Shown: one piece after another, positions 1 to 64,000 of the stretch | How the letters are laid out: each line of letters starts with the position of its first letter | How positions within the stretch are numbered: the stretch's first letter is position 1 | Assembly: GCA_965112635.1 (NCBI GenBank) | Contig: OZ218778.1 | Location: forward strand, 1,856,001-1,920,000 | Source of the DNA: an uncultured bacterium | Lineage (GTDB): Bacteria; Oederibacteriota; Oederibacteriia; Oederibacteriales; Oederibacteriaceae | Length of the DNA stretch: 64,000 nt | Direction of reading: 5' to 3' | Program-made: the position numbers and the translations under genes | Notes under the pieces: model-generated | The model's database searches: none | The model's input: only the letters and a program-made list of their open reading frames with translations | Told to the model about the DNA's origin: nothing

Positions 1-1998
1 AAAAGTAATTCCAATAAGAGAAGCTATTTTCCTTTTTATTGTTTTTGGATAGTTGTAAGTTTATTTCTCCTCCTTTCTGTTTCCATGCTCCTTCAAATTG
101 CGCTTGCCCAAGACAATGCTTCTCATGTTGCCTCTATATCTGTTGATGAGGGTGTTAAGGCTTATTTAGGGGGGGATTTAGATAAGGCTATTTTATCCTT
201 TGAAGATGCGTTAAATTCCGGTCAGGACGCCGAAAAAATAAAGGCTCTTTTAGTAAAAGCCCTGGTGGAGCGGAGCAACCAGTTGTTCGTGCAGGGAGAT
301 TTTACCAAAGCTTTTACTTACTCCAGCCGCGCCAAAGAGTTAGCTCCCAATAACCAGGAAGTGGCCTTAATTAATAGCCTTATCCTGCAAGCTAAAAGAG
401 CCGTTGATGTGCGGCCTATCAGAAAAACAGAAACGGTTTTGATCAGGGAGACCAGCACTGCTAACCGCCAGATGCAGAAGCAAATAGGGCAATTACTAGA
501 GGCTTTCAAGCAGACCCAGCAGAAAATCTCCTTGTTGAATGTTTCACCCACAGCCGTATCAAAGTCGGTCGGCGCAGATATTATCTTTTATGTTTTATTG
601 ATTGGGGTGTTATTGGCCGGTGCGATTATCGTGTTTATTAGAGTGTGGTTTAGGTCCCACGAATCAATATTTACCCAGCAGCAAAATAAATTATTAGGTG
701 TCATCTATAACCAACAGCAAGTCCTGCTCAAAGATAACCAGAGGCTTGTTCCTGAGTCTACTCCAACCAACAAGGAAAGCATTAGCACGAGGGAAATGCT
801 CAGCGATCTCAATCCGCATGTCCGGGCCAGAGGCTTGGAGGTCTTGGCTGAGGAGCTCGAGCGCGAAAAGACTCCGAGCATTGTGGCCAAAAAGATCATT
901 ACCCCGTTTTTAAGCGAAAAAGACAATCGAGTCAGGGGCAATGCCGTTAAGGTTCTTTATAAATACGACGTTGAACAGGCGCGCGAGATCTTGAGGGAGA
1001 TGTTTTGGAGTGGCAATGAATGGATGAGGCTTTCGGCAGCTTGGGTAATCGGGGAAGTAGCGGATCACGAGGGTGCGAGATGGATATTGCAGGCTATGGA
1101 TGAGGCTCTGCCTCACCTGAAGCGGCGTTGCATCAAAACGATCCAGATATTTTTGAAGAATAGGAATCCACAATTACCCCTAGATCTTCATGACCAGATG
1201 AAGGAAACGCTGGAAAAATTTAGGGATTATGTAGAAGAGGAAAACTCCCGACCTAATAGCCAGTCAGGAGTTTTGGGCACTACTACGGACAGTAAGGGGG
1301 GGGCTACCGATGACAGTTCAAGCAGAAACATTTCGCCGAGGTGGAGGTACGTTTTAAAGAATTTATTTAGGAAACAGTGGCAAGCTCTAGAACGAGAGGT
1401 TCGGGAGCGCGAGCGGATAGCGTTCAAGTCCAGGGAAGACGTTGAATCTTTAGCTTTAGCAGAAAAGCAGAGGAATATTAGGCTTAGTACTGATATGGAA
1501 AAGTTGGAAAGGCAATATTTTGCCGTAAAAAAGAAGCTGGAAGAAGCAGAGAGCCAGTTTGCAGAATATAAAGCAGAGAATGACAGGGTGAGCAATCTGT
1601 TAAGTCAAAATTTGGCGGAGATCAATGAGCTCAAAAAGATCAAAGAAGATTTCAAAAAGGTCGTTGAAGAGAACAAAAACCTCCAGAATATGCTCATGGA
1701 TAAAAGTAGTTCTTGGGCCACGGTTGTTCCAGGCGGGAGCCCTATTCTCGATGAAAGCAAAAGCAAAGCGGATGATGTACAGAATCTGGTCAATTCATAC
1801 ACGGAATTGGAAAAACAGTGGCAAGCCATTTTGGCGGAGAAAGAAAGCCGTGTGGGTTCCCTTAAACAAAAAATGACGGAAACGGACGAGAAAGTCAAAA
1901 AAAAGGGGGAAGTTCGTAAGAAAGTAAGCAAAGAAAAAAGCAGCAGTATCGGAAGGTTGTATTATTTTGTGAACAAGAAATTGGGCGGTCTGCAGTAA
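1..1998 (+). CDS. Membrane protein with TPR, TM helix, HEAT repeats and C-terminal coiled coil (5' end lies outside the window)
   Basis: Frame is open from base 1 (KSNSNKRSYFPFYCFWIVVSLFLLLSVSMLL.., signal-like). TPR-like helices, TM IIFYVLLIGVLLAGAIIVFI, HEAT motifs (DLNPHVRARGLEVL, DNRVRGNAVKVL, NEWMRLSAAWVIGE), heptad-rich C-terminus. Confidence 0.7.
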   Translation, partial: KSNSNKRSYFPFYCFWIVVSLFLLLSVSMLLQIALAQDNASHVASISVDEGVKAYLGGDLDKAILSFEDALNSGQDAEKIKALLVKALVERSNQLFVQGDFTKAFTYSSRAKELAPNNQEVALINSLILQAKRAVDVRPIRKTETVLIRETSTANRQMQKQIGQLLEAFKQTQQKISLLNVSPTAVSKSVGADIIFYVLLIGVLLAGAIIVFIRVWFRSHESIFTQQQNKLLGVIYNQQQVLLKDNQRLVPESTPTNKESISTREMLSDLNPHVRARGLEVLAEELEREKTPSIVAKKIITPFLSEKDNRVRGNAVKVLYKYDVEQAREILREMFWSGNEWMRLSAAWVIGEVADHEGARWILQAMDEALPHLKRRCIKTIQIFLKNRNPQLPLDLHDQMKETLEKFRDYVEEENSRPNSQSGVLGTTTDSKGGATDDSSSRNISPRWRYVLKNLFRKQWQALEREVRERERIAFKSREDVESLALAEKQRNIRLSTDMEKLERQYFAVKKKLEEAESQFAEYKAENDRVSNLLSQNLAEINELKKIKEDFKKVVEENKNLQNMLMDKSSSWATVVPGGSPILDESKSKADDVQNLVNSYTELEKQWQAILAEKESRVGSLKQKMTETDEKVKKKGEVRKKVSKEKSSSIGRLYYFVNKKLGGLQ

Positions 1999-2101
1999 CC
2001 ATCCGTGAGTAAGTCTGTTTTCCTGACGCAAGAATTCCTAGAGTAGATTGGTTCTTTAAATTTGAGTAATTGGTTGCATAAAAACACGGAGGCGAGAAAA
2101 A

Positions 2102-4084
2102 GTGCCAGAGAAAAGCGAGGTTGTTTTAAATATTGAGGGTAACAGGGTAACGGTTTCTGCAGAGACCAGTTCTTTGTCTATTCTGCGGATGTTTGTGGAC
2201 AGAAAACTTCGGGAGTTTTCCTTCAAACAAGATGACATTGATGCAATCGAATTGGCCGTTGACGAAGCCTGCACAAATATTATTGAGTACGCTTATCCTG
2301 ATGCCCCAGGTCCAGAAAAGACCATTACGCTTGAAATTGGGTTGACCAGGGATGATGTCCATGTATTTATTATGGATTATGGAGTCCCCGTTCCCGAAAA
2401 GGTCGTAAAAAAATTTAGCAGCGTTAAAGGAAAGCCTAAAGGCGAACAAGTGGGGGGCTGGGGTATCTACTTAATTGCTAATTCGGTCAACGAGGTTCGA
2501 TATAGTCGCAAAAAGAACGCAAATATTTTGAGATTAAAAAGAAAGCGTTTGAAATTATCAGCAGTCGCAGGGAGGCGTCCTTTTTTTGTGGGCTCTCTTT
2601 CTTTACGGGCCCAATTTAACGCCTATATTTTCTTCATCTTTTTAGTAAGTGCTGTTTGTATAGCCTTTTTGATCATCCCACAAGAGCGCCGTATCATAGA
2701 AAGCAGATCAATCAACAATGGCATATGGCTGGCTAGGAATTTCGCCGGCAGGGTCACGGCTCCTTACTTAGCGCATGATCAGTTGACCCTGGCAGTAACC
2801 GCCCGCTTAATGGAGGAAAATCCCCAGGTCGCCTACGCTGTCATTACCGATTCAAAAGATATAGTCCAAATAGACCCAAAAGGGCAGCTGTCTGGTTTAT
2901 TATTCAGCCATGGGTATTTTGGAAATCCTATTTTAGCGCAAGAAAATGTGCGATGCAGAGAAGCGAGGGTTTTAGATATGAATGTCTATGACCTTCAGTC
3001 AGATCTCACAATCAGGCATCTTAATAAGGCAGTGACTCTCGGCTCCATTCACCTGGGTTTGAACCGCAATATCATTAATCAGGTCATCAATGATGCTATC
3101 AGGAACATTGGAATTATCGCTATTATGATCCTATTAGTCATACTTGTTTTAACGTCGATCATGACAGAGTTTGTAATTCGGCCTATTAGAAAGCTAATGG
3201 CCGGAGTTCGACAAATAGGGAACGGTTATTTCGATTATCGCCTTGATTTGAAAAGTACCCAGGAGTTAAAAGAGCTTTCGGATGCTTTTAATATCATGGC
3301 TCGCGACTTAAAGCAAGGGCGCGAAACGCAGCTAGAAAAGATCAAGATCGAGCAGGAGCTGGATATGGCCAGCCATGTCCAAAAACTGTTATTGCCCAAA
3401 GAGATCCCGTCCATTCCGGGTTGCGACTTTGGAATGTTCTACCGGTCAGCCAAACAACTGGGAGGAGATTATCTAGATTTTATACCTATCAGTGATGAGT
3501 TGATGGGTATTGTGATCGCCGATGTGGCAGGAAAGGGAGTTCCCGCCGCATTGATGATGTCCAATGTTCGGAGTACCCTAAGGGCTGCAGCTAAAAGCGA
3601 AAGGTCACCCAAAAAAGTTCTGACTTTTCTAAATGAGCAAATAACCAAAGATACCACGCCGGATGTTTTTATAACGATGCTTTACTGTATTTTTAATTTG
3701 CAAAACAGGGAAATTAAATATGCTTCAGCAGGACATTGTCCCTTGCTTTGCTTGCCTGCTGGACGCAATAAGATTATTGAATATAAAACCCTGGGTTTTC
3801 CACTGGGAATAGAGCAGGGGCCAAAGTTTGAGGAAAGGTTGGAAGAAGGGGATCAATTGTTAAAGACCGGAGATATTATAGTGTTATACTCCGACGGGGT
3901 GAATGAAGCTTTTAACAACAGAGGTGAAGAATTCGGAGAAAAGAGACTTTTTGAAGCCATTCTTAAGAACCAAGATTTAACTGCCCAGCAGTTAGCTACT
4001 CTAATTGAAAATGAAGTTAGTTCCTTTATTGGACAAAAGAAACGCAGCGATGATATCAGTATTATCACCTGTAAAATAAAATAA
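2102..4084 (+). CDS. Fusion of RsbW-like anti-sigma Ser kinase (HATPase_c), 2-TM periplasmic sensor, HAMP and SpoIIE/PP2C phosphatase
   Basis: ELAVDEACTNIIEYAY (N box), MDYG (G1), GGWGIYLI (G2); two TMs; HAMP RPIRKLMAGVRQIGNG..ELKELSDAFNIM; PP2C motifs GGDYLD, IADVAGKG, YSDGV, DDISI. GTG start after GGAGG. Confidence 0.9.
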   Translation: MPEKSEVVLNIEGNRVTVSAETSSLSILRMFVDRKLREFSFKQDDIDAIELAVDEACTNIIEYAYPDAPGPEKTITLEIGLTRDDVHVFIMDYGVPVPEKVVKKFSSVKGKPKGEQVGGWGIYLIANSVNEVRYSRKKNANILRLKRKRLKLSAVAGRRPFFVGSLSLRAQFNAYIFFIFLVSAVCIAFLIIPQERRIIESRSINNGIWLARNFAGRVTAPYLAHDQLTLAVTARLMEENPQVAYAVITDSKDIVQIDPKGQLSGLLFSHGYFGNPILAQENVRCREARVLDMNVYDLQSDLTIRHLNKAVTLGSIHLGLNRNIINQVINDAIRNIGIIAIMILLVILVLTSIMTEFVIRPIRKLMAGVRQIGNGYFDYRLDLKSTQELKELSDAFNIMARDLKQGRETQLEKIKIEQELDMASHVQKLLLPKEIPSIPGCDFGMFYRSAKQLGGDYLDFIPISDELMGIVIADVAGKGVPAALMMSNVRSTLRAAAKSERSPKKVLTFLNEQITKDTTPDVFITMLYCIFNLQNREIKYASAGHCPLLCLPAGRNKIIEYKTLGFPLGIEQGPKFEERLEEGDQLLKTGDIIVLYSDGVNEAFNNRGEEFGEKRLFEAILKNQDLTAQQLATLIENEVSSFIGQKKRSDDISIITCKIK

Positions 4085-4100
4085 GGAAAGGAGTTAGTCC

Positions 4101-4460
4101 ATGAGTGAAACTGGTTTGGATATTGTTATTGCCGGGACAGAGTCTAAAAAAGGATGCAAATTAATATTAAAAGGGTATTTAGACGCTGAAACTGTTCCAA
4201 AGTTAAATGCCAAAATGAAAGATGTTATCCAACAAAAAACAAGCAAAATAATACTTGATCTACAAGAGATATCTTTTATTAGCAGTGCAGGGTGGGGAGC
4301 GTTGGTGATTTTGGCAAAAACGGCTCAAAGAGAAAAAGGAAACATAGTACTAATCAATTTGGGCCCTAAGCTGGCCAGGACCTTTAATCTTTTGGACCTA
4401 TCTCCAATCTTGCAAGTATTTTCTAGTGAAGCCGATGCGTCTGCATTTTTGAATAAATAA
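4101..4460 (+). CDS. STAS-domain anti-sigma factor antagonist (RsbV/SpoIIAA family)
   Basis: LKGYLDAET..IILDLQEISFISSAGWG with the phospho-acceptor Ser; SD AGGAG. Confidence 0.9.
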   Translation: MSETGLDIVIAGTESKKGCKLILKGYLDAETVPKLNAKMKDVIQQKTSKIILDLQEISFISSAGWGALVILAKTAQREKGNIVLINLGPKLARTFNLLDLSPILQVFSSEADASAFLNK

Positions 4461-4654
4461 ACTAATCGGTAGGTCTAACGAAAGTTCAGTGGTAACCTTT
4501 TAATTAAAACTATTCTTCTGTCATTTATGATGCCTAATCCCTTTTATTCCATTTTTTTTAATATTCCTATTGATTTTATTGAAAATAGTTGTATTTTTGT
4601 GTTAAAATTGATATAATAAAATATGTTATAAAGTATGTAACAAAAGGGTTGCAA

Positions 4655-5524
4655 ATGCAAAAGTCTGTGGCTATTGGCACCGTGGTCAGAATGACCGGGC
4701 TCTCCAAGGTAGTGTTGCGTTATTGGGAAAAACTCGGTCTCATCAAACCTCTGCGTTCTGAAAAAGGACGCCGCCGTTATGATATGGACCAACTTAAAGA
4801 GATAATCAGGATCAAAGAACTCCTGAAAAAGCACCGTATGCGGGTTTCAGAACTGGTCAACTCCACCGAGCTTCTAAAAGATAACTTCCTAAAAACGATT
4901 TTTGACAACGAACTGGAACAGGATATTGATAACCTCAAGAGTGGAACAGGGGACCTTAAGCCAGGAGACTCAGGGTTTGTGCCGGATTCTATGGCCGCCA
5001 ATATTATGATGGAACGGATCGAACGAAGGATCGCCAAAGGTAAGCCGTTAGCCCTTATCTTCCTGGATATTCTCCATTTAGATGAATTCCGACAGCGGTA
5101 CGGGGAGGAGCGCACTAACAAACTTTTGAATTTTTCCGCTGTCCTTATTTTAGATATGATCGGCAGTTACGGGAATGCCGAGGATAGCGTACATCACCTT
5201 GGCCAGGGCCGGTTCATTATTCTTACCACTCCCAATAAATTTCAGGGTATCATCCCATCAATCCTTTCTTCCTTCCAAGAATTCGTTGTTTTTAAATATG
5301 ATGAGAAGGATCAGGCGCCTATGCTGTTGAGAATAAAATCCGGACTTTTAGAAGGGAAAGACCAGCCTGGAAAAGGATTTCCTGTCGCGGCCTTAAAAGT
5401 GCTTGTTCAGACCAACCGAAAGTTTATTAATCAAATCATGTCCAATCCAGAAAACAGGAGTGCTGATTCTGTTCTAAATAAGTTGAAAGAAACAAGCACG
5501 CCTTTTGTGCCGCCAACCTTATGA
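4655..5524 (+). CDS. MerR-type HTH regulator fused to a degenerate GGDEF-like domain
   Basis: IGTVVRMTGLSKVVLRYWEKLGLIKPLRSEKGRRRY (MerR); LALIFLDILHLDEFRQRYG..HHLGQGRFII (GGDEF fold, signature lost). Start moved to ATG 4655. Confidence 0.8.
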   Translation: MQKSVAIGTVVRMTGLSKVVLRYWEKLGLIKPLRSEKGRRRYDMDQLKEIIRIKELLKKHRMRVSELVNSTELLKDNFLKTIFDNELEQDIDNLKSGTGDLKPGDSGFVPDSMAANIMMERIERRIAKGKPLALIFLDILHLDEFRQRYGEERTNKLLNFSAVLILDMIGSYGNAEDSVHHLGQGRFIILTTPNKFQGIIPSILSSFQEFVVFKYDEKDQAPMLLRIKSGLLEGKDQPGKGFPVAALKVLVQTNRKFINQIMSNPENRSADSVLNKLKETSTPFVPPTL

Positions 5525-6210
5525 AGACACAACGCCTCATTCTTGCCTTTGAAACAGCTACTTCTCTTGGGAGCGTGGCTCTTTTAGATTCACTAAACCT
5601 GTTAGGTGAGGTGTTTTTCAGCCAATCCCAAAACTATGAAGCAAGCATCATTAAATCCGTTGATTATTTGCTTAGGCAGCATAATAAGAATATTAAGAAT
5701 ATTGATGTTATTGCTGTTTCTGCCGGGCCAGGTTCTTTCACAGGTTTGCGCGTAGGGCTGGCCACTGTCAGAGGACTGGCCCAAAGCCTAAACAAGAAAG
5801 TAGTACCTGTTTGCACTTTGGATTCAATGGCTTTCCAGGAAATGGAAATGTCTAGTATTGATCTTTGTCCACTACTGGATGCGAAACGAGGCGAGGTCTT
5901 TTCAGCAGTATACCGCAAAACTTATCAGGGGATTGCGAGGAATACCCAGCCCTTTGTGAGCAGCCCCGAAGAACTATGCCGTAGGATCAAAAGACCAACC
6001 TGCTTTTTCGGAGAGGGGTGGCTGAAATATGGATCTTTAATAAGAGAAAATTTGGGTGCTGTGGCAGTTGATGGGCCGCCTCATTCTGGAGTTAGAGCTT
6101 CAATCGTGGGATTAATAGCAGCCAAGTCAAGCATGTTAACCAGGGCTATTGATTATAATGAGGTAGAGCCCTGGTATATCCGCAGGCCTTTTGCAAAACA
6201 AAAGAGCTAA
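5521..6210 (+). CDS. tsaB: tRNA threonylcarbamoyladenosine biosynthesis protein TsaB
   Basis: LILAFETAT, GPGSFTGLRVG, LDAKRGEVF, PWYIR motifs. Confidence 0.95.
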   Translation: MKTQRLILAFETATSLGSVALLDSLNLLGEVFFSQSQNYEASIIKSVDYLLRQHNKNIKNIDVIAVSAGPGSFTGLRVGLATVRGLAQSLNKKVVPVCTLDSMAFQEMEMSSIDLCPLLDAKRGEVFSAVYRKTYQGIARNTQPFVSSPEELCRRIKRPTCFFGEGWLKYGSLIRENLGAVAVDGPPHSGVRASIVGLIAAKSSMLTRAIDYNEVEPWYIRRPFAKQKS

Positions 6211-6232
6211 GAATGTTGGGAAACCCAGAATA

Positions 6233-6679
6233 ATGCCCATAAATATCGAAAAAATGACCCCAAAAGACATAGATCGAGTTTGGGAGATCGATAAGGCTGC
6301 TTTTCCGCTTCCCTGGAGTAGGAATATGTATGAAAGAGAGTTTCAACACGGTCTTTCCTATTATTTTGTGGCCAGAGAAGATGGGGAAATTGTGGGTTTT
6401 GGGGGGTTTTGGAAAATTGAGCAAGAAGCTCATTTGACTAATTTTGGTGTACATCCCAATTATCAACATAAAGGAATAGGAAGGCAACTTTTGAAGGAAT
6501 TGTTGGAGCTGGCTGTTTCGCTAGGATGCCGCCGAGCAACCCTGGAGGTGAGGGTTAGTAATGAGCGGGCACGCCAATTTTATGAAAAAGCCGGTTTTGA
6601 TATGATTGCCATCAGAAAAAAATATTACCCCGATAATCAGGAAGACGCCCTGGTCTATTGGAACAACGGATTAAAATGA
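6233..6679 (+). CDS. rimI: Ribosomal protein S18 alanine N-acetyltransferase
   Basis: GNAT motif QHKGIG, TLEVRVSN..A..FYEK.GF..RKKYY..EDAL; classic tsaB-rimI order. Confidence 0.93.
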   Translation: MPINIEKMTPKDIDRVWEIDKAAFPLPWSRNMYEREFQHGLSYYFVAREDGEIVGFGGFWKIEQEAHLTNFGVHPNYQHKGIGRQLLKELLELAVSLGCRRATLEVRVSNERARQFYEKAGFDMIAIRKKYYPDNQEDALVYWNNGLK

Positions 6680-6841
6680 GTTACCCTTCCCTAAAAGGCT
6701 GACCGAAACAGCCAGAAATTCCTTGATTTAACAAACATAAAATGATAACTCTAGTCTTAATCATTTCCTAACAAAATACTAATAGTAGGAAACAATTCTG
6801 CGGAAATATTCCGTGATATTAAGATTAAGGAGGAATGGAAC

Positions 6842-8284
6842 ATGATACAGAAAAAGAAATTGTTCCAATTTTCAGCAGTACAAGTTTCCAGGAAAGGAGC
6901 CTTGGTTTTAATTATCGGGCTGGCAGCATTGCTGACTATGGGCATATCCCAGGGAATTTACGCCCAAAACGCGGCGGTTCAGCCGGGTACTACGCCGCAA
7001 GCAGTTGATGCCATGCAACCGGCCATTACAGTGCAGCCAACACCGCAACCCGCTACTATTATACCTAGCAATGCGGTTCAGCCTACAACCTTACAGGTCA
7101 ATTTGGGCAATAATGCCAATGTGACCCTGTACGGTGTTATTGACGCCAATATTGCCGACTCAACCGTTGGCGACAGCCATAGTACCGTCCAAACCAGAAC
7201 CGTGTTCGGGCAGGGCCTTTTTAACGGCAGCCGCTGGGGTATCAAAGGTTCCCAGGACTTGGGCAACGGCAACAAGGCCATTTTTGACCTGGAGAGCGGT
7301 TTTTACCTTGGTACCGCGGTTGCGGACCAGCAGGGCCAGTTGTTCGGCCGTCAGGCTTGGGTGGGTCTGGAAAGCAGCACCCTGGGGCAGTTGACGATGG
7401 GCCGTACTTACGGTACTTTTTCCGATGCCATCGGGCTCGGAGACGTGTTTACCGCGGCCCATGGCAATTTGGTGCTCTACAAACCCTCTGCTCCCGGCAC
7501 TGCCGCGGGTAACTACGGCGGAACTTTTGGGCAGGAAGACACGTTTTTTGAGAACTACTCCGGCCTGCGCTGGGATGAATCGGTCAAGTATACCGGCAAA
7601 TTCTGGGGCGTGACCGTTGGCGGGCAGTACGCGTTCGGCAACCCGGCCGGCGATCTTGACGGCAACTGCATGTATGCCGCCAGCCTGGGATACGACATGG
7701 AAAAACTAAAAGCCGTGGCTTCTTTCCAGAATGAGAATGACGGCATGGGCCGTAACCACCATGATGTCGGCGGCGGCCTGCAATGCAGCTGCATCCCGGC
7801 AGTTCAGCTTTATGGTTTCTACTTCCAGTCGAACTATGACAGGGGATTTGGGAACATCACCGTGGGTGATGAAATGATCGCGGGAACCGCCGTCACGACG
7901 ACAGGGATCGGTTCAACCGCTGTCGGCACCAACTCCGAGCTTTCCGGACCGGCTTCGGACCGCCAGGACCAAGTGCTGAACGTCGCGGCCAAATACGCCC
8001 CGGCAAGCGATTGGGAGTTTACCGCTTCTTATTTCAACGATTTTGCCTGCAATGTTGAGAGCGAAGGCGACTCCGGTACGCGTGATACCTATATGCTCGT
8101 AGCCGATTATTACCTCAGCAAACAGAGCGACATTTATGCCGCCTATGCTTACAGCAACCTCACCGGTGTTGTTGACGGCACCGTGGCCGGGCAGACGAAT
8201 TACTCGGCTGCTTCCGGAATGTTTGCCGCTGATGGCGTCAATGTGGCCCAACTCTATACCTTGGGCACTCGTTACCGCTTCTAG
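6842..8284 (+). CDS. General Gram-negative porin with a Q/P-rich N-terminal extension
   Basis: Signal peptide, VTLYGVID, SRWGIKGSQDLGNG..AIFDLESG, FGRQAWVGL..GQLTMGR, C-terminal GTRYRF. Confidence 0.9.
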   Translation: MIQKKKLFQFSAVQVSRKGALVLIIGLAALLTMGISQGIYAQNAAVQPGTTPQAVDAMQPAITVQPTPQPATIIPSNAVQPTTLQVNLGNNANVTLYGVIDANIADSTVGDSHSTVQTRTVFGQGLFNGSRWGIKGSQDLGNGNKAIFDLESGFYLGTAVADQQGQLFGRQAWVGLESSTLGQLTMGRTYGTFSDAIGLGDVFTAAHGNLVLYKPSAPGTAAGNYGGTFGQEDTFFENYSGLRWDESVKYTGKFWGVTVGGQYAFGNPAGDLDGNCMYAASLGYDMEKLKAVASFQNENDGMGRNHHDVGGGLQCSCIPAVQLYGFYFQSNYDRGFGNITVGDEMIAGTAVTTTGIGSTAVGTNSELSGPASDRQDQVLNVAAKYAPASDWEFTASYFNDFACNVESEGDSGTRDTYMLVADYYLSKQSDIYAAYAYSNLTGVVDGTVAGQTNYSAASGMFAADGVNVAQLYTLGTRYRF

Positions 8285-8302
8285 ATCTATTTTTTACCTG
8301 AC

Positions 8303-8340
8303 AAAAAAGCCCCTGTATTCAAGCACAGGGGCTTTTTTTT
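8303..8340 (+). terminator. Intrinsic terminator, probably bidirectional
   Basis: AAAAAAGCCCCTGT-loop-ACAGGGGCTTTTTTTT directly after the porin stop. Confidence 0.9.
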
Positions 8341-8560
8341 GAAAACCAGGTATTTTTGGATGACAAGAGCATGGTTGTTTTTCCTTGGATTTACTTTGTA
8401 AAACGACAATTCCTGTCATTAAAACAGTGACAAAAATATTTTTGGTATATACTCGCTAAACACGTTTTCTTTGTCTAGAATAACAGTGTTTTTAAATTTT
8501 AAAATCAGGACTGCCCAGGGACCTTTCATAAAAATGCGGCAGCCTATTAAAGGAGCAAAG

Positions 8561-10153
8561 ATGCCGAATTATAAGATCATAGTCCTGGATCCACTAGCCG
8601 AGGAAGGGCTACAGGCCTTAAAAGCCGAGAAGGACATCGAGGTGGAGGTTAAACTCAAGCTGCCTCCCGAGGAGATCAAGAAGATCATTGGCGGCTATGA
8701 CGCCGCCATTGTCCGGAGCGAGACCAAGCTAACGGCAGATGTTCTGGAGGCCGGAAAAAAATTAAAGATCGTGGGCCGGGCCGGTGTAGGTTTAGACAAT
8801 ATCGATATAGCTGCCGCTACCCAAAGAGGGATCATTGTCACCAACTCGCCGGATGCCAATACCCTGTCCACGGCCGAGCTGACCATGAGCATGATCCTGG
8901 CCTTATCCCGCAAGATCGTCCAGGCTGACGCGTCGCTAAGAGCGGGCAAGTGGGAACGCAGCAAATTTACCGGCGTGGAACTCTATGACAAAACTCTTGG
9001 GATCGTGGGACTGGGCCGTATCGGCAAGGAAGTGGCCAAGCGGGCCATGTCCTTCGGGATGCAGGTCATTGGCTATGACCCCTATGTGACCGAAGAGCAG
9101 GCGAAAAAAGTTCAGATAGAGCTAGTTCCTATGGAAGAGATCATCAAAAGGTCGGATTTTATCACGGTCCATGTGCCTTTGACCAAGGACACCACCAAGC
9201 TCTTCGGGGCCAAGGAAATGAGTCAAATGAAAAAGGGCGTCAGGCTCATCAACTGCGCGCGCGGAGGTATTTATGATGAGAAGGCGCTTTTTGATGCCTT
9301 GCAGAGCGGGCAGGTGGCTGGCGTGGCTCTCGATGTTTATGAAAAGGAGCCACCCGTGGATAATCCTCTCCTGACCCTAGCCAATGTGGTCGTGGTCCCG
9401 CATTTGGGCGCTTCCACGGAAGAGGCCCAGAAAAAGGTCGGCAAACAGATCGCCGAGCAGATTATTGCGGGATTAAAGGGGGGGCCAAACTTGAGAGCGG
9501 TCAACGTGCCGTCCATCGACCCGGTCCTTCTCAAGGAGCTTAAACCCTACCTGGATCTCACGGAAAAGCTCGGCCGATTCATTGCCCAGCTGGCAGAAGG
9601 GCCCATCAAAACCCTCAAGATCGTTTATTCCGGGGATGTCCTGCATTATGACCTGTCGCCTTTGACCGTCAGCGGCCTCAAGGGGGTATTGGAAGTACAG
9701 ATCAAGGAAGCGGTTAATTTTGTCAACGCCGGAGTGATCGCCAAACAGCGCGGCCTCGAGGTCGTGGAGTCCCGAAGCACCCAACCCACCGATTATTCCA
9801 GTTTGATCTCCTTTAAAGCTGAGGGGGAGGGCGGCAAGAGTTTCGTGGTTTCAGGGACCCTGCATGATAAAAAGGACCCCCGCTTTGTGAACATAAACGG
9901 CTATGACACGGATGTGGAGCCGACCCAATATATGATAGTGCTGTCCCACTTGGACAAGCCCGGCATCGTCGGTCACCTGGGCACCATTTTAGGGGCCCAT
10001 CAGGTCAATATCGCAGGTCTTTATGTGGGCCGGGAAAAGATCGGCGGCAAGGCCGTGGCGGTCCTGACCGTGGATACTGAAGTTTCCGGGGAAGTCCTAG
10101 GGGAGCTTTCTAAACATAAGAATATAGAAAAGGTCCGTCTGGTCAGGATGTAA
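8561..10153 (+). CDS. serA: D-3-phosphoglycerate dehydrogenase (type I, with ASB and ACT domains)
   Basis: GRAGVGLDNID, GIVGLGRIG, INCARGG, PHLGASTEEAQ, C-terminal ACT DKPGIVG; SD AAGGAG before ATG 8561. Confidence 0.97.
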   Translation: MPNYKIIVLDPLAEEGLQALKAEKDIEVEVKLKLPPEEIKKIIGGYDAAIVRSETKLTADVLEAGKKLKIVGRAGVGLDNIDIAAATQRGIIVTNSPDANTLSTAELTMSMILALSRKIVQADASLRAGKWERSKFTGVELYDKTLGIVGLGRIGKEVAKRAMSFGMQVIGYDPYVTEEQAKKVQIELVPMEEIIKRSDFITVHVPLTKDTTKLFGAKEMSQMKKGVRLINCARGGIYDEKALFDALQSGQVAGVALDVYEKEPPVDNPLLTLANVVVVPHLGASTEEAQKKVGKQIAEQIIAGLKGGPNLRAVNVPSIDPVLLKELKPYLDLTEKLGRFIAQLAEGPIKTLKIVYSGDVLHYDLSPLTVSGLKGVLEVQIKEAVNFVNAGVIAKQRGLEVVESRSTQPTDYSSLISFKAEGEGGKSFVVSGTLHDKKDPRFVNINGYDTDVEPTQYMIVLSHLDKPGIVGHLGTILGAHQVNIAGLYVGREKIGGKAVAVLTVDTEVSGEVLGELSKHKNIEKVRLVRM

Positions 10154-10186
10154 TCCCCTGTAAACAAGGGGTGTCCGGTGCTTCAG

Positions 10187-10224
10187 GCCCTTCCCTTGAC
10201 AGGGAAGGGCGAGGAGCATAAAAT
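10187..10224 (+). promoter_or_regulatory. Sigma70-type promoter with a perfect 10-bp inverted repeat centred on the -35
   Basis: TTGACA(10196)-17 bp-TAAAAT(10219); GCCCTTCCCT-TGAC-AGGGAAGGGC at 10187-10210. Confidence 0.7.
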
Positions 10225-10246
10225 ACTTTTGGTTTCAGGGTATTTA

Positions 10247-10280
10247 AAAGAGGTGTCTCGGTTAGGGCGCCTCTTTTTTT
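10247..10280 (+). terminator. Intrinsic terminator between serA and purA (possible attenuator)
   Basis: AAAGAGGTGTCT-CGGTT-AGGGCGCCTCTTTTTTT, ending 28 nt before the purA ATG. Confidence 0.8.
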
Positions 10281-10308
10281 GTGCGCATTTCATTTCCAAA
10301 GGGGTCTT

Positions 10309-11604
10309 ATGGCCAATATTGTCGTGGTGGGTTCCCAGTGGGGTGACGAGGGCAAAGGAAAAATAGTCGACTTCTTGACCAGCAAAGCCGACGTGGTTGC
10401 CAGATACCAGGGCGGCAGCAACGCAGGCCATGAGGTGGTGGTAGGGGACGAACATTATGTCCTGCATCTTATTCCTTCCGGAATCCTCCATAAAGGCAAA
10501 GTCTGCCTCATCGGCAACGGCGTGGTCATCGACCCCAAGGCCCTTCTGGAGGAGATGTTGGACCTCCAAAAAAAGGGTTTCCGCATCCAGGGCAACCTGT
10601 TCATCAGCGAAGCAGCCCATGTGACCTTTCCTTACCACCGGGTCCTGGACGAGGCCAAAGAAATGAAGCGGGGTGGAACCCGCATCGGCACGACCCATCG
10701 CGGTATTGGGCCGACCTATTCGGACAAGATGGGCAGGGTCGGCATCCGCGTGATAGACCTGATGGAGCCAAGGACCCTCAAAGCCAAACTTTACAAAAAT
10801 GTTGAAGAGAAGAACGCTTTGTTCGCCCACTTTTACGGGATCAAACCCCTTTCAGCCAAAAAGATCTACCGGGAATACCTCGGCTACGCGAAAAAACTCC
10901 GACCTTTGGTGGCAGACACTTCGGTGTTGCTGGACCAGGCCTTTAAAAAAGGCAAAAGCGTCCTGCTAGAGGGCGCCCAGGGCACCTTTCTGGATGTTGA
11001 TTTTGGGACCTATCCTTTTGTTACGGCTTCCAACCCGATTGCCGGAGGAGCCTGCATTGGCCTGGGGTTTGGACCCAGCAAAGTGGACAAGGTCATCGGC
11101 GTGATGAAGGCCTATACAACCAGAGTCGGTTTTGGGCCTTTCCCCACGGAGTTCCCGGCCAAGCTGGGGGAGCAGGTCAGAGAAAAGGGAAATGAATACG
11201 GCCGGACGACTGGCCGGGCGAGACGGTGCGGCTGGCTGGACCTGGTTCTCCTCAAAAGGGCGGTCAGGGTCAATGGCTTGACCGGGATTGCGGTCACCAA
11301 GCTGGACATCCTAGATGATATGGCCAAGATCAAGATTTGCGTGGCCTACCGTTGCGGAGGGAAGGTCTTCAGAGAGTTCCCCAACAGCTATAGCATGGTA
11401 GAAAAGGCCAAGCCACTATATATAGAAATGCCGGGATGGCAAAGATCCACGGAAAACGTGACCTCCTACCGCGAACTCCCGGTTCAGGCCAGGAGGTATC
11501 TGGAAAAAGTGGCTTCCTTTGTTGGCACCAAAATCTCATTGATCTCGGTCGGGGCCAAGAGAGACCAGATCATCGTGCTCGACCCCGGTCTCAAAAAACA
11601 CTAA
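10309..11604 (+). CDS. purA: Adenylosuccinate synthetase
   Basis: GSQWGDEGKGK, GGSNAGH, EGAQG..LDVDFGTYPFVT, EYGRTTGRARRCGWLD. Confidence 0.98.
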   Translation: MANIVVVGSQWGDEGKGKIVDFLTSKADVVARYQGGSNAGHEVVVGDEHYVLHLIPSGILHKGKVCLIGNGVVIDPKALLEEMLDLQKKGFRIQGNLFISEAAHVTFPYHRVLDEAKEMKRGGTRIGTTHRGIGPTYSDKMGRVGIRVIDLMEPRTLKAKLYKNVEEKNALFAHFYGIKPLSAKKIYREYLGYAKKLRPLVADTSVLLDQAFKKGKSVLLEGAQGTFLDVDFGTYPFVTASNPIAGGACIGLGFGPSKVDKVIGVMKAYTTRVGFGPFPTEFPAKLGEQVREKGNEYGRTTGRARRCGWLDLVLLKRAVRVNGLTGIAVTKLDILDDMAKIKICVAYRCGGKVFREFPNSYSMVEKAKPLYIEMPGWQRSTENVTSYRELPVQARRYLEKVASFVGTKISLISVGAKRDQIIVLDPGLKKH

Positions 11605-11635
11605 TTTGTAAGAGGTTTATAAAGGACGACTTAAA

Positions 11636-12928
11636 GTGAAGTTCATCCGTTTTTCCTTTTATGTATGGTTATTCCTGTTGTGCGCCCCTGCTTTGGCCCA
11701 AAATCAGACCGCCACGCCGATCGATCCCCATTGTGCCCAATTAGCCGAAAAGCATTACCAACAAGGTTTGTCGTTTTGGGATAGAGATTGGAGGAAAAAG
11801 GCCGTTGAGGAATGGACAGCCGCTTTAAAGCTCAATCCCCAGCACGAAGGGGCGACGAAGAAACTGGATGAGGCCAAACATCCGATTTCCCTGGTTGAAG
11901 AAAGTTACCAAAAAGGGCTTTCCTTTTATAAGAGCAGCCAGCTTGACGACGCCCAGAGCCAATGGTCGAACGCCTTAAAGATAGATCCGACTTTTGCCAA
12001 GGCCAAGACCGCCATGGCCATGCTGGCCGAAGAGAAATATCAGGAAGATCGTAATGTGCCTTTTGATGAGTTGGTCCAAAGTAGTTATGAAGAGGCTATG
12101 AAATTATTCCGGCAGGAGAAATATCCAGAGGCTCTGGTCAAGCTCAAGGAGGCAGCTAAGATGGGGCCCAACCAGCCGCAAGTAAATCTTTTATTAAAGA
12201 GATGCCAGGGAAAAATTGACGCAAAAGAAAATGTTGATTCGATCCTAGAACATACAGCCAAAGCCAGGGAGGCCCAGGCTAAAGCTCTGACCGAGACGGC
12301 GCTGGCCGAGTGGGATGAGGTCCTCAAGCTGGACCCGGATGACAAGGAAGCGCGAAACGCCAAGGAAGTCCTGTCTAGTGCCGTTTTGCAAGAGAATGCT
12401 GGACGGATCAAGGCTCTCCTGGCCAAGGCCCGGCAACTGGGAGACCAGGGAGACTGGGTAGGCGCGAAGAAATGTTATGAGGATGTCCTGGCTTTGAACC
12501 CTGCAGATCAGGAAGCCCAGGAGGGGCTGGCGCAGGCCAAGACCAAGCTCGAAGCCAAGAGTGCAACAATAGAGATCGCCAGTCTTTTGAAGCAGGCGCA
12601 AGAAGCCTTTGACCAAAAGGATTTCAGGCAGGCCAAAAAGTTTTACCAGCAGGTCCTAGACCTTGATCCAAAACAGGCCGAGGCCCTGGCGGGCATGGAC
12701 AGGCTGAGCGACGAGGAAAACCCCATGTCCTCGGATGCTTTTAAGAACGAACATTACAATAATGGGATAGGCTTATACACCTCGACTAATTACACCGAGG
12801 CGCTCAAGGAGTTCCGGGCCGTTCCAGATAACGATCCGGCCTTTGAACAGGCGCAGAAACACATCAAGTCCATCAAGGCAATCATGGAAGGTCCAAAGGA
12901 AGGGGCCCATGCGACACCAACGCCTTAG
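11636..12928 (+). CDS. Exported tetratricopeptide repeat protein
   Basis: Signal peptide plus several TPR-like units (A..W..AL.LDP....A). Confidence 0.85.
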   Translation: MKFIRFSFYVWLFLLCAPALAQNQTATPIDPHCAQLAEKHYQQGLSFWDRDWRKKAVEEWTAALKLNPQHEGATKKLDEAKHPISLVEESYQKGLSFYKSSQLDDAQSQWSNALKIDPTFAKAKTAMAMLAEEKYQEDRNVPFDELVQSSYEEAMKLFRQEKYPEALVKLKEAAKMGPNQPQVNLLLKRCQGKIDAKENVDSILEHTAKAREAQAKALTETALAEWDEVLKLDPDDKEARNAKEVLSSAVLQENAGRIKALLAKARQLGDQGDWVGAKKCYEDVLALNPADQEAQEGLAQAKTKLEAKSATIEIASLLKQAQEAFDQKDFRQAKKFYQQVLDLDPKQAEALAGMDRLSDEENPMSSDAFKNEHYNNGIGLYTSTNYTEALKEFRAVPDNDPAFEQAQKHIKSIKAIMEGPKEGAHATPTP

Positions 12929-14852
12929 CATTCTCTGTCTGTCCGCCTGTCTAGTGCTGTTCTGTATGGGCGGCGCAAGCACGGACAAACCGGCGAACAA
13001 ATTCTTTTCCCTTAAGCAAAAGGACGGCAGGACCTGGTTGGCCGACCCGGACGGTAAGATCTTTTACAGTATGGGGGTCAACATGGTGGTGCCTTCGGAT
13101 TATTCGCCCGACAGCCAGGCCAAATTCTACACCTGGCTTAAAAAACATCTCTATTTTCTGAGCCGGGAGGAGTGGGGGAAATCGGCGGTGGAACAGGTGA
13201 AAAAGTTCGGGTTCAACACCCTGGGCGCTTGGTCCGACGAAGTCACCTTTCACAAGGGCCTTCCTTTCACAGTGGACATGGGGCTCACGGCCGAAAAAGG
13301 TGAGGAACAGGAAAGCGGCCAGGCTTCCAATCTGGTGGATGTATTCGACCCGGTTTGGGAAAGCATGGTCCATAAAAAAGTGGTCAGTGTGGTGGAGCTC
13401 TACAAGGACGACCCCGACCTCATCGGCTATTTCACGGACAACGAACTTCCGTGGTACGGTTCCAAAGACCAATACACGGCCGGGCCGGACCTTTTTAACC
13501 AATACTTGTCTCTTCCAGCCGAGGCGCCGGGCAAGAAGTTTTTGATCCAGTTCCTGATGGATCGTTACCATTCCGACATCCAACAGATCAACGCGGCCTG
13601 GAAGACGGAGATGTCCAATTTCGAGAACCTAGGGGGCCCCCAGCTGCTGAGCAAGACCGAAGCGGCCGTGATCAGGGACAGCCGGGATTTCGAGGCGCTC
13701 GTGTTCAATAAATATTTTGAGATCACCACCAAGGCCATCCGTGCTATCGATCCCAACCACCTCATTCTCGGATGCCGTTTCCTGGAAAAGGTGCCTGACG
13801 ACGCCGTTGCGGCTTGCGGGAAATACTGCGACATCGTTTCGGTCAACCATTTCAGCGGGTCGGGCCGGGTCAACCGCCACCTGCTGGACCGGATCTTCCT
13901 GGTCTCCGGCAAACCGATATTGATCACGGAGTTCTCTTTCCGGGCCACCGAAAACCAGAGCAACGACAGGAACCTCGTGGGGCCGAGCGTGACGGTCAAG
14001 ACCCAGAAAGAACGCGCGGAACACTACAGAAGTTATGTTTTGAGCGCCCTGCCGCTCCCCTATGTGGTCGGCTGTCACTGGTACCAGTTCTTTGACGACC
14101 CGGACCTGGGGAGATGGGACGGCGAGGACAGCAATTTTGGCCTCGTGGACGTGGAGGGGAAGGAATACGAGGACCTTAAAAAAGCCGCAATCGAGCTGAA
14201 TAGCGCAGCGATCAAGACCAGGATGGAAAGCCCGGTCTATTCTTTTCCTTTGACCGCAACAGGGCAGGCCAATAATCCCGCGGGTCTGACCCAGGTCCAC
14301 AACGCGGATGAGTTCAAGGTCTTCAATGATTTCACCCAGCCGTCCCCTGATACCCAGGTCTGGATAGACAAGGCGCGGGGCGGGGTTTGTTCCTGGGAAA
14401 ACGCAGGCGGAAGCCTCAAGCTGACCTATGATCCAGGCAAGGGCAAAGGAATTAAAGTAAGTATTTTCTCCAGCATGGGAGAGGCGGCGGATAAAAGCAA
14501 GAACATGTCCGGGATGGGCGTCCTCAGCTTCACAGCCAGCCTTCCTCAGGACACGGTTTTCTACTTATTTATCAACGAGTCCGGTTTTGATGCTGCAGCC
14601 AGTGCCGGGTTTAAAGGGGTAGCCGGCGCGGATGGCGAATCCTTTGGGATCACCCACAGGCTTTACGGGCGTGGAGGGGATGCGGTATCCTATGTGGTCC
14701 CGCTGGTTGATTTTGAGCAGCGCTGGGAAGCTGGCAACCAAGAGGGAAACCAAACCTTGGATCTCCAGGCTATCAAGTCTGTGGACCTGTATATTCCCGG
14801 AGGCCAGTCGGCCGGGGTCGCGGTTATCAAGAGCGTTTATTTTACCCGTTGA
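12909..14852 (+). CDS. Exported clan GH-A glycoside hydrolase (GH50 agarase-like/GH42-like) with a C-terminal beta-sandwich
   Basis: GFNTLGAWS, GYFTDNELPW (acid/base), DPNHLILGCRF, PILITEFS (nucleophile), VGCHWYQFFD, GEDSNFGLVD. Confidence 0.75.
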   Translation: MRHQRLSILCLSACLVLFCMGGASTDKPANKFFSLKQKDGRTWLADPDGKIFYSMGVNMVVPSDYSPDSQAKFYTWLKKHLYFLSREEWGKSAVEQVKKFGFNTLGAWSDEVTFHKGLPFTVDMGLTAEKGEEQESGQASNLVDVFDPVWESMVHKKVVSVVELYKDDPDLIGYFTDNELPWYGSKDQYTAGPDLFNQYLSLPAEAPGKKFLIQFLMDRYHSDIQQINAAWKTEMSNFENLGGPQLLSKTEAAVIRDSRDFEALVFNKYFEITTKAIRAIDPNHLILGCRFLEKVPDDAVAACGKYCDIVSVNHFSGSGRVNRHLLDRIFLVSGKPILITEFSFRATENQSNDRNLVGPSVTVKTQKERAEHYRSYVLSALPLPYVVGCHWYQFFDDPDLGRWDGEDSNFGLVDVEGKEYEDLKKAAIELNSAAIKTRMESPVYSFPLTATGQANNPAGLTQVHNADEFKVFNDFTQPSPDTQVWIDKARGGVCSWENAGGSLKLTYDPGKGKGIKVSIFSSMGEAADKSKNMSGMGVLSFTASLPQDTVFYLFINESGFDAAASAGFKGVAGADGESFGITHRLYGRGGDAVSYVVPLVDFEQRWEAGNQEGNQTLDLQAIKSVDLYIPGGQSAGVAVIKSVYFTR

Positions 14853-14888
14853 GACTTCTAATAAAAGCTCGCGAAAGGAGGCGTTATT

Positions 14889-15455
14889 TTGCAGGTCAAA
14901 GCTGGTGTGATGGGCGCGGCGGGAGGGAAAATGTCCGCTGAAGCCAAGAAGAAATCCTATATGCTGGGCCGTGCCTTAGCTGAGGCCGGTTGCGTCGTGG
15001 TCACGGGAGGATGTCCCGGCCTGCCCTCAGAGGCCACCCGCGGGGCCAAATATGCCGGGGGCCTGACCCTGGGCATTTCTCCGGGCCTTAATCTCCAGGA
15101 ACATGTGGAGCTTTACAAGTCTCCCACAGAATACCTGGATATCCTCATTTTCACCGGGTCGGGCTTGATGGGCCGAGAAGTCATCGGCGTCAGGAGCTGC
15201 GACATTATCTTCATCGTAGGGGGTCGTTCCGGCACCCTGGGTGAGTTCAGTATCGCCTACGACGAGGGGCTGCCCATCGGAGTTTTAGAAGGGACGGGCG
15301 GCATCACCCTGGGCTTGAGGCAGGTGCAAAAGCTCGTCAACAAGAAAACGGGCAGCGTGGTGCTTTACGACAAAGACCCCTACCAGCTGGTACGGCGGCT
15401 ACTCAAAGAGCATGAAAAACACAAAATCAGAAAGATCAATTATTCCGCGGGGTAA
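14889..15455 (+). CDS. LOG/SLOG family protein (TIGR00725-like)
   Basis: VVTGGCPGLP, GRSGTLGEFSIAY; SD AAGGAGG before TTG. Confidence 0.85.
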   Translation: MQVKAGVMGAAGGKMSAEAKKKSYMLGRALAEAGCVVVTGGCPGLPSEATRGAKYAGGLTLGISPGLNLQEHVELYKSPTEYLDILIFTGSGLMGREVIGVRSCDIIFIVGGRSGTLGEFSIAYDEGLPIGVLEGTGGITLGLRQVQKLVNKKTGSVVLYDKDPYQLVRRLLKEHEKHKIRKINYSAG

Positions 15456-16317
15456 ATTTTTCCTCTTTTTTTGTCTGGCTGTCATAACGCCATGCCTGGC
15501 TTGGGCCGGGGACAGGGTCTATTTTGATGTTCCCAATGCCCGGTATAACGCCGGAGATACCATCCTTGTGAAATACCAGACAAGCCGCAGGCCGTCCTTC
15601 CCGCGTCTTAAATTCCTCGGGCAAAATATCTCCCTTTATCTGGCTAAACAAGGCCCCAAAGGCCGGTTGTATCAAGGGCTGGTGGGAATACCTGTGGAGA
15701 CCAAACCCGGCAGGTATGCTTTGGATCTTAGCTTGGACCCCAAGAACAAGCTTATGGATATCCACCAAACCATAGAGGTCGGCAAAGAGGGGCTTCCCGC
15801 CAAATTGGTCAAGCTCCAGGTCCCCTCCCTGACCGCTCAAGGTTTGGAGGTGCTGTCCAAGGAAACAGGACAGCTGAAAAAAACCATTAAATCCAAACCG
15901 CGGGACAGGATGTGGAGAGGGACCTTCATCATCCCGGTAAAAGGCAGGATCTCAGGCTATTTCGGGGAAAAAAGGGTTTATAACAAAGGTTTGGCTACCT
16001 GGTATCACAAGGGAGTAGATATCGCGGCGCCAGCCAATACTCCCATCAAGGCTTCCAACCGGGGCGTGGTGATCCTGGCCGAGAAATTACAGGAGCACGG
16101 CAACACGGTCATGATCGACCACGGCCTGGGCGTGAACAGCATTTACCTGCACCTCGGCAGGCTTAAGGTCAAGCCCGGCCAGACCGTGGCCAAGGGTCAG
16201 GTCATCGGCCTGGTAGGCACATCGGGCATTTCCACAGGTAATCATTTGCACTGGGGCATCCAGGTCCACGGAGTAGCGGTCAATCCGGTGCAATGGCTGA
16301 AAAAGACCTTTTTCTGA
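15412..16317 (+). CDS. M23 family metallopeptidase
   Basis: HKGVDIA and HLHW zinc motifs, YLHL; N-terminal signal. Confidence 0.92.
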   Translation: MKNTKSERSIIPRGKFFLFFCLAVITPCLAWAGDRVYFDVPNARYNAGDTILVKYQTSRRPSFPRLKFLGQNISLYLAKQGPKGRLYQGLVGIPVETKPGRYALDLSLDPKNKLMDIHQTIEVGKEGLPAKLVKLQVPSLTAQGLEVLSKETGQLKKTIKSKPRDRMWRGTFIIPVKGRISGYFGEKRVYNKGLATWYHKGVDIAAPANTPIKASNRGVVILAEKLQEHGNTVMIDHGLGVNSIYLHLGRLKVKPGQTVAKGQVIGLVGTSGISTGNHLHWGIQVHGVAVNPVQWLKKTFF

Positions 16318-16340
16318 ACTTCCTCGCCGGGTTGTATCTG

Positions 16341-16369
16341 TTGGAAAAGGGTGCAGGCGGGTCTATAAT
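16341..16369 (+). promoter_or_regulatory. Sigma70-type promoter of secA
   Basis: TTGGAA-17 bp-TATAAT. Confidence 0.55.
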
Positions 16370-16411
16370 GATTAATCCGTAATTTTAAGCGATGACGCGA
16401 AAGGATTTTTG

Positions 16412-19057
16412 ATGTTTGGAAAGTTGCTGACCGACATTTTCGGGACCAAGCATGGACGGGCCGTCAAGGTTTTGATGCCCAGGGTCGAGGCTATCAATGC
16501 TGTGGAGCCGCAGATCCAAAAGCTCAGTGATGACGAGCTGAAGAACAAAACAGCCGAGTTCAAGGACCGGTTGAGCCATGGCGAGACTTTGGACGACCTC
16601 CTGGTGGAAGCGTTTGGCGTGGTCAGGGAGGCCAGTAAAAGGACCATGGGAATGAGGCATTTTGACGTCCAGCTTCTGGGCGGCATGTTCCTGCACCAAG
16701 GCAAAATTTCCGAGATGAGGACAGGCGAAGGAAAAACCCTGGTGGCTACCCTGCCTGTTTATCTCAACGCCCTGACCGGCAAGGGCGTGCATGTGGTCAC
16801 GGTCAACGATTACCTGGCCGAGAGGGACAGCCTGGGCAGGGGTAATTTCAAGGGCATGGGAAACATCTACCAGTTCTTAGGGCTGACCGTGGGCTGCATC
16901 AAGCATGACCTGCCTACCCTGGAGCGCCAGGCGGCCTACCACGCGGACATCACCTACGGGACCAATAATGAGTTTGGTTTTGATTATTTGCGGGACAATA
17001 TGGTCACGCACCCACAAGAGCGGGTGCAAAGGGAACTGAATTACGCCATCGTGGACGAAGTGGACAGCATCCTCATTGATGAGGCCAGGACACCCCTCAT
17101 CATTTCAGGGCCAGCCGAGGAATCCACCGATAAATACGTGAAAATCGACCGCATTATCCCCAGGCTCAATCCCTCCACGGACTATAAAGTTGATGAAAAA
17201 AGCAGGACCGTGGCCTTGACCGAGGAAGGCGTGACCAAAGCCGAGAAACTCATCAACGTGGGCAACCTCTATGACAACGTGAACATCGAACTGGTGCACC
17301 ATATCAACCAGGCCTTAAAAGCCCACACTCTTTTCAAGCGGGACGTCGATTATGTGGTGAAGGCCGGAGAGGTCATTATCGTGGATGATTTCACGGGCCG
17401 GCTCATGCCCGGCCGCAGATACAGCGACGGCCTGCACCAGGCTTTGGAGGCCAAGGAAAAGGTCGAGGTGGCCCGGGAGAACCAAACCCTCGCCACGATC
17501 TCTTTCCAAAACTACTTCCGTCTGTACAAGAAGCTTTGCGGAATGACCGGTACGGCGGACACCGAGGCCGCGGAGTTCTGGGAGATCTACAAGCTGGACG
17601 TGGTGGTGGTCCCGACCAACCGGCCCATGGTCCGGGAAGACGCGCCTGACCTTATCTATAAGGACAAAAAGCAGAAGATCAAGGACGTGGTCAACGAGAT
17701 CGCGGAACGGAGCCGCAAGGGACAGCCTGTGCTGGTGGGAACGGTTTCGATAGAGAAGAACGAAGAGCTTTCCGAGGCTTTGAAAAAACGGGGAGTACCC
17801 CATCAGGTCCTCAATGCCAAGCAGCACGAACGCGAAGCCGAGATCATCTCCTTGGCCGGCCAAAAAGGGGCGGTCACGGTAGCCACCAACATGGCCGGCC
17901 GGGGCGTGGATATCGTGCTGGGCGAGGGCGTGGTGGACCTGGGCGGTTTGCATGTCATAGGCACGGAACGGCACGAGAGCAGGCGCATCGACAACCAGCT
18001 CAGAGGACGGTCGGGCCGGCAAGGCGACCCGGGTTCCAGCCGGTTCTACGTGGCTTTTGAAGACGATCTGATGCGCATTTTCGCCAACCAATGGGTCACC
18101 TCGCTGATGGGCAAACTGGACGACCTGGACGGGGCTCTTACAGACCATCCCTGGGTGAGCCGGGGCATCGAAAGGGCCCAAAAGGCCGTGGAAGGGCATA
18201 ACTTTGAGATCCGCAAGCACCTCATTGAGTATGACGACGTGATGAACAAGCAGAGAGAGGTCATTTATAGGGAACGGAGCTTGGTGTTGGAGGGGGCCAA
18301 CCTCAAGCCCCATGTCCTGGAGATGATGCGGGATGTGGTCAGCGAACTGGTCGGACCTTACGCGCCGGCCAAAGTCTATCCCGAAGAATGGCCCCTCAAG
18401 GACCTGCAGGCCAGGGTCAAGCAGGACTTTCCCGTCGTGCTGGACCTGACCGGCGTGGAAATAGTCCGGCTGACCCGTGAAAACCTGGAGAATATCCTAT
18501 ACGACGAACTTTTAAAGGCCTACGAGAACAAGGAAAAAGAGGTCGGGCCGGACACCCTGCGGGAAATAGAAAGAGCGGTCCTTTTGCAGGTTGTGGACAC
18601 CCAGTGGAAAGACCATCTGTACAACATGGACCAGCTCAAGGAAGGCATCGGCCTGCGGGGTTATGGTCAAAAAGACCCTCTGGTGGAATACAAGAGGGAA
18701 GGTTATGAGATGTTCAGCGCTATGATCCAGCGCATCAAGGAAGAGACCGTCCAGTTCATCTTCAAGGTCAAGGTGGTGACCCAGCAGGCTCCAGCCAGCA
18801 GTCTATTGCCCAGGCGTTACAGGGAAGAGCACCCGGAGTTCGACCGGGCCAAGGCTGTGGCTCCCCAGAGGCAGCCGGAGCCCGCGGCAGGTCCTTACGG
18901 CCAGGCGCCTTTTGGAGCGCCGCCAGGTTATCCGCCGCCCCAGGAAGAGTCTAGGGAAAAATTGCAACCCGTCACCAGGGACAAGCCAAAAATTGGGCGT
19001 AATGACCCCTGTTTTTGCGGCAGCGGTAAAAAGTACAAGAAATGCCACGGGGCCTAG
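16412..19057 (+). CDS. secA: Preprotein translocase ATPase SecA
   Basis: [72 protein letters not shown]. Confidence 0.99.
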
Positions 19058-19181
19058 TGAACTTGGTATTGGGACTAGACGAGCAGTGTTTTTGGAGAGT
19101 ATGATATCAATTCGTAGGTTTGAGTCTGTTTTTCTGAGCTTCATTAATTTAAATGGTCGGGGAAAGGGAGGTAGGTCAAAG

Positions 19182-22133
19182 ATGATCAGGAAGATCGGTT
19201 CCATATTCGTTATCCTTGCCGCCATGGCGGCTGTTTTGAAAATGAGCGCCAGGGCGGAGGTGTTGACGCTTCCCATTACCCAGGACACTTCCATTTCCTG
19301 CTCCGATGGGGAGCTGGATTTTAACCAGGGCAAATGCCCCAGGATCAAGATGAAAGGCATCGAGAACCTGCTGCTCCTGGGCATCGACCCGGCCTCCCTG
19401 AAGAACAAAGTCATCACCAAGGCCATCCTTCATATCCAGGGCACGGACAAGAATATGATGGTCCGTAAAGTGGGTTTTTCCACGGTGGCCTATATCGGCT
19501 GGCCGGAGGGAAATTCGGAGCATGACAACAAGGGCACGGCAGGGGATTCTTGTTTCCTGACCCCGGAGCTGGGCTCCGGCAAAACCTGGGCCGGCCCGGG
19601 CTCCAACTTTTTGGACGTGGTCTGGGGCCATGGCGGCACCTTTTGGACAGAGAGCTTTGTGCAGCCCGATGACCAGCAGTGGTACTTGATGGAGTTTGAC
19701 GGCCGCATTGTGGAGGCTTACGCGGCCGGTCTGTCAGGCGGTATCCTGGTCACCGACGACAACGGTGAGACCAAAGGCATAAGCAAAGATGCCGTTCCGG
19801 ACACCAACTATTCCAATAATTTATTCTTTGCCCATGAGCAAAACGCTTCGGCGCCGTTCCTTGTCGTGCATACCCAGGCGGCATCCAGGAGCGGGGCCAA
19901 GAGCCTCAAAGTGAGCGTCAAGCCGTGGAATTCAGGGGCTGATTTTGACAACGGCGGGCTGGAGCTATCCTGGCCCGGCCCCAGGGACCAAAAAGAATAC
20001 AAGAGCATCCTTGGATACAGGATCAAGATCACCAAGGGGGGCAAGACAGAGGACGTGCCTTTGTGGGCTCATCCGCCGCTGGCCAGACCAGGCGAAAGAG
20101 CCAGGGCTCTTTTGAAATATCCCGAAGCAGGCGCCAGGGTGACGGCCCGCGTCGAGGTAGTGGGCCGGGGCGGGGTCGTGGCGGCCTCGGGCGGAGCTAG
20201 CGGCGTCATATCCAAGAAGCTCAAAAATCCTAAGGCCCTTTCCTTTCCAGAGATCAAGAACGCTCCGGGAGAGCCTCTGTCCAACGACTTGGCCAAGATT
20301 TGGGTGATCCCCGACTGTACCAAGGCTAATCCCATTACCGGCAATGTGCAGGAGGAAGCTGGCGTTTCCTATGACGGCGACCCCTCCGGCAGTTACCGCA
20401 ACGCCAATATGACCTGGAGCGGCAAAAACCACACGGTGACCTTGTCCGCCATCCGGGGCGAATGGGTCGGGTTCCAGGTCGTGTGCGAGAATGTCAGCAC
20501 CACCAGCGTGACCTATAAGATCCAGCCGGGACCTCTCAAAGGTCCGGGGAGTTCCCTGATACCCGCCAAGGCCATTGAGCTTTCCAAGTTGTGGTATGTC
20601 AAGGTCGGCGACAAGGACAGGGACTGGTACGCGGACCCCATGCTGCCGCTCAAGGCCGGAGACTCTTTCTCGGTACCCGACGAAAAGAACGCCGTGCCCC
20701 AGCAAAGCAACCAGACCGTTTATGTCGAGTTTTTCGTGCCCTTAAAAGCAAAGCCCGGCAAATACGCGGGAAGCCTGGCCGTCAAAACAGGGGACCAGGG
20801 TACCTTGGCCCTCAAGGTCAATCTCCAGGTCGCGGCGCCGGTGATGCCCAAAGAAGCGCACTTTGTTTTCTCCATGAACGCTTACAACTCACCGGGCGGG
20901 CCTTACGGAGACGCCTGTTTCAGTGATTTTAACAACGCCGAACGGACCTTCTATGTCATGGCCCATACCCATCGTACGGACCTTGTCGTGGTCCATTACA
21001 AACACAACGGCGGCCTCGATGATGTGAACTGCATCGCTCCTCCTTTGACGGGCCAGGGCAAGAATTTGAGGGTCAAGGATTGGGCGTTGTGGGACAAGAG
21101 GTTCGGACCGCTTTTTGACGCGTCCGCTTTTAAAGGGACCCCGCGGGAAGGCGTGCCGTTATCCCACTTTTTCCTGGTGTTCTCCGAGAACTATCCCACG
21201 ACCATGGCCGACGGTTATAAGTGGAACAGCTCCACCTGGGAAGACCACTGGAAGGTGGCCGGCCAGCCCGAGGACGGGTTCAGCCAGGTTTACAAGGACC
21301 AGTGGGTGGCCTTGGCCAAGGATTACATCAAGCATTTCAAACAAAAACACTGGAAGACCAATTTCCTGCTGATGCCCAATGACAAGTGCGATTACAAACA
21401 ATATAACTCGGGCACCAAAAAAGACGGCAGCGGGGTCAGTTTCTGGAGGATGGATGAGCCGATGTTCGTCAGCGATTTTGAGGCCCTGGGAGTGCTGGGC
21501 AACCTGCTGCGGCAGGCCCAAAAAGGCGACCGCAGCAGCTTCAGCTTCCGGGCCGATATTTCCTACCCGCAGTGGGGCAGGGATGTCCTGGACAGGGTCC
21601 TGGACCTTAACTGTTCCGGCAATTTCACCGGATACAGGAGGTTCCTCCTGGACTGGAGAGAAAGGTACGGCGAAAGGATATGGACCTACGGCGGAACCCC
21701 TGCCTGCACGGACAGCCCGTTCGGGCTATGCGCTCACGCGTTGGATCTGTATTCCAGCGGAGCGGATGGTTTTGCGCCGTGGCTGGTGCTGGGCAACGAG
21801 GGCAACTGGACCAAGTTCGAAGATACCAGCGTGATCTACACCGGCAAGCCCATGGGCATCATGGGAGCCTGCGCGTCGCTGAGGCTCAAAGCCTACCGCC
21901 GTGCGGAGCAGGATGTTGAGTATGTTTGGCTTTACGCGGCCAAGAAGGGATTGCTCAAGAACGACCCGAACCGGCTGCAAGTTGCCAAGGCGCTGGAAGG
22001 GGCCATCAAGACCACCAAGCAGACCGGGAAACTTGATGCCAACGGCGGGGCGGAAGTGCAGACCTACATGAGCACCAACCCCGATGATTTTGAAAAGCTC
22101 AGGCTGGCCCTGGTCAAGGCGATGAAAAAGTAA
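19182..22133 (+). CDS. Large exported protein with DUF4091/GH123-like C-terminal part and N-terminal beta-rich domains
   Basis: SD GGAGG then ATG 19182 and signal peptide; LSAIRGEWVGFQV, VYVEFFVP..AKPGKYAG, DEP and SLRLKAYRRAEQDVEY motifs. Confidence 0.6.
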   Translation: MIRKIGSIFVILAAMAAVLKMSARAEVLTLPITQDTSISCSDGELDFNQGKCPRIKMKGIENLLLLGIDPASLKNKVITKAILHIQGTDKNMMVRKVGFSTVAYIGWPEGNSEHDNKGTAGDSCFLTPELGSGKTWAGPGSNFLDVVWGHGGTFWTESFVQPDDQQWYLMEFDGRIVEAYAAGLSGGILVTDDNGETKGISKDAVPDTNYSNNLFFAHEQNASAPFLVVHTQAASRSGAKSLKVSVKPWNSGADFDNGGLELSWPGPRDQKEYKSILGYRIKITKGGKTEDVPLWAHPPLARPGERARALLKYPEAGARVTARVEVVGRGGVVAASGGASGVISKKLKNPKALSFPEIKNAPGEPLSNDLAKIWVIPDCTKANPITGNVQEEAGVSYDGDPSGSYRNANMTWSGKNHTVTLSAIRGEWVGFQVVCENVSTTSVTYKIQPGPLKGPGSSLIPAKAIELSKLWYVKVGDKDRDWYADPMLPLKAGDSFSVPDEKNAVPQQSNQTVYVEFFVPLKAKPGKYAGSLAVKTGDQGTLALKVNLQVAAPVMPKEAHFVFSMNAYNSPGGPYGDACFSDFNNAERTFYVMAHTHRTDLVVVHYKHNGGLDDVNCIAPPLTGQGKNLRVKDWALWDKRFGPLFDASAFKGTPREGVPLSHFFLVFSENYPTTMADGYKWNSSTWEDHWKVAGQPEDGFSQVYKDQWVALAKDYIKHFKQKHWKTNFLLMPNDKCDYKQYNSGTKKDGSGVSFWRMDEPMFVSDFEALGVLGNLLRQAQKGDRSSFSFRADISYPQWGRDVLDRVLDLNCSGNFTGYRRFLLDWRERYGERIWTYGGTPACTDSPFGLCAHALDLYSSGADGFAPWLVLGNEGNWTKFEDTSVIYTGKPMGIMGACASLRLKAYRRAEQDVEYVWLYAAKKGLLKNDPNRLQVAKALEGAIKTTKQTGKLDANGGAEVQTYMSTNPDDFEKLRLALVKAMKK

Positions 22134-22159
22134 GGCTTTACGATAGCTTGTTTTCAATC

Positions 22160-22201
22160 AGCCTATCCCTTGCGTAAAAGCAGGGGATAGGCTTTTTTTT
22201 T
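22160..22201 (+). terminator. Intrinsic terminator
   Basis: AGCCTATCCCTTGC-loop-GCAGGGGATAGGCT followed by a T run. Confidence 0.9.
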
Positions 22202-22314
22202 GGAATTTAGACTGTTTCTAAGCATGTCGTCCGCCTGTAACTAACCGGAGATGATGGTAAACTTGACACAGCCGCTTCGTCGGGCATCCAAAATACATTT
22301 TTTGGGGCGTTGAA

Positions 22315-24981
22315 ATGGGCAGACGACTCGTTTTACTTATCATCCTATTTTGGTCTGTTTCGGCCTGGAAAGCTGAGGCGGCAGTGTACTGGTATATGGA
22401 GGCGCCCGGCTGGGTCGAACCCACCGGCAATCCCGATTGGACGAACCTGTCGTACTTTAATGTCTACAACGAGCTGACCACCACGGCCACAGGCCCAATC
22501 CTCGTGACCTATACCCTGGCGAATGGTCTCACTTTTAAGCCCGTCTCTTTCGGATTACAGCCGTCCAGCGTCAACTATGACGCCGGCACCGGGGTGACCA
22601 CCGTGACCTATAATTTGGGCAGTATGGCCGGACAGACCAATAACTATGGTTATTGCGGCTTTGCTATCAATTACACCACGGTCAACCCCACGACCCTGAT
22701 CCAGGAAAACCAGCAATTCACTGTGACAGCGACCCTGAGCGGGGCCAGCAGCGTCAGTGCCAACCCCCAGAGCTTCCAGGCGCCCGCTTTATTCGAGACC
22801 GTCGGCAAGAACATTGATCCCGACCCGATCGAGGCGGTGCCGAGCACGGCCACGGCCAACCTCTATTTGGAAACTTCGCAATATTATAACTGCTCCAACC
22901 TCGTGGTCTGGGATACGCTTCCCAACGGCACCTCCTACATCCCCGGCACCAGTTATCTGGATAACGAGACCAGCGATGAACCCGGGTCCGGGACCCAGCT
23001 CTGCCGTCCTGACGGGACTTCGCTGCTGGTGTGGTCTGTTCCAGCTGACCCTTGGACCCTGGCCGGGTCAGACCCCGTCCTGAGCTACGGGTTCACCATC
23101 AACTCGAATTACAGCGTTACGGGCTGCGACAGCGCCGGAGCGCCGGTCTATTGCACCGACATGCTGCCCAATCTCGTGGGTGACAGCTTTAATTACGCCA
23201 GCATCAGCGGCCAGTCCCCGGCCAACGCGGGATCCGCCCTGCAAACCGGTGTGTTTGCGGACATCGATATCGACGACCCCTCCATCACCAAGACCATCGG
23301 GAGCATTACCGACAGCCAGGGTAACCCTGTTTCGGGTAGTTATGTCACGCCCGGCGATATCGTGACCTACAGCATCACGGTAGTTTCTCCGACGGCACCT
23401 ACCCATGACCTCAAGGTCAGGGATTTCCTGCCATCATCCATGGCTTTTTTGGGTTCCCTTACCAATTACACCACGACCGGAGGCGTGCCCGCGCCGACCC
23501 AGAGTTTTGTCAATTCCAATTTGTGCTACTGGACCTGGTCCGCGGATTTTCCCAAGGGCGGGTCCTGGAACGTCACCTTCCAGACCCAAGTGCTGGATAA
23601 TACCTATTTGCCCGACCCCGGGGCCTCGACCCTGACCAACATGGGCGATTTTTGGGACACTAATACCTCGGGGACCACCTCGGGGTTGGGACAGTACGAT
23701 GCCCCGGATTTGACCTACCAGAACAATGTGGTTACGACCAAGAGCGCCAGCAAAAGCACGGGTACTGGCGGCGATATCATTAACTATACGATCGCGGTCA
23801 CCAATAACGGCGGCAGGGCCATTAACAATGTTGAGGTCTTTGACACCATCCCGGCCGGCATGACCTATGTCAGCAGCACGCCCACGGCCAGTTCCGAGGC
23901 CGTCAACGGGGACTCCAGCACCACGGTCAAATGGAACAACCTGGGGATTCTGAACCCCGGCAGTTTCCTGACCCTCTATGTGTCCGCCTCGGTCAATCCG
24001 GGCGACCCGGGAGGGGAGACACTGACCAATTTTGTCGCCCCTGTTTTTTACTCCTCCCAGCTGACCCCTGGAGCGCCCGGGAGGAACTATTACAACGGCG
24101 TTACGGCTTTGGCCAGCGTGCAGGTGGCCACCTGGACCATGACCCCGACCCAGACCAGGACAGCGACCGCCACCAGCACGCAGACCTATACCGCCAGCGC
24201 GACCGCCACCCCCACCAGCACCGCGACCCAGACCTCGACGGCGACGCAGACCCTGACCAGGACCTATTCGCTTACCGGGACGCAGACTTTCACTCTCACG
24301 CAGACCCTGACCCCGTCCCTGACGCTGACCAGCAGTTACACGGCCACCGCCACCAGCACGGCCACGCAGACATCCACTTCGACCTTGACGCTGACCCCAT
24401 CCGAAACTTTTACCCCCAGCGAGACGGCCACTTACAGCCAAACCTCCACGCAGTCCTATACGGTCACCCTGACCCTGACCCCTTCCAAGACTTTTACCCC
24501 CAGCGAGACGGCCACGATCACTTTGACCTGGACCATCACCTGCACTTCGACCAATTCCTATACCAGCACGCAAACCCTGACCCCTTGCCAGACCCTGACG
24601 CCATCCCAGACCCTGACGCCATCCCTGACCCAGACCCATACCCCAACCTTGACGCCGTCCCACACCGCGACAGCCACGCCTACCTTTATCACCACACCTC
24701 CCGCAGTCGGGACATCCTTTATTTATCCCTCACCGGCTACCGGGGACACGGCGGCCATTGCTTTTTTCATGTCCGTGCCAGGGAACTTCAAGATACGGGT
24801 GTATAACGAGGCAGCCGAACTGGTGGAGACCGTAGAGGGGAATATGCAGGCAGGGCCGCAGTTGAGCATGATCCATACTAGGGACTATGTTTCAGGAGTT
24901 TACTTGTATATTATCAAGTTGGATTACGGGTCGCAGGGTTCCATCAAAATCGGTCCCAAGAAGTTCATTGTGTTGCATTAG
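22315..24981 (+). CDS. Secreted surface protein: DUF11-like repeats, Thr-rich stalk, T9SS-CTD/FlgD-Ig-like C-terminal domain
   Basis: Signal peptide; GDIVTYSITV, GDIINYTIAVTN..VFDTIPAGMTYVS; about 190 aa T-x repeat; IYPSP..IRVYNEAAELVE..SGVYLY..KKFIVLH. Confidence 0.8.
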   Translation: MGRRLVLLIILFWSVSAWKAEAAVYWYMEAPGWVEPTGNPDWTNLSYFNVYNELTTTATGPILVTYTLANGLTFKPVSFGLQPSSVNYDAGTGVTTVTYNLGSMAGQTNNYGYCGFAINYTTVNPTTLIQENQQFTVTATLSGASSVSANPQSFQAPALFETVGKNIDPDPIEAVPSTATANLYLETSQYYNCSNLVVWDTLPNGTSYIPGTSYLDNETSDEPGSGTQLCRPDGTSLLVWSVPADPWTLAGSDPVLSYGFTINSNYSVTGCDSAGAPVYCTDMLPNLVGDSFNYASISGQSPANAGSALQTGVFADIDIDDPSITKTIGSITDSQGNPVSGSYVTPGDIVTYSITVVSPTAPTHDLKVRDFLPSSMAFLGSLTNYTTTGGVPAPTQSFVNSNLCYWTWSADFPKGGSWNVTFQTQVLDNTYLPDPGASTLTNMGDFWDTNTSGTTSGLGQYDAPDLTYQNNVVTTKSASKSTGTGGDIINYTIAVTNNGGRAINNVEVFDTIPAGMTYVSSTPTASSEAVNGDSSTTVKWNNLGILNPGSFLTLYVSASVNPGDPGGETLTNFVAPVFYSSQLTPGAPGRNYYNGVTALASVQVATWTMTPTQTRTATATSTQTYTASATATPTSTATQTSTATQTLTRTYSLTGTQTFTLTQTLTPSLTLTSSYTATATSTATQTSTSTLTLTPSETFTPSETATYSQTSTQSYTVTLTLTPSKTFTPSETATITLTWTITCTSTNSYTSTQTLTPCQTLTPSQTLTPSLTQTHTPTLTPSHTATATPTFITTPPAVGTSFIYPSPATGDTAAIAFFMSVPGNFKIRVYNEAAELVETVEGNMQAGPQLSMIHTRDYVSGVYLYIIKLDYGSQGSIKIGPKKFIVLH

Positions 24982-25069
24982 CAAAAAAGGGGTCGGGTTG
25001 GATTTGCAAAAAGGAATAGACTCTAGGCAAATATCGAGGAGCATCACGCCTTTTCAGTGGCATTAGAGT

Positions 25070-26146
25070 CTAGTCCTTCAACCATTCTTCAAGATGTTTT
25101 TGGACAAAGGCGTCGTCGTTCAGGTGGGGGTAGGCCTTGTAGATGCGGTCGATTTCCCTGGCCTGGCCTGGGGAAAGGGTCAGGTGCGGGTCAAGGCACC
25201 AGATGCCTTTGAGGAGTCCCTGGCGGTGGAGGACTTCATGGAGGCCGGGAACGCAGCCTTTAAAATCGTGAGCTGAGTCAAAAAAAGCCGCATTGCAATC
25301 AGTGACCTGAGGACCCAGTCGGACCAGCCAGCCAGGAATTGGCCTGTTTTTTTCCGTGACAGCGTGGATCTTGGCCAGCAATTCCACAGCGCAGCGAGTC
25401 CACACCGCCCAGTGCCCCAGCAGTCCTCCCTTGATACGCAGGGCGACCGTCTTTTTTCCCAGTTTGAATGTGTAAGGTGTAAGCAGGTCGCTGACGATAT
25501 TATCGTCATTGCCCGTATAGAGAGTGATATCTTGAGCCCGGCTGCTGGCAGCCACGGCCCGGAGCACTTCCAAAGTCTGATAACGGTTAAAGGGCGAGAT
25601 TTTGATGCCTAGCACATTGTCAATCTCGGCGAACTCACGCCAAAATCCATAAGGGAGCGGGCGGCCTCCTACGGCCGGCTGAAGATAAAAACCAAGGATA
25701 GGAATGACCTTGGCCACACGACGGCAGTGAGCCAACAGCTCTTGGACCGAAGCCTGGGACAAGGCGGCCAGGCTCAGCAGGCCGGCGTGGTATCCGCAGG
25801 ACAGGGCCAGGCTGGCTTCTTTTATGGCCTGGTCAGTTTTACCGCAAAGGCCGGCAATTTTAAGCATGGACCTTTTATTTTTTACAGCGGCCTCATCCAA
25901 AGTTTCCGAGGCCAGTTGCAGTATAGGCAGGAAAAGATTGTATTTGGGCTGGCGGATCTCAAACTGGGTGGTATGGACACCCACGGCCAAACCTCCTGCT
26001 CCGGACGCGTGATAATACCGGATCAAAGCTTTTTGTCTGATTGGGTCCAGGCGGCGCCGGCTATCCAGGGCCAGGGGCATGGCCGGTATGACCATGCCGC
26101 GCTGGAAATCAGCAAAAAGATTTTGCGGGACATCGTTGATTTTCAT
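25070..26146 (-). CDS. Dihydrodipicolinate synthase (class I aldolase) family protein
   Basis: VIPAMPL, GVHTTQF, FYLQP (Tyr), GIKISP (Schiff-base Lys), TGND. Confidence 0.85.
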   Translation of the reverse strand: MKINDVPQNLFADFQRGMVIPAMPLALDSRRRLDPIRQKALIRYYHASGAGGLAVGVHTTQFEIRQPKYNLFLPILQLASETLDEAAVKNKRSMLKIAGLCGKTDQAIKEASLALSCGYHAGLLSLAALSQASVQELLAHCRRVAKVIPILGFYLQPAVGGRPLPYGFWREFAEIDNVLGIKISPFNRYQTLEVLRAVAASSRAQDITLYTGNDDNIVSDLLTPYTFKLGKKTVALRIKGGLLGHWAVWTRCAVELLAKIHAVTEKNRPIPGWLVRLGPQVTDCNAAFFDSAHDFKGCVPGLHEVLHRQGLLKGIWCLDPHLTLSPGQAREIDRIYKAYPHLNDDAFVQKHLEEWLKD

Positions 26147-26147
26147 C

Positions 26148-27209
26148 TCAGTATTTTCCTGTCCGGACCTCAAAGTGCGTTGGTTTATTGAATTCCAGCC
26201 CCTTGTTTTTTACCCAATGCCCCACCCAGGCCACCATCTGGTCAACACTGACCCGGGGCTTTCCAAAAAGTTCCACGGCTTTGGAGGCGTTGGACAAGAG
26301 TGCCGTGTCGGATGCAACGCCCTCGAAAACCGGGTCGACGCCGAATATTTTACCGAATTGGCCGGCAATTGCCCTGATGGAAACAGTTTCCAAGCCCGTT
26401 ACATTGATGACCAGGGGAGGCGTCTGACAGAGGGGAAGGCTTCGCAGGACCATTTCCTGGGCGTCTCCCTGCCAGATGATATTGGCATAGCCGGTATTGA
26501 GGGGAACTGCCTGACCCGTGAACACTTTTTTGGCCACATCCAAAAGCACCCCATAGCGCAGGTCAATGGCATAGTTGAGCCGGATGAGACAGGTCTTGGT
26601 CTTGTTCTCGCGGCTGAAATATTCAAAGATACGTTCCCTGGCCAGGCCGGACTGGGCATATTCTCCCACAGGGCCCGGAGTATCGGTTTCTTGGCAGCCG
26701 CCCATTTTAACAGGCGCGAGAGGATAGACATTGCCCGTTGAAAGCGCCACGATCCTGGAGCGTTTAAAACGGTTGGCGATGAAGGTAGGCGCCAGGGCAT
26801 TGGTAGCCCAGGTCAGGTATTCGGCGCCGGTGGAGCCGAATTTGCGGCCTACCAGGAAAATAACATTGGCAGCGTCCGGCAAGTTCTTTATCTGGTCCTC
26901 GTTCAAAACGTCGGCGTTGAGGGTCCGGATATTATTTTTTTCCAGTTTTTCCTGGACACCAGGCTCGGAAAAACGGGAAACGCCGTACACATTACTTTTG
27001 AGGCCGCCAGCATCCAAGGCCCGGCGTAGCATCAAGGCCAGGGTGGGACCCATTTTCCCGGCAACGCCCAGGATGAGGAAATCCCCGGATAAGCGTTCCA
27101 TGTCCCGTATAAGTTCAGGAGAAGGACGGGACATTACTTCTTCGAGTTCTTGTTCAGTAGATATGAATTTGGGGAGCTTCAGGTTTTTCGCTGCCATTTT
27201 CGGTCTCAT
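26148..27209 (-). CDS. NAD-dependent epimerase/dehydratase family protein
   Basis: ILGVAGKMG Rossmann motif, STGNVY, GEYAQS, RLNYA; ATGA-coupled to the Rid gene. Confidence 0.85.
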   Translation of the reverse strand: MRPKMAAKNLKLPKFISTEQELEEVMSRPSPELIRDMERLSGDFLILGVAGKMGPTLALMLRRALDAGGLKSNVYGVSRFSEPGVQEKLEKNNIRTLNADVLNEDQIKNLPDAANVIFLVGRKFGSTGAEYLTWATNALAPTFIANRFKRSRIVALSTGNVYPLAPVKMGGCQETDTPGPVGEYAQSGLARERIFEYFSRENKTKTCLIRLNYAIDLRYGVLLDVAKKVFTGQAVPLNTGYANIIWQGDAQEMVLRSLPLCQTPPLVINVTGLETVSIRAIAGQFGKIFGVDPVFEGVASDTALLSNASKAVELFGKPRVSVDQMVAWVGHWVKNKGLEFNKPTHFEVRTGKY

Positions 27210-27589
27210 TGTCCAGGGACCAGAGCCACACAATCGATCTCCAGGCTGAAAGTTCCCATGCCTGCCTGGACAGTGGTCCGGCTGGGGTAAGGTTCATGGA
27301 CGAAATTTTTATATACCTCGTTGAATTCAGAGAGGTTTTTAAAATCCGAAAGATATACATTTACCTTAACCACATTCTCCCAGGAAGTTTTGCTGGCCTC
27401 TAATAAAGAGCCCACATTGATCAAGGCTTGTTCTGCTTGGTCCTTGAAGGTCCCCTGTTTGGGTTCTCCAGTTACAGGGTCAACCGGAAGCTGGCCGGAA
27501 ACAAAAACGAGCGGTCCATCGACTTTCATGGCGGGTGAATAGGGGCCCTTGGGTTTGGCGCCCTTGTTTGAAAAGACGGCCTCACGCAT
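27206..27589 (-). CDS. RidA/YjgF family imine deaminase
   Basis: GPYSPA, VFVSGQLP, VVKVNVYL, PYPSRTTV, LEID. Confidence 0.92.
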   Translation of the reverse strand: MREAVFSNKGAKPKGPYSPAMKVDGPLVFVSGQLPVDPVTGEPKQGTFKDQAEQALINVGSLLEASKTSWENVVKVNVYLSDFKNLSEFNEVYKNFVHEPYPSRTTVQAGMGTFSLEIDCVALVPGQ

Positions 27590-27609
27590 GCTTTTTCCCT
27601 TTCCGTAAC

Positions 27610-27638
27610 TTGATAATCGATCCCTAACTCTCTATACT
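27610..27638 (+). promoter_or_regulatory. Sigma70-type promoter for the cargo-PorV operon
   Basis: TTGATA-17 bp-TATACT. Confidence 0.6.
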
Positions 27639-27718
27639 TTAACAGAAAACTATTGTAATCTCATTTGCAGGCACGAACAATACCTGAAGAAAAACCATTG
27701 GTAAAAAAGAAGAAAACC

Positions 27719-28885
27719 ATGTTCCCAGGGAAACGACGAATCATCGCCTTGTTGGTGGTCTTTGGGGCCGTTGCGGGTTGGTCGGCAGTCCATGCTCAGA
27801 CGAATACTGCGACCAATACGGATACTGACACTGAGACGGCTACTGCAACCGCAACTCCCTCCGCTTCCGCGACAACCACCATGACTCTTACAGTCACCCC
27901 AACTCCCACGGCTTATTTATCCCTTATGAAGGTTGTGACGCCCAGCGGGGTTATCCTTCTTCCCGCGACTACCCAGACCCCAGTCACTTTTACCATCAGC
28001 TATTCCAATACGGGAGGCGAAGTTCTGACCAATGTGATGATTTGGGATACGCTTAATACCGGTTTGTGCTACCTGACCACCACGGCAGGGGCAGCCCTGA
28101 CCGCCGACAGCGTCATTTCTTGCACTTCAGGTTCTTTCCTGGTCTGGAACGCGCCATCTCCTCTAGTTCCCGGGAGCAGCGGCAATATTGTTTTTTCAGC
28201 CCTAATTAATAATGTGCCCTATTACACCAATATAACTAATTTTGCGCTGGCCGGAGCCGACCAGCTAGCCAGCCCCGTGACCTCCACGACCACCAGTTCA
28301 ATAATTATTTATACCCTTCCTCAGGCGGGGAGCGCTCCTCCTACCTTTGTGTTGAATAATTTGTCCCTGCAGTTATCTTGGACCCCCGGCATAGCTGGAA
28401 GTTATCCTATAGCGGGATATCCTGTTTGGCGCAGCGCTGACGGTGGCTTTTCCTACTCGCAAATCACTTTGACCGGAAGCAGCATTACCAGTTGCACCGA
28501 CCAACTTCCCGCAGTCCAAACGTTTATTTACCTCGTGAAGGTGATGGATACCCTGGGCAATGAAGTCGCTTATCCGCCTCTTGTCCTTAAACCTTTGCCG
28601 GTCAGCATGGCACTGGACCACAACAGTTTTAATCCAGCCAAGGGCGGAACCTTGAACGTCAAATATCACCTCAGACAGCTCGGCAGTGTGTCCATCTACA
28701 TCTATAACCTCAGGGGAAATCTGGTCAGGAAATTGGTGGATGACACGGAGACTTTCGGGGAACATGTGGCCCAGTGGGACGGAAAGAACGGACAAGGAGA
28801 TACAGTCAGCAGCGGGGTTTATTTGTTCCATTTAGAAGCCGCGGGAGGGGATGCCGTGAACCAGAGAGTGGCGGTCATCAAGTGA
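27719..28885 (+). CDS. Secreted protein: short Thr-rich segment, DUF11-like, FN3-like and FlgD-Ig/CTD-like domains
   Basis: Signal AVHA; VTFTISYSNTGG..VMIWDTL; LSWTP..IAGYPVWRS; NSFNP..IYIYNLRGNLVRKL..WDGKN..SGVYLF..RVAVIK. Confidence 0.8.
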   Translation: MFPGKRRIIALLVVFGAVAGWSAVHAQTNTATNTDTDTETATATATPSASATTTMTLTVTPTPTAYLSLMKVVTPSGVILLPATTQTPVTFTISYSNTGGEVLTNVMIWDTLNTGLCYLTTTAGAALTADSVISCTSGSFLVWNAPSPLVPGSSGNIVFSALINNVPYYTNITNFALAGADQLASPVTSTTTSSIIIYTLPQAGSAPPTFVLNNLSLQLSWTPGIAGSYPIAGYPVWRSADGGFSYSQITLTGSSITSCTDQLPAVQTFIYLVKVMDTLGNEVAYPPLVLKPLPVSMALDHNSFNPAKGGTLNVKYHLRQLGSVSIYIYNLRGNLVRKLVDDTETFGEHVAQWDGKNGQGDTVSSGVYLFHLEAAGGDAVNQRVAVIK

Positions 28886-29865
28886 TGGATAATTTCTTTC
28901 ACCCAGGAAAATGCAGGAAGATCAATCCCGTGATCTTTGCTTGCTTATTTGTATTGTTCCCAACTTTTTTTATTGGGGTCTTTCCCAGCTTGAGCTGGGG
29001 CGGGGGAGCAGGAACAACTGGCGCTGATATTATGGCAGAGGAGTTGGGGGCCAGGCCCAGGGGCATGGGAGGCGCTTATGGGGCTGTGGCCAATGACGCC
29101 AATGCCGTAGATTATAATCCAGCGGGATTAACTCAGATCCTAAGGTCCAATGCTACCCTAACCCACTGGATCGAATTGGACGGCACGACCCTTGATTTCA
29201 TTAGCTATGTTTTGCCCCTGGGAGCCATGGGGACCGTGGCGGGCAGTGCGACCCTCCGTCAAGTCCCTTCCATCAGCAATACGACCGCTGAACCGTCAGT
29301 CAATGTGGACGATATTCTGGTGGGTCTATCCGGGGCAACAAAACTGGAGAATTGGTGGCCTGGTTTGTCGGGCGGAATGTCCTTAAAATTTGTCAGCTCC
29401 ACCCTGGGAAACTATACGGCTTATACGGGAGCCCTTGACGCAGGGGTCCTCTTGGAGGACCTGCCCTACCATTCCAAGGCGGCTTTGGCCATGGAAAATT
29501 TAGGTATGCCTATCAAATACATTGATGTGGCCGACCCCCTTCCGTTTTGCTTAAGGTTGGCCGGCTGCAGTCAGATCTTTGAAGATAGCGTCAAGGAGCT
29601 ATTAGTAGCCGCTGATCTCGTTCAACCAATCAATGGCTACGCCAACTTGGACATCGGGGCTGAATTCATTTACCTCGGGTTCGTAGCTTTCAGGGGAGGT
29701 TATACCTTGGATTTTCAGGAAGGAACAAGGGGGCTCGTGGGCGGCCTTGGGATCAAGTATGTTTGGGATAAGACCGATTACAGACTGGATTATGCCTACA
29801 ACCCTTTTTACTGGAAAAATAGTTACACGCCCACCCATCTGATCTCTCTGTCCGTATTCTTTTAA
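28885..29865 (+). CDS. PorV/PorQ-family (FadL-like) outer-membrane beta-barrel
   Basis: GARPRGMGGAYGAVANDANAVDYNPAGL signature; DYAY..THLISLSVFF end; ATG overlaps the cargo TGA. Confidence 0.8.
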   Translation: MDNFFHPGKCRKINPVIFACLFVLFPTFFIGVFPSLSWGGGAGTTGADIMAEELGARPRGMGGAYGAVANDANAVDYNPAGLTQILRSNATLTHWIELDGTTLDFISYVLPLGAMGTVAGSATLRQVPSISNTTAEPSVNVDDILVGLSGATKLENWWPGLSGGMSLKFVSSTLGNYTAYTGALDAGVLLEDLPYHSKAALAMENLGMPIKYIDVADPLPFCLRLAGCSQIFEDSVKELLVAADLVQPINGYANLDIGAEFIYLGFVAFRGGYTLDFQEGTRGLVGGLGIKYVWDKTDYRLDYAYNPFYWKNSYTPTHLISLSVFF

Positions 29866-29876
29866 GGCTTGCGGGA

Positions 29877-30626
29877 ATGAAAAATATATTTTGCAGAAGC
29901 TTATCAATTATCCTGAGTCATTTGCTTCCCACGCATTGCCAGCAATGCCAGAAGATCCTGCGGGCCGCTCCAAACCCCTGTTTTTGTACGGAATGCTGGG
30001 GCAGTATCAAGGTGGTCCGGAAACCGTTTTGCCAATACTGCGGGAAACCTTTCCCGTCTTCCCCTGGATTGGAGAAAAGCGGTCCCTCGCTGTGTTATTT
30101 CTGTAAGAAGAAAAAACCTTGTTTTGAAAAAGCAAGGGTAGCGGCGTTGTACGAGGGGGTCATGAAAAAAGCCATTCGTCTTTACAAGTTCGAGGATAAA
30201 GAAAGGCTGGCGCGCCCCCTCGCTGTTTTCCTTGAAAAAACCTGGAGGGACGAACCGGAGTTTGCGGGGTGCGAGGGGATCGTGCCCGTTCCTTTGTTTT
30301 GGAAAGTCCGAAAAGAGAGGGGATTTAACTCTGTCCTGCTTTTGGCCCAAGAGACAGGCAGGCTGTTGCGCTTGCCTGTCCTGGGTTACGGCTTGAAGAA
30401 AATCAAGCCCACCCTGCCGCAAAGGGGATTGAAAAGGAAACAGCGGTTGAAAAACATCCAGGGTGTCTTCGCGGCGGGCTCTGAATCCAATAAGATTGTC
30501 GGGAAAAAGATTTTGCTTGTGGACGACCTTTTTACAACTGGCGCCACCGCAGGCGAGTGCAGCATTGTCCTTAAACAAGCCGGAGCAAAACAGGTCTTTG
30601 TCTTGACCTTGGCCCGGGGAGCCTGA
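29877..30626 (+). CDS. comF: ComF family protein (double Zn ribbon + phosphoribosyltransferase-like)
   Basis: Four CxxC pairs, PVPL..RGFN, LLVDDLFTTGATA. Confidence 0.9.
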   Translation: MKNIFCRSLSIILSHLLPTHCQQCQKILRAAPNPCFCTECWGSIKVVRKPFCQYCGKPFPSSPGLEKSGPSLCYFCKKKKPCFEKARVAALYEGVMKKAIRLYKFEDKERLARPLAVFLEKTWRDEPEFAGCEGIVPVPLFWKVRKERGFNSVLLLAQETGRLLRLPVLGYGLKKIKPTLPQRGLKRKQRLKNIQGVFAAGSESNKIVGKKILLVDDLFTTGATAGECSIVLKQAGAKQVFVLTLARGA

Positions 30627-30649
30627 GCCCAGAGAAAACAGGTTGGTTA

Positions 30650-30678
30650 TTGACAAGGAACAATGCATTGTTTAACAT
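30650..30678 (+). promoter_or_regulatory. Sigma70-type promoter with a 14-bp perfect palindrome in the spacer
   Basis: TTGACA-17 bp-TAACAT; AACAATGCATTGTT at 30659-30672. Confidence 0.65.
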
Positions 30679-30713
30679 TTGCTTCAAAACCAAACTTTAA
30701 AGGAGGGTTAAGC

Positions 30714-31259
30714 ATGAGGAAGATTGTTTTTGTTTTGGCGGTTGTTGTGGCCATGCTGTTCGCTTTAAAACCGGCACTGGCAAGAAAGAATGTGGCTGAG
30801 GAAGGCAGTGGCGGTATTGAGCAGATCGGCATTGGGTTGGATGCCATTCAGAATGCCAGTGGATCCGTTCCGGCTGCCGCTGTGCGGTTACAGATGGATA
30901 AGTTGAATGTGGACGGCCTGCTGGGACTGCAGACCACCTCTAATCCCAGTGTGACCAATTTTGGGATTGGCGTGCAGGGCGGTTACCTGATCAAACAGAC
31001 CACCAACCTCAAAATAAGGGCCATGGGAAGATTCACCCTGGGCACCTACTCAGGGGGCGGCGTGAACGCCACGACGATCGGGCTAGGAGGGGGATTGAGC
31101 GCCGAGTTATTTTTATCCAATATCCCCGAACTTGGACTGGAAAGCAGCCTGTTGCTTGGATTGCTTTCCTCATCCGGGTCAGGCCAGTCCAGCACTACTT
31201 TTGGAATTATGGGAAATGGGTTTACTCCGTTAACGCTGGCGATCCATTATTATTTCTAA
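30714..31259 (+). CDS. Small outer-membrane beta-barrel protein
   Basis: SD AGGAGG; signal peptide; alternating Gly/hydrophobic strands; terminal IHYYF. Confidence 0.75.
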   Translation: MRKIVFVLAVVVAMLFALKPALARKNVAEEGSGGIEQIGIGLDAIQNASGSVPAAAVRLQMDKLNVDGLLGLQTTSNPSVTNFGIGVQGGYLIKQTTNLKIRAMGRFTLGTYSGGGVNATTIGLGGGLSAELFLSNIPELGLESSLLLGLLSSSGSGQSSTTFGIMGNGFTPLTLAIHYYF

Positions 31260-31280
31260 AAAATAGAACAGAAGTTTCTT

Positions 31281-31318
31281 AAAAAGGCCTTATTGCTTGT
31301 TGGGAATAAGGCCTTTTT
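31281..31318 (+). terminator. Bidirectional intrinsic terminator
   Basis: AAAAAGGCCTTATT-loop-AATAAGGCCTTTTT. Confidence 0.85.
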
Positions 31319-31367
31319 CTTTGGCATAATATTGACTTTATCATTTGGCAAGCTACAATTTGCTCTA

Positions 31368-32735
31368 ATGAATAACCCTTTGCGAAAAAACCCTTTAAAA
31401 TCTATAAAAAATAGAAAAGCGGGAGCCGTTTTTTTATCGGTGCCAGTAGTCATTTTGCTGGTTTTGTCTGGTTTTTTGCCCGCATCCTCCGCTGTAAAAA
31501 AAGAGCCGGCCCGTGTTGTCCCTCAAGATAATTTGAACGGCAGTATCATCGGCATTCCCCTGAGCAAGGAAGTCAACGCCACCTATATCAATACCGGGCT
31601 TGTCCATGGGGCAGAGCCGGGTATGCAATTCGGCGTCTACAGAAACGGTTCTTTGATCGCCGTATTAGAGATCACCATCGTGATGCAAAGGATGTCCGCG
31701 GTCAAAATCGTACAGATGGAAAAAGGGGAATCGCTCCAAATCGGCGACCAAGTGGCCTTATTGCGCGGCGCTCCCGTCAGGCTTATCCCTAAGCGTAAGC
31801 CTGCAGAAGAAAGGCCCAAGCTTGCTCTGGGTCCGGAGAAACCGCCTGCTTACCTGCCTCAAGGACCGGCCAACGAACGGATCGCCCTACTGGAAAAACG
31901 GGTCGATGAACTGGAAAAATTGCTGGCCAAGACTTACGCCATGATCCCCCAAGCCGGACCCCAGGAATTGGCAGTTCCGCCCTTGCCCGAGTTTCCGGTG
32001 GCCAATGCGCCTTCCGCGACCACCCTCGCTTTGAATAATGCTCCTAAGGAAGAAGTCATTGAAGGCCCGCCTACAGCGGAATTAGAGAAGAAAACTGCTA
32101 AGCCAAAGGAAGAAGAGGTCGATCTTTGGAAGGCCGATACCCCTTATGATAAGATCCCGGAGACAGTACCCCAGACCCAGGAAGAAAAATCGCAGGATCT
32201 GGCAGACACAGACAACGAATGGTCGTGGGGCACTCCTTATCAAAACAAGAAAGTCGGTCCCAAAGTCAGGCTTGACGTGGCCTTGCTGGATTCGGATGGG
32301 GATGAGTATCAGGGAGGGGCCAAGCTGACCGCCCGCTCCAATTTTGTGGACTGCAAAAATTGGGAACTCAAGATCGTGGACCAGGACGGGAAAGCGGTCA
32401 GGACCTATTCAGGCAAAGACAAGCTTCCCACCGAAGTCGAATGGGACGGAAAAAACACCGCCTCGGAAAAGGTCAAGAACGGGCTTTACGCCTATGTGTT
32501 CAAGGCCGTAAGCATAGCAGGGGACCCAGCCGCTGCGGACGGTGAAATTCCCAGCCGGAACCCCACCCTGCTGGAAGAAAAGGACTGGAAAGCGGATACT
32601 CTGTATGCTGATAATGCTCCGGGTACGAGTTCTGTTATCAAGGCGAAGCGCAAAGAAGACGTCGATTATCAAAGCCTTGTTTTGAATTCCGGTAAGATTT
32701 TATTTGCCATTGCCCTGCTTTTGTTGGTCCTGTAA
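31368..32735 (+). CDS. Exported protein: FlgT-C-like domain, Pro/Glu-rich linker, FlgD-Ig domain, hydrophobic C-tail
   Basis: YINTG..HGAEPGMQFGVYR; WELKIVDQDGKAVRTY..WDGKN..GLYAY; ends ILFAIALLLLVL. Upstream TTGACT-16-TACAAT. Confidence 0.65.
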   Translation: MNNPLRKNPLKSIKNRKAGAVFLSVPVVILLVLSGFLPASSAVKKEPARVVPQDNLNGSIIGIPLSKEVNATYINTGLVHGAEPGMQFGVYRNGSLIAVLEITIVMQRMSAVKIVQMEKGESLQIGDQVALLRGAPVRLIPKRKPAEERPKLALGPEKPPAYLPQGPANERIALLEKRVDELEKLLAKTYAMIPQAGPQELAVPPLPEFPVANAPSATTLALNNAPKEEVIEGPPTAELEKKTAKPKEEEVDLWKADTPYDKIPETVPQTQEEKSQDLADTDNEWSWGTPYQNKKVGPKVRLDVALLDSDGDEYQGGAKLTARSNFVDCKNWELKIVDQDGKAVRTYSGKDKLPTEVEWDGKNTASEKVKNGLYAYVFKAVSIAGDPAAADGEIPSRNPTLLEEKDWKADTLYADNAPGTSSVIKAKRKEDVDYQSLVLNSGKILFAIALLLLVL

Positions 32736-32860
32736 ACTTCCCCGCCCTAAAGGGCGGTGTTTTCATAAGGAGGAGATATCTTGTTTGTTCCTCCTCGCTA
32801 CGCTCGGGCTGCCGTTTATCCCCGGCCTAAAGGCCGGGGTTTTCTCGGCAGTAGTCATAA
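32731..32860. mobile_element. Non-autonomous IS200/IS605-type palindromic element (PATE/MITE-like)
   Basis: Terminal hairpins CCGCCCT-AA-AGGGCGG and CCCCGGCCT-AA-AGGCCGGGG followed by TTTTCTCGGC; no ORF inside. Confidence 0.6.
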
Positions 32861-32939
32861 AACCGGCTTAAAATATTTCGTTGGTTTTGATGCAGAGGGC
32901 AAAAGCGTTTAGTGGCTAGTTCCAAGCAGGAGGCATTCT

Positions 32940-34952
32940 ACGCAGTCGGAAACCGTCTGGGCGCGAGCTTGCAGGATCTCATTGGGTTTAGTCTTATTAT
33001 TATGCCCGCTTTTCTTTTGGCTTCAATGCGAAGACGCTTTTAACCTTCCCAAGCAGACCCTGTTGTATCTATTGCTGTTGCTCTCTTTGATCTTCTGGTG
33101 GACTAAATCCGTGGAGTCTCGATTATTCTGGTATCCCCGGCATCTTGTACAGATCGTCCTGCTGGGCTGGCTGGCCTGCGGGATTTTGTCTGTTTTAGTG
33201 AACGGCTCCTCCGTCCTTGGCTGGGCCGCGTGGATCGAATGGCTGGCGCTCGTTGTTCTTTTTATTCTGGTCTTTGGCAGCATCGAGAACGACAGTCATC
33301 TCAATATGTATTTTTCCCTGGCTTTAATTGCCTCAGGGTTGTATGGAGTTTATGGTTTTTTGCAATTTTTCGGAATAGACGTGATCCATTGGTCTTCCCT
33401 GGGCGCAGGCAGGATCTATTCGACCCTTGGGAATCCTGACCAATTAGCGGGCCAAATCGCTTTGGTTCTGCCCCTTGTCGCGATCTTTTTTGTTTTAGGC
33501 ATCAAGCGTCTTTGGACCCTTCCCCTTTTTATGGTCCTGATTTGCGTCCTGTTCTTTACTCAATCCAAATCGGGACTTTTAGCCTCCTTTATCTCTTTCC
33601 TCCTCCTGGTCGTTGGAGTTCTGGTGTTCATGGGGCGGGCGGTTCTTCGGGAGCATCGGATCCAGGTGGTCACCTTGGTGGTAGTTTTTTTTGCCATAGC
33701 TTTTGCCAGCTTCATGGTTTCTCCTGGCAAAACTTCTCCCTCTTTGCCAACTTCCTTGTTCGATCTTAAACAAAGCTCTGCGTCGATCCGTATTTTTATC
33801 TGGAAAGGGGCGGTCCGGTTGATCGCAGAGTCCCCCCTTATAGGTCGTGGATTGGGGAGTTTTCAGGCGCTTAACCCCAGAGAGCAGGCGCAGGTCTGGC
33901 AGAGCGGAGGTTATGAAAGAACGGGGATCGATGTCCACGATGAGGCCTATGCGCATAATGATTATCTTCAGATGGCTGCTGAAGGGGGCCTGCTAACCCT
34001 GGTATTTTTCCTCGCATTTTTTATACTTATTTTCTCTAACGGGTTCAGCTATTTAAAAAAAGAAACCTTGCGCAACCGCCAGGGGGTCGTGTTGGCCTTA
34101 ATGGCAGGATTGGCAGGGTTCCTTACTTTTGCGTTCTTTAATTTTCCGCTTAAGATGCCTTCTGTGGCGGCCACGGCGTTTGCTTGGGGCGCGATCTTGT
34201 GCCGTTATGACGGTATTTTCGCTTCCGGCCGGGTCGTTGGCCTTGCCAAAGGAATTTTGGTCCATCCTTCCTTGAAAAAAGCGCTTGAGTCTTTGGGGGC
34301 CGTGGTATTGCTTGCGCTGATGGTCTTTGTTTTCCAGGGATTTTTGGGCGGAGTTTTCTTTAAGTCGGGATTGCGGGCCATTGAAGCCCATAGGTCCCAA
34401 GATGCTTTGCCGTATTTGGATAGAGCCCTCAATTGTAATCCCTATAATATATCTTGCCTGTTCTATGACGCTTTAGCCTGGGAGGAGAGCGGTAACTGGC
34501 AGGAGGCCGTAAAACAATATAAGGCGACCTTGGCCCTTTATCCTTATTCCATGGGCGCTTGCTATAATCTAGCCAATCTGGAAAAAAGAGCAGGACGATA
34601 TCAAGAAGCCGAGGAGTATTATTTAAGAGCCCTGGCTATCAAGCCGAACTATACCGACGCTTTGAACAATTTAGGGGCACTTTACTACCTTTGGGGGTCG
34701 AGCTTGAGGGACCCCTCCCTTAAATTGCAGGCCCAGCTTTATTACCAAAAAGCGGAGTTGCAATACGCCAAGGCCTTGCAGTACAGACCGGATTTTGTGG
34801 AAGCGCATTTTAATTTGGGCGTTATTTACCTTGCGCTGGATGAAAAGGCGGGAGCAGAAAAAGAGTTGAAGCGTGTTCTGGAACTCGACCCGAATTATGA
34901 CATGGCCAAGACCATTCTGAACAAGCTCAAGAAGAAGAAATCGAAGAAATAA
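32940..34952 (+). CDS. O-antigen ligase/Wzy_C family membrane protein with C-terminal TPRs (start ACG 32940 or TTG 32982)
   Basis: Multiple TMs, RIYSTLGNPD, R..IWKGA, GRGLGSF, AHNDYLQ; TPR YNLAN, NNLG, FNLG. Confidence 0.88.
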   Translation, partial: TQSETVWARACRISLGLVLLLCPLFFWLQCEDAFNLPKQTLLYLLLLLSLIFWWTKSVESRLFWYPRHLVQIVLLGWLACGILSVLVNGSSVLGWAAWIEWLALVVLFILVFGSIENDSHLNMYFSLALIASGLYGVYGFLQFFGIDVIHWSSLGAGRIYSTLGNPDQLAGQIALVLPLVAIFFVLGIKRLWTLPLFMVLICVLFFTQSKSGLLASFISFLLLVVGVLVFMGRAVLREHRIQVVTLVVVFFAIAFASFMVSPGKTSPSLPTSLFDLKQSSASIRIFIWKGAVRLIAESPLIGRGLGSFQALNPREQAQVWQSGGYERTGIDVHDEAYAHNDYLQMAAEGGLLTLVFFLAFFILIFSNGFSYLKKETLRNRQGVVLALMAGLAGFLTFAFFNFPLKMPSVAATAFAWGAILCRYDGIFASGRVVGLAKGILVHPSLKKALESLGAVVLLALMVFVFQGFLGGVFFKSGLRAIEAHRSQDALPYLDRALNCNPYNISCLFYDALAWEESGNWQEAVKQYKATLALYPYSMGACYNLANLEKRAGRYQEAEEYYLRALAIKPNYTDALNNLGALYYLWGSSLRDPSLKLQAQLYYQKAELQYAKALQYRPDFVEAHFNLGVIYLALDEKAGAEKELKRVLELDPNYDMAKTILNKLKKKKSKK

Positions 34953-35028
34953 TTTTTTTCCCTCCAGAACCGCGATTTTTCCTGCCATAATATGAAGTAT
35001 CAGTTAATCTACTATTGGAGTTGGGAAC

Positions 35029-35730
35029 ATGGCTAGATCTGCCGCAAAGACCAGGTGGGTCACGGATATTTTCACGGAGTGCGCTCCCTATTATGATGGC
35101 TTACAGCGGTATTTTACGCTAGGCCAGGACGAGCGTTTGCGCACCAAAGCAGCCAGGCTGCTGAAAAACCCAGAGGGAAACCTGTTGGAGATGTGCTGCG
35201 GCACGGGTGGTTTTACCCAGACCCTGCGCCGGCTTTATCCCGACCTTAGGATCACCGCGGTGGACCATTGCGAGGAAATGCTGCAGATAGCCCGTAAAAA
35301 AATGGCCGGTGAAAGAGGGGTGCATTTTACCGGCGGCAACGCGGAATCCCTTTCTTTTACCGACCATTCTTTTAATTTTGTGGCCATGGCCTTTGGGTTA
35401 AGGCATGTTTCGGACAGCAGAACGGTCCTGGAAGAAGCCTTTCGCTTGCTCAAGAACGGCGGACAACTTGTCGTTCTGGATATCGTCAGCTCGGGATATA
35501 GGATGCCCTGCGACCTTTTTTACCATACTTACCACCATCTCTTTTACCCTTTCGCTTGTAAAAAAGTGTTAAGGGCAGACTGCTCTTACCAATATCTTTA
35601 TGATTCCATTCTCCACTTTCCGTCCCCCAGGAAAATAAAGCGGTTGATGGAGGATGTTGGTTTTGACAATGTTCATTGGAAGCGCGCAGGCTTTGGGCTG
35701 GCTGTGATCTGGACAGCCTGGAAAGGATAG
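35029..35730 (+). CDS. UbiE/MenG-family SAM-dependent methyltransferase
   Basis: APYYD, LEMCCGTG, GNAESLSF, AFGLRHV, LKNGG, YQYLYDSI. Confidence 0.85.
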   Translation: MARSAAKTRWVTDIFTECAPYYDGLQRYFTLGQDERLRTKAARLLKNPEGNLLEMCCGTGGFTQTLRRLYPDLRITAVDHCEEMLQIARKKMAGERGVHFTGGNAESLSFTDHSFNFVAMAFGLRHVSDSRTVLEEAFRLLKNGGQLVVLDIVSSGYRMPCDLFYHTYHHLFYPFACKKVLRADCSYQYLYDSILHFPSPRKIKRLMEDVGFDNVHWKRAGFGLAVIWTAWKG

Positions 35731-35737
35731 AAGGTAA

Positions 35738-37279
35738 ATGCAAACTCTCATCAGGGCATGTTTTGCTGTGGCATCAGGTATTTTGCTGGGCTTGAGTTTT
35801 CCCAATATTATAACCCCTGAATTCAGCGGTTGGACCTCCTGGCTGGTGTGGGTCGCCCTTATCCCGCTTCTTTTGATCCTGGAAAAGGGAAAAGCCCGCC
35901 AGGCTTTTTGCTTTGGATGGCTGGCGGGATTTGTTTATTTTTTCCTGTCCCTCTATTGGATCAGCCAAGTCCAGGAGTTGCAGGAATTTGCCTGGCCCGG
36001 CCTGTTGGCCCTGGCCCTCTATCTCGGTTTATATGTGGCCGTGTGGTGTTGGGCGGTGGTCTTCATAGAAAGGAACCTTGGTTTTTGGAGCTGGCTCATG
36101 GCCCCATTCCTGTGGGCTTTGCTTGAATTCTGCCGGACCTATTTTTTAACGGGCTTTGCATGGAATACCCTGGCTAGTTCCCAATATTCCCAAAAGTTCC
36201 TGCTGCAGGTTGTTAATTTGACGGGGCAGGGAGGGCTCAGCGCTTTTATAGTCTTTTGCAATATAGCCCTTTATTTTTTGTGGCTTGATATCAAATACAA
36301 ACATAGGGGCATAGGCGTCAGCTTATGCCTGGCTTGCCTGGTGCTGTTTTTGGGTTTGTTCTCTTACGGGGTTTATTTTGTTCTGATGTCTCAGACCGGG
36401 AAAACTTGCAGGGTGGCGGTCGTCCAGGGAAATATCGACCCTTCGGTTAAATGGAATAAGGAATTGTATGACCGGACCCTTTCGGTTTACCAGCGTTTGA
36501 CCCTAGAGGCCGCGAAACAAAGACCCCAATTGATCGTTTGGCCAGAAACGGCCATTCCCGTTGTGCTTTTGTCCGACCCGCAGACCCTGGCCTGGTTAAG
36601 AAACCTGGCTAAAGAGTGCAAAATCCCCCTTTTGGTAGGCAGTTGCGATATCGCCAATCCTCTGGAAGCAAAGCCTGACCATGCGCAGTATTTGAATACG
36701 GCTTTTTTGGTCTCTCCAGACGGGGACATTTTGGGCCGCTATGACAAGATCCACCTGGTCCCTTTTGGCGAATTTATCCCTTTCAAGGATTATTTCCCTT
36801 ATATCCAAAAAATAGCCGGCGGTTTTGGCGAGTCAGCGCCGGGCCGGGAGGCCAAGACCCTGGCTGTTGAGGGCAATTCTTTTGGCGTTCTGATATGTTT
36901 TGAAACCATTTTCCCGGAGCTTTCCAGGTCGTTCGTCCGCCAAGGCGCTTCGTTTTTGGTGAGCATCACCAACGATGGATGGTACGGCTGGACGGCAGCT
37001 GCCTATCAGCATGCCTCTTTTGCAGTGTTGAGGGCGGTAGAGAACGGCGTACCTCTGGCCAGGGCGGCCAATACCGGCGTTTCATTGGTCATCGACCAAA
37101 GAGGCACGATCTTGGGATTTTTGCCCTTGTGGCAGGAGGGATTCCTGGTAAAAGATATCCGTTTGGGGACTGGTAAAACTTTTTATGCCAATTGGGGTGA
37201 ATGGTTCACGGTGGTTTCGATATTGGTGGTCCTGGCCAGTTTTATTTTATATTTTATTCAAAGAGGCAGGAAGAAGTAA
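35738..37279 (+). CDS. lnt: Apolipoprotein N-acyltransferase
   Basis: VVQGNI, WPETA, YDKIHLVPFGE, ICFE, TNDGW, RAANTG. Confidence 0.96.
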   Translation: MQTLIRACFAVASGILLGLSFPNIITPEFSGWTSWLVWVALIPLLLILEKGKARQAFCFGWLAGFVYFFLSLYWISQVQELQEFAWPGLLALALYLGLYVAVWCWAVVFIERNLGFWSWLMAPFLWALLEFCRTYFLTGFAWNTLASSQYSQKFLLQVVNLTGQGGLSAFIVFCNIALYFLWLDIKYKHRGIGVSLCLACLVLFLGLFSYGVYFVLMSQTGKTCRVAVVQGNIDPSVKWNKELYDRTLSVYQRLTLEAAKQRPQLIVWPETAIPVVLLSDPQTLAWLRNLAKECKIPLLVGSCDIANPLEAKPDHAQYLNTAFLVSPDGDILGRYDKIHLVPFGEFIPFKDYFPYIQKIAGGFGESAPGREAKTLAVEGNSFGVLICFETIFPELSRSFVRQGASFLVSITNDGWYGWTAAAYQHASFAVLRAVENGVPLARAANTGVSLVIDQRGTILGFLPLWQEGFLVKDIRLGTGKTFYANWGEWFTVVSILVVLASFILYFIQRGRKK

Positions 37280-37280
37280 T

Positions 37281-38324
37281 ATGGCGTTTATAGATGAGGT
37301 CAATGCCCAGCCTGATGTCTTGGAAAACTTGCTCAATTTTTACGAGGGAGCAGAGGGACAAAAAGTCCTTGGGCAAGCTTTCAGGTTGGTCAAAGGGCGG
37401 CCTGTACGGTCTCTAGTTTTTTTAGGGATGGGCACTTCGTATTATGTCCCACTTTTAATAAGGGGCCAGATCAGTCCTCGTTATGCCGCCGTGATCTGGG
37501 ATGCCGGAGAGTTCTTGCACTCTGGCTTGGGTTCGGTCAACAAGGACGACGTGGTTATCGCCATTTCGCAATCCGGTGAGAGCGTAGAAACCAAAAAATG
37601 CGTCGAAGCGCTAAAGAATCACGGGAGGTTGATCGCTTTGACCAATGATCCGGATTCTATCATGGCCAGATTATCTTCCCTGAACCTCCCCCTCATGGCA
37701 GGGCAGGAAGCTTCCATTTCCACAAAAACTTATACCAACTCTATGGCTTTGCTCCTTGTTTTGGCCCAGAGGTTGATGGCGGGTTCCCTGAAGCGGACCT
37801 TTAAGGAGCTTAGAGAGTGCGGCCGGGAAATGAGGCTGTTCTTCGCGCACAATAGAAACCTGATGGCAGAGGCAGGTGAATTTTTAAGAAAGGCGGTTTA
37901 TCTTCATTTTATTGCCCGCGGGCCGTGCAGCGCGGCGGCCCTGCAAGCCAGTTTGACCTGGATGGAAGGTGTTCATCTGGCCAACACGGCCTTTAGCGGC
38001 GGCAGTTTCCGTCATGGGCCTCTGGAAATGGCGGGCAAGGGACATCACGCTGTGGTTTACGCTCCGGAAGGCAAAGAAGGGGAGCTCACCGCTAGTTTGG
38101 CGGAAGAGATCAGCCGAATGGGCAGCAAAGTGGTGCTGTTCTCCGGAGGGAAGAGGAAGAACAAAAAAAATCTCCTGGTCATCCCTGTGCGACCGCCTCA
38201 GAACAGGGTCTTCAGCCTTTCCTGCGCTGTGCCTCAGGAAATGCTGCTGGCTGAAATGGCCCAGGCGAGATCTCTGGTTCCCGGCCATTTTGCCCATATC
38301 AGCAAGGTCACTAGGGTAGAATAA
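37281..38324 (+). CDS. Double-SIS sugar isomerase/deglycase family protein
   Basis: GMGTS, ISQSGESVET, STKTY, FRHGPLE. Confidence 0.85.
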   Translation: MAFIDEVNAQPDVLENLLNFYEGAEGQKVLGQAFRLVKGRPVRSLVFLGMGTSYYVPLLIRGQISPRYAAVIWDAGEFLHSGLGSVNKDDVVIAISQSGESVETKKCVEALKNHGRLIALTNDPDSIMARLSSLNLPLMAGQEASISTKTYTNSMALLLVLAQRLMAGSLKRTFKELRECGREMRLFFAHNRNLMAEAGEFLRKAVYLHFIARGPCSAAALQASLTWMEGVHLANTAFSGGSFRHGPLEMAGKGHHAVVYAPEGKEGELTASLAEEISRMGSKVVLFSGGKRKNKKNLLVIPVRPPQNRVFSLSCAVPQEMLLAEMAQARSLVPGHFAHISKVTRVE

Positions 38325-38358
38325 ACACAGGGGTGAAGCGTGAACAGGAAGGAGAAGG

Positions 38359-39405
38359 ATGAAAATTGAGGCGTTGACCCGGGACGAAGTAAGATCTGTT
38401 ATTAAAGGTGAAGCTAAGACGCGGCGTGTCCCCGTTTATGTCCATATTTGGGTGCATACGGAAACTTTTGGAGACCGTGAGCCTGCAGTGAAGGAAATAC
38501 TCAGCCGCTATCCCCAAGATGTCCAGCTTGTTTCATTCGTTATGCCGTGGGTGTTCCAGGGACCGAACGACAGGCCTGACTACAAATGGCTGCCTTATGA
38601 CGATCCCTACATAGGCCGAACCGTAGCGATCGATGAGCAGATCGCTTTACCCGATTGGAACGATTTGGACTCGATACTCGCCCGTTTTCCCGATCCGGAG
38701 TATCCGAACCTGTTCAAGGGAGCGGAAGCTCCTCCGGACGGCCGCTACAGGCTGGCCCATTGGTGGTTTTGTCTCTTTGAGCGCCACTGGAGCCTGAGAG
38801 GGATGACCAATGCTTTGTTGGACTATTATGAGCATCCGGCGGAGACGCACCGTCTTTTCCGGGCTCTGACGGACTTTTACTTACGGATCATTGAACGAGC
38901 TAAAAAGGAAAAGGGCTGCGACGGCATCTGGACCTCGGACGACCTGGGGACGCAGACCTCGACTTTCTTCTCGGTCAAGATTTTCCGGGAGTTTTTTAAG
39001 CCCTACTACACAGAAATAGCCCAAAAGATCCACGATCTGGGCATGGATTTTTGGATGCACGCCTGCGGTTATGTTGAGCCGTTTATCCCGGAATGGATCG
39101 AAGCCGGGCTTGATGTTCTGCACCCGATCCAGAAGCACACGATGGATGAAAAGAAGATCGCCGGGAAATATGGAGACCGTTTGACCATCTTTTCCGGTTT
39201 GGATGTCCAGCGAGTCATCCCTTGGGGGACCCCGCAGGAAGTCCGCGCCGAGGTCAGGTACCTGATGGACACCTTTTGGAGGCCGGGGAAAGGACGCTGC
39301 ATGATCACAGCTGGCAACGGGATCAACCAGGACTGCACCTTGGAGAGCCTGGAGGCGTTCTTGGACGAGGCCGTCCGCTATGGTGCTCAAGTGGCGCTCC
39401 GATAA
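38359..39405 (+). CDS. Uroporphyrinogen decarboxylase-like (URO-D/MtaA superfamily) protein
   Basis: LFERHWSLRG, SDDLG.Q, HACG, LHPIQ, GTPQEVR. Confidence 0.85.
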   Translation: MKIEALTRDEVRSVIKGEAKTRRVPVYVHIWVHTETFGDREPAVKEILSRYPQDVQLVSFVMPWVFQGPNDRPDYKWLPYDDPYIGRTVAIDEQIALPDWNDLDSILARFPDPEYPNLFKGAEAPPDGRYRLAHWWFCLFERHWSLRGMTNALLDYYEHPAETHRLFRALTDFYLRIIERAKKEKGCDGIWTSDDLGTQTSTFFSVKIFREFFKPYYTEIAQKIHDLGMDFWMHACGYVEPFIPEWIEAGLDVLHPIQKHTMDEKKIAGKYGDRLTIFSGLDVQRVIPWGTPQEVRAEVRYLMDTFWRPGKGRCMITAGNGINQDCTLESLEAFLDEAVRYGAQVALR

Positions 39406-39437
39406 CCTTAACGGCCTGGAGTGCCTGGGTTAATTCC

Positions 39438-39466
39438 TTGAAAAACAACAGTGGGTTTGGTAGATT
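39438..39466 (+). promoter_or_regulatory. Promoter of tRNA-Gly
   Basis: TTGAAA-17 bp-TAGATT with extended TG. Confidence 0.55.
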
Positions 39467-39500
39467 TTTCAGTTAGATTAATCTAAGGGAGTTCAATAGA

Positions 39501-39575
<75 letters not shown>

Positions 39576-39589
39576 AATTCCATACTATC

Positions 39590-41315
39590 TCACTGGTCGA
39601 CCATTTCCGTGACTTCGAGGACTTCCGACAAGGTGGTTACGCCGCTCAAAATCTTTTGGACACCGTCTTCGAACATCGTGACCATGCCGTTTTTGATGGA
39701 TTCCTCTTTGATCTTGGAAGCCGTCTCTTTTTCCACCACCAGTTTCCTGATACCTTCGTTCATCTCCAGCAATTCCGAAATGACGGTCCGGCCGCGGAAT
39801 CCAGTATTGAAGCAGTTGCGGCATCCCGGAGCATAAAAGATCTTGTGAGGGGTATGGCCAGTCACTAAAAAGGCTTTTTTGTCATCCTCGGTGGGGACCG
39901 TCTCTTTTTTGCAACGCAAACACAATGTCCTGACCAGACGTTGGCTGATGACCGCGCGCAGGGAGCTGGCGATCAGGTAAGGAGGAACTCCCATTTCCAC
40001 CAGTCGCACCACGGCCGATGGGGCGTCGTTGGTGTGAATGGTGGAGAAAACCAGGTGGCCGGTCAAAGAGGCCCGAATGGCGATCTCCGCGGTTTCCAGG
40101 TCCCTGATCTCGCCGACCAAAATGATATCCGGGTCCTGGCGAAGGATGGACCTCAAGGCGTAAGTGAAGTTGAGCCCGATTTCGCTGTGCATCTGTATCT
40201 GCGTAACGCCTTCGATCTCGTATTCCACGGGATCCTCCACGGTCGTGATGTTCTTAGTGCCCGTGTTGAGGGCCTGCAGGGCGCTATAGAGGGTCGTGGT
40301 CTTGCCGCTGCCCGTAGGGCCGCTCATCAGGATGATGCCATAGGTCTTGCGGATGATCCGCTTCAGGGCGTTCAACATATGAGGATTAAAACCGATATTA
40401 TCCAAACCCACGACCAAAACCCCTTTATCCAAGATACGCAGGACGACTTTTTCCCCGTTGATGGTCGGTGTGACGGCCACCCGGAAGTCTATTTCGCGGT
40501 TCTCCACTTTGATATGAAAACTGCCGTCCTGGGGCATGCGGCGTTCCATGATATCGAGCTTGGACATGACCTTGATCCTCGAGACAACGCTCGGCGCCAA
40601 GGCCAGCGGCAAGGTCTGCGCGGGCTGCAGGACCCCGTCCACTCGATAGAACACCTTTAAAAATGTTTTGGTCGGGATGATATGGATGTCGCTGGCCCGT
40701 CGTAAAAAGGCTTCCAAAAGGATCAGGTTAACCGACTTGACCACCGTGCTTTTTTCGTTCTCTTCCTGGACCGAGGCGGAAGGCACGGCGAGGTTGTCTA
40801 TCTCGATCCCCAGCCTTTTGGTCAGCGTCACGCCTTTGTCCACCGCCGTGTTCAACATATGCTGGACGATGCTGACCTTGTAATGGTCTTGATATTCCAT
40901 GAGTTTTTTCAGGATCTCACCGCGGGAGCCCATGGCCGCTTCAACCGGCCCCTGCAGGATGGCCTGGAGACGGTCCACCGTGTCCATATCCATGGGGTTT
41001 TCCATGGCTGACTATGGTGGTATTGTTCTTTTTCTCTATGGGGATCAACACCTTGCTGGAGGCCATATCCTGGGGGACCATGACCACGAGCTCCGGTTCC
41101 GGGGACAGGTTCTCCACGTCCAGGAAGGTGATCCCCATCGTGGATGCCCTTAATTTAAGCAGCTGCAACTCCTCCAGAAGTCCCAGATGGAGCAAAGCTT
41201 CACCAAAGGGAACTTTTTGTTCTTCCTCGTAATGGTGGACTTCCTCGAGTTGCTGGGAGGTCAGGATTTTCCTGTGGATTATCTCGTTTTGCAGGGCCAG
41301 GTCCGCGGGTTTCAA
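39590..41315 (-). pseudogene. GspE/PilB-family secretion ATPase with a frameshift near 41009 (pseudogene or assembly error)
   Basis: N-part 41315-41010 (MshEN-like/T2SSE_N, SD AAGGAG) and C-part 41005-39590 (GPTGSGKTT, RQDPD..GEIRD, GHLVFSTIHTN, CxxC). Removing one base gives I-V-A-M-E-N-P. Confidence 0.8.
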
Positions 41316-41390
41316 GAAACAATCTCCTTTTAATTAGAAGGGTGCTAAAAAAGTTCTCCACACTGGACTTTTTCAGATTTATTGAATTGT

Positions 41391-41472
41391 AAAGCATCGC
41401 CAATCCCTGCGGATTTGCGATGTAACAGGCTGCTAAATGACCCTCTATTAGGGTTTTTCAGCAGCCTGTTAG
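41391..41472. repeat. Structured dispersed repeat, copy 1 (two hairpins; IS-like inverted ends)
   Basis: CATCGC..GCGATG and TAACAGGCTGCT..AGCAGCCTGTTA; similar to 57941-58021. Confidence 0.75.
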
Positions 41473-42473
41473 AAATCAACGGTCAAAGAAAAGCGATGGG
41501 CCTCGCCTAAACTGGCATAAGGCACAAAGGCGTAATCAAAATGATAATACATCAAACCCAGTAAAAGGGAATAGCCAAAACCCGTCGTGAACATGAAAGG
41601 CAGGGAGGTCTGCTCGATCAAGCCGAGCCTGACTGCCAGGTCCTGCGCGCCCCAACGGGAGTTGTATTCCAATCCCAGATGGATCCCCAAATCCTGGCCA
41701 ATGAAATCATAGGAGGTTTCAGCGGAGGCCAGAATATTGCGGGGTTGTTTTGTTTCTTCCTGCTGGCCGCCGATGTTTTCCATGAGTTCTCCCAAGGCGA
41801 ACTTTTTAGCGATCCCTATCCTCAACAGCAAAGGCAGGGAATATCCGCCGAGCTCGGACCCGAGATTCTGCAGGGTCACGCCCAAGGAAGTTGCTTCGGC
41901 AAAAGGCCGGATGATGCCTCCCACATCAAAAGCGAAGCCGCTAAATCCCGCTCCCACAAAATCTTCGTGCAGCAGTTTAGCCGTGATGCCAGCGTGGAAG
42001 ATCTTGGAAAAGGTCGTGCCATAACTTAATTCGCCGAACAAGGCTGAGAAATTGAGGCTGTCCGCGCTGGGCACGAACATGCCCGGCAAAGGGAAGGACG
42101 GGTCCGTGGGCGTCATTTCATCGGCTTTGGAAACAGGGGAGGACCCCAGACGATTAACGCAAATGCTGAGGCCGCTATGGTTGGAAAGGGGCAGGGCATA
42201 GGCCGCGCTGTCAAAACTGGTGCCCAGAAACCAGTTGATATGGGTGAAAGAAAGTTCCTGGAAGGACAGGTCGCCGAGGCCGGCCGGATTCCAATAGGTG
42301 GACAAGGTGCCGCTGGCCACGGCGCAATAGGCGTCCCCCAGACTGGACGGCCGGGAACCGGTGGCTATCAAAAACTCTTCGCCAGCCACTGTGCCTGCCG
42401 CGAATGAATTCAGGGGATGCGTCAGAATAGAAAAAAGGATAAGGAATGCGATGGCTTGAGATTTTTGTGTCGT
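41469..42473 (-). CDS. PorV/PorQ-family outer-membrane beta-barrel (probable ACG start)
   Basis: GSRPSSLGDAY..YWNPAGL; DYAFVP..LGEAHRFSLTVDF; signal peptide is complete only if started at ACG 42473. Confidence 0.82.
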   Translation of the reverse strand, partial: TTQKSQAIAFLILFSILTHPLNSFAAGTVAGEEFLIATGSRPSSLGDAYCAVASGTLSTYWNPAGLGDLSFQELSFTHINWFLGTSFDSAAYALPLSNHSGLSICVNRLGSSPVSKADEMTPTDPSFPLPGMFVPSADSLNFSALFGELSYGTTFSKIFHAGITAKLLHEDFVGAGFSGFAFDVGGIIRPFAEATSLGVTLQNLGSELGGYSLPLLLRIGIAKKFALGELMENIGGQQEETKQPRNILASAETSYDFIGQDLGIHLGLEYNSRWGAQDLAVRLGLIEQTSLPFMFTTGFGYSLLLGLMYYHFDYAFVPYASLGEAHRFSLTVDF

Positions 42474-42586
42474 AGGGCTAACCTCCTAAAATATCGGGTC
42501 ACTATCGGCAGAGAACCCAGGTATGGCTAGAGAATAATATTATACTACTGGTAAGAGAAGACCTGACCCAGGTTCACCATCATTCT

Positions 42587-43588
42587 TTAGAAGCTCGCTC
42601 CCAGGGATATTCTTTGGGCATCACCCAGCTGGTCCATAGGCACAAAAGCGTAATCCAGGGCATATGCGCTGCTGCCGATTTCCAGGGCAAGCCCCACCCC
42701 GCAGCTCAGCAGCAGGTAGCTGCTGGTGGACTTGGCTATACCGCCGCGCAAGGCCAGGATGGTGCTGCCCATCTTAGGGGCCCATTCCAGGCCCAAATGA
42801 AACCCATAGTCCTGGCTGTTCACCAGGTCGGTCAGGTCCAGGCTGGCCAGAATATCTTTGGCCGCCGTCTTATTCTCCGGGGCTAGGGCCAGCAGCTCCT
42901 CAATATCCGTATAGCTCATCCTTTTGGCTATTCCGGCCCTGGCCATGAGGGGAAACGCAAACCCGTCCAATCCCGTGCTCATATTCTGCACAACCAGACC
43001 GGCTATATCCGTATCCGATAGTCTGACCTGCGCTCCCAGATCTCCTGCAAACCCGGTTGCGCTGTCGTCCAGCAGGTTTTCCTGGATACATTTGACATTG
43101 GCGCCGACATTGAGCATGGGCAGCAGGCCCCAGCCAAACCCTATTCCGCCCATGATAGACCCTACACTGACCGTCTGGTTTGCAGGAGAGTATTGGCCGG
43201 ACAAGGGGTTATCAGGGCTAGGCAATGTTTCATTGGTGACCGTGATGTCCGGGATACCCAGACGGCTTACAAACAGGCTTAACCCACTCTTTTTGCCTAT
43301 GTTGACGGCATAAGCCACAGTATCTAGGGAGATATTCTGCATCCACATCAGGTGGGTCAGGGAGATATCCTGGTATTGGAGTCTAGCCAGGCCAGCCGGG
43401 TTCCAAAAAGGGGCGAGAGCGCCGGTGACCACGGCTGTGTAGGCCTCAGCCATACCGCTGGGACGGGAACCGACCCCCAGCAACAGCTCATCGCCCGCGG
43501 TCTCTCCGGCCCCAAAGCAGTGGCTCACCAAACACAGGGAACACAGGCAGATAAGAGTGATTATCTTATCAATACGATAGTGCCGCGT
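42587..43588 (-). CDS. PorV/PorQ-family outer-membrane beta-barrel (probable ACG start)
   Basis: GSRPSGMAEAY..FWNPAGL; DYAFVP..LGDAQRISLGASF; signal peptide extends upstream of TTG 43531 to ACG 43588. Confidence 0.82.
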   Translation of the reverse strand, partial: TRHYRIDKIITLICLCSLCLVSHCFGAGETAGDELLLGVGSRPSGMAEAYTAVVTGALAPFWNPAGLARLQYQDISLTHLMWMQNISLDTVAYAVNIGKKSGLSLFVSRLGIPDITVTNETLPSPDNPLSGQYSPANQTVSVGSIMGGIGFGWGLLPMLNVGANVKCIQENLLDDSATGFAGDLGAQVRLSDTDIAGLVVQNMSTGLDGFAFPLMARAGIAKRMSYTDIEELLALAPENKTAAKDILASLDLTDLVNSQDYGFHLGLEWAPKMGSTILALRGGIAKSTSSYLLLSCGVGLALEIGSSAYALDYAFVPMDQLGDAQRISLGASF

Positions 43589-45792
43589 GATGTCTGGCCT
43601 CCTCCTGAGACTAGGTAAAAATACACGCCTGGAGCGACTGCCTGACCGTTGTCATTGGTACCGTCCCAGGCGGCGTAGGTGGTGCTGGTGGCTATGCTTT
43701 TGACCAGCAGGGCTGACATGGTCCGTATCTCAATGGTCGAGCCAGCCGGGATATTGGCGAATTTCAGCTCATGGTTCAGGGCTGTTTTGACCCTAAAAGG
43801 ATTGGGATAGACCACCAGGCTGCCGATGCTCACCAGAGCCTTGTTGCTGGTCAGGGGGGAGTAGGGGGTTATCTGGCTGAGGATATCGTTGTAACTCATG
43901 CTAAAAGTGTTTGAAATGAACACCCCGGTTGGGTCATTGCTGTTGACCTTGGCTACAAGATTTTTGCTGACCGTGCTGTTGGGATTGACGTTGGCGATGG
44001 TCCAGCTATACAGGCCCGGCCCAAGCACGCTATATCCGCTGTCAGCGGAAACAAAGGTCATGGTGTTGGGCAGGGTGTCCCAGATAAGGACATTTTGGGC
44101 GGGACCGCCCCTGTTCTGACAGGAAAGGGTCCAGGTCACCTGGTCACCCTGGTTTGCTTTGGGAACATTGGAGGATTTGGCCAGGGTAAAGCTGGCCGGA
44201 AGAGGAGTTGGAGTATTGGTTGGAGTATAGGTGGAGGTAAAGGTATATGTGTTGGTAAAGGTCGGGCCCGCCGTGGACTCACCGGAATATTTGGTCAGGA
44301 AGCCCTGATTATCTAGGCCTTTGACCGTGTAGTAGTAAAAGGTACTTGTACAGGCATTAGTGGCGGTGGAGTCGGTATAAGTAGTGCCACCCACTAAAGA
44401 ACCGTTGATCTGTGCATAGCCAGTTCCCTCGGTCGTACTACGGTAAACATTGTAGCCTGAGATGCCGAAGGTGGAGATGGGGGGAGCAGACCAGGTGAGA
44501 GATACAGTAGAAGGACAAGTAATGGTGGCAACCAGACCAGAGGGAGGAACCAAGGTGCCCATGGCATTATAGAAGTTGATGCGGCCGTAGCCCAGGTACT
44601 GATTCCAGCCATTAGCATCATAGGCATGATCGGCGGCATCGACCTTATCCGCGGTTTTGGTGATGCGGGTGGAGACTTCATCATAGGACACGCCGTTGGA
44701 CATTAGGACAGCGGCCAGGGCACAAACATAGGGACACGACATGGATGTGCCGCCCCAGTTTGCGTATGCGGAAGGTCCTCCGATTTCAGTGGTCAAATCG
44801 CCTCCCGGGGCAGCGCATATGACATAAGAGCTATAGGTGGAATAGGTTGCCCATTCATCATGGCTTCCCGAGGCGGCTATAGCGAAAGCTATGCCATCTG
44901 AGGCAGGATAAATGAGTTCATAGGTTCCGCTATCCCCTGACGCGGCCATTGCAATATGATGGTCGGTGGAATAGGCATTGCTTATGGCTGTATCAACGCC
45001 GGAAGCGCTCACAAAACCCCAGCTGCAATTAAAGACCTGCGCGCCGTGCTGGGAGGCCCAGTCGATTCCCGCGATAGCGTTGGCCGCTGTCGCGTCCGTC
45101 CAATTGGTCGTGATTTTTACAGGCATGATCAGGCAATTCCAAGCCATGCCCGCTATACCCGTACTATTATTAACTTCTGCTCCCAGTAGTCCTGAGATCT
45201 CAGTGCCATGACCATGGATATCCGTAGTATCAGAACTATTGGAGATCACATTCCAACCCGGGACAATTTTATCCATCAGGTCCACGTGACTGGAATTTAT
45301 TCCGGAATCAATCACAGCAACCACGGTGGAGGTTAACCCTTTGGCCCAGGGCATCATGGCGGGAGTGTTCCAAGCTTTGTCTGTTTGGGTGATAGGAATC
45401 GGCCACAAGACTCCGCTCTGGTAATAGGTATCGTTGGGAAGGGAGTAGGGGGTATAGGCCGGATGGGCGTAATAATTAGGATAGGCGTTTTTGATCTTAA
45501 TATGTTTTTTCGCCTTCCCAGCATAGTCCAGAACATTTTTACCATGGGGTATTTTTAGGTGATAGATATCCAATCTGCCCAGTTTTTTTATAACTTCACA
45601 GCCTAATTCTTTGGCAATGGCACGCGCTTCTGATTCGGGGACTTTTCCTTTTTCAAATTCAATTATTATCTCCCCTTCCACGTAATCAGGTTTTTCTCCG
45701 GCATAAAGGGGGTGTAATAAAAAGGGGATTATCAAGAAAACAGCCAAAAAAATATACGATATTATTATTCCCAATAGTATGTATTTTTTCAT
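43561..45792 (-). CDS. S8 subtilase (thermitase-like) with FN3, Thr linker, DUF11-like and T9SS-CTD-like domains
   Basis: Prodomain YVEGEIII; triad VIDSG, HGHGT, GTSMS; VYPNPF..WDGTNDNG..PGVYFY..GTIVLIR. Confidence 0.88.
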   Translation of the reverse strand: MKKYILLGIIISYIFLAVFLIIPFLLHPLYAGEKPDYVEGEIIIEFEKGKVPESEARAIAKELGCEVIKKLGRLDIYHLKIPHGKNVLDYAGKAKKHIKIKNAYPNYYAHPAYTPYSLPNDTYYQSGVLWPIPITQTDKAWNTPAMMPWAKGLTSTVVAVIDSGINSSHVDLMDKIVPGWNVISNSSDTTDIHGHGTEISGLLGAEVNNSTGIAGMAWNCLIMPVKITTNWTDATAANAIAGIDWASQHGAQVFNCSWGFVSASGVDTAISNAYSTDHHIAMAASGDSGTYELIYPASDGIAFAIAASGSHDEWATYSTYSSYVICAAPGGDLTTEIGGPSAYANWGGTSMSCPYVCALAAVLMSNGVSYDEVSTRITKTADKVDAADHAYDANGWNQYLGYGRINFYNAMGTLVPPSGLVATITCPSTVSLTWSAPPISTFGISGYNVYRSTTEGTGYAQINGSLVGGTTYTDSTATNACTSTFYYYTVKGLDNQGFLTKYSGESTAGPTFTNTYTFTSTYTPTNTPTPLPASFTLAKSSNVPKANQGDQVTWTLSCQNRGGPAQNVLIWDTLPNTMTFVSADSGYSVLGPGLYSWTIANVNPNSTVSKNLVAKVNSNDPTGVFISNTFSMSYNDILSQITPYSPLTSNKALVSIGSLVVYPNPFRVKTALNHELKFANIPAGSTIEIRTMSALLVKSIATSTTYAAWDGTNDNGQAVAPGVYFYLVSGGGQTSRGTIVLIR

Positions 45793-45893
45793 TGGCAATC
45801 CTTTGGAATAGGGAAATTAGAAGATTATCTACGTGTTTCTTCAATTATATGGCAAAAAACGGTTGTATTGGTCTTTGCAAATCCTGGGTATTT

Positions 45894-48800
45894 CTATTTA
45901 ATTATAGAAATTTTTAACGGTTTCTTTTGAGTTTGACCGCTGACCTGGGAATCGGCTTCTACAATTCCCACATAAAGACCGGCCGCAGTATTATTGACAT
46001 CCCAACCCAGGGTGGCAATGCCAGGCCCGGCTGCGGGCAAGCTGAGGGTGTTCACCAGCTCTCCCACCACATCATAAATTCTCACGGTCAGGCTGGATTG
46101 GTCCTGCAAAGCGACCTTGAACCATACCTTGTGGTCTGGGGTGGAGAGGTACGGGTTGGGGTAGACCGAAGCGTCCATAAACCCGCTTAAATTGGAGCTT
46201 AACACGGTCACACTTTGCACCAGCACATCGTGCTGGTGGTTGTAGGTCTGATCTATTTTGATCAAATACTCTCCGCTTTGCACATAATTGCCCAAGGCCG
46301 TGGTGCCGTCCCAGGTCAGGCGGGCTTGGTTCAAGGAGCCTAGCCCATCTGCCATTAACTGACCTGTGGAGGAAAAGATGTTTATCCCGATCGTGGTTGT
46401 CCCTGTGGGTTGATTGCTTATCTGCAGTAAATTACTGGTCAACTTCATGCTTCCCAATTGTCCCTGGACGAAATAGCTCTGGTAAAGCTGTTTGACCAAC
46501 TCTCCGCTGGTGGTGTAGATACTGACGGTCAAAAGGTCTCCTGACTTGAGCACGGTCAGGGGCATGACGACCGTATTGCCTTGCAGGCCGGGGATATCGG
46601 CTTTAAGCACATATTGCCCGCTGTCCACAAGGTAGCCCAGGTCGCTTTTGCCGTCCCAGGGGACATGGTAGATGATGCCAGCGCTTTTGATCTCGATATC
46701 AAAGAGGCCGGAGTTGGGGTCAAAGATGGTAGAGCCGCTGCCTGAGGAAAGCTGGATACCGCTAAACCCACCCAAGACAAGGACATTACTGAAGGTTTTG
46801 ACCACTTCACCGGCTTCGTCGTAGACCTTGAGCTCCAGGTTGGTCATCACCGGGGTATTGGTAGCGGTCACGGTGGCGGTATGGGTCTGGGTTTGGGTTT
46901 TGGACGGAGTCCAGGTCAGGGAAGAAGTCAAGGTCACTGAAGAGGTCACGGTAACAGTGGAGGTCAGAGTGATGGTGGCTGTATTTGTCATTGTTGAAGT
47001 AGGCAGAGGTGTATAGGTGGTAGTGGTCGTGGCTGACTCAGTGAAAGTGTTGGTATTGGTTGAGGTGGGTAAGGGGGTAGGTGTAGTTGTAGGCGTCCCT
47101 GTTTCAGTGGCTGTGTAAGTAAAGGTGAAGGAGTATAAAGTCGTAACCGTGGCCGTAGGGGTCGCTGTATTGGTAGAGGTGCTAGTTAAAGTTATCGTAG
47201 CTGTAACCGTGATGGTCGCTGTTGATGTTGGTGTATTGGTAGCAGTACTAGTTGGCGAAATGGTATGGGTTGGTGTAGCCGTACCCGTGTTTGTGCTGGT
47301 GTAGGTAGAGGTGGCGGTGCTGGTGTTGGTATTGCTGACGCAGGGAGTCACGTTTTCCACGTACACATCGCCGCAGTAGGGCCTTCCCAGCTCCTCGCCA
47401 AGGCCGGCTCCCATGACCAGGGAATTGGTGCCATTGCCGGTCAGGTCGCCTATAAGCACGTTGCCTCCTCCTACTTCTTCCCCGCCGGTGCCAAGGGAAA
47501 CTCCGTAATAACGCATGGTATAGAACGCAGGGTTTGCTATATCCCTTATTTGGCCTTTGCCGGCGGTCCATGGTCCGGTGGTCACCCACACCACGCCATT
47601 TTCCCAAATGTTATTTGGTTTATTAGATAAGGCGCCGCTTCCGGCGTCGCCAGCTCCTATGGCCAGACTCGGCACCGGAGTACAGCTAAAACAAAGTTGG
47701 CCGATGGCCATATTGTCCCCAAAATCAGTAGCATAAGCTCCAAATGCGCCATCGCCGTCTAAGCGGATGTTGAAATTGTTTACAAGATTCAAGTCTACAT
47801 CATTGCCATTACCTAAAGGGAAGTTAGTGGGGTTGTCATTGGAATAGACAATATAGACTGAGCCATTTCCATTCCTTCCTTGGCTGTTTTCTCCCGCCGC
47901 ACCCATGGCCAAATCCAGATTGCCATTTAAAAATCCCAGGGCTATCCCATCGCCAAGGTCTCCTGGTGCCGCGGTATAGGGCATTTCCTCTGAGGCATTG
48001 GCGCTTTGGGCCCCATCAAAACGCACGTTACAGTTATTAATATTATTCATGTCCACCATGACCCCCGGTCCGCCACCTATGGGTCCGTAGATCACATAGA
48101 CTGCACCATTGTTTACCTTGCCGTTCGTGGAGGTGCCGGGTGCGCTCATGATGAGATCAGGATGGCCGTCTGTATTACCTCCAGCGCCCCCTCCCACGTC
48201 AGCTATGGCTACCTGCTGGCCCATGCCAACCTCAGCCGCAGCGCCGACGTAGAGGTGGTCATAGTTATTGACATTATTCAGATCCAGGATTGCGGCTGGA
48301 CCCGCGGGCAGAGGGCCGTCTATCGTGAACACTGACCCGGAAATGAATCTGCCGGCAAAATTGTTATAGAAAATATCTCCGATGGCCAGGTCATTGATGT
48401 TGTCGCCGTTGATGTCCCCTATGGCGAATGAGGCGGCTCCGGCGTAATTATTGACGATCTCCACGTTATAGTTGTTAGGATTGGCGAAGCTCACCACTGC
48501 CCCAGGGCCGCCCGCAAACGGTCCGTATTTTACCCATACCGCCCAGCCGCCCCCCATAACCAGGTCGTTCACATTGTCATTGTTCAGATCGCCGATGGCT
48601 AAGGCAAACCCGAGGTTGGCCCCCCCGCCGGGGCCGTCGTAACGGATATCAAAATTATTGAATATATTGAGGTCGGGCTGGTTGGCCATGGTGAGAGGGA
48701 AATTGACCAGCCCGCCATAGATGATATAGACCGAGCCGCTGCCACCGCCGTTGTAGCTGGCATTGCCATCCCCTATGACCAGGTCAGGGATGCCGTCTCC

Positions 48801-49550
48801 GTTGAGGTCGCCAATGGCCATGCCTCCCTGTGTCCCTTCCTCACCAAAGCTCAAAGTCCAATCGGCTTGCGCACCGACGAACTGCTCGTTGTAGTTGGCT
48901 GGAACAGCCAGATCAACATCCGGATCAATGACCGCCTCACCCTTGGAGCCTACAGAGACCTTTAATTGCAGGTCGATGATGCCGTCCCCTTTTTGCTCGT
49001 AGGCCAGCAACCGGTGGTCCATTTTGGCCACATCAGACCAGCTGAAGTACCCAACGGCTTGTTTATAGCCTCCCCGCACAGGGAACGTCAGAGAGGCTCC
49101 CTTCATGACAGGCATGACATAGCGGCTTAGACCGGGATAGTCCTTGGCCGGCCGTTCCAATTCTTCGTGGGCGCGAAAGTCCAGGGCCTCTTTTTTCTCC
49201 GGCAGGGCGTACTCTTTGCCCTCATAAACAACGCGGTCCGTGTCGATCTGATAGTAGAGGTGGAGCGTGGTTGTCTTGTCTTTTTGAGTGGGATTTTTGA
49301 CCCGGATAGTTTGTTTTAACGACCGTTTTTGGGTCGCCGGCGATGCTTTGCCCAGGTCGTAGGTCACTTTGACCCTAAGCGCAGGATCATCACAGACAGC
49401 ACGGAAATCTTTAAATCCCTGTTTCAGGTCCTCTCGTAAACCGTTACTTTCGAACCCTGCCCCGGAAACTAGTTGGCTCATGCCGCCTACTAGGAGGAGG
49501 GTGCCTATGGTCAGGACTATCGTGAAAAAAGTTGTCGACGATTTATGCAA
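45894..49550 (-). CDS. FG-GAP (integrin-alpha-like propeller) surface protein with Thr-rich stalk and triple FlgD-Ig/CTD-like C-terminus
   Basis: Repeated GDLNGDGIPDLVIG-like motifs with G.VY; T-x stalk; WDG..SG.Y modules; VYPNPY..GLYVG..KISIIK. Confidence 0.85.
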   Translation of the reverse strand: MHKSSTTFFTIVLTIGTLLLVGGMSQLVSGAGFESNGLREDLKQGFKDFRAVCDDPALRVKVTYDLGKASPATQKRSLKQTIRVKNPTQKDKTTTLHLYYQIDTDRVVYEGKEYALPEKKEALDFRAHEELERPAKDYPGLSRYVMPVMKGASLTFPVRGGYKQAVGYFSWSDVAKMDHRLLAYEQKGDGIIDLQLKVSVGSKGEAVIDPDVDLAVPANYNEQFVGAQADWTLSFGEEGTQGGMAIGDLNGDGIPDLVIGDGNASYNGGGSGSVYIIYGGLVNFPLTMANQPDLNIFNNFDIRYDGPGGGANLGFALAIGDLNNDNVNDLVMGGGWAVWVKYGPFAGGPGAVVSFANPNNYNVEIVNNYAGAASFAIGDINGDNINDLAIGDIFYNNFAGRFISGSVFTIDGPLPAGPAAILDLNNVNNYDHLYVGAAAEVGMGQQVAIADVGGGAGGNTDGHPDLIMSAPGTSTNGKVNNGAVYVIYGPIGGGPGVMVDMNNINNCNVRFDGAQSANASEEMPYTAAPGDLGDGIALGFLNGNLDLAMGAAGENSQGRNGNGSVYIVYSNDNPTNFPLGNGNDVDLNLVNNFNIRLDGDGAFGAYATDFGDNMAIGQLCFSCTPVPSLAIGAGDAGSGALSNKPNNIWENGVVWVTTGPWTAGKGQIRDIANPAFYTMRYYGVSLGTGGEEVGGGNVLIGDLTGNGTNSLVMGAGLGEELGRPYCGDVYVENVTPCVSNTNTSTATSTYTSTNTGTATPTHTISPTSTATNTPTSTATITVTATITLTSTSTNTATPTATVTTLYSFTFTYTATETGTPTTTPTPLPTSTNTNTFTESATTTTTYTPLPTSTMTNTATITLTSTVTVTSSVTLTSSLTWTPSKTQTQTHTATVTATNTPVMTNLELKVYDEAGEVVKTFSNVLVLGGFSGIQLSSGSGSTIFDPNSGLFDIEIKSAGIIYHVPWDGKSDLGYLVDSGQYVLKADIPGLQGNTVVMPLTVLKSGDLLTVSIYTTSGELVKQLYQSYFVQGQLGSMKLTSNLLQISNQPTGTTTIGINIFSSTGQLMADGLGSLNQARLTWDGTTALGNYVQSGEYLIKIDQTYNHQHDVLVQSVTVLSSNLSGFMDASVYPNPYLSTPDHKVWFKVALQDQSSLTVRIYDVVGELVNTLSLPAAGPGIATLGWDVNNTAAGLYVGIVEADSQVSGQTQKKPLKISIIK

Positions 49551-49615
49551 CAGTATTTCCCGTGAAACTTTTTTGAAGTTACAAGATCAATGGCCGGCCA
49601 AAAAATGTTTCATGC

Positions 49616-52600
49616 TTATCTTATAATGATCACTTTGGTTATTGTTCTGTAGTTCGCAGCAGGGGTGTCCGCCTCCACGGCTGCCAGATACAAACCAGCG
49701 GACATCTTCCCCACATTCCAAGGGATGGCCAGCGTCCCGGACCCCGCAGCGGTGAGGGTCATGATCAAGTTGCCTGCCACATTGTAAATATTGATCCTGA
49801 TGCTGGCTGCCTGATTGATATCCACCTTGAAATAAATGGTCTGCGACCCCATCTCCCGATAGGGATTGGGATACGCTTTGGCGTCAAACCCGGGGTTGGA
49901 GGAGGAGACCAGCACCGTGATGCTCTTGGAATAGGTCACGATCCTGCCATTGTAAACCTGGTCGGCCTTGAGGATGTATTCGCCGTTCTGCACCAGGTTC
50001 CCCAAGCTGTTAGTGCCGTCCCAAAGGATGCGGCCGGGGGCCAGAGTCCCGTTGCTGTCGGAGAGATAAAGGCCGTTATCCCCCAACGCGCCCACTCCAA
50101 CCGTCGTGTTCTGTCCGGGGCCGGTCAGCAATAAGTTATTGGTCAAGGATATGCCTTCCAGCTGGCCCGAAGTGCTATATCCCTGGTAGATCTCCTTCAC
50201 CAGCTCTCCGGAAGTCGTGTAAATGTCCACTTTTAGATGGTTGCCCAAGCTGGTCACTATCACGCTGTTCGTAAAGGTAGTGGCTTTGCCGAACTGCGTC
50301 ACTTGGGATTTCAGGATATAGTCTCCGGGCTGCACCATGGCTCCCAGATCGTTGGTCCCGTCCCAGGGGATTTGCCATTGGCCTTTTTTGGTGGTCAGGA
50401 GGATCTCCAGCGGCACTCCGGAATCCTCCATCAGGGAGCCCGACCCGCCCAGCGTAATGGTGAGGTCGCTCAAATCGCCGAAGATCGGAACCCATCCAAG
50501 GGTCTTGACCACCTCGCCGTTGGTCGCGTAGATCACCAGGTCCACATTGAGCACAGGCGGCGTTATCGTTGGCGTGCAGGAGCTGGTCAGGGTCTTGCTC
50601 GGGGTGACCGTATTGGTCCAGGTCAAAGTCTGGGTGGGCGAAAAGGGAGGAGTGGAGGTGTTGCTGGGCGTAGAAGTGCAGCTGGGCGTGGCAGTATTGC
50701 TGGCGGTCCCGGTATTGGTGAAGGTATAGGAAAAGGTCTTGGTCAAAGTGACGGTATTGGTCAAAGAAGAGGTAATGGTCAAAGAGGGGGTCTGGGTGCT
50801 GGAAGGGGTGTTGGTGATTGAGTAAGTGGGTGTGTAGGTGGTCGTGAGAGTGATGGTCTGGGTATTGCTTTGCGTTATCGTGGCCGAGCCTGTAGGGCTG
50901 GCGGTCAAGGTTGCTGTGACGGTGGACGTGTTGATGAAGGTGAAAGTCGCCGAAGCTGAGGGGCTGACGGTCAAGGTTGCCGTGGGGGTGGGAGTGTTGG
51001 TGGAGGTGTAAGTCGCCGAAGCTGAGGGACTGACGGTCAAAGTTGCTGTGGTCGTAAATGTATTGGTGGCCGTATAGGTTCCGGAGGCGGTAGGGCTGGC
51101 GGTAACCGTGTAGGTATTGGTGGACGTGAAGAGGTTCGTGTAGGTTGCCGTGAGGGATGGGCTGGAGGTCAGGGTAGCTGAACTGGTGGCTGTGTTAGTG
51201 GCCGTGTTGGTGCTGGTGGCAGACGGGCTGACGGTCATCGTGGTCGTGCTGGTGCCTGTAATGGTGGCCGTGCTGGTGTCGGTGGCAGAGGGGCTGACGG
51301 TCATCGTGGCCGTGCTGGTGGCCGTGTTGGTGGCCGTGCGGGTACTGGTGGCAGAGGGGCTGACGGTCATCGTGGCCGTGGCGGTGGCTGTAATGGTGGC
51401 CGTGCTGGTGCTGGTGGCAGAGGGGCTGACGGTCATCGTGGCCGTGGCGGTGGCCGAGTTGGTAGAGGTGCGTGTGCTGGAGGCTGTCGGGCTGACCGTG
51501 GCTGTTGCGCTGGACGTGGAAGTTGAAGTGATGGTGTTGGTAATGGTGGAAGTGCAGGTGCTGCTGCCGGTCGGACTAGCCGTGGCGGTGGTCGTAATCG
51601 TGGGTGTGCATGTTGAAGTGCTGGTAGATGTGGCCGTATCGGTCGCGGTTGAGGTGCTGGTGTTTGTCGGGGCGCAATAAAGAGCCACTTGCGCGTCATT
51701 GGATGTAGTAGCCACTAAACCCGTGCCCTGGAGAGTACCGGTATTGTCGAGAAGGCCGGGACAGGCGGTCGTGGTCACCATAGCGGCAAAACCAAAAGGC
51801 GGAACAGAGGGCAGGTAGTATTTCACCACCACTTCGCAACTATCCACCGCCGAAGCGTCGGCTGGGCCGCTGACCGTGTTGTAGTAGCTGACGCGCAGGT
51901 TGTTCAGGTCAGCCCAGGTCCAGTTCGTATCCGCGGTGGCATCATAATAGCCGTCATCGGTGTTTCCATCAAAAGTTTCGCGCATAATATCAGCGGGAGC
52001 TCCGAGAAAGCCGTTGTTGGTCCCATCCATGGAATAGTTGAAATACAAGGGGTTGACTAATCCGTCGCCACCGTTAACGCCCTGTATTGTGCTGTGGAAC
52101 ATAACTCCGGCGATCACATATTGGTTCTGGTTCACCACGCCGGAGGGGCCGATTTGGAACCATCCCGTGTTGCCTGGAGTGAGGGTCGCAAAATTGCCGT
52201 CAGGGGCCCCTATGGTATTACCGGGGTTGGTCCATCCTGGAGCGTTAATGACAGAGGAAATATACTGGTCAGCGTAGTTGAAGGTCACCGAACCTGAGAG
52301 CGTGAATGTCCAGGAGACCAGGTTGGTCACGGGGTTATAGGTTCCCCCGCCTGTCGCTGAAACAAAGGCCATGCCCGCCGGCACGGTGTCATAGACCGTG
52401 ACCGTGCTGGCATCTTCGTCAAAGGAACCCATGGTGAAGGTGTAATTGACCGTACCGCCGGTAGCGGAAACGGTCACATCAGAGGCTTTGCTCAGGTCAA
52501 TGTCAGAGCCTGGAAAGAAGAAATACTCCCTGTATAAATTCATATCACCGCAGTTATTATTAATAAGCCCCCATGCGCTTGGTCCGTTCCCCAGGTAGGG

Positions 52601-53179
52601 CACATAACTATAGGGAACATTAGGCGGAGCAGGCATTATATAATACATCCACTGTCCTATGCCTGGCGTATCGTCAATAGGTGTGCCCCAGGTTGAATCA
52701 TCAAAACCCGGCATCATCCAATTGGCAGGCGGAACCGCCAGCTGACCGGCGCAGCCGCCGGGTGGATTTGTGCAACCACAACCTCCGGGAACATACAAAA
52801 ATTTTACGTTGGCGTCAGGATTGCTATAAATGACCACTGTGGGGGCGTCTGAATAATGGACAGTCAAGCGAAAAGTCACGGTCTGCGGACCGGAAGTATT
52901 GGGCGGATTGTCAACAGCAATGAGGTTTGTTTGGTTGGGAAGGAAGTCGTGCAAGTCAAGAGTACCGTCCGCGGTGGAATAACTAGTGATTTGGTCAAAG
53001 TTCCAACCAGTTGTCCCGCCATGAATTCCGTTAATGTAAAAATCTGCGTGGTCGTCTCCGGCTATTTCCAGGTCAGCTGAAACAATGTAGGCAATTGTTT
53101 GGCGGGGAACAAACAGTGATAGCAAACATAGAAAAATAATTTTCTTAAAAAATCTTTCTAGTACCTTTTGTTTAAGCAT
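49616..53179 (-). CDS. Surface protein: jelly-roll/lectin-like domain, DUF11-like, 22-aa Thr repeats, triple FlgD-Ig/CTD-like C-terminus
   Basis: Signal; GDDHADFYING, W...FDDSTW; VYDTVPAGMAFVSATGGG; AYPNPY..AGLYLA..KVIIIR. Confidence 0.82.
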   Translation of the reverse strand: MLKQKVLERFFKKIIFLCLLSLFVPRQTIAYIVSADLEIAGDDHADFYINGIHGGTTGWNFDQITSYSTADGTLDLHDFLPNQTNLIAVDNPPNTSGPQTVTFRLTVHYSDAPTVVIYSNPDANVKFLYVPGGCGCTNPPGGCAGQLAVPPANWMMPGFDDSTWGTPIDDTPGIGQWMYYIMPAPPNVPYSYVPYLGNGPSAWGLINNNCGDMNLYREYFFFPGSDIDLSKASDVTVSATGGTVNYTFTMGSFDEDASTVTVYDTVPAGMAFVSATGGGTYNPVTNLVSWTFTLSGSVTFNYADQYISSVINAPGWTNPGNTIGAPDGNFATLTPGNTGWFQIGPSGVVNQNQYVIAGVMFHSTIQGVNGGDGLVNPLYFNYSMDGTNNGFLGAPADIMRETFDGNTDDGYYDATADTNWTWADLNNLRVSYYNTVSGPADASAVDSCEVVVKYYLPSVPPFGFAAMVTTTACPGLLDNTGTLQGTGLVATTSNDAQVALYCAPTNTSTSTATDTATSTSTSTCTPTITTTATASPTGSSTCTSTITNTITSTSTSSATATVSPTASSTRTSTNSATATATMTVSPSATSTSTATITATATATMTVSPSATSTRTATNTATSTATMTVSPSATDTSTATITGTSTTTMTVSPSATSTNTATNTATSSATLTSSPSLTATYTNLFTSTNTYTVTASPTASGTYTATNTFTTTATLTVSPSASATYTSTNTPTPTATLTVSPSASATFTFINTSTVTATLTASPTGSATITQSNTQTITLTTTYTPTYSITNTPSSTQTPSLTITSSLTNTVTLTKTFSYTFTNTGTASNTATPSCTSTPSNTSTPPFSPTQTLTWTNTVTPSKTLTSSCTPTITPPVLNVDLVIYATNGEVVKTLGWVPIFGDLSDLTITLGGSGSLMEDSGVPLEILLTTKKGQWQIPWDGTNDLGAMVQPGDYILKSQVTQFGKATTFTNSVIVTSLGNHLKVDIYTTSGELVKEIYQGYSTSGQLEGISLTNNLLLTGPGQNTTVGVGALGDNGLYLSDSNGTLAPGRILWDGTNSLGNLVQNGEYILKADQVYNGRIVTYSKSITVLVSSSNPGFDAKAYPNPYREMGSQTIYFKVDINQAASIRINIYNVAGNLIMTLTAAGSGTLAIPWNVGKMSAGLYLAAVEADTPAANYRTITKVIIIR
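50895..51494 (-). repeat. Intragenic 66-bp (22-aa) tandem repeat, nine periods
   Basis: The Ser-Pro codons (GGGCT/GGGA on the + strand) recur every 66 bp from 50895 to 51489. Confidence 0.9.
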
Positions 53180-53239
53180 ATTTAATACCTATTGTCTTCT
53201 CACTAAATTTTTATTACAAAATCTCCCTTATATCAGACA

Positions 53240-53268
53240 ATTATAGACATTAAATGTTCCTGTCACAA
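53240..53268 (-). promoter_or_regulatory. Sigma70-type promoter for the minus-strand surface-protein cluster
   Basis: Minus strand TTGTGA-17 bp-TATAAT; ACATT-A-AATGT palindrome in the spacer. Confidence 0.5.
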
Positions 53269-53369
53269 CACGGCGTATCTGATCTAATTTTGAATAATGA
53301 TTGTAATTGAAGTATTTAGGTGTATTCAATGGAGTTACGCCCGAGCCCGGACAGGGAAAGAGGGTTGTC

Positions 53370-54557
53370 TTAATGCCTAAAATGCTGTTCTTTCAAGCTG
53401 GCCCAGCCAACAATCTCGTCGCCGTATTTTTTGCGTAGTTGGTCCATGGCGGCTAAAAGTTTGTTTTTTGGGGCGGATTTTTCCTGGAACAGGTCCATCT
53501 GCCGGAGTTGCTGACTGGGATCCAGGCCGTGGACGGCGACCCCAACCAGCCTTAAAAGCCTATTATTTAATCCTTGCCTGTTATAAATTTCCAAGGCCTT
53601 TTTATAAAAGATCTGGGGATCTGAAGTGGGGCCGGCTAATTTAGCCTGACGAGTGATGGTTTTAAAGTCGGGAAAGCGCAGGGTCAAGGTCAGGGAGCCG
53701 GCGGCCAAGCCTGCTTCCCGGACCCTGCGGGCCACCTGCTCAGAAAGGAGCAGGAAAACTTTTTTGAGGAAATCCGGGTCTCGGGTATCTTTTTCAAAGG
53801 TCAGGCAGTGGCTGATGGACTGGGGGCCGGACTCGCCCCTTTTCTGCCACCAGCCCCCTTCCGCATAACCCTGGGCTGTCCTAATGAGGGAACGGCTGAC
53901 CACTCCAAAATCTTTTTGCAACCGGGGGAGGGGAGTTTTGGCCAGGTCTCCGATGGTCATGATGCCCAGGCGGTTCAAATGGTCTCTCATCTTGGGGCCG
54001 ACCCCTATCAGGTTGTCCACTGGAAGGGGAGCAAAAGCCTTCCTTGCCTCTTGCTCGGTGGCGAACATGGTCAGTCCGCGGGGTTTTTTGAACCCCGAGG
54101 CCATCTTGGCTATCAAGGGGTTTGGTCCCAGGCCCAAGGAACAGGTGAGGTGAAAATTCTGTTCCACAGCCTCCTGTATTTTTTGGGCATGCTCCAGGGG
54201 CGGCCCGAAAATATGGCTGCAGCCGGTCAGGTCCAGATACGCTTCGTCAATGGAGGCCTGGTCCACGACCGGGCTGAAGCGGTTCAAAAATTCAAAGATC
54301 TCACGGGAGACGCGGCTATAGACACCATGGCGGCCTGGCAGAAAGATGGCGTGAGGGCAGAGTTGTTTTGCTTGGGCCGTGGGCATGCCTGAGTGGATGC
54401 CAAAAGGCCTGGCTTCATAGGAGGCCGCCGCCACGACAGAACGGGCTCCGGTTCCCACGATGACGGCCTTGCCTTTGAGCCTGGGATTGTCCCGTTGCTC
54501 CACCGAAGCGAAAAACGCGTCCATATCAAGGCATGCGCAGACTTTATCCATAACCAC
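53370..54557 (-). CDS. dinB: DNA polymerase IV
   Basis: LDMDAFFASVEQ, ASYEAR.FG, ASIDEAYLD, AKMAS..KP.G, RLVGV; clamp motif QMDLF. Confidence 0.96.
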   Translation of the reverse strand: MVMDKVCACLDMDAFFASVEQRDNPRLKGKAVIVGTGARSVVAAASYEARPFGIHSGMPTAQAKQLCPHAIFLPGRHGVYSRVSREIFEFLNRFSPVVDQASIDEAYLDLTGCSHIFGPPLEHAQKIQEAVEQNFHLTCSLGLGPNPLIAKMASGFKKPRGLTMFATEQEARKAFAPLPVDNLIGVGPKMRDHLNRLGIMTIGDLAKTPLPRLQKDFGVVSRSLIRTAQGYAEGGWWQKRGESGPQSISHCLTFEKDTRDPDFLKKVFLLLSEQVARRVREAGLAAGSLTLTLRFPDFKTITRQAKLAGPTSDPQIFYKKALEIYNRQGLNNRLLRLVGVAVHGLDPSQQLRQMDLFQEKSAPKNKLLAAMDQLRKKYGDEIVGWASLKEQHFRH

Positions 54558-54677
54558 TTGCTCTCCAACTTCTGCCCAGTGACAGGCAGAGTTTTCTTGC
54601 CAGCATGAATTAACCCTAGCATGAATGAGGTATAATGTTAAATTGCTTGATTAAAAAATTCTTTCAGGGAGATTTGT

Positions 54678-55664
54678 TTGCTGCATTATATCGTCAAGCG
54701 ATTGCTGTTGAGCATCCCCATTTTGATCGGGATAACCATCATTACTTTCGTGGTCATGCATCTGGCGCCAGGCAGCCCGGTCTCCGTGCAGATCCAGATG
54801 AATGCCAAGGTTTCCGCAGACACTCAGGAGCGGCTCAAGGCGCTCTACGGATTGGATAAACCTCTGGTTGTCCAGTACGGGTTATGGATCAAAAGGCTGG
54901 CCACCGGCGATTTGGGCGAGTCGTTCATAGATATGAGGTCGGTCACCGATAAAATATTAGAAAGACTGCCGGCCACCCTGGAGCTGGAATTGCTCTCTTT
55001 ATTACTGATCTTTCTTGTGGCCGTGCCCTTGGGCGTATTTTCGGCCAGCCACCCTAAGTCTCTCTACGACAAGATTTTTACCCTCGGGTCTTTTGCCGGT
55101 TTTTCTATCCCAACATTTTGGCTGGCCCTGCTGCTCATGCTTTTCTTCGGGGTTTACCTCAACTGGCTGCCAATATCCGGGATGAGGTCGCTCAACGCGG
55201 AATATATGCCTTTTTTACCCAGGCTGACCGACCATCTACAGCACCTGGTCCTGCCTTTATTTGTCTCAGTTTTTGGGGGATTTGCCGCCATCTCCCGTTT
55301 TACCCGCTCCAGCATGCTGGAGGTTCTGCGCCAAGATTATATCCGCACGGCCCGGGCCAAAGGTTTGCCGGAATCCCAGGTCCTTTATAAACACGCTTTA
55401 AGGAACGCGCTCCTGCCGATCATCACCATCGTAGGCTTGTCCATCCCGGGATTAATAAGCGGAGGGTTCATCTTTGAAACCATCTTTGCCTGGCCCGGCA
55501 TGGGCAGATTGGCCTATGACGCCACCATGAGCTATGACTACCCGGTGGTCATGGGGACGGCGACCGTCGCTGCCCTCTTAACCCTTCTGGGAAATTTGCT
55601 GGCCGATGTTCTTTATGCGCTGGCTGATCCCCGCATCAGATACGGAGGGCCGACGAACCCATGA
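54678..55664 (+). CDS. Peptide/nickel ABC transporter permease (OppB/DppB)
   Basis: YIVKRLL, GLDKPL, DYIRTARAKG, HALRNAL, DPRI. Confidence 0.93.
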   Translation: MLHYIVKRLLLSIPILIGITIITFVVMHLAPGSPVSVQIQMNAKVSADTQERLKALYGLDKPLVVQYGLWIKRLATGDLGESFIDMRSVTDKILERLPATLELELLSLLLIFLVAVPLGVFSASHPKSLYDKIFTLGSFAGFSIPTFWLALLLMLFFGVYLNWLPISGMRSLNAEYMPFLPRLTDHLQHLVLPLFVSVFGGFAAISRFTRSSMLEVLRQDYIRTARAKGLPESQVLYKHALRNALLPIITIVGLSIPGLISGGFIFETIFAWPGMGRLAYDATMSYDYPVVMGTATVAALLTLLGNLLADVLYALADPRIRYGGPTNP

Positions 55665-56494
55665 AACGCTCCTGGATGCTGTCTTTAAAAAAACATCATC
55701 TGGCCATGGCTGGACTGGTCCTGATCGTGTGCCTTTACCTGCTGGCCTTGTTGGCCCCTTTATTATCGTCCTACAATCCGGCTGACCAGGATTTGAACCA
55801 CAGGCTGGAGCCGCCCTCCTGGGCGCATCTATGCGGGACCGATGACTTGGGACGGGATGTTTTCAGCAGGATGGTGTGGGGAGCGAGGGTTTCTCTGACC
55901 GTGGGGCTATTGGCCATAGCCATCTCCACGCTCGTGGGGCTGACTGTGGGGACATGCGCGGCTGCGTTCGGAGGATGGGTAGACCAGGTGCTGATGCGGT
56001 TCGTGGATGTGGTCATTTGTTTTCCCACTTTGTTCCTGATCCTCATCCTGATCGTGTTCCTGGGCCCCTCCCTGACCACGGTCATGATCGTCATAGGACT
56101 GACCAGCTGGACGGACATGGCCAGGCTTGTCCGGGCGGAAATTTTGAGCCTCAAGCAGCGGGATTTTGTCATGGCCAGCCGGTCGCTGGGCGCTTCCATG
56201 CCCAGGCTGATGTTCAGGCATTTGCTGCCCAACGCTCTGGCGCCGGTGTTCGTTTCCGTGACTTTCGGGGTAGCCGGGGCCATCCTCATGGAGTCAGGGC
56301 TGAGCTTTCTCGGTCTGGGTGTGCAGCCGCCCACCGCGAGCTGGGGCAATATCCTGACCACGGGCAAAGATTATCTGCAGACTGCCTGGTGGCTGACGGT
56401 TTTCCCTGGACTGGCCATTTATATCACGGTACTTTCATTTAATTTGTTGGGTGACGGTCTTAGGGATATTATTGACCCGAGACTGAAACAATAG
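55661..56494 (+). CDS. Peptide/nickel ABC transporter permease (OppC/DppC)
   Basis: HLCGTDDLGRD, RHLLPN, LSFLGLG, GDGLRD. Confidence 0.93.
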   Translation: MKRSWMLSLKKHHLAMAGLVLIVCLYLLALLAPLLSSYNPADQDLNHRLEPPSWAHLCGTDDLGRDVFSRMVWGARVSLTVGLLAIAISTLVGLTVGTCAAAFGGWVDQVLMRFVDVVICFPTLFLILILIVFLGPSLTTVMIVIGLTSWTDMARLVRAEILSLKQRDFVMASRSLGASMPRLMFRHLLPNALAPVFVSVTFGVAGAILMESGLSFLGLGVQPPTASWGNILTTGKDYLQTAWWLTVFPGLAIYITVLSFNLLGDGLRDIIDPRLKQ

Positions 56495-56502
56495 GAGAGG
56501 GC

Positions 56503-56952
56503 GTGAAGCTGAAAAAGATAAAAGAAACCTGGCGTGAATTCTCGGAAAAGATCAGGACTTTGGAAGAAAAGCCGGAAAAGATAGCCCGGGCCGCGGCTAT
56601 CGGCGCTTTGCTGGGGAGCTCTCCCACCTTCGGTTTCGCGGTCCTTCTTGTCTATCCTGTGGCCAAGTTTTTTAAGCTCAATGTCTGGGTCGCTTACACG
56701 GTCAAGTTCATGGTTTCCAACCCATGGACCACGCCTTTTATCTGGGTGGGTCAATTCTGGCTGGGATTTTGGGCGCTGGGACTGCCTTTTCCCAGTCAAT
56801 TGCCCCATGTCAGTCTTCATGAGCTCAGCTTTGTGTTCTGGGTCTATGTTTTGGGTGCCACTATTTTTGGGGTCCTTGCCGGCCTGACGATATACTGTTC
56901 TGTTTATGTCCTCCTAAAGCTGCAGTCTGCCAAAAAAGGACGGGCCTCTTGA
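56503..56952 (+). CDS. DUF2062-like membrane protein
   Basis: PEKIARAAAIG, SNPWTTPF, hydrophobic helices. Confidence 0.7.
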   Translation: MKLKKIKETWREFSEKIRTLEEKPEKIARAAAIGALLGSSPTFGFAVLLVYPVAKFFKLNVWVAYTVKFMVSNPWTTPFIWVGQFWLGFWALGLPFPSQLPHVSLHELSFVFWVYVLGATIFGVLAGLTIYCSVYVLLKLQSAKKGRAS

Positions 56953-57941
56953 AGGATTCCCTCCTGCAGATAGAGAATTTAAAGACCTCTTTTACCACCC
57001 CGTGGGGAGAAGCCAAGGCCGTGGACGGGGTATTTTTGGGCATGGAGCAGGGGAAGACGCTGGGCCTGGTCGGCGAGTCCGGCTGCGGTAAAAGCGTGCT
57101 GGCTCTGTCTCTCCTCAGGCTGGTGGCTGAGCCGGCGGGCCGCATCGTTTCCGGAAAAATATTATGGAAGGGAAGGGACCTGACCACTTTAAGCGAAGCG
57201 GAAATGCGGCAGGTCAGGGGCAAGGAGATCGCCATGATCTTCCAGGAGCCTCTGACCTCGCTCAATCCGGTTTTTACCATCGGCTACCAGATCAGCGAAG
57301 CGGTAGAGCTGCACCAGGGGCTGGCCAAGGAAAAGGCCTGGGAAAAAGTGCGGCAGGTCCTGAGAAAAGTGGGATTGTCCGACCCGGAACGCCAGGCCCG
57401 CAGTTACCCGCATGAGCTCAGCGGCGGCATGAGGCAAAGGGCCATGATCGCCATGGCCCTGTCCTGCGAACCGGAGCTGCTCATCGCGGACGAGCCGACT
57501 ACGGCGCTGGACGTGACGATCCAGGCCCAGATCCTGGAGCTTTTAAAGTCCCTCCAGCAGGAGCTCAGGCTGACCCTTTTGCTGATCACCCATGACCTGG
57601 GCATCGTGGCCCAGTGCGCGGACGAGATCGCCGTGATGTATTGCGGCAAGATCACGGAGTATGCGTCCACCCAGGACCTTTTTAAACGGCCGAGCCATCC
57701 TTACACCAGGGGGCTACTGCAGTCCTTGCCGGCCATGGAACATCTGCACCACCGGTTGACCTCGATCCCGGGAGCGGTGCCGCCGGCCTGGCAAAAGCCG
57801 GCAGGCTGCACCTTCCATCCGCGCTGTTCTTTGGCCAAGGAGCGCTGCCGGACGGAGGAGCCGAAAATGGTGAGCGTCCAGCCCGGACACCAGGCCCGTT
57901 GTTTTTTTGCCAAAGAGATCGCGGCACTTACGAAAAATTAA
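56949..57941 (+). CDS. Peptide ABC transporter ATP-binding protein (OppD/DppD)
   Basis: [34 protein letters not shown]. Confidence 0.95.
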
Positions 57942-58021
57942 AAGCCTCGCAACTCCCTGTGGATTTGCGAGGTAGCAGGCTGCTAAAGGACTGCTATTAG
58001 AATTTCTAATCAGCCTGCTAA
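57941..58021. repeat. Structured dispersed repeat, copy 2
   Basis: CCTCGC..GCGAGG and TAGCAGGCTG..CAGCCTGCTA; compensatory changes relative to copy 1. Confidence 0.75.
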
Positions 58022-58030
58022 GGGAGGGGT

Positions 58031-58990
58031 ATGGCGTTTTTAGAACTCAAAGAAGTTAAAAAAGAGTTCCTGGTCAGGGAGGGTTTTTTCAGCACCGAGG
58101 CCAAACGGCTAAGGGCCGTGGACGGGGTGAACCTCAGGCTGGACCAGGGCGAGACGCTGGGCCTGGTCGGCGAGTCCGGGTGCGGCAAGACCACGACGGG
58201 CCGGATCATTTGCAGGCTGCTGGAAAAGACCAGCGGACAGGTCCTTTTCAACGGCGAAGAGATATTCTCCCTTTCCGACGAGAGGATGACCAGCCTGCGC
58301 AAAGACATCCAGATGATTTTCCAGGACCCGCTGGCTTCCCTGGATCCCAGGATGCGGGTGGGGGATTCCATCAGCGAAGGGCTGGTGATCCACCGCATGG
58401 GAACGGCCGAAGCCCGGAAAAAAAGGACCAGGGACCTTCTCCGGATGATGGGACTGGACAGCCAGGACTACGACCGGTTCCCTCATGAGTTCAGCGGAGG
58501 CCAGCGCCAGAGAGTGGGGATAGCCCGGGCGTTAGCCACCCAACCGCGCCTGCTGGTCGCGGACGAACCTATCTCGGCTCTCGATGTTTCCATTCAGGCT
58601 CAGATCCTCAATCTGCTGGGGGATCTGCAAAAAGAGCTTGGTTTTAGCATGATTTTTATTGCCCACGACCTGCGGGTCGTGGCCCATTTGAGCCAACGCA
58701 TCAGCGTCATGTATACTGGTAAGGTCATTGAACTGGCCGAGAGCGAGGATCTGGTCACGGAACCTTTGCATCCTTACAGCCAGGCTTTGTTGTCCGCTAT
58801 ACCCTGGCCGGAACCTGAGCAGCGCCGCAAAAGGGAAGTGCTCGAGGGAGAGCCTCCGAGTCCGCTGGCGATACCTGCGGGATGTCCTTTTCACCCACGG
58901 TGCCGTTTTAGGATGGCCAAATGCGTGGAGCAGGTGCCGCCTTTTGCAGAAGCAAGACCTGGACGCTGGACAGCCTGCTGGTTATACTGA
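58031..58990 (+). CDS. Peptide ABC transporter ATP-binding protein (OppF/DppF)
   Basis: [36 protein letters not shown]. Confidence 0.95.
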
Positions 58991-59019
58991 GCTAATTATT
59001 TTAGGAAAGGGGAAGCCTT

Positions 59020-60030
59020 ATGTTGTTCATGAAAAAGAAAAAAGAAAAGGAACCCGGAGCCCTAAAGGTCGGGGTGGTGGGGATCGGGCATCTGGGCCAG
59101 CACCACGCCCGGATATACCACGAACTGCCTCAGAGCGAGCTGGTGGGGGTCGTGGACGCTTCCCTGGAAAGGGCCAAAGAGTTTGGGGACAGGTTCAACT
59201 GCTTCGCGTCCGACAAGTACCAGGACCTTTTTGAAAAAGTCCAGGCGGTTTCCATCGTGACCCCTACCTCCTGGCACTATCCCATAGCCCGGGAATTCCT
59301 GAAAAGGCGCATTCCGGTCCTGCTGGAAAAACCAATGACCCGCACCGCGGAACAGGCCAAGGCCCTCCTGGACATTTCCAAGCGCCTCAAAGTCCCTTTG
59401 CAGATCGGCCACGTGGAGAGGTTCAACGCGGCCATTGACATGCTCCAGAAGCTGAAACAGACCCCCCGGTTTATCGAGTCCATCCGGCAGGGGCCGTTCG
59501 ACGGCCGCGTCAAGGACACCGGCGTGGTCCTGGACCTCATGATCCACGACCTGGACATCATCCTGGACCTGGTGGACGATTCGCCGGTGGTCCAGCTAGA
59601 GGCGGTGGGCGTCAATGTGCTGACCGCTTTTGAAGATATTGCCAACGCCCGCATCCATTTCAAGAACGGCTGCGTGGCCAACGTGACGGCCAGCCGCATC
59701 AGTCCGGAGAGGCTGCGCAAGATCAGGGTGTTCCAACCCAGCTCCTACATCTCCATTGATTACATGAACCAGAAGGTCACGGTCCTCAAGCTCAAACAGG
59801 GCCTCCAGGCCGGCGGCAGTATAGACCCGCAGCATTGGCGCGACGCCATCCAGCGCGAACAGGTCCCCATCACGCGCAAGGAGCCCCTGCGCATGGAATT
59901 GATATCTTTTATCCAGTGCGTCAAGGAAAAGAAAGACCCCAAAGTGTCAGGCCAACACGGGTACGCGGCCCTCAAACTGGCCCTGGACATCGTCAAAGCC
60001 GTGCGTTTGCAGGGCCGCCGGTCCAGGTAG
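59020..60030 (+). CDS. Gfo/Idh/MocA oxidoreductase, probable GnnA-type UDP-GlcNAc 3-dehydrogenase
   Basis: GVVGIGHLG, LEKP, GHVERFN, DLMIHDLD, ASRIS; directly upstream of lpxB. Confidence 0.8.
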   Translation: MLFMKKKKEKEPGALKVGVVGIGHLGQHHARIYHELPQSELVGVVDASLERAKEFGDRFNCFASDKYQDLFEKVQAVSIVTPTSWHYPIAREFLKRRIPVLLEKPMTRTAEQAKALLDISKRLKVPLQIGHVERFNAAIDMLQKLKQTPRFIESIRQGPFDGRVKDTGVVLDLMIHDLDIILDLVDDSPVVQLEAVGVNVLTAFEDIANARIHFKNGCVANVTASRISPERLRKIRVFQPSSYISIDYMNQKVTVLKLKQGLQAGGSIDPQHWRDAIQREQVPITRKEPLRMELISFIQCVKEKKDPKVSGQHGYAALKLALDIVKAVRLQGRRSR

Positions 60031-60043
60031 CGACAAGGTGAGC

Positions 60044-61171
60044 ATGAAAAACCCTTTGAAGATCATGATCGTTGCCGGCGAGGCCTCGGCGGATGTATAC
60101 GGCAGTTTGCTGGCCAAAGAGATCCTGAAAAGCCGTCCGAGCACCCTCTTTTTCGGTTTTGGCGGAGGTCATATGGCCCGGGCCGGGGTCAAGATCGCCT
60201 ATCCTCTGGTCGACCTGGCGGTCATGGGCTGGGTCGCGGTTTTTAAGAACATCCGCACTTTCCGTTACCTCCTCAAGCTCAGCCACCAGATGCTCAGGTC
60301 CGAGCAGCCTGACGCTGTGGTCCTGATCGATTATCCCGGGTTTAATTTGAGGGTGGCGGAGCAGGCCAAAAAGCTGGGCATCCCCGTGATCTACTATATC
60401 AGCCCGCAGGTATGGGCCTGGAGGCCCAAGAGGATCCACCGCATCGCCGAGCTGGTTACCAAGATGCTGGTGGTGCTGCCCTTTGAGAAGGCTTTGTACG
60501 AGAAAGTGAACTGCCCCGTGGAATTCGTGGGCCATCCGCTGCTGGACGTGGTCAAGGACATCCGCAAGGCCAAAAAGCCCAGCCATAAAGCCCTGGTAAC
60601 CCTGCTGCCAGGAAGCCGAAAGGAGGAAATAGAGAGGCTGCTTCCCACGATGCTAAAAGTCGCGGAAAGGCTGACCGCCTACGAACCCATAGATTTTGTC
60701 CTGCCCCTGGCTTCCACCATCACGCGCTATATGGTCGACGGCCATTTGAGCCGGAGCAAGGTTTTCGTCAAGGTGATCACCAAGGATACCCTGGCCATGC
60801 GCAAGGCGGCGGACTTTGCCCTGGTAGCGTCCGGCACCGCCACCCTGGAAACCGCTTTGATGCAGATACCCATGGTCATCCTGTACAAGGTCTCTCCGGT
60901 CAATTACTGGATCGCCAAGCGGGTGGTTAATGTCTCCTACATCGGTTTGGTCAATATCGTGGCAGGCAAAAGGATCGTGCCGGAATTTTTGCAGGAACAG
61001 GTCCAGCCGGAACTTATCCTGCCCCAGGCCCTGGCCCTTTTGCAGGACACGGAGCAAAGGGCCCAGATGAAAAAGGACCTCAGGACCGTGGCTGTTTCCC
61101 TGGGAGAAGGCGGGGCTTCTCGCCTGGCGGCCATTGCGGTCCTCAAGGTCATCGAACAAAAACGGATATAG
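60044..61171 (+). CDS. lpxB: Lipid A disaccharide synthase
   Basis: VAGEASAD, IDYPGFN, SPQVWAWR, VGHPL, LPGSR, SGTATLE. Confidence 0.97.
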   Translation: MKNPLKIMIVAGEASADVYGSLLAKEILKSRPSTLFFGFGGGHMARAGVKIAYPLVDLAVMGWVAVFKNIRTFRYLLKLSHQMLRSEQPDAVVLIDYPGFNLRVAEQAKKLGIPVIYYISPQVWAWRPKRIHRIAELVTKMLVVLPFEKALYEKVNCPVEFVGHPLLDVVKDIRKAKKPSHKALVTLLPGSRKEEIERLLPTMLKVAERLTAYEPIDFVLPLASTITRYMVDGHLSRSKVFVKVITKDTLAMRKAADFALVASGTATLETALMQIPMVILYKVSPVNYWIAKRVVNVSYIGLVNIVAGKRIVPEFLQEQVQPELILPQALALLQDTEQRAQMKKDLRTVAVSLGEGGASRLAAIAVLKVIEQKRI

Positions 61172-61227
61172 GTAAGCAAGCCTAACGGATTCTGTTATAC
61201 TGGTCCAAATTTTTGCTGGAGGATGTT

Positions 61228-62955
61228 TTGATAAAAAGGTATTTCAAACTACTTCTCTTTGCCAAACCCTATATCGGCAGGCTCGTGGCCGCGGCCCTGG
61301 CCATGGCCTGCCTGGCGGTAATATCCGGTGCGCCGGCTTTACTGACCCAGCAAACGATCGACCAATTCCTGGATAAAAGCAAGGATCCGAGGTTGATCCT
61401 GGGACTGGCCATTTTGATCGTAGTCGTTTTTTTCGTCAAAGGAGTTTTCTCTTACCTGCAAGATTATCTTATTGGTTCGGTAGGACACCGTGTCACCAGG
61501 GATATCAGGAATAAACTGAAAGCAAAGATCCATGAGCTTTCCCTGGATTATTTCACCCAGGAAAAGACCGGACAGATCATGTCGCGCTTTACCTACGATG
61601 TCCTGCAGATACGGCCGGGGATTACCGATGTCGTGGGCCGGGTCATCCGGGACGGCCTGACCCTGGTCGTGCTCGTGTCTATCGCCTTTTATATGAACTG
61701 GCGTATGGCGCTCCTGGCGTTCATCATTTTTCCGCCTGTCCTGTGGATCCTCTACAGTTTTGGGAAGCGTCTGACCAAAGCCAGCGGCCAGAGCATGGCC
61801 AGTATCGGAGACCTCACTTCTTTATTGCAAGAGGCCCTAAACAATATGCGTATCATCAAGGCTTTTGGCATGCAGGAATACGAAAAGGAGAGGTTTGCCA
61901 AAGAAAATGCCAAGTTGACCGACATCAATGTGGGTTATACCCGTATTACCTCGCGTTCGTCCCCAGTGGCAGAGTTTGGGGGCGCTGTGGGCATTGCTTT
62001 TTATTTTTGGTACGGCGGAATGCAGGTCCACAACTCCGTGATCACCCCAGGCGCTTTTTTTGCTTTCCTGGTAGCCCTGGCATCCATGTATAAACCCATC
62101 AGGGGTATCAGCGAATTGAATAATGTGCTGCCGACCGCTTTAGCCGCCTCTGACCGTATTTGCGAAATTCTGGAAACGCCACCCACCGTGACAGAAAAAC
62201 CCGGAGCGCAGGCAGTTCAGAAATTTGAGCGTTCCATTACGTATAAGAATGTGAGCTTTTCCTACGGCCGGAACGCGGTCGTGCTGGACAACCTCAATAT
62301 TGAAGTGGCCAAGGGCAAGGTGCTGGCCATTGTCGGGCCCAGCGGAGCGGGGAAGACCACGCTGGTGGACCTGCTGCCCAGGTTCTATGACCCGACCAGG
62401 GGAAGTGTCTTGATAGACGGCAAGGACATCCGGGAATTTACCCTGGACTCCCTGCGCTCCCTGATGGGCATCGTGACCCAGGAGACCATCCTGTTCAATG
62501 ATTCGGTCCGCAACAATATCGCCTACGGCAGGATGAGCGCCTCCCTGGAAGAGATCCAAAAGGCGGCCAAGGCCGCTTACGCCCATTCTTTCATCGAGAA
62601 CATGCCCATGGGATACGGGACCCTGATCGGAGAACGCGGGGTCAAACTTTCCGGCGGGGAGAGGCAGCGGGTGGCCATCGCCCGGGCCATTTTGAAAGAT
62701 CCCCAGATCCTTATCTTCGACGAAGCCACCTCGGCCCTGGACACGGAGTCCGAACGGCTGGTCCAAAGCGCCATCGAGGCGGTCATGGCCAACCGGACCA
62801 CCCTCGTTATCGCACACCGGCTTTCCACCATCCAGAGGGCCGACCAGATCCTGGTCCTGGAAAAAGGCAGGATCGTGGAGACGGGCACCCACCAGGAACT
62901 TTTGGGCAAGGGTGGGCTTTATAAAAAACTTTATGACATGCAGTTCCAAATATAA
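61228..62955 (+). CDS. msbA: Lipid A flippase-type ABC transporter
   Basis: 6-TM domain plus NBD GPSGAGKT, LSGGERQR, DEATSALD; follows lpxB; SD GGAGG before TTG 61228. Confidence 0.85.
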   Translation: MIKRYFKLLLFAKPYIGRLVAAALAMACLAVISGAPALLTQQTIDQFLDKSKDPRLILGLAILIVVVFFVKGVFSYLQDYLIGSVGHRVTRDIRNKLKAKIHELSLDYFTQEKTGQIMSRFTYDVLQIRPGITDVVGRVIRDGLTLVVLVSIAFYMNWRMALLAFIIFPPVLWILYSFGKRLTKASGQSMASIGDLTSLLQEALNNMRIIKAFGMQEYEKERFAKENAKLTDINVGYTRITSRSSPVAEFGGAVGIAFYFWYGGMQVHNSVITPGAFFAFLVALASMYKPIRGISELNNVLPTALAASDRICEILETPPTVTEKPGAQAVQKFERSITYKNVSFSYGRNAVVLDNLNIEVAKGKVLAIVGPSGAGKTTLVDLLPRFYDPTRGSVLIDGKDIREFTLDSLRSLMGIVTQETILFNDSVRNNIAYGRMSASLEEIQKAAKAAYAHSFIENMPMGYGTLIGERGVKLSGGERQRVAIARAILKDPQILIFDEATSALDTESERLVQSAIEAVMANRTTLVIAHRLSTIQRADQILVLEKGRIVETGTHQELLGKGGLYKKLYDMQFQI

Positions 62956-62988
62956 AAACCAAACCAAAGTGAATGAGGAGCAGGGGCC

Positions 62989-63708
62989 GTGTCGCTAGCA
63001 ATAACCGTTTATGTGCCTGAATGTATTGTCATGGCGGCGGACAGCCGTCAATCCATCAAAATAGACACGGTCGAGCCGGGGAAGCAGCCTGTTTCCGTGG
63101 TCACTCCGGGTTCGGATGCCCTGAATAAGCTGTTCTTTTTTGAGCCGCAAAAGACCGGCGTGGTCACCTACGGCGACACTATGCCGGAAGGGAAGACCGT
63201 GGCCAGTTTTTTGGAAAGGTTCAGCACGGAAAGGCTGGAACCCGAGGACAAAGTGGGCCAGGTGGCCGGCAAGTTGAGGGGGTTCTTTTTTAACAGCCAT
63301 CCCCAGGCTGATACAGCCTTTCACGTGGCTGGCTTTGAAAAGCAGGGCCGCCAGAGCGTCCCGCATGTGTATCACGTCACGGCGGATTTCGTCAGGCGCG
63401 TCAATATCGTGGAAAACAGCAACCCCGCGGAGGTCATTTTCGGATGTACCTGGGGAGGAGAAGCCGACGTCATGGCTTCACTATTTTTGGGCCCTGGGCC
63501 GGAGGGGAAACCCAAGCCGCCGGTGGTTTGGGCCGCTTTTTCGCCCCAGGATGCCATTGATTTTAGCCTCTATGCCATGCGCACCACAATTGATACAATG
63601 AGATTCCAGGCCAGACCCAAAAGCGTGGGCGGGCCGATAGATATATTGCTTTTGACACCCACAGAGTGCTCGTTTATCAAGAAAAAAAAGATCGGGGTGG
63701 ATGTTTAA
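62989..63708 (+). CDS. Proteasome-subunit-like Ntn-hydrolase fold protein with N-terminal Ser
   Basis: (M)SLAITVY..IVMAADSR..NKLF..GVVTYG..FHVAGF..VGGPIDILLL resembles a beta-subunit pattern. Confidence 0.6.
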   Translation: MSLAITVYVPECIVMAADSRQSIKIDTVEPGKQPVSVVTPGSDALNKLFFFEPQKTGVVTYGDTMPEGKTVASFLERFSTERLEPEDKVGQVAGKLRGFFFNSHPQADTAFHVAGFEKQGRQSVPHVYHVTADFVRRVNIVENSNPAEVIFGCTWGGEADVMASLFLGPGPEGKPKPPVVWAAFSPQDAIDFSLYAMRTTIDTMRFQARPKSVGGPIDILLLTPTECSFIKKKKIGVDV

Positions 63709-63782
63709 AGCAAAGGTTCCGGGTTATTTATTTTCACTTGAAACCGGTAACTTGAAACTAGAAACTGTTTTTAGGAGGATGC

Positions 63783-64000
63783 ATGAGCGATATAAAGGTC
63801 GACAGGGCCAGCAGGGACGATTTCGGGGCCATTGCGGGGATCTGGGAAAGGCACAACACCGAGGTCGCCAAAAAGAACCCGGAGTTCCCGCTGAAGCGCA
63901 ATATGTCCTACTTGTTCAACGAGCATCTCAACAAGGTTTTTTTGGATCCCAAGCAGATCATCTTGGTGGCCAAAAAAAACGACAGCATCGTTGGGTTCGG
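63783..64000 (+). CDS. GNAT-family acetyltransferase (truncated by the window end)
   Basis: SD AGGAGG; MSDIKVDRASRDDFGAI..IILVAKKNDSIVGF. Confidence 0.6.
   Translation, partial: MSDIKVDRASRDDFGAIAGIWERHNTEVAKKNPEFPLKRNMSYLFNEHLNKVFLDPKQIILVAKKNDSIVGF

Follow-up and report, generated by a model that had tools for sequence, protein, structure and literature searches.

A row of CTD-bearing large proteins and two PorV/PorQ-family barrels points to a possible surface-display module in an apparently non-Bacteroidota bacterium

Results

Layout of the gene row

The window, by which we mean the whole stretch of DNA analysed here, comprises 64,000 nt and covers about 2% of the genome (a 2,876,006-bp contig). 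At 41469-53179 it contains five genes in a row, A, B, C, V1 and V2, all on the minus strand and in the same direction as a neighbouring ATPase ORF. The original prediction of three consecutive large proteins with a signal peptide, a Thr-rich segment and a terminal CTD, followed by two tandem barrels, was confirmed. The features of the locus are as follows.

49616..53179, minus strand: gene A, 1187 aa; signal-peptide-like N-terminus, head 1-487, Thr-rich stalk 488-882, two internal FlgD_ig-like domains, CTD
45894..49550, minus strand: gene B, 1218 aa; signal-peptide-like N-terminus, FG-GAP propeller head 1-725, Thr-rich stalk 726-914, two internal FlgD_ig-like domains, CTD
43561..45798, minus strand: gene C, 745 aa; signal-peptide-like N-terminus, fervidolysin-type prodomain, S8 protease 158-405, fn3, Thr-rich segment 496-546, DUF11, CTD
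42587..43591, minus strand: V1, PorV/PorQ-family outer-membrane barrel (NF033709 match)
41469..42473, minus strand: V2, PorV/PorQ-family barrel (NF033709 match)
39590..41005, minus strand: PilB-like ATPase ORF (T2SSE, GspE and PilB model matches)
50534..51718, minus strand: stalk of A, residues 488-882, Thr-rich (TxTxT)
49619..49873, minus strand: CTD of A, residues 1103-1187, motifs YPNPY..., GLYL and TKVIIIR
45897..46166, minus strand: CTD of B, residues 1129-1218, motifs YPNPY..., GLYV and LKISIIK
43564..43812, minus strand: CTD of C, residues 663-745, motifs YPNPF..., GVYF and GTIVLIR
53240..53268, minus strand: promoter-like site TTGTGA-17-TATAAT upstream of A, a 10/12 consensus match only

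The intergenic gaps are 65 nt between A and B and 95 nt between B and C. Scans for promoters (16 sites versus 12.9 expected) and terminators (17 versus 15.7) performed no better than on shuffled sequences. The sole Rfam match was a tRNA at 39501-39572, and a megablast search of 41469-53179 against a plasmid collection gave no match that would indicate a mobile origin.

A PilB/GspE ATPase beside the barrels had originally been counted as part of the cluster. The gene indeed lies there on the same strand and matches the T2SSE, GspE and PilB models, but it is split by a frameshift, has no other pilus or T2SS genes beside it, and has no PilB-like counterpart next to the barrels in any of 80 related loci (the best 80 of 411). 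On these grounds the ATPase was rejected as a member of the module.

Three large proteins with Thr-rich segments

A, B and C all have a hydrophobic, signal-peptide-like stretch at the N-terminus, as judged by eye and with a hydropathy window rather than with a dedicated predictor. The Thr-rich segments span about 395 residues in A, 190 in B and about 50 in C, and the stalk of A includes 66-bp (22-aa) tandem repeats at 50895-51549. The C-terminal 483 aa of A and B are 38% identical, so that both proteins have a common stalk-Ig-Ig-CTD module under unrelated heads. In the sequence the stalk comes after the head, an order that would be expected if the C-terminus were the anchored end.

In Pfam searches, A matched DUF11 (a repeat at residues 226-291) and FlgD_ig (36.6 bits, cut-off 27). 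Its head (first 489 aa) gave DUF11 alone in Pfam and no PDB match at E<=0.1, and its earlier description as 'lectin-like' was thus not borne out. The FG-GAP propeller and subtilase assignments for the other two proteins did hold: B matched FG-GAP (58.7 bits) together with FlgD_ig (56.7 bits), while C matched a fervidolysin-type prodomain, Peptidase_S8 (114.6 bits), fn3, DUF11 and, weakly, FlgD_ig (18.6 bits). C is a thermitase-like subtilase by its match to AK.1 protease (1dbi_A, E 9.5e-43), and the Asp, His and Ser in its motifs VAVIDSG, HGHGT and GTSMSCP are identical to the aligned residues of that enzyme. We take these positions to be the subtilase catalytic triad, and C is apparently an active subtilase. 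When clustered with the genes of related loci, A, B and C were all singletons.

The terminal domains are related to T9SS type A CTDs

The CTDs of A, B and C run to the last residue of each protein, and the three motifs named in the original prediction (YPNP..., G[LV]Y and a terminal K/T..II/LI[KR]) were found in all three tails. In A and B, the YPNP strand and the terminal K..II[KR] strand are confined to the last domain, both internal FlgD_ig-like domains being devoid of them. The curated models gave borderline results. For Por_Secre_tail (PF18962), A and B scored 25.4 and 25.0, both just under the cut-off of 27, and C had no match at E<=0.01. None of the three reached the TIGR04183 cut-off of 23 (A 21.8, B 22.5, C 17.9), and the FlgD_ig (PF13860) cut-off was passed by A and B but missed by C. 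A purpose-built CTD HMM recognised all three (A 3.1e-15, B 9e-15, C 7e-19), among the NCBIfam models the CTD of C matched best to those of PorZ (32.4 bits) and PorU (23 bits), in their CTD regions, and the type B CTD model TIGR04131 had no match in A, B or C.

We then compared a profile of 69 CTDs, with that of C as its first row and mostly sequences of other genomes, with the PDB. The best matches were PorU (6za2_A, E 8.9e-10) and PorZ (5m11_A, 9.3e-9), and FlgD domains scored as well (about 1e-8). These were followed by CTDs of Flavobacterium johnsoniae substrates (8glj_D, 8.8e-6; 8glk_D, 2.5e-5) and by gingipain 5hfs (E 0.0033). These profile-level comparisons support homology of the three tails to T9SS type A CTDs and a relationship with FlgD_ig. 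A conserved Lys near the CTD end contacts PorV, according to passages of a previous study (PMC10994853); a Lys is found close to the end in A and B, and an Arg in C.

Two further CTD proteins are encoded far from any barrel, at 22315-24981 and 27665-28885, which brings the CTD tails to about 5 of the 46 ORFs in the window. From this frequency, the naive chance of finding three consecutive ones next to the barrels is about 0.0013. The genome seems rich in CTD proteins, which raises the odds of chance adjacency. Two HMMs were compared, one trained on 50 CTDs encoded immediately upstream of a barrel and the other on 47 further CTDs. They did not single out the CTD of C as a special 'partner' type, since it scored 49.5 with the former and 56.4 with the latter (B 31.5 versus 43.7; A 30.9 versus 47.1).

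V1 and V2 are divergent members of the PorV/PorQ family

That the two tandem barrels are PorV-like was corroborated by the PorV/PorQ family model NF033709 (cut-off 90 bits), which V1 and V2 barely clear with 93.1 bits (E 2.3e-26) and 102 bits (E 4.6e-29), respectively; 74 of 80 relatives (best 80 of 411 loci) score 90-300. The cut-offs of the more specific models were not reached by V1 and V2, respectively: 16.0 and 16.3 bits for the PorV equivalog NF033710 (cut-off 250), 32.2 and 39.4 bits for the PorQ equivalog NF033711 (cut-off 220), and 56.7 and 42.4 bits for PorV2 NF052325 (cut-off 325). Judged by these models, neither barrel is an orthologue of PorV, PorQ or PorV2. Searches with the BamG model and with the PorP/SprF Pfam models gave no match to either barrel at E<=0.01. 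Against the PDB, the profile of the barrel family found PorV (6h3i_F, E 1.2e-36), with FadL and TodX next at about 1e-3. With single sequences, V2 retrieved PorV only at E 2.3 and V1 had nothing at E<=10.

V1 and V2 are 35% identical, both end in Phe, and both have the conserved N-terminal ...WNPAGL... segment. In the tree they are placed as a lineage-specific duplicate pair, apparently a recent one rather than two old paralogues; their nearest neighbour, with weak support, is a Spirochaetia barrel without an adjacent CTD gene.

Neither barrel gene has a canonical start codon ahead of its signal peptide. Read from the ATC at 43591, which lies 6 nt after AGGAGGAGG, V1 has 334 aa, begins with a signal-peptide-like segment and shares 31 nt with the end of C; from the first TTG (43531) it has 314 aa and lacks the signal peptide. 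The ATC is the likely start of V1, and C and V1 may be co-translated. For V2, the candidate starts are an ATC at 42452 (327 aa) and an ACG at 42473, 8 nt after AGGAGG; from its first GTG the protein would have 306 aa (41469-42389), with a signal-peptide-like stretch upstream of that GTG.

CTD genes adjoin PorV-like genes in many phyla

Related loci were chosen by barrel similarity alone, with a 9-row alignment, and the best 80 of 411 confirmed loci were used; the source genome of the A-V2 row is not among these 80. In this set, 62 of the 140 genes immediately next to a PorV-like gene encoded a C-terminal CTD, compared with 24 of 729 genes farther away, an adjacency enrichment with an odds ratio of 23 and a p-value that is inflated by related genomes. 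Fifty CTD genes lay directly upstream of the barrel on the same strand. An adjacent CTD gene was found in 52 of 70 loci from at least 15 named phyla, including 9 of 10 loci in Poribacteria and 2 of 3 in Elusimicrobiota, and also in Desantisbacteria and Firestonebacteria, whereas the Spirochaetota loci had such a partner in 0 of 5 (all from the best 80 of 411). Public annotation already names such Elusimicrobiota barrels 'PorV/PorQ family protein'.

The usual partner, which we refer to as family X, is an unannotated CTD protein of ~1000 aa. It was the partner in 37 of the 52 linked loci (37/70 overall; from the best 80 of 411), and 3,952 representative clusters matched it at E<=1e-30. No ORF of the window belongs to it. 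In the tree of barrels from the best 80 of 411 loci, the barrel clades follow the partner families: the 38 barrels preceded by family X form one clade (SH-aLRT 99), and none of 500 label shuffles reached this degree of clustering. The enrichment and the clades that track their partners together indicate that the cargo-barrel linkage is conserved. The linkage in relatives, against which the original prediction was to be checked, is supported, but the partner is mostly one family and not varied cargo.

PorU was considered as the conserved upstream partner and rejected, as only 1 of the 50 upstream partners matched the PorU model. This one, at locus L050, is the sole canonical PorU-PorV pair seen in these loci, and its PorU gene is split; an hhalign comparison of family X with the N-terminal ORF of that split gene, the expected protease part, gave a probability of 0.3%.

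The host and its T9SS core genes

Two housekeeping markers, PurA and PGDH, had nearest homologues that are 51-61% identical and come from several phyla. The named matches were Nitrospirota, Omnitrophota, Firestonebacteria, NPL-UPA2 and Edwardsbacteria, the last of which we take to belong to the FCB group, and Bacteroidota were absent from the 120 matches listed per marker search. By these markers the host is deep-branching and does not look like a member of the Bacteroidota, in line with what had been predicted. Upstream of crude gene starts, a Shine-Dalgarno-like motif was present in 18 of 38 cases, compared with 15% at random sites; frequent motifs of this kind are atypical for Bacteroidota, and the count is weak evidence.

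Models for SprA, PorK/L/M/N, PorU and PorZ had no full-length match in the scanned ORFs of the window (NCBIfam on 34 ORFs and Pfam on 43, nine ORFs at 54678-63708 being scanned with Pfam only), which agrees with the earlier statement that no SprA, PorK/L/M/N or PorU is recognisable in these 64 kb. Likewise, in 14 loci whose genomes are non-FCB or unassigned, none of the 60 genes neighbouring a PorV-like gene was a T9SS core gene. Since T9SS core genes are not normally found next to porV, their absence from the flanks says little.

Discussion

The domain content, family membership and gene order described above, and a CTD-barrel adjacency that is conserved in other phyla, lead us to propose, tentatively and with slightly less than even confidence, that A-B-C-V1-V2 constitutes a surface-display module in which V1 and V2 are the cognate carrier or anchor barrels of the CTDs. 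A, B and C would reach the periplasm by Sec, and each would present its head (a fold without match in A, a propeller in B, a subtilase in C) on a Thr-rich stalk that leads to a putative beta-sandwich CTD homologous to the type A CTDs of T9SSs. V1 and V2 would bind these CTDs, which would be retained, at the cell-surface side of the outer membrane and would either anchor the proteins at this side or ferry them to it. To get through the outer membrane, the proteins would require a translocon whose gene lies elsewhere, and the PilB-like ATPase next door would be unrelated. Several features count against such a module: V1 and V2 are very divergent, have a Spirochaetia barrel without a CTD partner as their weakly supported nearest neighbour and lack a canonical start codon ahead of the signal peptide; the CTDs score just under curated cut-offs and are not classed as 'partner' type by the HMMs; the usual partner family X is not present in the window; and the apparent richness of the genome in CTD proteins favours chance adjacency. 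The original interpretation was borne out in part. Its CTD homology, barrel family, non-Bacteroidota host and conserved linkage were retained, but its ATPase role, its varied cargo and its 'PorF-like' partners were not.

It appears unlikely that the genome (2.88 Mb) encodes an ordinary T9SS, with a complete SprA/PorKLMN/PorU/PorZ set elsewhere, V1 and V2 as general PorV/PorQ equivalents, and cargo that shares their operon by happenstance. Such a system would fit the frequent and scattered CTD proteins (two of them far from the barrels), the one PurA match named Edwardsbacteria, and the fact that an attachment complex needs exactly two barrels. Published work restricts the T9SS either to Bacteroidota or to the FCB group; a 2024 study (PMC11285876) reports it from several FCB phyla besides Bacteroidota and states that its genes are absent outside FCB. 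However, V1 and V2 score 16 bits with the PorV model (cut-off 250) and 32-39 bits with the PorQ model (cut-off 220), they appear as recent mutual duplicates and not as two old paralogues, no PorU lies beside them, unlike in the canonical pair at L050, and the closest marker homologues that carry a name lie mostly outside the FCB group.

We consider it quite improbable that the lineage has a reduced, self-sufficient system without an SprA-type translocon, in which PorV-family barrels hold CTD proteins at the surface and another route exports them. CTD-barrel pairs in Poribacteria, Elusimicrobiota, Desantisbacteria and Firestonebacteria, set against the reported absence of T9SSs outside FCB, speak for this, as does the lack of a T9SS core gene in the 64 kb and among the 60 neighbours in 14 loci. 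Yet the absence from the window concerns about 2% of the genome, and the neighbouring ATPase is a frameshifted PilB gene of a kind seen beside none of the 80 loci (best 80 of 411). Moreover, a barrel of the FadL/PorV fold with about 300 residues is too small for the passage of 120-kDa proteins.

To a similar degree we doubt that V1 and V2 are unrelated to the CTD proteins, that is, FadL-like uptake channels or BAM-associated (BamG-like) barrels whose position after three CTD genes is coincidental. PorV-like barrels reportedly also serve as BamG, and two ORFs of related loci match the BamG model NF053685. Family members without a CTD partner do exist, as in a clade of four Spirochaetota barrels and in the 24 of 80 tree rows labelled 'none' (best 80 of 411), FadL and TodX come next after PorV in the PDB search, and V1 has a weak match to UPF0164 (20.7 versus a cut-off of 21.4). 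Against coincidence stand the strong adjacency enrichment (odds ratio 23, with an inflated p-value) and the overlap of C and V1, and against a BamG function the lack of a BamG match for V1 and V2 at E<=0.01. FadL/TodX channels and spirochaetal UPF0164 barrels are distant sequence relatives with a weak match (about 1e-3 at the profile level), and they have no CTD partner.

The surface-display module that we propose can be compared with several known systems. V1 and V2 are of the same family as PorV of F. johnsoniae (6h3i chain F) and PorV/LptO of Porphyromonas gingivalis, with which they have the WNPAGL segment and the C-terminal Phe in common. They differ from it in falling outside the canonical PorV clade (16 bits versus 250), in adjoining cargo rather than porU, and in being duplicated within the lineage. 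According to passages of the respective studies, the loops of PorV are what type A CTDs bind to (PMC10994853), and the CTDs of PorU and PorZ are retained, bound to PorV and PorQ (PMC10202324). The way in which V1 and V2 might hold their cargo resembles these PorV-PorU and PorQ-PorZ pairs, and also the PorP/SprF-like barrels with type B cargo, whose genes adjoin those of their cognate shuttles in F. johnsoniae according to the relevant parts of PMC12618676. The genetic logic is the same, namely a cargo gene beside its own carrier or anchor barrel gene, but the tails of A, B and C are type A/FlgD_ig-like and their barrels are of the PorV/PorQ and not the PorP/SprF family. As to the type B partners themselves, the term 'PorF-like' had to be dropped because the consulted parts of these papers speak of PorP/SprF-like proteins (PMC12618676, PMC10202324). 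Family X pairs are arranged in the same way, the CTD gene directly preceding the PorV-family barrel gene in the same orientation, but there it is one conserved orthologous pair whereas A, B and C are singletons.

The propeller-CTD protein, the protease-CTD protein and the two barrels of the row also mirror PorZ, PorU, PorV and PorQ of the P. gingivalis attachment complex. The row differs from the complex in that C is an S8 serine protease and PorU a C25 cysteine protease, B has no match to the PorZ model, and A and B bear the long stalks typical of adhesin-like cargo. It is a long shot, and the least probable of the readings given here, that in this deep-branching, apparently non-FCB lineage the row is a non-orthologous counterpart of this complex (B for PorZ, C for the PorU sortase, V1/V2 for PorV/PorQ) that processes and anchors the many CTD proteins of the genome without a Bacteroidota-type SprA/PorKLMN. 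If it were true, anchoring by CTDs and PorV-family barrels would be older and more widespread than the T9SS itself.

Our literature searches returned no description of CTD-barrel pairs outside the FCB group. Here, genes for type A-like CTD proteins and for PorV-family barrels form a genetic pairing in a lineage for which the closest named marker homologues are from Omnitrophota, Nitrospirota and Firestonebacteria. Together with the pairing of tail and barrel in many phyla, this may mean that such surface display is more widespread than currently described. If V1 and V2 are indeed cognate CTD carriers, the rule of one shuttle per neighbouring cargo, which was shown for type B cargo, would extend to type A-like CTDs and reach well beyond Bacteroidota, and the CTD of C and V1 would provide a concrete pair for the study of CTD-barrel specificity.

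Five clustered genes encode three tailed, predicted surface proteins and two barrels

Five genes, lying in one orientation on the minus strand of the window at 41469-53179, encode three predicted surface proteins (A, B and C) followed by two barrels (V1 and V2):

49616-53179, minus strand: A, 1187 aa; DUF11 repeat, FlgD_ig (Ig-like) matches, terminal Por_Secre_tail at 25.4 bits (cut-off 27)
45894-49550, minus strand: B, 1218 aa; FG-GAP repeats, FlgD_ig at 56.7 bits, terminal Por_Secre_tail at 25.0 bits (cut-off 27)
43561-45798, minus strand: C, 745 aa; fervidolysin-type prodomain, Peptidase_S8 at 114.6 bits, fn3, DUF11, weak terminal FlgD_ig
42587-43531, minus strand, from the first TTG: V1, NF033709 at 93.1 bits
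41469-42389, minus strand, from the first GTG: V2, NF033709 at 102 bits

A, B and C all start with a hydrophobic, signal-peptide-like stretch and contain Thr-rich TxTxT stretches (A residues 488-882, B 726-914, C 496-546). A and B have unrelated heads on a common module of stalk, two Ig-like domains and C-terminal sorting domain (CTD), which is 38% identical over 483 aa. The A stalk is encoded by 66-bp and 132-bp tandem repeats (50895-51549; 22-aa units, 79-88% matches), and because the plus strand is G-rich there, the GC skew peaks at 50-52 kb. The lectin-like head ascribed to A in the original prediction was not recovered, as residues 1-489 gave DUF11 only with Pfam and no PDB match at E<=0.1. 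C aligned with AK.1 protease and thermitase (1dbi_A, E 9.5e-43). It looks like an active subtilase, since its motifs VAVIDSG, HGHGT and GTSMSCP, which we take to be the catalytic Asp, His and Ser positions of subtilases, are identical to the AK.1 protease residues in the alignment to 1dbi_A.

A PilB/GspE ATPase had also been noted on the same strand right after the barrels. Two minus-strand ORFs in different frames cover successive parts of PilB (40941-41333, positions 3-101, E 1.1e-8; 39590-41005, positions 98-563) and thus represent one PilB-like gene with a frameshift near 41000-41011, either a genuine interruption of the gene or a fault of the assembly. Since this ATPase had no homologue but itself among 1084 ORFs (80 related loci plus the window), we do not count it in the module. 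No other pilus or T2SS genes lie beside the PilB-like gene (39590-41333, minus strand), and a tRNA gene is located on the opposite strand at 39501-39572.

The tails resemble T9SS CTDs

The tail motifs from which the cluster had been predicted are present in all three proteins. TIGR04183 scored the tails of A, B and C at 21.8, 22.5 and 17.9, respectively (cut-off 23). Sixty-nine tails, aligned with C in the first row, were made into a profile that in the PDB matched the CTDs of PorU (6za2_A 1061-1154, E 8.9e-10) and PorZ (5m11_A 675-758, E 9.3e-9), FlgD domains (E about 1e-8), the F. johnsoniae substrate CTDs 8glj_D (E 8.8e-6) and 8glk_D (E 2.5e-5) from translocon structures, and the gingipain CTD (5hfs, E 0.0033). 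The C tail alone matched the CTD regions of PorZ and PorU models. A and B each contain two internal FlgD_ig-like domains with the same core fold signature as the last domain, but only the last domain has a YPNP strand on its N-terminal side and ends with the K..II[KR] strand. The idea that C carries a special partner-type CTD found no support, as HMMs of directly-upstream versus other tails classed no window tail as such.

CTDs of the same kind end two plus-strand proteins with no adjoining barrel gene, one of 888 aa (22315-24981; DUF11, stalk 591-807) and one of 406 aa (27665-28885; N-terminal Thr-rich stretch 33-99). At 30663-32735 (plus strand), a 198-aa ORF without a family match has the C-terminal sequence HYYF, an ending common in outer-membrane barrels. 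The ORF directly after it encodes 480 aa, including an internal FlgD_ig/CHU_C-like domain (353-405), and has a hydrophobic C-terminal tail; the two may represent a further way of anchoring proteins at the surface. A 656-aa protein with an O-antigen-ligase-type (Wzy_C) membrane domain and TPR repeats is encoded at 32982-34952 (plus strand), some 6.5 kb away from the cluster.

V1 and V2 are divergent members of the PorV/PorQ family

Both barrels pass the curated threshold (90 bits) that NCBIfam sets for NF033709 'PorV/PorQ family' and fall far short of the equivalog models for PorV (about 16 bits each; cut-off 250), PorQ (32 and 39 bits; cut-off 220) and PorV2 (57 and 42 bits; cut-off 325). A profile of V2, V1 and 25 homologues matched F. 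johnsoniae PorV (6h3i_F) at E 1.2e-36. When single sequences were searched against the PDB, V2 found PorV only at E 2.3 and V1 had no match at E<=10, the two being so divergent that the relation is invisible from single sequences. V1 and V2 are 35% identical and both end in Phe. The nearest relatives of V2 among the 60 matches listed are about 30% identical, and the four named ones are all 'PorV/PorQ family protein' of Elusimicrobia.

In both genes, a signal-peptide-like stretch is left upstream of the first ATG/GTG/TTG (minus strand; 43532-43591 for V1, 42390-42473 for V2), which points to ATC (or ACG) starts or sequence errors. With table 11 start codons, V1 would start at ATC 43591, 6 nt after AGGAGGAGG and with a 31-nt overlap with the end of C; translation of C and V1 may be coupled. 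For V2 the start would be ATC 42452, with ACG 42473 (8 nt after AGGAGG) as a possible alternative.

The host is likely not a member of the FCB group

The nearest homologues of PurA were 55-61% identical among the 120 matches listed, the named ones being from Nitrospirota, Thermodesulfovibrionales, Omnitrophota, NPL-UPA2 and Edwardsbacteria. For PGDH they were 51-56% identical; Omnitrophota made up most of the names among the matches listed, besides two Firestonebacteria and one Nitrospirae. No Bacteroidota-named homologue was among the matches listed for either protein, in agreement with the non-Bacteroidota host originally proposed. These identities and names indicate a deep-branching, poorly sampled lineage; a placement outside Bacteroidota is supported by these markers, and one outside the FCB group is likely. 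Of 38 crude gene starts, 18 have a Shine-Dalgarno-like motif ahead of them, compared with 15% of random sites. The cluster is real, and its host is unusual.

CTD genes adjoin PorV-like barrels in many phyla

Scanning one genome per species with a degenerate pattern gave 411 confirmed PorV-like matches, of which the best 80 (23-32% identical to V2, many phyla) were used. The family cut-off was reached by 74 of the 80 barrel ORFs in these loci, the PorV equivalog cut-off by only one and the PorQ and PorV2 cut-offs by none. A CTD HMM, built from the window's five tails and iterated on the ORFs called in the 80 loci, marked 104 ORFs, with the domain at the C-terminus in 102.

CTD-bearing genes by gene distance from the nearest barrel gene (loci of the best 80 of 411 matches)
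Distance 1: 62 of 140
Distance 2: 10 of 121
Distance 3: 6 of 105
Distance 4: 6 of 95
Distance 5 or more: 2 of 408

The CTD share thus drops with distance from the barrel (odds ratio 23, the significance being inflated by related genomes). A CTD gene adjoins the barrel in 52 of the 70 loci with a called barrel ORF: Poribacteria 9/10, Ignavibacteriota 8/8, Bacteroidota 4/4, Cloacimonadota 3/3, Elusimicrobiota 2/3, Firestonebacteria 1/1, Desantisbacteria 1/2, Spirochaetota 0/5 and Goldbacteria 0/1. Cargo-PorV synteny, suggested as a check of the idea, is thus conserved among relatives, with strong statistical backing.

Some related barrels are fused to C-terminal domains: OmpA-like peptidoglycan-binding (L014:3743-5701, L039:9426-10880), one matching PA1041-type anchor, TraB and MtsC models (L019:9785-11377), and a YbgF/BamD-like TPR domain (L030:9908-11380). 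These fusions occur in Goldbacteria, Desantisbacteria, Elusimicrobia and Gemmatimonadetes.

A possible surface-display module

PorV is described as binding type A CTDs by loops inside SprA and then carrying them off (PMC10994853). The CTDs of PorU and PorZ are reported to be retained, bound to PorV and PorQ, and the authors speculated that cognate PorV-like barrels shield the CTD from cleavage (PMC10202324); type B cargo genes are described as adjoining their cognate PorP/SprF shuttles (PMC12618676). By analogy, we tentatively regard A-B-C-V1-V2 as a surface-display module, in which heads on long Thr-rich stalks would be anchored by the CTD to V1 and/or V2, and outer-membrane crossing would use something other than these barrels.

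As had been noted for SprA, PorK/L/M/N and PorU, the window, 64 kb of a contig of 2,876,006 bp, showed none of the T9SS core components, and they were equally missing from 60 genes neighbouring barrels in 14 loci of non-FCB or unassigned origin. Linkage of such core genes to porV is not the norm in any case. A weaker candidate is a complete, ordinary T9SS encoded elsewhere on the genome, for which V1 and V2 would be the general PorV and PorQ; both barrels score far below the cut-offs of those two equivalog models. A truly reduced system without SprA would fit the lack of core genes in the window but seems improbable. That V1 and V2 are unrelated FadL-like or BamG-like barrels is similarly doubtful. 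TodX and FadL came next after PorV in the profile search, at E about 1e-3.

Barrel lineages go with particular partners

In 50 cases, the gene that comes right before a barrel gene, in the same orientation, encodes a CTD protein. Only one encodes PorU, and 42 of the 50 proteins had no NCBIfam match at 1e-8. The PorU locus, L050:5675-9758 from an Ignavibacteriota MAG, has one canonical PorU beside PorV, split into overlapping ORFs (5675-8413, 8373-9758).

Clustering of the protein parts ahead of the CTD revealed a large family, here called X (40 members, plus four by HMM). Its proteins are about 700-1500 aa long, have a divergent CTD and an fn3-like middle part, and are encoded immediately before a PorV-family barrel of a clade specific to them. 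The family is present in Ignavibacteriota, Poribacteria, Cloacimonadota, KSB1, Eisenbacteria, WOR-3, Bacteroidota and others (the gene preceding the PorV-like match at about position 10000 in L008, L011, L015-L018, L020-L026, L028, L033, L041, L043-L045, L047-L049, L051-L055, L057, L059, L062-L064, L067, L073, L075, L077, L079 and L080) and comprises 3,952 representative clusters at E<=1e-30. Pfam gave no domain in family X and no CTD at E<=1e-3; its tail was recognised only by the CTD HMM built here and through weak PDB matches to the CTDs of PorU and PorZ (E 0.006 and 0.012), a caveat on the linkage counts above. Family X showed no detectable relationship to PorU when compared with the N-terminal one of the two ORFs of the split gene, the expected site of the protease domain (hhalign probability 0.3%). 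The family HMM found no member in the window.

A BNR-propeller family had eight members, and the other partners were small groups and singletons, A, B and C being singletons. Four BNR loci (L005:60-3213, L038:7107-10852, L058:3837-7359, L078:7222-10825) have a CTD gene followed by two tandem barrels, as in the window, but there the barrels of a tandem fall into separate clades and are old paralogues. A tree was built from 80 barrel domains, leaving out two BamG-like rows. In it the 38 family-X-preceded barrels formed one clade (SH-aLRT 99), the four BNR-linked barrels one group (SH-aLRT 74) and PorU-linked PorV a separate clade. V1 and V2 were sisters (SH-aLRT 98) on a long branch, with a long-branched Spirochaetia barrel as weakly supported neighbour.

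In the literature searched, we found no account of CTD genes paired with PorV-family genes beyond the FCB group, and such barrels in Elusimicrobiota are already labelled in public annotation. Since the tree clades match the partner families, barrel lineages go with particular partners, as would be expected of barrels and CTD proteins that function together. The window pair is a new, lineage-specific branch whose putative partner is a subtilase.

Follow-up and report, generated by a model that had tools for sequence, protein, structure and literature searches.

How do two neighbouring genes for outer-membrane barrels begin translation when neither offers an ATG, GTG or TTG (canonical) codon ahead of the stretch that appears to encode its signal peptide? 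The genes lie on the minus strand of the 64,000-nucleotide stretch of DNA analysed here (the window, whose coordinates are used throughout unless a genome position is given). The initial annotation had read both as PorV-like proteins initiating at ACG behind a strong Shine-Dalgarno sequence (SD), and the start anatomy that it described for each is correct to the base:

42587..43591, minus strand: gene 1, PorV/PorQ-family barrel, 334 codons from ATC 43591 or 333 from ACG 43588
41469..42473, minus strand: gene 2, PorV/PorQ-family outer-membrane barrel by NF033709 and translation, 334 codons from ACG

Both genes exceed the 90-bit cut-off of the PorV/PorQ family model NF033709 (gene 1, 92.8 bits; gene 2, 101.6 bits), which agrees with the PorV-like identity first assigned to them. 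The matches begin at residue 32 of gene 1 (profile positions 4-326) and residue 35 of gene 2 (positions 8-326), and by inspection the ~25 N-terminal residues before them carry the n-, h- and c-region features of a signal peptide in both genes. For either protein, a predicted Sec signal peptide depends on the use of a near-cognate start, and the earlier statement that the canonical starts remove the signal peptides holds. The signal appears indispensable in this family: 30 of the 35 PorV/PorQ paralogs in the genome have a canonical start before the hydrophobic leader, as do the best homologues from 19 related genomes (19/19; 16 ATG, 3 GTG). Three paralogs have no canonical start, namely genes 1 and 2 and a copy at genome position 2631946 that carries TAAGGAG-ATT; an SD of at least 6 nt precedes all three, compared with 4 of the 30 canonical ones (hypergeometric ~0.006, by arithmetic). 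One paralog has its SD and ATG shifted by one base relative to the reading frame, at an A-run. Two metagenome scans returned no close ortholog for codon comparison, and the nearest homologues of genes 1 and 2 outside the genome are 28-34% identical.

The start region of gene 2 contains the following elements:

42481..42487, minus strand: SD AGGAGGT, overlapping an in-frame TAG at 42488-42486
42471..42473, minus strand: ACG, proposed initiation codon, 7 nt past AGGAGGT
42399..42473, minus strand: predicted signal-peptide coding part, 25 codons; n-region with K, core AIAFLILFSIL, SFA|AG, by inspection
42450..42452, minus strand: ATC, first start allowed by NCBI table 11, without an SD; leaves an 18-residue signal with no charged n-region
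42387..42389, minus strand: GTG, first ATG/GTG/TTG, past the predicted cleavage site; database entry P0002 begins here

The spacer between AGGAGGT and ACG is TAGCCCT, 7 nt; no ATG, GTG or TTG lies near the ACG in any frame, and ACG 42473 is the only near-cognate codon within reach of the SD. Read from the ACG, the frame gives (M)TQKSQAIAFLILFSILTHPLNSFA|AGTVAGEE, with a cleavage site that aligns with AQA|AGTVAGEEF of P0003, a 54% paralog with ATG starts. Beyond the TAG, the next in-frame stop upstream is TAA 42542-42540, and readthrough of the TAG would not help gene 2 because the interval between the two stops holds no canonical start in its frame. The start region folds more weakly than shuffled controls (z +0.9). 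Measured from the end of GGAGG the spacing is 8 nt, a rather long one that 93 of 1,218 canonical starts have. Seven near-cognate codons follow the upstream stop before a canonical start is reached; at the genome-wide rate of 0.46%, the chance that such codons carry an SD of at least 7 nt is ~3% by arithmetic, and the gene-2 ACG therefore exceeds chance. On this anatomy, gene 2 most likely initiates at ACG 42473.

Gene 1 presents a different choice of codons:

43598..43606, minus strand: SD AGGAGGAGG, within the terminal S-G-G-G codons of the upstream peptidase gene
43586..43591, minus strand: ATC 43591-43589 and ACG 43588-43586, SD-positioned start candidates
43559..43573, minus strand: in-frame ATT 43573, ATA 43564 and ATC 43561, by inspection

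Here the 9-nt spacer from SD to ACG, CCAGACATC, ends in three bases that are themselves an in-frame ATC, placing the SD 6 nt from ATC 43591 and 9 nt from ACG 43588; among canonical-start genes in the genome, 144 have a spacing of 6 and 69 a spacing of 9. From the ACG the frame reads (M)RHYRIDKIITLICLCSLCLVSHCFG|AGETAG, with a cleavage site at CFG|AG by inspection, and the first canonical start, TTG 43531, falls within the hydrophobic core of the signal. ATA 43564 and ATC 43561 both overlap the peptidase stop TAA 43563-43561 (as ATAA and TAATC), making them possible re-initiation starts. Gene 1 most likely starts at ATC 43591; the neighbouring ACG 43588 is the second possibility, though it may be a bystander. 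The proposal that both genes start at ACG thus survives for gene 2 and is not established for gene 1, because the ATC, which the initial annotation had listed as an alternative, is better spaced. One ACG (gene 2) and one ATC (gene 1) is the likelier pairing, since the ATC is both better spaced and of the ATT/ATC/ATA class that profiles support in other genes.

In at least nine other genes of the genome, the family profile or solved homologues extend upstream of the first canonical start. We scanned 34 candidates with an SD and a near-cognate codon by profile (21, plus 13 new), and 8 had profile coverage upstream of the first canonical start. Profile-supported starts at SD + ATT occur in lspA (LspA), a heptose kinase, a PTS IIC gene and another PorV paralog, and at SD + ATA in dedA (DedA) and in pdxB (PdxB), the latter at profile position 1. 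In fliI (FliI), an SD and ATC stand 70 codons ahead of the first canonical start, and in infC an ATT follows AAGGGAG, with residue 3 matched to residue 2 in solved IF3 chains. The larE (LarE) gene offers an ACG 6 nt past TAAGGAG or an ATT two codons later; its counterparts in relatives have canonical starts in 14 of 15 loci (13 ATG, 1 TTG), the remaining one being ambiguous. By inspection, the supported near-cognate starts elsewhere sit ~4-8 nt past the SD core. Judged by these parallels, genes 1 and 2 most likely belong to a genome-wide habit of near-cognate starts. Three further ACG candidates were rejected on profile coverage, the ACG at genome position 1926963 (one of three with an SD of at least 7 nt) is a chance occurrence inside another gene, and an ACG candidate at window position 32940 is ambiguous.

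For 1,962 long ORFs, the 14,627 in-frame codons that follow an upstream stop and precede the first canonical codon supplied the genome-wide SD statistics; an SD of at least 7 nt precedes 67 of these (0.46%) and one of at least 6 nt precedes 226 (1.5%). The count of SD plus in-frame ACG to which the initial annotation had pointed gives a weak signal: an SD of at least 5 nt precedes 10 of 121 ACG codons against a background of 5.6%, and ACG makes up 6 of the 226 codons with an SD of at least 6 nt, two of the six being genes 1 and 2 themselves. With these two set aside, the enrichment is weak. Near-cognate codons that follow an orphan SD share the frame of the long ORF 32 times and miss it 36 times, a higher in-frame share than the 98 and 242 of other codons (P = 0.004); ACG alone is in frame 6 times and out of frame twice. 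An SD is not obligatory in this genome, since ~38% of long genes have one of 4 nt or less.

The translation machinery, whose inspection the initial annotation had also suggested, looks orthodox. The 16S 3' end reads ...GGATCACCTCCTTTCT, with a CCTCCT tail complementary to the SDs of the two genes; the initiator tRNA carries the anticodon CAU, a mismatched C1:A72 pair and an anticodon stem with three G-C pairs; IF3 is full length (193 bits against a 60-bit cut-off); and tRNA-Thr(CGU) is a normal elongator. The reading that we hold somewhat probable is genuine near-cognate initiation at genes 1 and 2, positioned by the strong SD; initiation of this kind was also the initial proposal, and with at least nine parallels in the genome it is the best explanation. 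Under it, the Sec signal peptides of both genes would be encoded upstream of the first ATG, GTG or TTG, and a near-cognate codon set in place by the SD would serve as the translation start. The ordinary initiator tRNA would pair with one mismatch through its CAU anticodon, the long SD duplex would make up for this by keeping the 30S subunit in place for longer, and output would be low and IF3-sensitive. The start anatomy, the family assignment, the missing canonical codons and the parallels in other genes are observed; we infer from the sequence that ribosomes would initiate at the proposed codons, as we do the efficiency of that step and the selection or tolerance of a weak start. Counting against this reading are the weak genome-wide signal for ACG, the long gene-2 spacing, the non-obligatory SD, the low rank of ACG in E. 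coli and the signs of decay described below; the gene-1 SD also sits in coding sequence.

Known systems offer partial precedents. Eukaryotic and viral genes (e.g. AAV VP2) likewise have ACG in the initiator position, but it is chosen by scanning and Kozak context, not by an SD; in the viral cases the weak start keeps the product at low stoichiometry. The AUU start of E. coli infC and the rare ATT, ATC, ATA and CTG starts of NCBI table 11 likewise combine a near-cognate codon, an ordinary initiator tRNA and an SD with low, IF3-sensitive output, and the infC of this genome has the same ATT arrangement. Unlike that AUU, ACG is mismatched at the middle rather than the third codon position, and a barrel protein offers no evident logic of feedback. 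Table 11 allows TTG, CTG, ATT, ATC, ATA, ATG and GTG, and does not include ACG. According to an E. coli study (bioRxiv 10.1101/063800), ACG initiation yields an N-terminal Met by mass spectrometry and falls in a 0.1-1% class, below ATT, ATC, ATA and CTG at 1-2%; ACG is absent from the annotated starts of the 34 well-annotated genomes surveyed. Its reporters likewise place ACG behind a strong ribosome-binding site and give a Met-starting product, but they are engineered and reach 0.1-1% of AUG, whereas a chromosomal gene of an uncultured lineage would here depend on a naturally occurring ACG as its sole start. By analogy with these E. coli values, the near-cognate start may dampen translation. 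If true, ACG initiation occurring naturally in a bacterium would be a novel form of near-cognate initiation.

Recent start loss is an unlikely but substantive alternative, in which ATG has become ACG or ATC and the genes are silent young pseudogenes of a redundant family with leftover SDs. The family is indeed highly redundant with its 35 paralogs, all 19 homologues from relatives use ATG or GTG, and ACG initiates poorly in E. coli according to the same source. There are also signs of local and family decay, in the pilB/gspE-like gene split between two frames 150 nt downstream and in the paralog whose SD and ATG are out of frame. Yet the frames of genes 1 and 2 are open over 333-334 codons with no other lesion, and the strongest SDs of the family belong to the copies without canonical starts, while lspA, fliI, pdxB, infC and other conserved genes share the start type and are unlikely to be dead. 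By a target-size argument, only ~1-2% of the mutations that could disable a 1-kb gene would fall on its start codon, so that start-only lesions in two intact neighbours, and in housekeeping genes besides, would be improbable as neutral decay or random error. A further possibility, which we consider improbable, keeps near-cognate initiation and moves it to other codons: ATC 42452 in gene 2, and ATT 43573 or re-initiation at ATA 43564/ATC 43561 in gene 1. These codons are of the class supported elsewhere in the genome and outdo ACG in E. coli (same study), ATAA and TAATC resemble ATGA and TAATG coupling overlaps, and an amidase of the genome has as its only available leader one that likewise lacks a charged n-region. 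However, ATC 42452 lies 28 nt past the SD with no SD of its own, where supported near-cognate starts elsewhere keep to ~4-8 nt, and the resulting leaders, of 17-18 residues and no charged n-region, are poorer than the SD-positioned ones.

An assembly or sequencing error that conceals ATG seems to us more improbable still. In its favour, the two start codons fall outside the reads and contigs examined, and the possible one-base indel at the paralog A-run and the split pilB-like gene could themselves be assembly errors. Against it, seven contig pieces from runs of four studies show 0 differences over a summed 1,275 nt of the 2.3-kb stretch. In addition, P0002 (306 aa, from GTG) is known with an identical sequence from three sources and two contigs, and P0024 (313 aa, from GTG 43528) from a 6,442-nt contig; as protein-level records these bear on the bases indirectly, but such truncated products would be unexpected if ATG stood behind the SDs. 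The near-cognate starts elsewhere represent four substitution types with no common sequence motif by inspection, which makes systematic error unlikely, and ORFs of at least 150 codons span 88% of the genome. Most remote of all is C-to-U editing of the mRNA, converting ACG to AUG. Its sole support is analogy with plant organelles, which likewise have ACG in the initiator position and where PPR-DYW factors edit it; we know of no C-to-U editing mechanism for bacterial start codons. PF14432 (DYW-deaminase) and PF13041 (PPR_2) had no match in the genome, although the controls matched nowhere either, which makes this weak evidence, and editing would leave the ATT, ATC and ATA starts unexplained.

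The two genes have the following surroundings:

43561..45798, minus strand: upstream S8 subtilase with DUF11 and a C-terminal FlgD_ig/CHU_C-like tail, cargo-like, catalytic motifs present
45894..53179, minus strand: two large genes (1218 and 1187 aa) with FlgD_ig/Por_Secre_tail-like C-terminal domains
41423..41471, minus strand: strong hairpin directly past the gene-2 stop codon, -36.9 kcal/mol, z -6.3

Genes 1 and 2 share the NF033709 family and cargo-like neighbours of this kind with PorV and PorQ of the Bacteroidota. In the two large neighbours, FlgD_ig scores 56.7 and 36.6 bits (cut-off 27) and Por_Secre_tail 25.0 and 25.4 bits, below its cut-off of 27; TIGR04183 reaches 17.9 bits in the neighbourhood, under its cut-off of 23. 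In contrast to the Bacteroidota proteins, genes 1 and 2 fall far under the equivalog cut-offs, at 16.1 and 16.9 bits for NF033710 (PorV proper, cut-off 250) and 33.3 and 42 bits for NF033711 (PorQ proper, cut-off 220), and the best match to the PorV model across the whole genome is 98 bits. The genome also differs in having 35 paralogs and only a divergent SprA-like ORF of 1851 codons, with five matched segments all below the 200-bit cut-off (best 104.5). The transcription unit probably ends at the hairpin, which is a copy of a small repeated palindromic element with four further copies in the genome at 86-93% identity. Some 150 nt downstream of gene 2 lies the split pilB/gspE-like gene.

The initial annotation proposed that two neighboring barrel genes of the PorV/PorQ family (NF033709) both initiate at ACG behind a strong Shine-Dalgarno (SD) sequence, and its description of the two start regions is borne out at every base. 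In gene 2, a TAG (42488–42486) overlaps the SD AGGAGGT (42487–42481), which is followed after 7 nt by ACG 42473, and the frame from this ACG encodes (M)TQKSQAIAFLILFSILTHPLNSFA|AGTVAGEE. ATG, GTG and TTG (canonical starts) are absent near this SD in all frames, and the first in the gene is GTG 42389, beyond the cleavage site. Read-through of the TAG was rejected, as the stretch back to the preceding in-frame stop, TAA 42542, holds no canonical start. In gene 1, the SD AGGAGGAGG (43606–43598) lies within the last codons of the upstream peptidase gene and is followed after 9 nt by ACG 43588, from which the frame encodes (M)RHYRIDKIITLICLCSLCLVSHCFG|AGETAG; the first canonical start, TTG 43531, falls within the hydrophobic core. 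The three bases directly before this ACG form an in-frame ATC (43591), and further in-frame codons follow it: ATT 43573, ATA 43564 and ATC 43561, the last two overlapping the peptidase stop TAA (43563–43561).

The genome is complete, a single contig of 2.876 Mb with 51% G+C in which the window spans bases 1856001–1920000, and genes 1 and 2 stand at the end of a same-strand gene row.

Features of the locus, with assignments of the three upstream genes from profile searches
49616–53179, minus strand: large gene with a FlgD_ig/Por_Secre_tail-like C-terminus
45894–49550, minus strand: large gene with a FlgD_ig/Por_Secre_tail-like C-terminus
43561–45798, minus strand: S8 subtilase (the peptidase), its tail similar to FlgD_ig/Por_Secre_tail-like
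42587–43591, minus strand: gene 1
41469–42473, minus strand: gene 2
41423–41471, minus strand: strong hairpin after gene 2 (−36.9 kcal/mol, z −6.3)

The hairpin represents a small palindromic repeat, of which the genome has four more copies at 86–93% identity; diverged copies also occur in contigs of sequencing run X2. A sigma-70-type promoter scan returned 0 sites. Downstream of gene 2, a pilB/gspE-like secretion ATPase gene (39590–41315, minus strand) is apparently split between two frames: an N-terminal ORF of 124 codons (40941–41315; TTG behind AAAAGGAGA) overlaps, in the other frame, a T2SSE ATPase ORF of 471 codons (39590–41005). The frames would join around ...TIVS/MENPMD... near 41005, and the split may reflect a frameshift, a pair of distinct genes or an indel introduced in assembly.

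The proposal that both genes start at ACG remains the likeliest reading for gene 2, where no other near-cognate codon (differing from ATG by one base) is close enough to the SD; ATC 42452, the earliest start that translation table 11 permits, comes 28 nt beyond the SD and has none of its own. For gene 1 it gives way to a better-spaced codon, so that two independent ACG starts are not required. ATC 43591 lies 6 nt from the SD and ACG 9 nt; of the 1,218 canonical starts that have an SD of at least 5 nt, 144 show spacing 6 and 69 show spacing 9. For E. coli reporters, bioRxiv 10.1101/063800 places AUA, AUC, AUU and CUG at 1–2% of AUG and the remaining codons, including ACG, at 0.1–1%. From the spacing distribution and these efficiencies, ATC 43591 is more likely than ACG 43588 to be the start of gene 1.

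Both genes pass the NCBIfam PorV/PorQ family model (92.8 bits for gene 1 and 101.6 for gene 2; cut-off 90) and fall well short of the equivalog cut-offs for PorV and PorQ. The family profile begins at residue 32 or 35, leaving a leader of about 25 residues in each gene. Such a leader is general: 30 of the genome's 35 family members have ATG, GTG or TTG ahead of a hydrophobic leader, and in each of 19 related genomes the best homologue has a canonical start (16 ATG, 3 GTG). The closest paralog (database entries P0003/P0022; 54% identity) starts at ATG and shares the cleavage context AQA|AGTVAGEEF. The argument that the nearest canonical starts would delete the signal peptides thus holds, and the database forms beginning at GTG or TTG (P0002 for gene 2, P0024 for gene 1, and P0023) are truncated. 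Three of the 35 members lack any canonical start, namely genes 1 and 2 and another paralog (genome position 2631946, TAAGGAG-ATT), and one is ambiguous between AAGGAG-ATC and a bare TTG. In the remaining member (genome position about 2783040–2783075, minus strand), AGGAGGAGG is followed by an ATG one base out of frame with the signal-peptide ORF, at an A-run; this is a one-base indel, real or from assembly, or a slippage site.

The 40 related genomes compared, all of the same phylum, gave best identities of 28–34%, and a protein search found more than 54% identity only for the genome's own entries. Metagenome scans gave no match for gene 2 and two distant matches for gene 1 (35–39% identity). 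Elsewhere in the genome, five segments of an 1851-codon open frame (genome position 116673–119915, minus strand) match the T9SS translocon model SprA (TIGR04189), each below cut-off; it encodes a divergent SprA-like protein, alongside the genome's 35 PorV/PorQ-family genes.

Inspection of the initiation machinery, as the initial annotation had suggested, found it orthodox. The initiator tRNA has a CAU anticodon, a C1:A72 mismatch and three G-C pairs in the anticodon stem; a special tRNA for ACG was rejected, tRNA-Thr(CGU) being an ordinary elongator. IF3 is full length, with both domains and the linker aligning with solved IF3 chains, and the linker tyrosine, which we take to occupy the position of Y75 in E. 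coli numbering, appears to be kept. In E. coli, Y75N at this tyrosine relaxes start selection, according to PMC7145577. Separately, ARAGORN called an unusually long tRNA-Lys(UUU) of 97 nt (54050–54146, plus strand; anticodon at position 38) and a 96-nt tRNA-Ala(GGC) (genome position 1279584–1279679), either of which might contain an insertion or be a false call.

To place the two genes in a genome-wide frame, we took 1,962 non-overlapping ORFs of at least 150 codons, covering 88% of the genome, and counted in-frame codons from the upstream stop to the first canonical start. For ACG alone, the excess behind SDs was slight: with an SD of at least 5 nt, the share was 5.6% for all codons of this zone and 8.3% for ACG (10 of 121), which is not significant. 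Counting genes 1 and 2 in, ACG made up 6 of 226 codons at an SD of at least 6 nt (ATT, 12) and 3 of 67 at 7 nt or more. A signal for near-cognate codons as a class was present after 124 orphan SDs, defined as SDs from which no frame offers a reachable canonical start: 32 of the near-cognate codons there shared the frame of the long ORF and 36 did not, as against 98 and 242 for other codons (P = 0.004), with ACG at 6 in and 2 out. The orphan-SD matches also included a release-factor-2-like gene (genome position about 1368430–1368450, plus strand) carrying GGAGGT ... CTT TGA C, the well-known site of programmed +1 frameshifting.

We tested 34 candidates with an SD and a near-cognate codon (21 plus 13 new) against family profiles. 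Homology extended upstream of the first canonical start in 8, the canonical start fitted in 10, 14 were uninformative and 2 gave partial support.

Candidate near-cognate starts behind an SD besides genes 1 and 2 (genome position; supported by profile unless stated)
1330288: heptose-7-phosphate kinase, ATT
2067149: FliI, ATC, first canonical start 70 codons later
1171326: PdxB, ATA at profile position 1
2797510: LspA, ATT
683273: DedA, ATA
1492444: PTS IIC, ATT
2631946: PorV paralog, ATT
1669592: LarE, ACG or ATT
1796772: infC, ATT behind AAGGGAG, as in E. coli infC (solved IF3 chains)

Judged from sequence, there would be at least nine such genes, about 0.5% of long genes, a lower bound from a biased search. 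Many are envelope or export genes, and detection is biased towards such N-termini. In LarE the profile begins 11 residues upstream of the first ATG. Two start codons are candidates, an ACG placed 6 nt after TAAGGAG and an ATT two codons further on; in relatives, 14 of 15 LarE loci have a canonical start. SD-ACG pairs at ThiL, LptB and a GT2 were rejected by profile coverage. The GT2 site at genome position 1926963 has an SD lying within the upstream gene, and the pair at genome position 420958 had no family match. For GyrA, a methyltransferase, ribokinase, pyruvate kinase, a sulfatase, a GT2 and an SIS protein, the canonical start fits the profile. Within 11 kb of genes 1 and 2 lies a third pair, CAGGAGG, 6 nt and ACG 32940 (32925–32985, plus strand), in frame with a 670-codon Wzy_C/TPR membrane protein; it is ambiguous because TTG 32982 gives an equally plausible N-terminus.

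On balance we favor initiation driven by the SD, in which a strong SD would bring about starts at near-cognate codons (ACG in gene 2; ATC, or else ACG, in gene 1), with output that would be low and IF3-dependent. That the genes are instead young and silent is unlikely. The split of the downstream pilB/gspE-like gene near 41005 and the paralog with an out-of-frame ATG would suit decay, but both reading frames are intact, start-codon loss is probably only a per-cent-level share of the routes by which genes are disabled, and paralogs without a canonical start have the family's strongest SDs (3/3 versus 4/30). Initiation at other near-cognate codons seems improbable, given the distance of ATC 42452 from the gene 2 SD.

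Sequence error is quite improbable. Contig pieces from runs of four studies show 0 differences over 1,275 nt of the 2.3-kb stretch, a comparison lying outside 42471–42473 and 43586–43591, and the truncated products recur letter for letter in other sources, one from a 6,442-nt contig, which is indirect evidence against an ATG behind the SDs. Systematic error is unlikely because the other near-cognate starts in the genome represent four kinds of substitution and have no motif in common. RNA editing we regard as extremely improbable; a DYW/PPR profile search of the genome gave no match, as did its control searches.

Near-cognate initiation is already known, and a natural bacterial ACG start in a genome unusually rich in ATT, ATC and ATA starts would add a new form of it. 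None of the titles listed in literature searches on ACG start or initiation codons points to a natural bacterial gene of this kind; ACG is known as a start chiefly from reporters built in E. coli, from organelles, where it is edited, and from viruses of eukaryotes, to which the present case, if real, would add a natural bacterial example. More tentatively, a free-living bacterium may here be using unedited ACG as a genuine start codon, for gene 2 at least and perhaps for larE and gene 1, as part of a wider loosening of start-codon choice in the lineage. In that case roughly 0.5% of long genes, if not more, among them lspA, fliI, pdxB and several PorV-like barrels, would start at ATT, ATC, ATA or ACG behind strong SDs, even though the initiator tRNA and IF3 are orthodox. 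The lineage would then pair weak start codons with strong SDs unusually often, many in envelope and secretion genes, and the pairing might offer an easy means of keeping protein levels low and dependent on IF3. Neither NCBI table 11 nor gene callers accept ACG as a start, so both proteins are stored publicly in truncated, signal-less form, and the same truncation awaits any ACG-start gene in public collections.
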